From: Haliotis rubra | Lineage: Eukaryota | Length of the DNA: 64,000 nt | Assembly (NCBI RefSeq): GCF_003918875.1 | Contig: NW_025767314.1 | Location: 310,001 to 374,000 of the forward strand | Reading direction: 5' to 3' | In this document: positions 1 through 64,000 of the stretch, one piece after another | How the letters are laid out: every line of letters begins with the position of its first letter | How positions within the stretch are numbered: position 1 is the stretch's first letter | Notes under the pieces: model-generated | What the model was told of the DNA's origin: nothing | Seen by the model: only the letters and a program-made list of their open reading frames with translations | The model's database searches: none | Program-made: the position numbers and the translations under genes

Positions 1-3000
1 TTCTAAGGCTGCCGCGATGCCTTCAGTTCCTGGTACCTGTGGAAATAGATCTTGTGTGAGATTAGTTTGTGATGGTTACTGATGGTAGTGTATCTTTGGA
101 CACGACATAGAGTTGTCTTACGCCCCTCCAAACTCGCTTGTTAATATGCCAATGACTGAAGAATATACAATCTGAGAAAACTGTGAAAAAATGTTGGTTA
201 ACGCTTCTCTCTGTCATATTCCAGCAGTATGACGACTATCTCTCTACTGGGACTGACTGGTCAGACTGGTTTAATGCATATCCTCGTTTCCCAATTGCTT
301 AGATTTATGTTCGTTATGTCAGTCTGATCCAGACTCGCTTATTGTACAGATTGTTGTTATAGAGCTGGAAGATTGCGGAGTTAAACAACAACCACACAAC
401 TGATTGCGTCCCAACCAAACAATCCAGTGATTTCGATCGAGCAAATCGATGCACGCAATCTACTTACTCGCTCCCGTTAGTGACCACCTTACGACAAGCA
501 TTGGTTTGAAAATTATAATCCTATCTAAACGTGCAGCAGACATAACTAACCCGTGGAAACGAAATAATTGCAAGAGGATTTTGTTCCTACATATATGCAA
601 CAAATCCACTGAAAAAAACTTGGAAAAAACAATTTCAATTTAAAAGTTACTCACTCATACTCATTCAATATATATCCATATGTTTGTATGACTATTTTGA
701 CCCTTCGGGCGCACCATGCATTATGTTAAGATATGCACGTGCTACGATCACGTGCAATACGTGGACCCGTCATGAAGCAAATATCAAGTTTGAGGAAAAA
801 AACTTTCTGCTCAATAACACATGGAAAATCTCATTTAAATGTTGATAGGCAAATGTGGGGTCAACAGACAACTCCTGAAAAGCAGACATTTCAATGAGGG
901 CTACCACAAAAGATGTTGGTTACACTTATTCACACTTGTGTTGAAGGAAACTGATGATTATTGGTGAAAGATTATCTGGTTTAACACGTCATGGTTTAGT
1001 TCGGTAACTAGGAGCTTTGCAACAAATTTGGACCTATGCTCCAAAACTGAAATATCAAAATGACTTTTTGTCTTAATTTGTACAACTAACATTGTTATCT
1101 AACTCACCATAGTGTCTATTCCCAACATCATCAGTGTGGCAAACGTCAAGACCGACCACGATTGGGGAAAAGGGAGAGAAGCCAGCATCTCTGGGTAAAC
1201 GATGAAGGCAAGGTTGTAACCTGAAACACATGTTTTCATGAAGATGAGTGTGTTCTCACAATCATTAAGTGAAGGATGAGCCATGGGTATTTGTCAGTAA
1301 CCATGTTGGCCCCTGATTCATAGTTACATATCGATTCGTCAAGGGTAAGGACATTTGAACCAACCCGTGAGGCTACTGGTGGGAAATGGTCTTCAGCAAC
1401 CCATGCTTTTCATAAGAGGCAACCAACTGGATCTCGATCTGCTGTTCACGGGTACACACCAAGATGAAATGGAAAATCCCCAATTTTCCAGCCTGGTGTT
1501 GTGTGTTTCATATGATAATTCAAACAATAAAACGCACATCAACAGTTGAAGTCAAACTTGAAGTAGGAAAAGATAAAATTGTAAAATAATCCCAAATAGC
1601 AACCGATATGACATTAGTCATTGCTCAATACATGTCTCAAGTTTGGATGGAAAATGTTAAATAGGTTAAGCTCTGTTCCAGAAACAACACCTGTATCCGT
1701 TTTAAAAAAATCTTACTGGAAAGAAGGCGGGATGAAAGCAAATGACATTATGCTAACTGAGAAAATTGTCAGATTGTTATAGTGTACTTGCAGTAGCAGA
1801 CAGAACACCACCGCATTACCTTGACTAGTAATAAGCCCCAATTGTTCCCGCCTTGAGCAATTTTGGGGCGTCACAGTAGATGCATCCTGATGGTGAAGGT
1901 AACCAAAATGACCGCAAGAGGGATGCTCAGGAGCACCAGAAATGTAAACAATATTTCTAAACGCTCCTATTCACCTAGAACATCAAGTGGACACGTGGAA
2001 CTATGTATTTATCGGTTACCTACCTGATGATTCTAAAGCATCCACGCTAACTCCACGCATGTAGGCAATGTGGCCGACGATTGTGAAGAAAGCAAATCCA
2101 GTTATAACAGCTGAGAGGGAATCAACCAAGCAAAGCATTACTGCATTTCTGAAATGTTCAACCCTTTAAGTCAGGATGTACACCAGTAGAGAAGATGGTT
2201 GGTTGGTGTATTCCCAAATGTGCACAGTGGCACAGAAAGGAAGGTTAGTGGCACAGCTGACTTATAATCATATTGACATGTATTGGATACATATCTTGCG
2301 CTAATTAACGTTCGATTTTACGATACTTGTACAGTACTCCACTGTCTCGTTTAATTATTTTGTAACATAATCAGGGTAATTTCTGGATTAGAACACGCGA
2401 TTATAGGTTTCTGCCACGTCGAAAGGATGCAGAAATGTAATTTAATTAGCATAGAAGGGAGTAAGAACAACTAATAACACGGGTGATGAAGCCAATAAAC
2501 AGGAGGGAGTAAGTCATAAACAGATAGAAGCGATAAAACTCTTTCCACAATCGTAAGAAATCTCTGCTGAAAGCAACAAGAAGATCGGGTGCTATTGATA
2601 GAGCGTATAGCTTGATTAACGCTTTGTAGACCGATGTTATGTAGTACCCTTGGTCTCTATTAATCAAAGGATGCATGGTTTGTGGTGACTAATTTCGATG
2701 GCTTACAATTTCGATTTGTTTGGCTGTTTGGTGTTCTTACTCCCCCTACTGGCCTCGTCCAAATATGTGTCACTTGTTATCAACTACATGCTATTGTTAA
2801 TGTTAATCTCATCACTTGGTTTTAGTCACTATAGCTTGATAATAGTGTAAGAATCTACACTGAAAGGTCGCTCTATGACAATAAATAAGAAGTTGTCATC
2901 CATAATGATGTATGTTTTCATTATTCACCAAAGTAGTAAACGACAATCACTTAAAAGTCACATGCAACCAAAAAATCAAACATAATTAAAACACAATTAT

Positions 3001-6000
3001 CACTTTTTCATGACATATAATATGCATTGCTGATTATGAAAAAACAAATAAACAAAATTATAAGCGTATAATCGCAAATCAAAAGTGCAATATTTTGTAC
3101 TTGGGTTTATCTCCCTCGAAACGAAGCACCCGGGACACCGAACCCAGTCAGAGCGTGTGTATATATAGAGATGTTTTGTTTTGTAAATACATGCTAATTT
3201 TTTGTGTATAACATTTTGCAATCAACAGACATCATAACATGTCATGTGTTCAAGTATCACACCTGCCTGTCTGTGTAATTACATAATGTGACAGAGACCG
3301 AACTCGGGCCATAAATCAATGCGTTTTGTTTATGGTGTATAGCCTGATTGGTGTTAAGTTCAAATTGCATGTGGTCAGTGATCGCAGTTGTGTATTGAAT
3401 ATTGTCATTAGCAGACAGGCAAGGCAGACACACAGGTGTCAATAAAACAAGACATTGAGTTTTGTCTGTGACAGCGACATATCTATATCACAGTTAGAAA
3501 TTGTGTCAACGCTAAATAATGACATTGCTTTTAAGTATCGAACTGAGAAAGTGACTCGGTAAGAAGAACGTGTGGTGAAATAGACAAATGAAATTATATA
3601 AACAGTTTATTTACTGTCATAACATATAGAAAGCTCGCGCCTGTGAGATATCAACAAAACATTAGAAAAATAGCTCACACCAAAGCCTACACCGAGTATT
3701 CACCAGACAGCCCGCTTCCAAGTTGCGCGAACCTATTTCACTGCGCACGTGCTATGAGCGCAGCCCAGCTGCTGAAACCCGTATTCCCCAGAAAAGTCTG
3801 GGGAAAATTAGTGAAACGTTTGATCTCCGATTTCGCGCGTTTTTTTCATCCCGTTATTTTTCAACTTTATAAGTTGAATTTGCATTTTTGACGAAAGGTA
3901 TCAGAATCTGCAAAGTTGTGTTTTACGTTGCATGTGACCTTTAAAGCTTCCGTTTCAGATTAAGCTAACACAACATGATATTACACATGAACGAACTGTA
4001 ATGATTACGTTAAAGATGGCACTTTTACCATAATATATTATATATTAATAACATCCTGAGCCAACATAAATTAATCATACTTAAGGCAGTTGTTGTCCAT
4101 TCTGTTGCGACCAGACATGGTAATAATACATCCATTGGCAATACCCAGTGAATGCAGTGCATAGCTACAGGCTTGGATCCAAACCTACAAGCAAACAGAG
4201 TGAGTTTTGAACAATAGTTACATCGGGAGTATGTCAGCCATATCATGTCTACAAGTTATAATTATACATTCATGATGCATTAAGGTAGAATATTTAACCT
4301 GTTCACAAAGGACAGCAAAACCAATTCGATTATCACATATATAAATGAAAAATAGCATTTTATGTTAGATGACAATGCAATGTACAAAGGACTGTTGACA
4401 ACCAACCAGAAGAATCCGATATGAATGTTTGTATTGGTGTGATGTTGGCATAACTTGTAAGTGATTAATGACATGTTAAAATGCGTATATTTATATTATT
4501 ATTGTTATTGATATTAATCATTTATAAATATATCTTTGTATTTACAATGCACGGGTCACCGTGTTTGGCAGATTGACTCATTTGAGTTTCTTGACCCGTC
4601 CTTCCCCTCAACGAAGCACATGTTATACATCTGGCCCCGATTTCTCGAAACAAACTTAAGTCTGAGTTTTGACTTAGTTAAAGTTTTGACTCAAATTTGA
4701 GAAAATGCATTTCTCAGAATGAACTGAAATCGATATTAAACTCAAACATGGTAGACAATTTGAGTTTGGTAGATAGATTACTTAAGTTGCTTGGGCTTTT
4801 TTATTTATAAAATGCAGTTGAGTTAAGAATTCAGCTGTTTCAAAATGTCAAGCTCAGTTTGAAATTTGAGTACAAACTTAAGTTTGTTTCGAGAAATCGA
4901 GGCCCGGTCTCAGATTAGACAAGCGACAGGGAACCCGCTGAAATAATGCCGATGCGAATTTAATGTTTTAGTCACTCCTTCGTCAAATAAGAAGCCGATA
5001 TAACCAGTCAAGTGAAGAGGAGTTCCCACTCAACATGTGAATGAGCCAGTGGTTATGTGTAATTGCCTTTGAAATTGGGCTTTAATAGTCATTTCTGTGT
5101 GAATTGCCGTGGCTGTTGGGTCTCTCTCTTCTGTACCATCTACTGGCCTGGGCGACATCTATGACAGAATGTTGAAATCTGATCAATTCTCGTGACCTCT
5201 GCACGTTGTATCCTGCTGCGAAGCAAATAGCCGCACGTTATCGAAATGCTCGCGCCGCAGCATCTGTTTTCTGTCAATTTTCATTACGGCCACAACTTAG
5301 ACTCCACGTAGCTTTGAGGACACCTTCATCTAATTCATCGGTCAAATCAATATGTGATTGCTGGAGTATTGGGGTTTGGTTTTTTTGAAAATTAAAAATA
5401 ACCTGAATTTACATCTTGACAATATATATTTAATCTAAATTCATCAGTCAGTTTAAATTGTTAACATGTTACAGTACTGAACTCATAACAGCAGTGCAAA
5501 AGAATAACTTATATTAATACTCAGAAGTCCGTCTGGTGTAAAGGGGAAAATAGTTGTGAAAGTTATATGAGTGGATCGCCGAAAATCAGTGATGACACCA
5601 GGCGTTCCCGACAAGGGTAAGCATGTCCTGCCCTACAGATAGCACCGGTCATTTACACAATTTGTATTTCGCATTGACGCCGTGTGCTCTTAGCGTGCGA
5701 CGGCGGACTTTAAACAAACCGGGCAACCAAGTGGTCGCGGGACCGGAAAGTCCAGTCAGAAAATTTTGAATTTCGACTGTTGCGTGGAATTACAGAGATT
5801 TCAGTGCTTACAAGTACAGAAATATATTTGGGAGTTGTTTCTTTTACAACACACTGCGTGTCAGTGTTAATGTCACTGCATTACTTGGTTATCAAATCTG
5901 CATGTGTTTGGTACGAAGAGGCAGGATGCGCTCACCTTCTTGTGGCCAGTTAATATCATGGATTAAAAACATGCTATTTATTACGTCTGAATCACACAAT

Positions 6001-8722
6001 CAATCGTATTGCAGATATTCCTTATAAATATGGAAAGTGTTTTCGCGTTCCTCTATGTATTTACATTTGTTGTTTCAAGAGACAAATTGTATCATGTAAT
6101 TATAAACAAATTGTACTTGGCCGACGTTAGCAAACTCACTTTGGGTTCCATGAGCCGTTCAAACTTTGGATAAATGTAAAAGTATATTCCATCAGCTGAT
6201 CCAGGAAGTTGGCAACCACGGATGAGGAACACTGTGATGAGGATGGTTGGGAGAGCCACAGTGATGTAGACAAGCTGGTGCAAGAATATACATATTCATA
6301 CAATATTAGATCATATGCATAATCTACTTTCTTTTTTATGGGGAAAAAGCCGGTCGATTGGGTTAGTGGTTCAAGCGTTCGATCATCACGTCGAAGTTAT
6401 TGGTTCGAATACTCACATGGGTACAATGTGAGAGTCCCAGTTCTGGTGTCACACGCCGTGACATTGCTGCAATATTGCTAAAAGAGGCGTAAATTCACTC
6501 ACTCACTTTTATTGGGAACAATGTAACCACTACCATTTATGCATGACATTGGAACTTGGATGTATTTTGTATTTTAGATATTTGTTGTAGTTTAGTTAAC
6601 GTTTAGAAAATAACTTTATGCTATTTTGCAATTCTGGATATTAACAGAACAGTGTGTTTTTAATTTCATTATAGACTGGCTTATAAGAATGTGTGACCCA
6701 GTTGTCGACACACAATTGTAATGTCGAGGGTATTGCTAGCTTCCTTACTTTCCCTGAAACCTTTATTCCTTTGAAAATCCACAGAAATATGATCATATGT
6801 GTGATCACCAAGCATCCAAAAAGATGCCATGTGATACCACCGAGGTTCATCAGACCGTCCGTCATTTCCAGCACCTTGTTTCTTAAATAAAAAGGATAGT
6901 CATGTACAAAGAATATCGATGATGAAATTTCGATACATAATACAACATACAATAACAGGTGCATGTAAGGAAGTTTCAATAAAGTATTTAACTCGTAACA
7001 ATCTCCCTCTGGAAACCCAAAAGCCGAGAAACTCTCCGTACTGTTTCTGACAAAAGATTTGACAAAATCCAACATGCAATTATCATTAATATATGCTAAG
7101 GATGAGAAAATGGGGAAAAAAAATGCATTTTCAAAAACTCGAAATTTAAACTACCTCGCACATCGGCGAAGAGTGACCCATGGGCGAGAATGTTTACCTT
7201 TGCTCAAAATTCATGTTTTAGAGCTTGTAAAGGAATGAGATTATGTTCATAAGTATCGTGACACAAAATGCGGATAATTTAGAACTTTATTATAATATCT
7301 CATGAGCAAGAATATCAGTCTTTCACTTTTTTGAACTGTAATACTTATCAAGGGGTAAGCAAAGGGACGACGGTTTGTATATTCATAATCTTATTACTTT
7401 GGAAAGGTGGAAACCTTACTTCCAGAACTCTTCAGCAGCAGTGACCCCGGTTATGTTGGGAGTGTTTCCTATCTCACTTCCATTATACGGAATACTGACA
7501 TTTGTAAAAGTTCTAAAATTCGTGCTGGATATACATGTAGGTGAGTTCCAAGTGTTGTTACAGTTGTCCCAAGGAAGTACTTCAGAGAAGGAATAGAATA
7601 GGTAATACATGAACCAAGAAAATGTGACATTATAGTAGCTATGGAAAAACCAGGCACATATGACAGCTCCCAGGCCCAGACCTGTAACAGAAAATAAACA
7701 TAAGTGAGATCATTATGAAATTGGGGAATTAGTGTACAGCAGTAGGTGAGGTCTCGTGATGTTTCACATGATCTTACTCTGTCACTTTCAGCTTGAATTT
7801 ACCTTTCCACGTGCTCAAACTGAAACATGAATCTTCTTATGAACATTTCACGATATTTGTAACTTTCGAGTACAGTTGCTATGATGCTAACGTGTACATT
7901 AGTCTCTGTTAAGGTTGGTTGGGTTGTAAATGAATGAATAGAAGTGCCGTCATAACTCCTTAGGAAATCAAATAACGAGACTGATTATTCAGGTAATCAT
8001 AGTATTACAGCTGAGAGCTCACCATGTCTCTCGGAGATATCACTGACCCATCTCCCTCCTAATGGGTAGTAATTCTTAAGACAATATAAAGTATACATGT
8101 ACTCATTATGTAAGTACTATAGATTCAGGATTCGATACGTACCTTTGAAGGAAGGACACAAGTTCCAGACGTTAACGGGTCCACTCTGAGAGTACTGGCC
8201 TATTGTCATTTCCACGAAAGTGCATGGGATGGCTCCGATTATTGTGAAGAATATGAACAGTATCAAAAATGCCCCTTTGTAAAAAATAAACATATGTCAG
8301 TAATCTGAAACGACTCAATTGACATACTTATATTTCTCGACATGATGTGAGCATTGTTTCAACAAATGCTCAGATGCGACATTTCAGTTTTGACAAATCA
8401 TCCTTCACACATTTACAATATACACTAATGCCACTGATCACAATTCACGTGTGAATAGTAGAATATTATCAGCAATTACTGACATTTAAAAGAACACAAT
8501 ATACAATAATTGCACTGATCCAAATTCATATGTGAATAGTTGAATATTAACAGTAATTACTGACATTTAAAAGAACACGTAGCAAGTTGGAGCCAGACAC
8601 AACCCACCTCCACCATTGCCCATACAGTAGAACGGAAACTTGATGAATGTTCCAGATCCCACCCCGTACCCAAGTAGGGTGACGAAGAAGTCGAACTGAT
8701 GGCTCCAGTGTTCACGCGGCAT
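1..8722 (-). CDS. SLC6/NSS family sodium-dependent transporter, atypical; 9 coding exons, 3' part runs off the window start
   Basis: In-phase GT-AG exons: 8608-8722 (MPREHWSHQFDFFVTLLGYGVGSGTFIKFPFYCMGNGG), 8143-8274 (GAFLILFIFF...EMTIGQYSQSGPVNVWNLCPSFK), 7420-7681 (GLGLG...SYYN...LPWDNCNNTWNSPTC...AAEEFWK), 6749-6881 (...FKGIKVSGK), 6140-6274 (LVYITVALP...LIRGCQLPGSADGIYFYIYPK), 4081-4184 (VWIQACSYALHSLGIANG...NNCL), 2024-2148 (NAVMLCLVDSLSAVITGFAFF...), 1108-1220 (GYNLAFIVYPEML...MMLGIDTM), 1-36 (VPGTEGIAAALE). Motif order matches SLC6 TM1-TM8. Confidence 0.93.
2955..3940. mobile_element. Non-autonomous DNA transposon, Kolobok-like
   Basis: TIRs AAGTCACATGCAAC (from 2955) and GTTGCATGTGACCT (to 3940), flanked by TTAA on both sides (2951-2954, 3941-3944). 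No transposase ORF. Confidence 0.7.
4634..4903. mobile_element. MITE, PIF/Harbinger-like, inserted in a 5S-derived SINE fragment
   Basis: ~28-bp TIRs GCCCCGATTTCTCGAAACAAACTTAAGT / ACTTAAGTTTGTTTCGAGAAATCGAGGC with a 3-bp CTG/CCG target duplication. The flanks rejoin to match the repeat at 29510-29612. Confidence 0.75.
6356..6508 (+). mobile_element. tRNA-derived SINE (family 1)
   Basis: A-box TAGTGGT, B-box GGTTCGAAT, shared body TGGGTACAATGTG...AATATTGCTAAAAG and (CACT)n tail. Many copies in the window. Confidence 0.8.
8417..8578. repeat. ~81-bp tandem duplication in SLC6 intron
   Basis: AATATACA...GTGAATAGT...TTACTGACATTTAAAAGAACAC occurs twice in tandem. Confidence 0.8.
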
Positions 8723-10084
8723 GGCTCGTTTCTACAACTGATAAGAACACATTCACGCCACTAACAGGGAGTGAAAGGTATTAGTAAGTATTCCTGCCAT
8801 ATCATGACGAAAGACAAATATACAGTTCAACAGTTCTAAAATGTCAACAAAACCCGGGTATCGTGTATTAGCACAATTTCTCTACCTATGTAATCGAAAT
8901 GGTCCTACTGATGTCATCACTTGCCACCTTTGTAGGAAAACAATTGCGTTTAAACTTTGGATATAATATGCACCTCCCTGCCAGCCCGGAAACTGTCCAA
9001 TGTGAAATATCTAGTGATACAGTTCGGTGGGCACTGGTAGAAAATCACTAATGGGGCCTTAACAAATACTGGTTTTCTATTACTCTTAAGTTTGGCAATG
9101 TGCATGTTCGCTATGAAATGTCATCTAAAGGAATGAAAGTCACTCTAGTTACTGTAATACTTTGTTATTTGGTACTAAATAAAGTTTAGAAGTGACAACA
9201 TCCATTCATCAATACTGACACTATAACTTTGTTGTTGTTTTAGGGGTCATTTCGAACTTCAGTAAGCATAATCCATTGTTTCTAAGAATGTATTATCCTT
9301 TTTGCCTGACATAAATGTATCTGAAGTCCTTTAAATGTTAAAATCTGGTAGTTTTAAACTCAGACTGATACACTCAAACAAAAGTAGCATTCCTCCATCA
9401 CCACTTTCTCATTCTTATAATTATCAGCATTATAATACACTATTGCATGTAGAAGGCTATCAGGTTCTCTCTGTCTGTGCGTGTACTGTAGATCATGTAC
9501 TTGAAAATTGTAGATGTAGTAACTTTGGTTTGTATGTTGAAACTGAAACATATACAAGTACACCTATGTCCCTTCTCTGTTACATGGTAAAACAGTTATT
9601 GAAAATGAAATGAATGCCGCTGGAAATGATTAAATTAGGTAAAAATCTAAGAAGGAATCAGTTTTTAACAAATTGAATAAAATGCATGTGCATCATTGCT
9701 TGCACAAACAGATATATGTACAAAAGAAGAACTCAGAAGCTTACCGTGAAACATTCTATTTTCTACAGTATGGGCATTTTACATTCTTTTCAATCTACAG
9801 TTACATCCCTTGTGCGGCAAGTTGTGCCTACACTTTCATTTTATGTTCGTATTAATACGTACAATGCTTATTTTGTGGGCTGGTGGTCCAATATACAGAA
9901 ATGAACTTCTTGTTTGTCTGTTTACCAGCGTGCACCTCAACATTGTCATTTAAAGGAACATGAGCCTTATCAATGTCTACATGTACATTTCTGGACAGAC
10001 GAAGTAAATTAGATGCAATAAAGGTTACCGTGCAAAATTGATATACATTCTTCAAAAAAAGAAACGCATAGGTGATTTTGAGAA

Positions 10085-10357
10085 TATTAGACTCATGTAG
10101 CTGCTTCAAAACCAATTCAAATATATTCTTTTTTTCCAAAACGCCATCTTTGTGTGATTGTAAATAGCCTCAGCGCCAAAACGCGGCAATTTTAACCTTT
10201 TCCCTTGTTTTAGAAGCGTTTCAAGAAATATTCGCCAAAACGTCACCACGAAAACATGCACAGCACAATGCACGAGCACGTAAGCGGACAAAACATGCGG
10301 TATCGTTCACTATAAAAAGGCAAACGTTGGGTTTAATTTTGTAATTCGTTTTTATCT
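10085..10357 (+). mobile_element. Tc1/mariner 5' non-coding fragment
   Basis: Aligns by eye with 11210-11455, the leader of the Tc1 copy downstream. Confidence 0.65.
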
Positions 10358-11169
10358 ATTTTGAATATTCATAGATATTTTTCAAGGTATGCAATTCCAG
10401 TTAATGAGTATGCTAGTTGTCAATACTTTCATCAAATCTCTAATCACGACATCTACATGCATTAAATAGCATGACTATTGACAATTCGTTCCTGAGGTTA
10501 TGTTATAATTAAAAGTGCATATTTTTATTACTGAAGTTGGTTATTTATCAAGTCATTCGTTCCTTCATTAATATGGACAAGTTTAATGAATAAAATGGGA
10601 AAAAAAGTAGAAATATGAAAATAATGCATTAAATCATATTAATGAATAATTCATAATAAACAGTAAGTCCCTTGTTTTTAATATGGAACTGGCTGTGTGA
10701 TAAGCCAACGTATCGTTGATTGTGACAAGCCTACTGATGCTTCACGCTCAAGTTATTCAGTGTATATATTCATTCATATATATTTATTTATTGTAGCGTA
10801 TTATTTAAATGTATGAAATGTTATTGTATATTTTCTTGGAATCAATATTGAAGTAAGCGCTGTCACGGTGAATTGCATATTACTGTGAAATGGCAGCACA
10901 TCATTGTGGTGTTTCAAGAACGAGCTGTGGAACTTGTGGAGACGTCGAGAACGTAATTAGTCTCCGAAACCGATAATAAAGTCTGGAACAGATAACGCAG
11001 GGACTGGGTCAACGAAGTCAGCAAACCTGACCCATTAGTCGCGTTCTTACGACAAGCTTGTGTTGCTGAAGACCATTTCTGATCCGGTTATCCACGGGCT
11101 GGAATACAATGATTAAGTCATACAAGTCACCGATCCTTCTTCTATTGCTTTCACAATTGATATTATGAT

Positions 11170-13070
11170 AAATGCTCTTCAAAAACGAAACGCTTAGATG
11201 ATTTTGAGTATAATGGACTCATGCAGCTACGACAAAACGTCATATTTGTGTGATTATAAACAGCTTCGGTGCCAAAACACGGCAGTTTGTACTTTTTTCC
11301 TTTCTTGTCGAAGCGCTTGAAGAAATATTCGCCAAAAACGTCACCAAGAAAATATGCAAAGCAAAATGCTCGTGCAAGTAAGCGGAAAAGCATATTACGG
11401 TAACGATCACTACAAAAGGCAAACGTTGTGTTTAATTTCTGATATTCGTTTTTGCCTGGAAAAGAGGAGATCATCACGCCACGACTGACTGCCGCCTATC
11501 GAAAGATCGCCATATGCTGAATTGAAGAGTCGCAGTCTGCAGTTGCCAAACATTTCAACGTTCATCAGAGCACCATATATCGCATTTGGGATCGTTTCCT
11601 TCTGACCAATTATAATAAATAATAATAGGGAATTTATATAGCACATTAATCCATGCTCAATGCATGCTCTAAGCGCATATATGTGTGGGTATTGAGAGTC
11701 ATTTTAGAAAGGCAGTTTTGAATAAGTAGGTTTTTAGCTTAGATTGGGAGGAGGCAAGAGTTGAAGACTATGAGATTGAGTGGGAGATTGTTGCATTGAA
11801 AGCAAAGGAACGTTGTCCATAGTTCACAGATTTCACAGATTGAACTGGCAACAGGAGCTTGATTTCTGACCGCAGTTATCGAGCTGGTTTGTACTCTGTG
11901 ATCAAATCACACAGATAATGTGGAGCACTTTCAGACAGACATCGATACACATGACACGAGATCTTACAGCTGATTCTCTGTCGGATGGGCAGCCAGTGTA
12001 GGTCATGTAAAATTGGGGTGATGTGGTCGTACTTACTGCACCTTGAGGCTATCCGAGCAGCTATATTCTGGATGTGCTGTTCTGAGGCTGTTACAATAAA
12101 CACTCCTAGATGTTACCAGGGTTAGTATCAGGATGATCGCCCGACAAGCGGCCGTTCAAGAGTTACTACCCAAGCCTAGGGCCGCTACATCCAGATTGTT
12201 CCCTTGCGTCGTCTGCACAACGCATCTCAGGTTTGAGAAGAAATTCTGTCAGGAATCGATTGCGTGAAGAGGAGATTCGACCAAGAAGGCCCTCTGTTGA
12301 GAGACTTACTTTGGCGCAATCGCTTGCGGTGGTGTCGTAGAGCCCAAAACTAGAACCTTAGAAACTGGAGGAGAGTCAGGTTCAGTGATGTATCACGATT
12401 TCTTCTTCACGGGCGAGATGGAAGACAACGTGTTTACTGTCGGATAAATGAACGTTTTGCTAATTGCATTCGAAAGGTGTCGGGTAAGATATCCAGCTCA
12501 CAATCATCTGAGTTAGTGGTGGCTCAGGGGAAGTTGACAGCAAATCGATACACCAAGGAAGTCCTTGTACGTCACATGCTACTGATTATGGACCGACAGA
12601 GGCAGTTGTTCTAGCTTGACAACGGTACTTCACATACGGCACGCGTCACGTTCCGCTATCAATTCTAACGTCAATGTCTTGCCGTGGCCTTTCCGATCAC
12701 CAGACGTAAACCAGATAGAACATCTATTTGATGAACTCGGTGGACGTGTACGTGAACGTCAAAACACACCTTAGAGACTTCCACAACTGACTATTGCATT
12801 GCAGGAAGAGTGGGAAAGAATTCCACAAAAGACGTTCCTTCTCCAGTCTGTACCGAGACGTTGCCGAGCAGTAATTGCCCCCAATGTGGGCCATACAAAA
12901 TACGGACTTCAAGGCCATCTTGTGGACTCAAGTAAACAAAAACGCGAACTCTTTGTCTATTGAATTTCTATTAAATATAATATCATATTATGGCTGGGAA
13001 CCTGTATGAAAATTGTTTTAAATTAGGAACATTAAAATATGTTTCACGTATCAATGCAGTATCCACACAA
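11170..13070 (+). mobile_element. Degenerate Tc1/mariner transposon interrupted by a LINE
   Basis: HTH region PRLTAAYRKIAI..SQSAVAKHFNVHQSTIYRIW (11478-11610) resumes at ~12130 (DDRPTSGRSRVTT). It continues through FSD, LDN and WP.RSPDVNQIEH-like motifs to GHTKY near 12900, with stops and frameshifts. Ends approximate. Confidence 0.8.
11611..12110 (-). mobile_element. L2/CR1-like LINE 3' fragment nested in the Tc1
   Basis: ORF 11876-12103 IQNIAARI...DHITPILHDLHWLPIRQRI matches the ORF2 C-terminus of this LINE group, with a (TAA)n-type tail at ~11611. Confidence 0.85.
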
Positions 13071-13077
13071 TCTAATA

Positions 13078-13650
13078 TACTGAGTCAAAAAGAAACTTCA
13101 CATTCTTTCTTCAGGGTACTATAAAAGGACAAGAGATGGTAAGATGGTTAAATTGTTATTATTTCATTGCTGAGATGTACTCGATACACTGTGATGTACT
13201 CGATACACTGACAGTGCCATAATCAGTTCCATTAGGCTACACCGCCGTTCCAAAACATGGGTATACAGAATGTCAAGTCACAAGAATAAAAATGCGAAAT
13301 TTCGCAGTTCAATATCGTGTATGGCCGCCCCGCGCATTCACCACTGCCAAACACCGTCTCCTCATCGACTGCCTGATGTTTGTGAACACGTGGTTGGGGA
13401 TTCTGCGCCATTGCTCTTGCAAGGCAGCGCCAAGTTCCTGCAAATTCTGAGGTTGGTTCCTTAGACCACGAAGCCTTCTCCCAAGTGCATCTCAAACGTG
13501 CTCTATTGGATTAAGGTCAGGGGACCTCGATGGCCAGTCCATGACGTTGATTCCAGCGTTTTGAAGGAAATTTCGTGTCAACATCGCGGTATGCGGCCAA
13601 GCATTATCGTGCTGGAACTGTAGACCTGGGCCATGAGCCGCCATGAAAGG
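13078..13650 (-). mobile_element. Tc1/mariner transposon 3' half
   Basis: FQHDNAWPH...DWPSRSPDLNPIEHV, followed by a TA-flanked terminus at ~13078. Confidence 0.85.
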
Positions 13651-13734
13651 AACGTAAGAAACCTTGGTGGGTATTACTGTTTTTGTTGCAAGAGCAGCCT
13701 TTACTGTTGCATCAGCACTACTGTTTCCTGGTAT

Positions 13735-16140
13735 AATAATGATAATAGTAAATGTGCGTTTGTAACACGCCTTTCCCCTGTACAAGGAACATGCTCAAAG
13801 CGCTGACATGTAACAGTTATATACATATGTACGGGAGGGGTGCGAGGTGTGGCGGATATAGTTGGTTGTGTGAGAGGAACACAAGTGGGTCTTTAGCAAG
13901 CGATTAAATGGGGTAAAGTCAACTGCTGATTTATGGCCAAAAGGGAGATGGTTCAACAGTAGAGGGGCAGAACAAGCAAAGGATTTCCTTCCAAATATTT
14001 CAAGTTTATAGCAAGGTGCAAAGAGCAAGTTCTGATTTTGAGAGCGGAGCTCATTTCTGAGATGTAAGGTATAAGGAGTTCTCGTTGGTATTCTGGATTT
14101 GCGGCATGGTGACATTGATAATCAAAACACAACAATTTAAGTAATTCTTGACAGGAACCCAGTGCAGGGTTGTCATGACAGTGGGAATGTTTAGAAGTTC
14201 TGCTGATGATTCTGGCGGCTGTATTTTGGACCTGCTGCAACTTTGAGAGGAGCTTCTGTGAGATACCAAAAATAAGACTATTGCAGTAATCGAGTCTTGG
14301 GATAACAAGTCCCTGAACAAGACTGTGTGCTGCGTCTCGACTGATGAGATGGCGTATTCTGCCAATGACTCTCAAATGGAAGAAGCATACCCTGCACAGT
14401 TGATAGACATGAGCGTCCATGGTCAGTCGTGAGTTCAGCATTACTCCGAGATTTTTACTTCAGAGTGAGCTACCAAGATTGTGTTGAGGTTGACTTGTTT
14501 CCGCAGATGTCTGTAGTCAACAACCATCAGTTCGGTCTTGTCATCGTTTAGTTTCAGCAAGTTGTTAGTCATCCGACACTTAACATCTTTAGTGCAATCT
14601 GTGATGTGATGAAGGCGTACTTGAAAGTCTTTACCATATGAAATGTCCAGAAGTTGGGTGTCATTTGAAAATGAATGATGGAGAATCATGCTTGGCAATC
14701 AGATCCGCCACATTTGTCGTGTATGAAATGAAAAGAAGCGGGTTAAGTACATATCCCTGGGGTATAACACAGTGGATCAAGGAGCTTCGTGATTGCATGT
14801 TTTCTTGGAGAACAGCCTGACGTCTTCTTTCAAGATAAGATTGTAACCAGATTAAGGGTCCTCCATGAATTGCAAATTGTCCCTTGAGTCTATCCAGAAG
14901 GAGGTCGAGGAGGATGAGAGTAGCCAGTTTTCCTACATCAACAGCTGCGAGCAAGTCACTGGAGACTAGTTGGCTCTCTACTGTGGTTCTACCTGTTGGC
15001 TGATTGAAATTTATCCAAAAGTGAAAACACAGAAAAGTGAGACGAATGTTAACAGCTCTCTAGGGTATCTTTTTTATGAACTTCAGGTTAGAGACAGATC
15101 TTAAGTTTTAAGAATGTTAGGATCGAGATTATTCTTTTTTAGCAAAGGGGTAATGTTNNNNNNNNNNNNNNNNNNNNNNNNNNNNNNNNNNNNNNNNNNN
15201 NNNNNNNNNNNNNNNNNNNNNNNNNNNNNNNNNNNNNNNNNNNNNNNNNNNNNNNNNNNNNNNNNNNNNNNNNNNNNNNNNNNNNNNNNNNNNNNNNNNN
15301 NNNNNNNNNNNNNNNNNNNNNNNNNNNNNNNNNNNNNNNNNNNNNNNNNNNNNNNNNNNNNNNNNNNNNNNNNNNNNNNNNNNNNNNNNNNNNNNNNNNN
15401 NNNNNNNNNNNNNNNNNNNNNNNNNNNNNNNNNNNNNNNNNNNNNNNNNNNNNNNNNNNNNNNNNNNNNNNNNNNNNNNNNNNNNNNNNNNNNNNNNNNN
15501 NNNNNNNNNNNNNACACATCATTCATACGTCCGTACGTACATACATACATACAAACATACATACATAAATAAGTACATACATACATACATACACACAGAT
15601 ATACACACAGATAACGAACATTTTGTAGATGCAGATGTGGAACGTAGCAAGGTGTTTTTACGTATCATACCAGGCTCTATGTGTGCCCGAAGTTTCAGTA
15701 TTGGAAAACACTCATACCTGCATACTGTCAATGTCATCGAACGATCTAGTCCGAATTAAACTCTGAGCTATGATTTATTGATTGTATTTGATCGATGGAA
15801 GGATTTCCAGCGGTCAAACGCTACAGATAACAACTACATATTTGAATGAATCTGGGAAGACACCATTTGCCAAACTACTGTTTACCAACTTTGTCATCAC
15901 TGGGAGAAACAAATCATTGAATTCTTTTACCAAAGCTGTGGGAATCGCGTCTAAAAGACATGTAGATTTACAGAAAATCTTCAGTACTTCCTGTTCGGAA
16001 TATGTTTGAAACTCTGCAAGTAGTGTGCAAGAAAACCCCTTGCTATCTGTAGAAGTGTCAGCCTGGGCTCTAGCACAAGAAGGAATGAATCAGGCCAATC
16101 TTGGACCAAAAAAAATCATCGAAAAAGTCAGGAAGATCAT
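13735..16140 (-). mobile_element. Degenerate L2/CR1-like LINE (reverse transcriptase), spanning an assembly gap
   Basis: Successive ORF2 pieces: KSTCLLDAIPT..LVNSSLANGVFPDSFK (~15840-16000), ITPLLKKNNLDP, LILLDL, VIPQGYVLNPLLF, DTQL, LKLNDDKTE, RLDYCNSL, LQQVQNTAAR. Frameshifted; (TAA)n tail at ~13735. Confidence 0.88.
15158..15513. other. Assembly gap (N run) next to a (CATA)n microsatellite at 15514-15600
   Basis: Run of N followed by CATA repeats. Confidence 0.95.
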
Positions 16141-17405
16141 CAATAGACTGAGTCGAGGGTAGAACTGGACCGTTCGTTTTCCCAAGACGATTATTTGAAG
16201 CATGGCTTGGAAGCCAACAGAAGATAATATCTAACTGTTGTCTAACGGTTGATCTAACAATTTCAAAGCTAAACTAAACAAATCAAATTATTTATCAGTA
16301 AAAATAAAAACAAATAAAGAACCACTTATGATATTTACAAAACTATATCTACAGATTTACCCACGGATGGTAACGCAGTTGGATTCAGATCTATATCGTC
16401 AAGACTACAACTCTTCCATTTTCACAGCTGAATCAAAGGCCACATTAACGGCACCAGGGGAGTTTAGTAAACTAGTGAAACATAAACAAATTGTATTTGT
16501 TTAAAGACGCTCTTCCTTGTCTCATTTTTTGTAAATAGTCTGAAATAATCACGATCAAGCATGTCCTGCTTGACTGTATTGATTCTGCCATCACAAGGGA
16601 TCAATATTACAGTATAAAGACAATGAAGGATATTTTAACCAGGTCAATTATCATTTAATAATTGTGTTTTTAAAAGAAATTGAATTGTTTGAAAAGTTTT
16701 GATAAAAATGTTTTGTAAATATATAAAAAGCACAATCGACAACGGTTGACGTGGTTGTGTAAATCCAGCTAGGGTCCATACAGGAAGCAATCGTTCGGTT
16801 AGACCCCATTATATGGCTGAAATACTGCCGATGTGACTAGAAATCGTAACTTACTCGCTAAATGGTATTTAACAATTGCCAGATTAAATTAGCAGCTAGG
16901 ATTGTTAATGGCCGTATCTTGAAAGGGGTTGAAGTACTGTAAACTTGTTGTCCTCCTGAGAGCGTACATGAGACAATATCTTTCAAAGTGTATTTATTTC
17001 TCCACGTTTGTCATCGTAGAATAGATGTTATTTTAACCCATGGCTAAATTTGTCTAAATCGCTAACATCTGAAGGGATGGTGTAAATCCAGCTAGTGTCC
17101 AAGCAGGAGGCAGAAGTAATGTCAGTTCCCACTGTCCACAGTATGGTGATGTCCCTTCATTTGCTGGTTATCTATAGTCATTTTTTATATTGTTAGTGTA
17201 TGGTAATGTCGTTTTATGTTTCTATGCTAGACTTAAATTTTAACTCACTCAGTGATAGTGATTATATGTAACTGTAGATGACAGACAGTTGTGCCATTTA
17301 CAATTCCCGTTGTAAGATACAGCTTATGCAGAGACCAGCTGTTTATACCATGAGGGTGACTTTAACAAATATTCATTAAGCTATCTTACAGGTTTCCAAA
17401 CATGT

Positions 17406-17652
17406 TGAACGCGTAAATACCGAGGTTGGAAGTGGTCTTCAACAATACATGATTCTGTTAATAGAGGACAGACAGGATCGGGCGATCAGGCTCACTGGCT
17501 CGGTTGATGCATGTCAGCCTATCCCATTTGCACAAGTCACAATTGTGTAGATCGATACTCATGCCGTTGATTAATACATTTTCTGGTCCAGACTCGATTA
17601 CGTAGAGACCGCCGTCATATACATGTTTGTAGAATATGCATCGTCAAACAAT
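17406..17652 (+). mobile_element. Dispersed SINE-like repeat (family 2), degraded
   Basis: Matches the family-2 consensus ...GGATCGGG..CAGGCTC..GGTTGA..GGTCCAGACTCGATT...CCGCC. Confidence 0.65.
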
Positions 17653-17678
17653 ATACAGACATGAAGATTTAAACTATA

Positions 17679-18726
17679 CTAGCCACATAAAGAAACTGTG
17701 CATTGTCAAAATATTATCCCAGTTCATAAGTACGATAACAGTGTCAAAGGTACATATACACTTTAATGGAGGGATCATGAGACCATAACAAGTCGGGGGA
17801 ATTCCAATTGAAAAGTCAATCACAATGACGTCACGAGTCCATAAGCGGGACAGGGGTCAAACGACCATGTCACAAGCTAAATAACGGGTATGTCCAGCAT
17901 CGGCATTGAGAACAGCAGTGCATCGACGACGCATAGAGCCTATCAAACGTGCAAGGAAGGCTTGTGGGATGTCACGCCAGATTCTCTCAAGTTCTGTTGC
18001 AAGGTCAAGGACGTTATCTGGCGGCTGAGGAAGACGGCGTAGACGTCGATCCATCTCGTCCCAAACATGCTCTATCGGGGAGAGATCCGGTGAATTTGCA
18101 GGCCATGGCAGTAAGTCAACGTCGTGGTCTGATCCCGTGATGACGTAAACGTTGTCGAACTGTGTTGGGGTGGATACGGCGAAGTCCTGGCATGGTTCGG
18201 GCAGTCATCACTGCAGTCTGAAACCTGTGGCGAAGATGGGTCACCCTTATCCATCTGTCCTGTCTTGGCGTTGTTACACATGGACGTCCAGAACGTGGCC
18301 GATCGATGACGTCATTTGTGTTCTGATAGCGTCTCACCAGTGCAGAAATGGTGTTCCGGTGGCAGTGGAAATGTGCAGCCACTTGTCGTTGAGACATTCC
18401 CCCACGGACCATCCCAATGGCCTCATGACGTTGTGCAGACGTGAGCCTTGTCATGCTATGCGTTTTAATAGCCGTTTAATTTTTTGAGCTTTCCAAAGTG
18501 ACAGTATCGTGTGGCATTCATTTGCTCTGTTTCTCTTTCCCGGAATGCACGTGCAACAACGTATTGCACGTCTCAAGGGCGAACCCACTGACGTCACGGA
18601 ACGTGGCACGTGCACGCATGTTGGATACATGTCACTAATCTCTGAGTTTGAATCCTTATGTGTCTACACAGGTTTGAAAAATTTAGATTTTCAGTTTTTG
18701 TATGTACAGTTTCTTTATGTGCCTAG
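17679..18726 (-). mobile_element. Internally deleted Tc1/mariner element with intact TIRs
   Basis: TIRs CTAG(C/G)CACATAAAGAAACTGT(G/A)CAT with TA target sites. The DNA-binding ORF 18116-18454 (MTRLTSAQRHEAIG...DRPRSGRP) joins directly to the WPANSPDLSPIEHVWDE...GHTRY C-terminus; the first two catalytic Asp regions are deleted. Confidence 0.92.
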
Positions 18727-19939
18727 TATACATATATATGTAGTAATCAGACAAAACAAGTCCAATGCTTTTTGCATAAGTCCTAACAAAGTACGATGAT
18801 GAATATGGAATATGTTTTAGAGAAAATACAATCAAATCTTTCTGCCATTAAACGTTGTTCAACTCTAACGTAGTTATTAACGCAGTAAACCGTAGTTTGA
18901 TCGTATTGCCATGTTACCACAGTGCAGAAGGGTCAATTACGGTCTACTAGGGAGAACTAGGGTCAAAAACGTTCACACTACGGTAACAGTAGGGTCTTGG
19001 CATTCACGCTGACCGTAGATATGTTTTGAACATGTTGAATTTTTTTTAGTCCAACCACGGCAAATCATGGGTTTGCTGATTTTCAAAGTACGTCATAACT
19101 ACGATGATCTACGTTGAACTACGCTTAAATACGTTTAACTATGTTTAGCTAAGGTCAAATACGGGTCTACTACGTCCATCCCCCACGGCGGTCAACTATG
19201 TGCGTGTCCGTGAGATGTGGCCGCCGTTTAAACGTGCTACTCTGCATCTGAAGCTATGGCCAGCTGCCTGAAACACGACTCATGATGCATGGGTCACCTG
19301 TTGGACACAGGTCATGGAGCCGTTTCTATACAAAATATCACAACGTAAGCGGAATGGGCACCACTGTTACTATCAAATACCTATCATACATATCTCTGAA
19401 CACAGAAGATCAGTGATTACCAAATATCCCTGTTGGTGGTGTTGTCCTATGTTAAGAAAATATACGTGTTATTCTACTTACCTGTTCTACAACACGTCCA
19501 GTCTGTCGTATGAAGTCGTAGTAAGGTACTGTCAACAGCCAGAATATAAAGTTCTGAGATAATGTCACAGCACTGGAGTGTATGGCATTTTAACATTCAA
19601 ATGCTTTTGAATATTCATAGATATTGTTCAATGTATTTTATTCGAATTAATGAGTATGTGTGTAATCAAACTATAACCGTGTCATCTATATGTATTTAAT
19701 AGCATGAATATTGACAATGTTATAATTAAAACTGCACCTTATTATTACTGAAGTTGATTACATATTTATTCATTCATTCATTCATTCATTATATGGACTG
19801 GAGCGTCTGCACAACGACATAAGCTTAGCTTTTTTCTTGCTAAACGCTTCACATTCAGACAATGTGATGACGGTCTGTAAATATTCGACTCTGCACCAGA
19901 CACTCAAGTGACCGATACTCTGAACAACAAACCAGGCCA

Positions 19940-22900
19940 TTGGAATACAATGACTCAGTCAACCAAGTCAGCGAACCTGACCCATTAGTCGCCTCTGATG
20001 ACAGGCACGTGGTTGATGAAAACCAATTCTAACCCGGATATCCACGTGTGGAATACAATGACTCAATCTACCAAGTCAGCGAGCCTGACCCATTAGTCGT
20101 CTCAGACAACAGGCACATGTGAAGAGCAATTCTAAACCGGAAATCCACGTGTTGGAATACAATGACTCGGTCAAGTAACTATGCGAACTTTACACATTAG
20201 TCGCCTCTGACGATAGGCACATGTGAAGAGCAATTCTAACCCGGATATCCACCTGTTGGAATACAATGACTCAGTCAACCAAGTCAGCAAACCTGACCTA
20301 TTAGTCGCCCCTGACGACAGGCACATGTGAAGAGCAATTCTAACCCGGATATCGACGTGTTGGAATACAATGACTAGGTCAGCCAATTCAGCGAACCTGA
20401 GCCATTAGTCGCCTCTGACGACAGGCACGTGGTTGATGAAGGGCATTTTCAACCCGGATATCCACATGTTGGAATGCAATGACTCGGTCAACCAAGTCAG
20501 AGAACCTGTGCCATCAGTCGCCTCTGACGACAGGCACATGTGAAGAGCAATTCTAACCCGGATATGCACATGTTGGAATGCAATGATTTTGTCAACCAAG
20601 TCAGCGAGCCTGACCCATTAGTCGCTTCTGACGACAGGCACGCGGATGATGAAGAGCAATTCTAACCCGGATATCCACGTGTCGGAATACAATGACTCAG
20701 TCAACCAAGTCAGCGAGCCTGACCCATTAGTCGCCTTTGACGACAGGCACGTGGTTGATGAAAACCAATTCTAACCTGGATATCCACATGTTGGAATGCA
20801 ATGACTCGGTCAACCAAGTCAGCGAGCCTGACCCATTAGTCGCCTCAGACGACAGGCACATGTGAAGAGCAATTCTAACCCGGATATCCACGTGTTGGAA
20901 TACAATGACTCGGTCAACTAACTCAGCGAACTTTACACATTAGTCGCCTCTGACGACAGGCACATGCGAAGATCAATTCTAACCCGGATATCCACGTGTT
21001 GGAATGCAATGACTCAGTCAACTAAGGCAGCGAGCCTGACCCATAAGTCGCCTCTGACGACAGACACATGTGAAGAGCAATTCTAACCCGGATATCCACG
21101 TGTTGGAATACAATGACTCGGTCAACTAAGGCAGCGAGCCTGACCCATAAGTCGCCTCTGACGACAGGCACATGTGAAGAGCAATTCTAACCTGGATATC
21201 CACGTGTTGGAATACAATGACTAGGTCAACCAAGTCAGCAAACCTGACCTATTAGTCGTCCCTGACGACAGGCACATGTGAAGAGCAATTCTAACCCGGA
21301 TATCGACGTGTTGGAATACAATGACTCGGTCAGCGAACCTGAGCCATTAGTCGCCTCTGACGACAGGCACGTGGTTGATGAAGGGCATTTCCAACCCGGA
21401 TATCAACATGTTGAAATGCAATGACTCGGTCAACCAAGTCAGAGAACCTGCGCCATTAGTCGCCTCTGACGACAGGCACATGTGAAGAGCAATTCTAACC
21501 CGGATATGCACGTGTTGGAATGCAATCATTTTGTCAACCAAGTCAGCGAGCCTGACCCATTAGTCGCCTCTGACGACAGGCACGCGGATGATGAAGAGCA
21601 ATTCTAACCCGGATATCCACGTGTTGGAATGGAATGACTCGGTCAACCAAGTCAGTGAACTTGACCCATTAGTCGCCTCTGACGATAGGCACATGTGAAG
21701 AGCAATTCTTACCCGAATATCCACGTGTTGGAATGCAATGACTTGATCAACCAAGTCAGCGAACTTGACACATTAGTTGCCTCTAACGATAGGCACATGT
21801 GGAGAGCAATTATAATCCTGATATCCACATGTTGGAATACAATGACTTGGTCAATCAAGTCAGCGAACTTGACCCATTAGTCGCCTCTGACGATAGGCAC
21901 ATGTGAATAGTAATTCTAACCCGGATAACCACATGTTGGAATGCAATGACTAGGTAAACCAAGTCAGCGAACTTTACACATTAGTCGCCTCTGACGATAG
22001 ACACATGTGAAGAGCAATAACCCGGATATCCACGTGTTGGAATTCAATGACTCAGTCAACCAAGTCAGCGAGCCTGACCCATTAGTCCCCTCTGACGACA
22101 GGCACATGTGAAGAGTAATTCTAACCCTGATATCCACGTGTTGGAATGCAAAAACTTGGTCAACCAAGTCAGCGAACATTACACACTATTCGCCTCTGAC
22201 GATAGGCACATGTGTAGAGCAATTCTAACCCGGATATCCACGTGTTGAAATACAATGACTCGGTCAACCAAGTCAGCAAACTTTACACATTAGTCGCCTC
22301 TAACGACAGGCACATGTGAAGAGTAATTCTTACCCGGATAACCACATGTTAGAATGCAATGACTAGGTAAACCAAGTCAGCGAACTTTACACATTAGTCG
22401 CCTCTGACGATAGGCACATGTGAAGAGCAATTCTAACCCGGATATCCTCGTGTTGGAATACAATGACTCAGTCAACCAAGTCAGCGAGCCTGACCCATTA
22501 GTCGCCTTTGACGACAGGCACGTGGTTGATGAAAACCAATTCTAACCGGGATATCCACGTGTTGGAATGCAATGACTCGGTCAACCAAGTCAGCGAACCT
22601 GACCCATTAGTCGCCTCAGACGACAGGCACATGTGAAGAGCAATTCTAACCGGGAAATCCACGTGTTGGAATACAATGACTCGGTCAACTAACTCAGCGA
22701 ACTTTACACATTAGTCGCCTCTGACGACAGGCACATGCGAAGATCAATTCTAACCCGGATATCCACGTGTTGGAATGCAATGACTCAGTCAACTAAGGCA
22801 GCGAGCCTGACCCATAAGTCGCCTCTGACGACAGACACATGTGAAGAGCAATTCTAACCCGGATATCCACGTGTTGGAATACAATGACTCGGTCAACTAA

Positions 22901-25900
22901 GGCAGCGAGCCTGACCCATAAGTCGCCTCTGACGACAGGCACATGTGAAGAGCAATTCTAACCTGGATATCCACGTGTTGGAATACAATGACTAGGTCAA
23001 CCAAGTCAGCAAACCTGACCTATTAGTCGCCCCTGACGACAGGCACATGTGAAGAGCAATTCTAACCCGGATATCGACGTGTTGGAATACAATGACTCGG
23101 TCAGCCAGTTCAGCGAACCTGAGCCATTAGTCGCCTCTGACGACAGGCACGTGGTTCATGAAGGGCATTTCCAACCCGGATATCAACATGTTGAAATGCA
23201 ATGACACGGTCAACCAAGTCAGAGAACCTGCGCCATTAGTCGCCTCTGACGACAGGCACATGTGAAGAGCAATTCTAACCCGGATATGCACGTGTTGGAA
23301 TGCAATCATTTTGTCAACCAAGTCAGCGAGCCTGACCCATTAGTCGCCTCTGACGACAGGCACGCGGATGATGAAGAGCAATTCTAACCCGGATATCCAC
23401 GGGTTGGAATGGAATGACTCAGTCAACTGAGGCAGCGAGCCTGACCCATAAGTCGCCTCTGACGACAGACACACGCGATGAGCAATTCTAACCCGGATAT
23501 CCACATGTTGGAATACAATGACTCGGTCAACTAAGGCAGCGAGCCTGACCCATAAGTCGCCTCTGACGACAGGCACATGTGAAGAGCAATTCTAACCTGG
23601 ATATCCACGTGTTGGAATACAATGACTAGGTCAACCAAGTCAGCAAACCTGACCTATTAGTCGCCCCTGACGACAGGCACATGTGAAGAGCAATTCTAAC
23701 CCGGATATGCACGTGTTGGAATGCAATCATTTTGTCAACCAAGTCAGCGAGCCTGACCCATTAGTCGCCTCTGACGACAGGCACGCGGGTGATGAAGAGC
23801 AATTCTAACCCGGATAACCACGTGTTGGAATGGAATGACTCAGTCAACTAACTCAGCGAACTTTACACATTAGTTGCCTCTAACGATAGGCACATGTGAA
23901 GAGCAATTATAATCCTGATATCCACATGTTGGAATACAATGACTTGGTCAATCAAGTCAGCGGACTTGACACATTAGTCGCCTCTAACGATAGGCACATG
24001 TGGATAGCAATTATAATCCTGATATCCACGTGTTGGAATACAATGACTCAGTCAACTGAGGCAGTGAGCCTGACCCATAAGTCGCCTCTGACGACAGACA
24101 CACGTGAAGAGCAATTATAACCCGGATATCCACGTGTTGGAATACAATGACTCAGTCAACTAAGTCAGCGAACTTTACACATTAGTCGCCTCTGACGATA
24201 GGCACATGTGAAGAACAATTCTAACCTGGATATCCACGTGTTGGAATACAATGACTCAATCTACCAAGTCAGCGAGCCTGACCCATTAGTCGTCTCAGAC
24301 GACAGGCACATGTGAAGAGCAATTCTAACCCGGAAATCCACGTGTTGGAATACAATGACTCGGTCAAGTAACTATGCGAACTTTACACATTAGTCGCCTC
24401 TGACGATAGGCACATGTGAAGAGCAATTCTAACCCGGATATCCACCTGTTGGAATACAATGACTCAGTCAACCAAGTCAGCAAACCTGACCTATTAGTCG
24501 CCCCTGACGACAGGCACATGTGAAGAGCAATTCTAACCCGGATATCGACGTGTTGGAATACAATGACTAGGTCAGCCAATTCAGCGAACCTGAGCCATTA
24601 GTCGCCTCTGACGACAGGCACGTGGTTGATGAAGGGCATTTTCAACCCGGATATCCACATGTTGGAATGCAATGACTCGGTCAACCAAGTCAGAGAACCT
24701 GTGCCATCAGTCGCCTCTGACGACAGGCACATGTGAAGAGCAATTCTAACCCGGATATGCACATGTTGGAATGCAATGATTTTGTCAACCAAGTCAGCGA
24801 GCCTGACCCATTAGTCGCTTCTGACGACAGGCACGTGGATGATGAAGAGCAATTATAACCCGGATATCCACATGTTGGAATGCAATGACTCTGTCAACCA
24901 AGTCAGCGAACTTTACACATTAGTCGCCTCTGACGATAGTCACATGTGAAGTGCAATTCTGACCGGGATATCCACGTGTTGGAATACAATCACTCAGTCA
25001 ACCAAGTCAGCGGACCTTACCCATAAGTCGCCTCTGACGATAGGCACATGTGAAGAGCAATTCTAACCCGGATATCCACGTGTTGGAATACAATGACTCA
25101 GTCAACTAACTCAGCGAACTTTATACATTAGTCGCCTCTGACGATAGGCACATGTGTAGAGCAATTCTAACCCGGATATCCACGTGTTGAAATACAATGA
25201 CTCGGTCAACCAAGTCAGCAAACTTTACACATTAGTCGCCTCTGACGACAGGCACATGTGAAGAGTAATTCTAACCCGGATAACCACATGTTAGAATGCA
25301 ATGACTAGGTAAACCAAGTCAGCGATCTTTACACATTAGTCGCCTCTGACGATAGGCACATGTGAAGAGCAATTATAACCCTGATATCCACGTGTTGAAA
25401 TGCAATGACTCAGTCAACCAAGTCAGCGAGCCTGACCCATTAGTCGCCTCTTACTACGAACATGGGTTGATGCGGACCAATTCTAACCCGGATATCCTCG
25501 TGTTGGAATACAATGACTCGGTCAACCAAGTCAGCGAACCTGACCCATTAGTCGCTTCTGACGACAGGCACGTGGTTGATGAAGAGCAATTCTAAGCCGG
25601 ATATCCACATGTTGGAATGCAATGACTCGGTCAACCAAGTCAGCGAACTTGACACATTAGTCGCCTCTGACGATAGGCACATGTGAAGAGCAATTCTAAC
25701 CCGGATATCCACGTGTTGGAATACAATGACTCGGTCAACCAATACAGCGAACTTGACACATTACTCGCCTCTGACCACAGGCATGGGTTGATTAGGACCA
25801 TTTCTAACCCGGATATCCACGTGTTGGAATACAATGACTCAGTCAACCAAGTCAGCGAGCCTGACCCATTAGTCCCCTCTGACGATAGGCACATGTGAAG

Positions 25901-26130
25901 AGCAATTCTAACCCTGATATCCACTTGTTGGAATACAATGACTCAGTCAACCAAGTCAGCGAGCCTGACCCATTAGTCGCCTCTGACGACAGGCACGTGG
26001 TTGCTGAAGACCAATTCTAACCCGGATATCCACGTGTTGGAATACAATGACTCGGTCAACCAAGTCAGCGAGCCTGACCCATTAGTCGCCTCTGACGACA
26101 GGCACGTGGTTGATGAAGAGCAATTCTAAC
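19940..26130. repeat. Tandem satellite, ~105-110-bp monomer, roughly 55-60 copies, SINE-derived, with higher-order repeats
   Basis: Monomer TTGGAATACAATGACTCAGTCAACCAAGTCAGCGAGCCTGACCCATTAGTCGCCTCTGACGACAGGCACATGTGAAGAGCAATTCTAACCCGGATATCCACGTG. Identical translated blocks recur at offset 4193 and near-identical ones at ~1780. Confidence 0.97.
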
Positions 26131-26925
26131 CACGTGTCATCCATAGTGCCCTGGTCACCCAAGTCAATGAGATTGACCACCGATCCATTTAGTCGCTTAT
26201 TGTTAAGGATCAGAAGAACTACCCCGATGTTCCTCACATGGCAAAATGCACTGTGAGCAGGTAGAAGAATAGAAGACCGCCCAAGCCAAAAGACAGTTAC
26301 AGAATACGTTCCATTAAAATGAAAATGGTTAACTTCCAATTAAATCACTTCCTATGTGAAAGTTGACCTCAAGTGACTGACAACACAGAAAGTGTTGCAA
26401 AAGCGAAAACGACACATTTCCTCACATTTTGCCGTTTTGTAAACTATTCTATTGCTTATCTTGGTTCACAATGGTCCAGATCAGAATCGTACATATATTT
26501 CACATATTCGGTTGTCAATTAGAGAAGGTTTGAAGCTTATATAGTCACATAACGATGAGCTGAAGCGGGTATGGATGCTGCGACATAATTAAATATCTGG
26601 CAACAGTGTAATCAGTTTACATTTAGTATATAATGCATTATTATCAAATATTTCCCTGGCTCTTCTACGAAGGACTGAAAATCAAATTAATAAATGTTTG
26701 AATATCGTTCCGTAGATCTCTCTATCTCTCATGTGAATGTATTGACAAAGTCTGTTGAGTATTACTGAATAGAGTTACAGAAGGATGTCTTCGCTCGAAC
26801 TGTACTTGAGGTACCTGGTCGTGAATAAATGACTTACCAATAGTAAAATTAGCCATTTTGCAATGGACTTGAAGCTGATAAAAAACTATCAAAGAAAGGA
26901 TTTGCGTTCATGTTTATTTTATTTA

Positions 26926-26930
<5 letters not shown>

Positions 26931-27005
<75 letters not shown>
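26931..27005. repeat. (TC)n(AC)n microsatellite
   Basis: Directly visible. Confidence 0.95.
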
Positions 27006-27009
<4 letters not shown>

Positions 27010-27657
27010 TTCAACTCACTCACTCCCTCACTTGGCAATCGAGAAAGACTCTAAATTGCTTTACTTCAATGTCAAATGTCATGTTGACATTCATTCATCT
27101 GTTGTTCATTGTATTCCCAATGGATTTAAATCCCCGGGCCTTCTGTTGTTAACTGCTCTATCCGCGCTTCAATGGCTGCACGGTCACAAAACATTGAATG
27201 TTACATGCAGCTGCATTATTGACTGATCCGTTCGCAGTTTGTCAACCCATGCAAACGATTCATTGAGGCTTTTGACAGCCTTGCAATTTCATTTGTACTC
27301 CACCAACCATAAAACTGGGAGTTATCTGGAGTTATCACTAAATTTCTAAATCTATGAGCGTACGTGTGTATATGTCTCTCTGTAGTGAAACACTACCTAA
27401 AGCCAGTTATATTACCTATTACCAGTTATATGTGTGAATACGATAACGTATTCGGGTTTAATAACATCCCTGATAGTACTGTTGTCATTGTAATTATAGT
27501 TTAATTGTCTGCATGTGCAGAATACTGTTCTGCAATTGCTAAATCTATTTGATTGTTTCCCACATCCAGCCTAGCCATACTGCGAATGTTTCTTCTTAAT
27601 GTGTGTCTTCCTCTGATTGTATTCATGATGAATTCATGCTGACTCATCAATTACATT

Positions 27658-27822
27658 GTGAGTGAGTGAGTTTAGTTTTACGCCGCTTTTAGCAATATTC
27701 CAGCAATGACAAGGCGGGGCACACCAGAAATAGGCTTCACACAAAATGCCCTTGTGGGGAATCGAACCCGGGCCATCGGCGTGACGAGTCAACACCCTAA
27801 CCACTAGCCTACCCAACCTCCC
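27658..27822 (-). mobile_element. tRNA-derived SINE (family 1)
   Basis: Reverse complement of the family-1 consensus, with B-box GGTTCGATTCC and (CACT)n tail. Confidence 0.85.
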
Positions 27823-28545
27823 CAATTCCATTGTGAGCTTCAAATATGATTTGTATCCAATTAATACAACATTAATGGGATACAAATCCATGGAAATATG
27901 TTTTCTTATTTTCGTTATGTAGCCTACATGGGTGAGATTGTTCTTAATACAATGACATTTATTGTCTTACTTTTGTTCACAAGAGGTTATCACCATGACT
28001 ACGAGAACAGCCGCCCTCCTCACGTAAACGTGTGGACTGGCATAAACAGTTGGCCGTCCACGTCATACGCTATAGCTTTGAGGATTTTAAACAGATCGGT
28101 TTCTAAGATATGAGAGTCGCAGATACATTGAAATGCTCGCCGCCTAGTACCCACCGCGAAGTGTTTATTATTGTTATGGCATAAACAGGCAGCCGTACAT
28201 TCCTTACGCTGTACAGCTGACAGTCGGAGCATATCAACACACGGTTACCGAAACTCGAGGTAAGTGAGGTCACTCAAATGTTTGTTTGTTTGTTTTTATC
28301 AGTGAAATGTTTATGAAGCTTATTTTATAAATAGTCTGCAGTATATAACCTCGTTATAAGCTGCTACCTCATGATGATTTTAACCACAGGTCGCTTACTA
28401 GGAAGTGAGATAAGCAGATACGCTGAAACGTTCCCTGCATGGTTTTACCTATCAGGGTTTTAACACTGCGAAACAAAATTGTGTTGTTCCGTGTTTAACA
28501 TACAGTATCATTTACTCTACAGCTACCTGGCACGCAGTGTTGGCC

Positions 28546-31500
28546 ATGACAGCACTCTACCGGCGTCTGTGTGTTGTTGTTTGCGGTGAGTGCTTTTACA
28601 TTGTTTGTAAGCAAGGTAACCAGTAAACACTGCACCACATGGAACAATCTATTCATTGCTTGGTTCAGCTTCAGGGAGATCTACTATATATTTTAATACG
28701 ATAACTGCAATTAACTGAAGGCCATTTAATCCATTCAGGGAAACAGGAGTGAATAAGATACAAGTTATGGTCATGTCGACATTGTTATGTGTTTTTACCA
28801 CTTTGGCATATTGTGCAACACTCAAATCATATTCGATTGCTGATCTGTCCTTTTGTTTGGTTTGTTTGTTGTTTAACGCCGCACTCAGCAATATTCCAGC
28901 TATATGGCGGTGGTCTGTAAATAGTAGAGTCTGGACCAGACAATCCAGTGATCAACATCATGAACATCGATCTACGCAGTTGGGATACGATGACATGTGT
29001 CAACCAAGTAAGCGAGCCAGATCACCCGTTACGACAAGCATGGCTTTTTGAAGATTAATTCTAACCCGAATTATCACGGGTGATCAATCCATTCACTATA
29101 TACCGCGTTCCAGTCGTTTGTCATGAGGCTATTTCTGTTTAATACTGGTACTTTAGTGACACACTTGTGATGATACACAGGCCACTCAGATGTTATAGAC
29201 CGAGGAGTAGAACAGTGATTCCAGCATTATTTCTGAATAATATTTTTGATACAATTTTAGTTTTCAGAATAGCATTTGTTTCACTGCATTGTACAATAAT
29301 TATTATGATACAGTACTGGGTGGTTCTGAGTATCAGAATGTACATCTAAGATATAAAACGCATTTAAAAGGTCCCTGTCCCGACGAATAATCCTTACTAA
29401 CGTATTACCAAATTCTGACCTGTATTGTGGTGACGTGGTGTCCTGTGCACGAAGCTCAGGTCACAAATCGGTCAAGTTAAGCAGGGTCGAGCTCGGGGAA
29501 TCCTTGGATGTGTGACCGTGTTTGGCAGCTTGACTCCTGAGAGTTTCTAAAAACTGTCCTGATCCACAACGAAGCACATGTTATACATGTGGTCTCACCT
29601 TAGACAAGTGAGTTTTATTCAAAATTGCCTCTGTTCACCCAGCAGGAAAATGGGTACCCGGTGGAAAATGTCATGTGACTATAACCTTCTAGCGCCTAAC
29701 AGGCAGCTTGGGTTATCCAGGGTAATAATGTGCTGTGCTATTGATTGTTAGTGCTATGAGCAAACCTGGTGTGGAGTTTGGCGCTATATAAATGGACACA
29801 TTACTATAGCATGAATATTCAACAGGTATAATGACAATGATGGACACAATGTTAGGGGATTATAAAACTTGTGAAACATTTCCTAATACATATCAAAGGC
29901 TTATAATGTTTAGCCTTAGCACGTGTGGCCTTATCTTTTTCCTGTTGTTTTGTTTCTTTAGTTCTGCTGGCGAAAGTCGCATCTGCAGTGAGAGTAGACG
30001 TCGAGTGTAAATGGGAACGAGAAAGTAAACAGCTGTATTCAGTTTTCACGATGGACCTAAATATCAGCACTAAACATTTGATCAGCCTGAGTGCCCACAA
30101 TGTCACTGTTCTGGATGACAGTGGCATTGTTACAAGTCAGTCTGGCAGTATTACAGACCAAGCTGGAATTCTAAGAGCAAGCCTCGACATTGAATGTAGT
30201 GATGCCCAACATATTCGATGCGAATCATTTGGAATGGCTTACGACAAAACATCATTCAATAACCTGACCATCACACCGCACCTGGAATTTAATGGTGAGA
30301 CACAACTGACCGATTCCACTTAGCACTGAGTTCATGGAAGTTGGCTGGTTTTGTTGTTGTTTACGCCGCACTCAGCAATATTCCAGCTATATGGCGGCGG
30401 TCTGTATATAATCGAATCTGGACCAGACAATCCGGTGATGAGCCTCGGTATACGCAATTGGGATACAATGACATGTTTCAACCAAGTCAGCGATGCTGAC
30501 CACCCGGTCTCGTCTTACGACAGACACAGGTTGCTGACCCGTGGATTTCATGGATGCGAAAACTAGCTAGAAGGATAACCACAATGTGCTTGTCCATGTC
30601 TGCCTGTCCAACTGGTAACGTTATTCACCAACGTATCGCTGAAATGACTTACTTGGTCAATAGCTATACTAAGATTTCACAACCATTACGACACTCGAGC
30701 TCAAAAGGTGTTTAATCTCGCTTTCAACACACACTGACTCAATGTAACTCGCCAACTATTTTTTCTCCAGATAAGAGGACAGCAATTCATCCTTTTACGC
30801 CCCCTTATCAGAGACATGGTTATGGCTGTTTGTGTCGCTTTTATTTATGCTATGTGTATATTTACGTGAAAGAGATCACACGAGATTATGCGAGAAGCGC
30901 CCGTCTATGCATTTTTTGAACGATTAGACATGGGTACAATATGTGCAGCCCTTTTCCGGTGTCCCCCCGATGTGATATTGATGGAACATTAAAAGCGGCG
31001 TAAAAGTAAACTCACTCACTTATTGTATATCTCTATCTCGATGTAAGAGGCATGTATGAATTAAAATAAGATATTCTTTAATCATCAACACCGGTTTTAC
31101 GTTAAGATGTAATGTTGCTATGTTTTCACGTTGTAGTTGCTGCAAGAGGCGTTTCAGTCACACAGACGCCTTTAAAGGAGACCTACGGCGTAGGCGACGT
31201 CATACTGCTCACGTGTTCTGCGGTGTTTGGGGTTAACAGAACAAGGCTACGATGGATGATCAGTCACTCAAATACACCATCGACAGATACACACGTTCCT
31301 GTTCCTGTTGACAGTCCTCAAGCAAATAGTTTGACACTTGCAGACTGCTCCTTCCATGTTGTCAGCAAATATGTACACGTGCCCACTGAACATGGGGACA
31401 TAACTCTAACATGTTTTGCTGAAAATACATCTGAGTCCACTTCTCTCACCATCAGAAGTGGCAATGGTTTGTCATTTTTAACATTTATACAATGCCTCAA

Positions 31501-34500
31501 TGTTCTGACCATAACTTTGTTAATTTACAATTTTGTGTTTGTTTGTTGTTTAACGCCACACTCAGCAATATTCCAGCTATATGACTGCAGTCTGTAATAA
31601 TCGAATCTGGACCAGACAGTGATCAACTTCATGAGCATCCACTTGCATGACATGTGTCTGGACAGGACAATCCAGTGATCAACAGCATGAGCATCGATCT
31701 ACGCAAATGGGATACCATGACATGTGTCATCCAAGTCAACGACCCTGACCACCCCATCCCGTTAGTCGCCTGTTAGGACAAGCATGGGTTGCTGAAGACC
31801 AATTCTACTTACCCATTTGTGACCAGATGTCACTGATGTTCAGTTATCCATTCATACCAAGTTTCACGGCTCTTTTGCTTCGTCGGATAATCGACATTGG
31901 TTATTATCAAGCGTTGACGATTTATATATATATTTGAATATGTACATTCATGTATCCTTCGGATGTCATAAGCTTTAGTTTCATGGCACCGAAATATATT
32001 AGATATGTTATGATCGTGCGTACTGACATCATGTTCCTAATGTTTCAATGTGTCAGTTATCAAAATCTACCTGTATCTACATGTATAAATAAGTAAGTAT
32101 GCACTGTTACATTTCTATTTCCAGATAATCACAGCACCCATCTGTTTCTCTCGAGTATGCTTGTGTACACGCATTTCATCATCTTACCATGCATATTTGC
32201 TCTGTTTGGTGACAAAGTAACTTTCCGAGAACCAGGTAGGAATATATGAAGAAACGTACCTGTTCTTGAATATCACAACTTCGCGCAGAGAATTGAAATG
32301 TGTTGTCAAGGTTCTTCATCTTGAGTCAGTCTCCAGATATAATTTTGTATGATGATTATCTTTAGGTATTAGTCATGATTATTTTGTGTTTTGCAGGGAA
32401 AGTGTGTATGCGCAGATTTCGGACTGCTATCTCATTTCTTGTTGGCCTCACATTCTTCATATGGTGGATGATTGTACTCCGAGACCATCATCTCAGATCA
32501 TTAGGTTAGTGATTCTGATTTGTCTGGCAACCATAATTTCCAAACAAAATATTCTTGTTATCAAAATTGTTTTAATTGATGTGTTTTTTTCTTAACATGT
32601 GTTTTCCTTTACGCAGGTTATTTCATGTGTGCTGTGATAGAATTTATCTTCATATTGGGCTACACCCTAACGAGGTTCTCTGCAAACTTGTCGAAGCGCT
32701 TCGAGAAAAAATGTAAGATTTCTACAGTTAACAATGGCCTTGTATATGAAACGTGGTACTGTTTCCAAAACCTATCAACTACACGCTGAACGAAATTCTC
32801 CCAAGGCATTTAGAAGTTGGTGAAGTGATACAAAACAAATGTTATGGATAAAAACTTCATCTTTATTTGTTTCTCACGACGTTTCTGGGCTAGTTCTTGT
32901 CCCTTCTTCAATATCCACTTGGAGAACCATGACAGCACATTTCAATATCCACCTGAAGAAAGGGCAAGGACTAGCCCAGAAACGTCGTGAGATCCACCCG
33001 AAGAAAGGGCAAGGACTAGCCCAGAAATGTTGTGAGATCCACCTGAAGAAAGGGAAAGGACTAGCCCAGAAACGTCGTGAGAAACAAATAAAGAATAACG
33101 TTGTTATAAATAACATTTGTCTTGTAATACACGCTGAACCTTTACCCGAACTTGAGTGAGTAGGGGTTTACACCGCGTTTAGCAATATCCCAGCAATATC
33201 ACGTTGGGGACACCAGAAATGGGCTTCACACATTGTACCCATGTAGGGAATCGGACCCGGAGCTTCAGCGTGACGAGCGGACGCTTTTACCATTAGTTTA
33301 CGTCACCGCCCCTTTGCGAATTATAACTATAACATCTTTAGTCGCGTTATCGTTTTGAGTGAAAATAGCCTCCAACTCACTGTGTAAGACAAATTCGTTG
33401 ATTTATATTGCCAATATTGATGGATTATACTCACGGAGTTGGAGGAGGGGGAGTGTCACGGTGCAGAGATTTATATTAGATCCAATTTAGATGATTTCAA
33501 TATTCTTTAGTACATAGAATCTTGGCAACAAACCTACTTTTGTTTGAGATGGGATATGTAGAGAGTAAGTTATGTTCATTTTGTACATATTTACCAGAAA
33601 GCGGAATTCATCTCTTTTACGACTGTCCAAATTCTATAAGCATATGGAATCAACTTTTCACTTGGATAAGAACAAGAACAGATATCATTGAACACTGAAT
33701 ATCGATAAAAAGTAGATCATATTTGGATTTTCTGAAAAAAGAACGAAGTCCCTAATCTCCTGATAACAGTTGTCAAATTTACTCTTTTTAAAATACGCAT
33801 ATATACATGTACGCCAGCTTTCGATATGATCAGAAAGGAAATAAGTAAAGTTTACAATGTCGAGAAAAAACATGCAATGTCTTCTTGTATTTTTACCAAA
33901 TTTACGGGTCCGATTGCCATAAATTGTTTGATTGATATTAACTTAGACCCTGCTTATTTTCTTACAATGGAATCCGTTGTAATATGCTTGTCAATGTGGG
34001 ATATGCCAAGATCTGTAAACAAATGCATGATTTTATATTTTGCTGTTATTTGATGTCATGATTTTGTACCTAAAAATGGATGATAAAAATAAAGACCCGT
34101 GCACATTTGCTGACTCATACATTTGATGTGTACAGATCAGAGATATTTGCACAACTTGAGAGTAGCCACTTCCTATGGAGCCACCATGACGCCGACTATA
34201 TGCTGGATCATGATAAAGTGTTATGGAGGCACCAGCATCATAGGACTTGGTAGGTGCAGATGTCTTCGCTTCATCTGTTTACAGATTGCTTAATGGAAAC
34301 ATTGCTTTAATTTTGCTGTAGATTCTTCTTCTAAAATTCCGGCCAAACAATTAACATTGCTTCATTCTCTTTGTTTGTTTGTTGTTTAATGCCGCACTCA
34401 GCAATACACAAGCCATATGGCGGCTGCATGTAAGTTATCGAGTCTGGACCACACAATCCAGTGATGAACATCCTGAGCATTGATCTATACAATTGGGATA

Positions 34501-34771
34501 CGATGACATGTTACAACCAAGTCAGCGATCCTGGCCACCCGACCCCGTTAGTGGCCTCCCATCAGTATTTCTGATCAAACCTAATAATCAGATCCTCAAA
34601 ATACATAATGCTAATGGAAGCTGTTGAGCCGTATATATTGCTATTACATTGTCTCCATTAAATACAATTTCAGAGATCTTTTTCTGGATGGTGACGATCG
34701 GATGTTTTACCGGATTTGTTTGCGTCTCAAAGAGTCGAGAGGGAAAGTATTGGGAGATAAAATATTACTGA
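28546..34771 (+). CDS. Gene A: signal peptide + two Ig-like domains + five transmembrane segments (CD47-like architecture)
   Basis: Phase-1 GT-AG exons: 28546-28585 (MTALYRRLCVVVC), 29962-30294 (Ig-like D1, ...IECSDAQHIRCESFG...PHLEFN), 31137-31466 (C2-like D2, LTC..W..LTC), 32125-32235 (TM1 HLFLSSMLVYTHFIILPCIFALF), 32397-32504 (TM2 AISFLVGLTFFIWWMIVL), 32617-32712 (TM3 GYFMCAVIEFIFILGYTL), 34136-34249 (TM4 VATSYGATMTPTICWIMI), 34674-34771 (TM5 EIFFWMVTIGCFTGFVCV...KYWEIKYY*). AATAAA at 34908. Each Ig and TM exon has a homologous exon in paralog B. Probable 5'UTR exon ends at 28259. Confidence 0.82.
28853..29081 (-). mobile_element. SINE-like repeat (family 2, GCTTGTCGTAAGAGGCGACTAA core; Meta-SINE-like)
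   Basis: Matches near-full copies at 44737, 48909 and 57003; (AAAC)n tail. Confidence 0.8.
29438..29795 (+). mobile_element. 5S rRNA-derived SINE (SINE3-like)
   Basis: Head AAGTTAAGCAGGGTCGAGCTCGG...CTTGGATGTGTGACCG resembles the 5S rRNA internal promoter (A/C boxes). Body TGCCTCTGTTCACCCAGCAG.AAAATGGGTACCCGG; second copy at 42020. Confidence 0.72.
30350..30552 (-). mobile_element. SINE-like repeat (family 2)
   Basis: Family-2 consensus match. Confidence 0.75.
31535..31808 (-). mobile_element. SINE-like repeat (family 2) with internal duplication
   Basis: Family-2 consensus match. Confidence 0.75.
32861..33095 (+). ncRNA. Penelope-like terminal-repeat remnant with three tandem and one inverted minimal type I hammerhead motifs
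   Basis: 45-bp unit ATCCAC-CTGAAGA-AAGGGC-AAGGACTA-GCCCA-GAAAC-GTC-GTGAG, three copies (32947-33081), ending in AATAAA. Inverted copy at 32861-32912. Confidence 0.65.
33153..33313 (-). mobile_element. tRNA-derived SINE (family 1)
   Basis: Family-1 consensus match. Confidence 0.8.
33500..33860 (+). mobile_element. L1/Tx1-like LINE 3' fragment (zinc-binding region)
   Basis: Broken frame reads RILATNLLL..MGYVESKLCSFCTYLPESGIHLFYDCP, a CxxC...HxxxxC motif typical of LINE ORF2 C-termini. Confidence 0.65.
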
Positions 34772-35840
34772 CGTGCATGAAGTTGAAATTTGATAAAGTG
34801 ATGTGGCTGTGAATGGCATGTGAATGCATGGACAAAGTCAGATTATTACTGAATATAGTCACAGAAGGATGTCTTCTCTCTAACTGTATTTAAGGTACCT
34901 TGTCGTCAATAAAGTGTAAAGTACCTGAAAACGTTGACTTGCCTGTAGTACAATTAGCTATTTTGCAATGGCCATGAAGTTGATAGAGAACTACCAAAGA
35001 AGGGATTTGCATTAATGTTTATTTACATATTCACACACACACACGCGCGCGCGCACACACACACACATATGCATCGGGAGACTTCTAGTATGTAATAGTT
35101 GGTCTTTTTATGTGAACTCCACACCGATGTATGCAATGAGTGGTTCTTGCTAGGTGGATTCATGTCCTCAACATGGATATTCATTTGGTAGTTTTACCTA
35201 GTTCAAATTGAAAATATGCTTATGGCTTGTTTGAAAGTGATGACATGAGAAGTCAAATAATAATAGTCACAGCAATGACTTTTAGTCCATTGGATAAATT
35301 GAAAATGAATCCGTTACACGATATTTAGCTTCCTGACAAGGATCTATCCATGAACCTCGTTCGAACAGTTAATAATGACATTTTTCGTACAGAGTGCCTT
35401 ATGTTATCGCGGGAATCTATTAATTTCTATTAAATTCTCTTATCCCATGTCTTCCATTCTCTCTTGTTGGAAACAGAGACGAAGGCGATGAGCGATCCGA
35501 CGGTGAAAATCAACTAGACAATTTCTGCAACTACATAACATGTTTCTGTTTATGCATGAAGAAGGTGAACTTAAATCTTCGTTACTGTAGTGTTACTATT
35601 ATTAAAGTTACATTTAATATATTACTACAATTATCGAATATAATTTGACCTTTGTACACGTTTATGATATTGTACGTGTATAATACCTTGTGTAGAGACC
35701 TCCAGTTGCATCTCAGTTCTCATGATCATCCAACAAATACCTGGAGTTGTAACTGCCCCACAAGACAATGTCACTCGAGAGTTGTAGAGAAGTCTTTCAT
35801 CTGCTGGGATAAATAGGCGAAACATATGATCATCCACTAA

Positions 35841-36008
35841 AGGGGCGGTGGGGTAGCCTAGTGGTTAAAGCGTTTGCTCGTCACGCCAAAGACCTGGGTT
35901 CGTTTTCCCAAAAGACACAATGTGTGAAGCCCATTTCTGGTGTCGCCGGCCGTGATATTGCTTGAATATTGATAAAGCGCGTTAAAACCAAACACGCTCA
36001 CTCACTCA
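35841..36008 (+). mobile_element. tRNA-derived SINE (family 1)
   Basis: GGGGCGGTGGGGTAGCCTAGTGGTTAAAGCG...GGGTTCG...(CACT)n, flanked by CATCCACTAAA on both sides (target duplication). Confidence 0.88.
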
Positions 36009-37034
36009 TCCACTAAAATGAAACACGAAGGGTGCTTTGTTCGCCTTACAATTTGTAATAGCTAGGCAATACAACGTAAACCCTATACTATTGATCATCT
36101 ATTCCGTTATCATTCATCCTATCTTGAGAGCGGTATATAAAAAAAGAAATTTTTTCTGCATCATGAGGTCATATTTTACACTTGACACCTTGTTAAAGAA
36201 CACGTGGATGTTAATACTGTTAATATCAAATAAACCTGCAGATACGATGCAGCTGTTTCTTTAGATTCTCTAAACAATGTGGTTATTACGCGTCATACGA
36301 TCCTGGAATCATGATCATTTGATAGTCTAGTATAGTCATTATCGCAACGTCACTAGTCAATCTTATAGAATCATGTTGAGACCACCACAGATTGTTTATT
36401 TAGATACAAGATCTAATTGTCATAACAAACCTCTCCGACGAAAAAAAGTTACCCTGAATTAGTAATGAATACGATAGAAACCGTCTGCGGGTCGAATAAC
36501 CCCGGACACGGGTTTTACTCGTCATGACTGCTACCTACCGTCTTTCTCGAAGCCTTCTGGCAGCAGTCGGACACCAGCATAAAGAATGAAGAATACCGCT
36601 TCCATAACGAAAAAACACAGGAACCCTGGAAAACCATGGATTGATGTTTTAACAGTACGTCAATCTGTATACGATATATCGATTACTGAAAGTATCGAAT
36701 ATGCAATGCCCTTTAGAAAATGGTCAAATGTAACATGGTCAATTTAGGGTTAGAATTTCTGTAAAGCACAGATTGTAGTACTTTTTTTGTATGGTATATT
36801 CATAGTTTGAAGGAATGGCAGCCATGCAGATTTAGACTTGTCAGAGGGGTACACAAAGTACTTGACTTCGACTACTAATTATCAGACTTCCATTTTTGTG
36901 ACAGCTGTGAAAATGTGGGTAAGATCGCTGACCTTGTGTGAGGGTGATTAGGTAGCTCTGTCTGAGAGTGTGGGTTCGAATACTCAACTAAATGTATTAG
37001 CACTTATGTACTAGTGCTATACTGATGGTGAGTT

Positions 37035-37283
37035 AGTGAGTGAGTATAGCTTTACGCGCCACTCGGCAATATTTTATGATAATATGTATATGACGGCGGT
37101 CTGTAAATAATCGAGTCTTGACCAGACAATAAAGTGATGAACAGCATGAGCATCGATCTACGCAATTGGGAACTGATGACGTGTGTCAAATATGTCAGCG
37201 AGCCTGACCACCCGATCCCGTTAGTCGCCTCTTACGACAGCCATGGGCTACTGAAGATCAATTCTAACGCGGATCTTCACTGG
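37035..37283 (-). mobile_element. SINE-like repeat (family 2)
   Basis: Near full-length family-2 match. Confidence 0.8.
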
Positions 37284-37385
37284 TCACTGTACTGAGAAAG
37301 TGTAAACCGAACTATAACATATGTTACACGTATCCACTCGCCAAATTGTCTCAATAGAACAGAAATCCAACATAGCACATATATA

Positions 37386-38874
37386 CTTAGCAGCGTGAAA
37401 ATTAGCAATAAAAACGTCAGTACGAATTCAAAATTAGATAGGCACTGTAATCAAATCATTACATAAATGGACATAATAAGCGGATCAAAGCCTTTTTGTG
37501 TACAATATCCTGACACATCAGTGAATAACTCAGCACAATTCCAAGACATTACGTTGGCAGACCATTCAGACTCTTGACTTCAGTATCTAGTGTGACCACC
37601 AAAGCGGCAATAACTGCAGAACAGCGTCTATGCATGGAGTGCACCAATCGATTGATGAAGGCCATTGGCACCTGGAATCACACTCTGAGATAGGCCTGGC
37701 GCAATAAATCGGCTGTGTTCGGCCTTGGTATGACATTATTCAGTCTCTTCTGAATTTCATCCCAAAGATGTTCAATTGGGTTTAAATAAGGACTAAGGGC
37801 TGGCCACCGCATAATGTTGACACCGTTCTGCTGTAGGAAGTCCCGTGTAGCTCGGGCAGTATTGGCCCGGGCGTTATCATGCTGGAAAATGATGTTCCGG
37901 CGAAATTTGGTATGACGTGGGGTCTGACAGCTTGGTCGATGTAGCGCACCGCTGTGATGCCGCCTCCTCTCCCTGGACCAAGGTTCTGGAACACCACAGG
38001 ACCCACTCTCTGGTTCAGATTTATTCCACCCCATACCATGATGCTTGCACCTCCCCATGAGTCTCTTTCCATAACACATTGGTCTGAGTAACGCTGGCCA
38101 CGTCGTCGCCATATTCTTGTTCTGCCATCTGCAGTTGGTACGCAGTACCGAATCTCATCTGTGAACAGAACAGTTCTCCATTGCCTGTATCACCAGTTTT
38201 GGTGTTGTAGGGCAAACTGTTCACGCCGATGACGAGGTGAGGATAGGTCAACGGTCAGGTCTACGGCAATGGAGGTTCCCGCTGTTAAGACGTCGGAGTA
38301 CTGTATCAATACCGATTGGTCTTCCGTGTGTTCCCACTGTCTGGCGTGCTGTTTCGGATGCCTGCACGAAGGGATTCTGTACATGCTGTCGCACAACATG
38401 GCGGTCTTGTCGTCTTGTGGTCACCTTGGTCTGCCAGTAAGGGGGCGATCATTTGTGGTGTTGGTGGCCCGGAAACGTTGCTGCAGCCTGTAGATGGTCC
38501 GAATGCGGACCTGGAAGTGATTGGCAACGGCTTGTGCAGTGTGGCCAGCTTCAAGTCTTCCAAGCGCCTGGTTCCTCTCAGCTGTAATGAGTTGCGGCAT
38601 CCTGCTGACGTTGTAATGTGAATGTTTCAACCAGGTTTGGGGGTGCATTTTATAGGGCTGGTCCTTGTGAACAGCAAGTGCAGCATGAGTTGCATGAAAA
38701 ACATGGAGACCACCGTACCATCGCCGAGATCAGGTTGCGGTTTGGGGAAGGAATGTCATTGCTCAGGTAAGTTGGAGATGTTGTCAAAAATATACAATCA
38801 ACACATTAAATGAGTTGACAGTTATCCGTTTCTGCAAAGGAAAATTCCAAACTGACGTACCTTTTGCTGCTTAG
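37386..38874 (-). mobile_element. Full-length frameshifted Tc1/mariner transposon in an intron of gene B
   Basis: Transposase from ATG 38600 (MPQLITAERNQALGRLEAG...DRPLTGRPR) through LFTDE, GGASIMVWGGI, FQHDNA and WPALSPYLNPIEHLWDE to GGHTRY* (~37580). Short TIRs CT(T/A)AGCAGC with TA flanks. Confidence 0.92.
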
Positions 38875-39224
38875 TATATATTATGTTAGTGTTGCCTTAG
38901 GTTACAAGTGTACACATATCAACGCCATCTTGTAATTGTTATTCTATTGTGTGTATGATATAAAGTACGACTTCTATTTTTTAAAGTTTACTTTAACATG
39001 TAATTACCTGGGGTGTGAGCATCAGGAATCACAATGCCCCACCATACAACAAAGATCAATCCTGTAAACAATGAAATGAAGGCTCTGCGCGTTCTGCTCC
39101 TCGTTGTTTCTGAAATATTAGGGAATAGGAAAATGAGTTATATGAAACCTTGAACTCAAAACTATACACGGGATGGAACGTTCAAAATGAAACTATACAC
39201 CCATGTGTGATGGTGGCCGAAATT

Positions 39225-39587
39225 ATTTTGTTTGTTTAATTGACGCTACACTCAGCAGTATCGTTACACAATCGAGCAGACAATCCAGTGATCAACAGCA
39301 TGAGCATCGATCTACGCAATTGGGATATGATAAGATATGTCAACTTAGTCAGCGAGTCTGACCACCTGATCCCGCTTGTCACCTCTTACGACAAGTGGCG
39401 TTCGCACGTCACGCTGAAGACCCGGGTTCGATTCCCCACATGGGCAAAATGTGTGAAGCTCATTTCTGGAGTCCCCCGCCGTGATATCGCTGGAATATTG
39501 CTAAAAGCGGCGTAAACTAAACTCAATCAGTCAGTCTTACGACAAGCAATGGTTACTGAAGATCAATTCTAACCCGGATCTTCACGG
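39225..39587 (-). mobile_element. Family-2 SINE with a nested 5'-truncated family-1 tRNA-SINE (39396-39534, + strand)
   Basis: The insert is flanked by a 12-bp target duplication TCTTACGACAAG (39384-39395, 39535-39546). Confidence 0.85.
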
Positions 39588-63427: not shown

Positions 63428-64000
63428 GTAAGTTGCTTTAGAAATACTGTATTACTTGCGTTATGTACACATACATGTTTCAGTACTTATACTTCCTCTT
63501 TTCGATAACACCCGGTGTCATTATTATTTTTCAGAGCGCCACATATATGTTTATTTCAAAGCTATTTATTGCGATCTACACCACATGGAATCTATCCTAG
63601 ATAATGATAGTCAAAACTGGGTATCCTTGTGGAAATGGCATTCTGTGTGATACAAATACACAGTAGAATAGACTAACTGTTTTATACACATTGCATGCAC
63701 ATTATTTGAATAACTCCGGTAGGCAGGCTATATACTTACGCTAATCACCGGTAATTATCATGTGTTGTGGTAAGTACAAAGTCATTCTTAAGATACGAGT
63801 ATTGTTGGAATCGTGTAATGGATGCAGCTTTCCGAAAAGATTTCTTATATTTATTTAAAGTTTGTGACATTTATTCTCACAGAATCGTCAAAGTTAATTT
63901 GAAACAGATTTATTCATACAATTTATTCAAATAATAAGTACATAGTCATACGCTATACGTTCTATCTTGCTGTCAAATGAAGATATTTATCTTATAGAGG

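What the first reader, a model, noticed from the sequence alone, without database searches (positions are those of the whole stretch)
28546..34771. Invertebrate Ig + five-transmembrane protein with a CD47-like architecture
Seen in sequence: a signal peptide and two Ig-like exons are followed by five phase-1 exons that each carry one hydrophobic segment, then a ~14-aa tail ending KYWEIKYY. These small exons are not visible in the ORF track. Each has a homologous exon in the inverted paralog B (e.g. RYLHNLRVATSYGATMTPTICWIMIK vs RLLYNSRVTLSCGAVTTPGICWMIMR, both 114 nt), which independently supports the model. Established: an Ig ectodomain on a 5-TM domain is the hallmark of vertebrate CD47 and its poxvirus homologs, and is otherwise rare. 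Inference: this may be an undescribed molluscan family that is convergent with, or remotely homologous to, CD47 and could act as a self-marker. No sequence similarity to CD47 is claimed, and TM4 is only moderately hydrophobic.
Basis: partly seen in the sequence, partly recalled or inferred. Interest (0 to 1): 0.88.

Follow-up and report, generated by a model that had tools for sequence, protein, structure and literature searches.

The report
Abalone two-domain, five-helix membrane protein
This is a real, expressed abalone gene for a surface protein with a two-module outer part (at least one module antibody-like) on five membrane-spanning helices, laid out like vertebrate CD47 but with no detectable relatedness to it and no known function.

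Summary
All splice sites are GT-AG and all introns are phase 1. The 409-aa product is identical to RefSeq XP_046545781.1 (Haliotis rubra LOC124255882, "uncharacterized protein"). Spliced transcript contigs from four runs in two studies join exons 2-8 as modelled.

The protein has a signal peptide, two ~105-aa cysteine-containing modules and five uncharged hydrophobic helices. Module 2 is Ig-like; the Ig fold of module 1 is unproven. Charge distribution supports an N-out/C-in topology in all three paralogs.

The family is small: three clustered genes (A, B, C), seen only in three Haliotis species. It has at least three frameshifts, a premature TAG and a transposon in one intron. It is intact in H. 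rufescens and H. asinina.

The membrane domain is conserved (dN/dS 0.14-0.20; 36-40% identity between paralogs). The outer part diverges faster (0.26-0.38; 22-26%).

Kinship with CD47 is not supported. The CD47 Pfam models do not hit, and CD47's hallmark inter-domain disulfide is not conserved. The fold test was void because the AlphaFold models had pLDDT of about 40.

Verdict: an undescribed, genus-restricted membrane protein family with a CD47-like layout. Function is unknown and interest is moderate.

The parts
28546..28585 (+). Gene A exon 1: start codon and most of the signal peptide (aa 1-13, plus one base)
   Evidence: Identical to the N-terminus of RefSeq protein P0001. A 34-40 nt first exon is conserved in the orthologs. 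Not covered by the read stretch.
29962..30294 (+). Exon 2: end of the signal peptide and ectodomain module 1 (aa 14-124). C29, C92 and C100 are conserved. The Ig fold is not demonstrated.
   Evidence: (spliced contigs). No Pfam, PDB or profile hit.
31137..31466 (+). Exon 3: ectodomain module 2, Ig-like (aa 125-234), with C151...W164...C217 and an extra C195
   Evidence: Pfam Ig_3 at E 3.9e-4, below the curated cut-off. All 51 weak PDB profile hits are Ig domains. Spliced contigs.
32125..32235 (+). Exon 4: TM1 (aa 235-271), with the invariant S-x-HLFLS motif at its outer end
32397..32504 (+). Exon 5: basic inner loop 1 and TM2 (aa 272-307)
32617..32712 (+). Exon 6: TM3 (aa 308-339), with invariant G308-Y309 at the top and invariant E316 inside the membrane
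34136..34249 (+). Exon 7: basic inner loop 3 and TM4 (aa 340-377). This is the best conserved stretch: R-V-A-x-S-x-G-A-x3-P-x2-C-W.
34674..34771 (+). Exon 8: TM5, the conserved tail R-E-x-K-x-W and the stop codon (aa 378-409)
34772..34931 (+). 3' UTR, with AATAAA at 34908-34913. The longest transcript contig ends at 34931.
35430..41967 (-). Paralog B, tail-to-tail with A and a pseudogene in this assembly. Blocks: module 1 at 41967-41643, module 2 at 41060-40760, TM1 at 39857-39726, TM2 at 39110-39008, TM3 at 36625-36539, TM4 at 35800-35687, TM5 at 35524-35430. Frameshifts lie near 41897, 41711 and 40979. A TAG lies at 35516-35514.
   Evidence: The B gene is called as an intact gene in H. rufescens (P0010, 413 aa) and H. 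asinina (410 aa).
37681..38729 (-). Tc1/mariner-type transposase remnant inside the TM2-TM3 intron of pseudogene B
   Evidence: Open frames with transposase-like text. The identification is from my own knowledge and was not searched.
63092..63427 (+). Paralog C, module 1 exon. The gene continues beyond the window to contig position C2424:381695 and is intact over 7 exons with the same module order.

Best explanation
Gene A (H. rubra LOC124255882) encodes a glycosylated plasma-membrane protein of a small Haliotis-restricted family with three clustered paralogs.

Shown:
- A cleavable signal peptide is followed by two cysteine-bearing ~105-aa modules. The second is Ig-like; the first is Ig-sized and of unproven fold.
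- The membrane domain has five helices, one per exon.
- It ends in a short basic tail with the conserved motif R-E-x-K-x-W.
- The gene is transcribed and spliced as modelled.
- The membrane domain evolves under tighter constraint than the ectodomain.

Inferred:
- Topology is N-terminus outside, tail inside.
- The diverging ectodomain is the ligand- or partner-binding part of a cell-surface recognition or adhesion molecule.
- The conserved five-helix bundle, with an invariant glutamate in TM3, serves for lateral association with another membrane protein or for signalling through the tail. This is broadly how CD47 works with integrins.

On present evidence the resemblance to CD47 is one of layout, not demonstrable descent.
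For: Gene model and expression.

Conserved 8-exon structure, with TM exons of 111/108/96/114 nt in the three A orthologs.

Five helices:
- DSSP on both AlphaFold models gives five helices in residues 235-403, although at low confidence.
- Five uncharged hydrophobic segments occur in A, B and C, with KD 0.9-2.2.
- Lys+Arg counts are 6-7, 3-7 and 3-5 on the loops predicted inside, against 0-1 and 1 on those predicted outside, in every paralog.
- There are 5-7 N-x-S/T sequons and 6 conserved Cys in the ectodomain.

Module 2 as Ig-like.

Constraint:
- dN/dS is 0.14-0.20 for the TM domain and 0.26-0.38 for the ectodomain.
- Paralog identity is 36-40% in the TM domain and 22-26% in the ectodomain.
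- E316, G308-Y309, the TM4 motif and the tail motif are invariant.

No curated family matches.
Against: - No function, partner, tissue or subcellular location is known.
- Both structure models are unreliable (mean pLDDT 42.7 and 40.0). Helix packing and the fold of module 1 are therefore unknown.
- TM4 of gene A is only moderately hydrophobic (KD 1.1), and no dedicated topology predictor was available.
- An ectodomain dN/dS of 0.26-0.38 shows relaxed or mixed constraint, not positive selection.
- RefSeq isoform X2 (P0007) skips TM1, which would upset the topology. It was not seen in the listed contigs.
Confidence: 0.6

Rival explanations
1. The family is a true but very remote homolog of vertebrate and poxviral CD47. 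On this reading an Ig ectodomain on the CD47 five-helix fold was inherited from a common bilaterian ancestor and gained a second ectodomain module.
For: - Same order of parts: signal peptide, Ig-type ectodomain, five closely spaced helices, short cytoplasmic tail.
- Possibly similar gene layout. Human CD47 has the IgV domain in exon 2, and exons 8-13 form alternative tails. That leaves exons 3-7 for the membrane domain (my inference from PMC10902115). Here there are five membrane-domain exons.
- An invariant Gly sits at the outer top of helix III (G308), as does G191 in CD47 (PMC8410850).
- The A orthologs have a Cys in the TM4-TM5 outer loop (C368), which is where CD47 has C245.
- CD47's TM fold has no known relatives, so very deep divergence is conceivable.
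Against: - The Pfam models CD47 (PF04549) and V-set_CD47 (PF08204, accession from memory) give no hit at E<=10 for A, its two orthologs and B.
- PF04549 against the whole genome gives only E 1.8-5.6 matches on other contigs.
- PDB sequence and profile searches do not reach CD47.
- The loop cysteine is absent from B and C, whereas the C15-C245 pair is kept even in poxviral CD47.
- There is no SWF linker motif.
- There are two ectodomain modules instead of one IgV.
- Relatives are known only from one gastropod genus.
Confidence: 0.12
2. The protein spans the membrane four times, not five. The weakly hydrophobic 'TM4' would then be a re-entrant or peripheral segment, which puts the tail outside or changes the topology.
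For: TM4 of gene A has KD of only 1.1 over 18 residues. It is rich in Ser, Thr and Gly and contains a conserved Pro. No dedicated predictor was run.
Against: - The segment is uncharged in all paralogs and more hydrophobic in B (KD 1.85) and C (1.51).
- It is flanked by a basic loop on one side and a nearly neutral loop on the other. With four spans the Lys/Arg-rich tail would face outward, against the positive-inside rule.
- Both AlphaFold models draw it as a long helix.
- It is the most conserved segment of the protein, as expected for a buried helix.
Confidence: 0.1
3. The ectodomain is a fast-evolving recognition surface under diversifying selection, for example in gamete or pathogen recognition. 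The family would then be a lineage-specific arms-race product rather than a housekeeping surface protein.
For: - Module 1 is only 61% identical between H. rubra and H. rufescens, against 85% for the TM domain.
- Ectodomain dN/dS is about twice that of the TM domain.
- One paralog has been lost in one species.
- There are six nonsynonymous differences in the ectodomain among four transcriptomes.
Against: - Whole-domain dN/dS stays well below 1 (0.26-0.45).
- Polymorphism is 6 nonsynonymous to 6 synonymous in the ectodomain, which is not unusual.
- No site-level test was possible with three species.
- Tissue of expression is unknown.
Confidence: 0.18

Closest known systems
CD47 (integrin-associated protein) of vertebrates and its poxvirus homologs
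   Same: - Order of parts: signal peptide, N-terminal Ig-type ectodomain, five closely packed membrane helices with short loops, short cytoplasmic tail.
- N-out/C-in topology.
- The ectodomain evolves faster than the membrane domain.
- The membrane domain is spread over five small exons.
   Different: - No sequence or profile similarity.
- Two ectodomain modules instead of one IgV.
- The ECD-ECL2 disulfide, SWF linker and GLG motif of CD47 (PMC8410850) are absent or not conserved across the family.
- It has its own invariant motifs: S-x-HLFLS, a Glu in TM3, RVA-S-GA-P-CW, and RE-K-W.
- Known only in Haliotis.
Single-pass IgSF adhesion and recognition molecules of invertebrates (I-set/Ig_3 type ectodomains)
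   Same: Module 2 has the canonical Cys-Trp-Cys spacing and a weak Ig_3 match. Both modules lie on phase 1-1 exons of about 330 nt. The ectodomain carries several N-glycosylation sequons.
   Different: It is anchored by five helices rather than one helix or GPI. Module 1 has no detectable Ig signature.

Membership tests
CD47 | Membrane domain matches the Pfam CD47 transmembrane model (PF04549) | tested here: not met
   No hit at E<=10 for P0001, P0008, P0009, P0010 or the isolated TM domain. The model run against the whole genome gives only E 1.8-5.6 matches on other contigs.
CD47 | A single N-terminal IgV domain of the V-set_CD47 type (PF08204; accession from memory) | tested here: not met
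   There are two modules. The only Pfam hits are Ig_3 (weak) and VTT_dom (noise).
CD47 | Five membrane helices with N-terminus outside, tail inside and short loops | tested here: met
   Five uncharged hydrophobic segments and a positive-inside charge pattern in all three paralogs. Five helices by DSSP in both low-confidence models. No dedicated topology predictor was available.
CD47 | Inter-domain disulfide between an ectodomain Cys and a Cys in the TM4-TM5 outer loop, kept even in viral homologs (PMC8410850) | tested here: not met
   C368 lies in that loop in the three A orthologs but is absent from B and C. The six conserved ectodomain cysteines can pair among themselves.
CD47 | SWF linker before helix I and a GLG motif at the top of helix III (PMC8410850) | tested here: not met
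   The linker reads S-x-HLFLS and helix III starts with G-Y. Only the single Gly position is comparable.
CD47 | Three-dimensional fold of the five-helix bundle superposes on full-length CD47 | tested here: inconclusive
   The AlphaFold2 models have mean pLDDT of 42.7 (TM domain) and 40.0 (full length). Foldseek against the PDB gave no match at E<=0.001 and nothing meaningful.
Immunoglobulin superfamily | At least one domain with the Ig signature (Cys...Trp...Cys, about 65 residues apart) and a profile match | tested here: inconclusive
   Module 2 has C151, W164 and C217. Ig_3 scores E 3.9e-4 and 21.3 bits against a cut-off of 30. All 51 PDB profile hits at E<=1 are Ig domains, best E 0.09. Module 1 has no Pfam hit, no PDB hit and no profile similarity to module 2.

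The most novel reading that the evidence does not exclude
The Haliotis family is the first invertebrate relative of CD47. This would mean an ancient bilaterian Ig-plus-five-helix receptor whose membrane fold, so far thought unique to vertebrates and poxviruses, predates vertebrate immunity.
Probability: 0.1. Interest if true: 0.8.

Novelty: new variant of a known kind. Interest (0 to 1): 0.45.

Why it matters
[quoted passage not shown] A second, independent family that puts an Ig-type ectodomain on a compact five-helix anchor offers a natural comparison. It can be used to ask what such an anchor does: lateral association, signalling, or orientation of the ectodomain.

If a good structure later shows the same fold, it would push the origin of CD47 back to early bilaterians. 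If it does not, this is a clean case of convergence.

The practical value today is modest. The gene is already in RefSeq as an uncharacterized protein, the family is tiny and restricted to one genus, and nothing is known of its function.

Tried and rejected
1. AlphaFold2 on the TM domain (3 orthologs) and on the full length (3 orthologs plus paralog B) gave pLDDT 42.7 and 40.0. This is too low for fold comparison. The Foldseek PDB run on the TM model returned only noise.

2. ESM Atlas feature searches with the TM domains of A and B gave no usable hit.

3. I tried to deepen the alignment with exon fragments of paralogs B and C. MAFFT stretched and misplaced the short fragments, so these alignments were not used for folding or searching.

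4. The exhaustive HMMER search used module 1 only. Apart from the gene itself it found five long repetitive proteins (P0002-P0006) that matched a Ser/Thr-rich stretch several times. I judged these spurious. Because the spliced protein had no reference until that search returned it, the TM domain itself was searched only through the word-indexed database.

5. A weak VTT_dom hit (E 0.26-0.94) and archaerhodopsin hits (E 0.3) for the TM domain were treated as chance.

6. A gene-model artefact is rejected by the spliced contigs.

7. Four literature searches turned up no reported invertebrate CD47 and no exon-by-exon account of CD47's membrane exons.

8. The N runs at 15158-15513, 58165-58323 and 58714-59295 were left untouched.
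Full report
**1. The observation**

The eight exons are 28546-28585, 29962-30294, 31137-31466, 32125-32235, 32397-32504, 32617-32712, 34136-34249 and 34674-34771.
- All have AG/GT borders and every intron is in phase 1.
- Together they give one open frame of 409 codons ending KYWEIKYY.
- The window is eukaryotic DNA of about 40% GC, with SINE copies in the introns.
- The assembly has 1.378 Gb in 2855 contigs.

An exhaustive HMMER search with the translated exon 2 returned one strong hit, P0001. It has 409 aa and is identical to my spliced model. Its sources name it XP_046545781.1, [quoted passage not shown]. So the model is right, and automatic annotation had already predicted it.

**2. Transcript evidence**

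Four small runs from two studies hold exon 3 at 0.69-0.80 of its sampled words, but hold only 0.16-0.20 of the whole 4.9-kb stretch. That is what a spliced RNA would give.
- Laid on 29900-35000, their contigs fall exactly on the exon blocks and skip the introns.
- X8 record 8 (1590 nt) covers 29961-30293, 31136-31465, 32124-32232, 32394-32502, 32615-32712, 34136-34247 and 34672-34931 without interruption in the record. It continues 236 nt further upstream.
- X1, X4 and X9 show the same joints.
- Transcripts therefore run through all five small exons to the stop codon and end about 18 nt after an AATAAA at 34908-34913.
- Exon 1 itself was outside the laid stretch.

**3. Anatomy of the protein**

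Residues 1-23 form a hydrophobic signal peptide.

Module 1 (24-124) has three cysteines conserved across paralogs: C29, C92 and C100.
- It has a D-A-x-x-I-x-C stretch before C100 that recalls the Ig F strand.
- It has no Pfam hit, no PDB profile hit, and no profile similarity to module 2.
- Its Ig fold is an inference only.

Module 2 (125-234) has the canonical C151...W164...C217.
- It gives a weak Ig_3 match: E 3.9e-4 and 21 bits against a cut-off of 30.
- A family profile finds 51 PDB chains at E<=1, every one an Ig domain, although the best E-value is only 0.09.

Residues 235-409 contain five hydrophobic segments, one per exon.
- In an alignment of A, its two orthologs, B and C, each segment is free of charge apart from an Asp and a Lys at the inner end of B's TM1 segment, one boundary Arg in TM2 and TM3, and an invariant glutamate in TM3 (E316).
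- The loops predicted inside carry 6-7, 3-7 and 3-5 Lys+Arg. Those predicted outside carry 0-1 and 1, in every paralog.
- TM4 is the weakest in A (KD 1.1) but stronger in B (1.85) and C (1.51). It is also the best conserved stretch of the whole protein.
- Both AlphaFold models, although unreliable, draw five helices here.
- I conclude that five spans with N-out/C-in topology is the best reading. A four-span alternative would leave the basic tail outside.

**4. The family**

In this genome the family is confined to contig C2424. It consists of gene A, paralog B lying tail-to-tail with A at 35.4-42.0 kb, and paralog C starting at 63092 and running 8.6 kb beyond the window. A lone module-1 exon almost identical to C's sits on contig C476.

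C is open over seven exons with the same order of parts. Its TM exons measure 117/114/87/114/95 nt, all in phase 1.

But B is broken here:
- The reading frame shifts near 41897, 41711 and 40979.
- A TAG at 35516-35514 replaces a Trp codon of TM5.
- A Tc1/mariner-like remnant lies in one intron.

In H. rufescens and H. asinina the same convergent neighbour is called as an intact gene, of 413 aa (P0010) and 410 aa respectively. So B supports the exon model as a decayed copy, not as a working paralog.

Database searches found relatives only in H. rubra, H. asinina and H. rufescens.

**5. Evolution**

Between species, module 1 is 61-84% identical, module 2 is 65-80% and the TM domain is 85-94%.
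- Nei-Gojobori dN/dS is 0.26-0.38 for the ectodomain and 0.14-0.20 for the TM domain.
- Between paralogs, the ectodomain is 22-26% identical and the TM domain 36-40%.
- Invariant residues include S-x-HLFLS at the outer end of TM1, G308-Y309 and E316 in TM3, R-V-A-x-S-x-G-A-x3-P-x2-C-W in TM4, E378 before TM5, and R-E-x-K-x-W in the tail.
- Among four transcriptomes I saw 6 nonsynonymous and 6 synonymous differences in the ectodomain, 2 and 2 in the TM segments, and 2 nonsynonymous differences in the tail. This is ordinary, not the hyper-polymorphism of an allorecognition locus.

**6. How it most likely works**

The shown facts fit a glycosylated surface protein. Its diverging two-module ectodomain would make the contacts. 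Its conserved five-helix domain would do something that tolerates little change.

An invariant acidic residue in the middle of a helix, together with a short conserved basic and aromatic tail, suggests lateral pairing with another membrane protein, or signalling through a bound cytoplasmic factor. This is inference. No partner, tissue or location is known.

**7. Comparison with CD47**

The layouts agree: an Ig-type ectodomain, five tightly spaced helices and a short tail. Fenalti et al. (PMC8410850) state that CD47 is the only known five-helix immune receptor and that its TM fold resembles nothing else, so the layout is indeed rare.

In human CD47, exon 2 carries the IgV domain and exons 8-13 form alternative tails (PMC10902115). 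By my inference that leaves exons 3-7 for the membrane domain, which is reminiscent of the five small exons here.

Membership, however, fails wherever I could test it:
- Neither CD47 Pfam model appears among the hits at E<=10 for four family members.
- PF04549 against the whole genome finds only chance matches on other contigs.
- PDB sequence searches do not reach CD47.
- The inter-domain disulfide, conserved even in poxviral CD47, has a possible counterpart (C368) only in the A orthologs, not in B or C.
- The SWF and GLG motifs are absent.

The one test that could still show deep kinship, fold comparison, was void because the models had pLDDT of about 40. With only four usable sequences the alignment was too shallow.

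**8. Verdict**

This is an undescribed, apparently genus-restricted family with a CD47-like layout, most likely convergent. I put remote homology to CD47 at about 10%. The self-marker idea has no evidence behind it.

Novelty: a new variant of a known kind (an IgSF-type surface protein on a multi-span anchor). Interest is moderate, and would be high only if a reliable structure shows the CD47 fold.

Noticed in passing
window 19940-26131: A 104-bp satellite in 59 tandem copies (85% matches) raises GC to about 48%. By eye, its unit resembles the 3' part of the SINE found in the introns of gene A.
   Followed up: partly
window 37681-38729 (-): A Tc1/mariner-like transposase remnant lies inside an intron of pseudogene B. 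It was recognised from its translated text only and not searched.
   Followed up: no
window 30345-30520, 31540-31790, 34365-34550 and 28860-29030: Copies of one SINE sit in the introns of gene A. In the transcriptome contigs these places reach word depths of thousands to hundreds of thousands, so the element is abundantly transcribed genome-wide.
   Followed up: no
window 32860-33100: About three direct repeats of roughly 45 bp, plus an inverted partner, lie in intron 6 of gene A.
   Followed up: no
L001/L003 (contig C476:10548-10850): A lone module-1 exon is nearly identical to that of paralog C, with no other family exons within 28 kb. It is either a haplotig piece or a stray exon copy.
   Followed up: partly
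P0007 (RefSeq isoform X2 of gene A): This predicted isoform skips exon 4 (TM1, 37 aa). Because all exons are phase 1-1 the frame is kept, but the topology would be upset. It was not seen among the listed transcript contigs.
   Followed up: partly
L006:18540-18653 region (H. rufescens paralog B, intron after the TM4 exon): The tblastn hits show six to seven tandem partial copies of the TM4 motif (AVITPGICW[MV]MIR) downstream of the TM4 exon of H. rufescens B. Paralog C of H. rubra also has a second TM4-like copy about 160 bp downstream of its TM4 exon.
   Followed up: no
window 1-8722 and L007:1-1674: An SLC6 (PF00209) transporter gene lies upstream of the cluster both here and in H. asinina, so the neighbourhood is syntenic.
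   Followed up: partly
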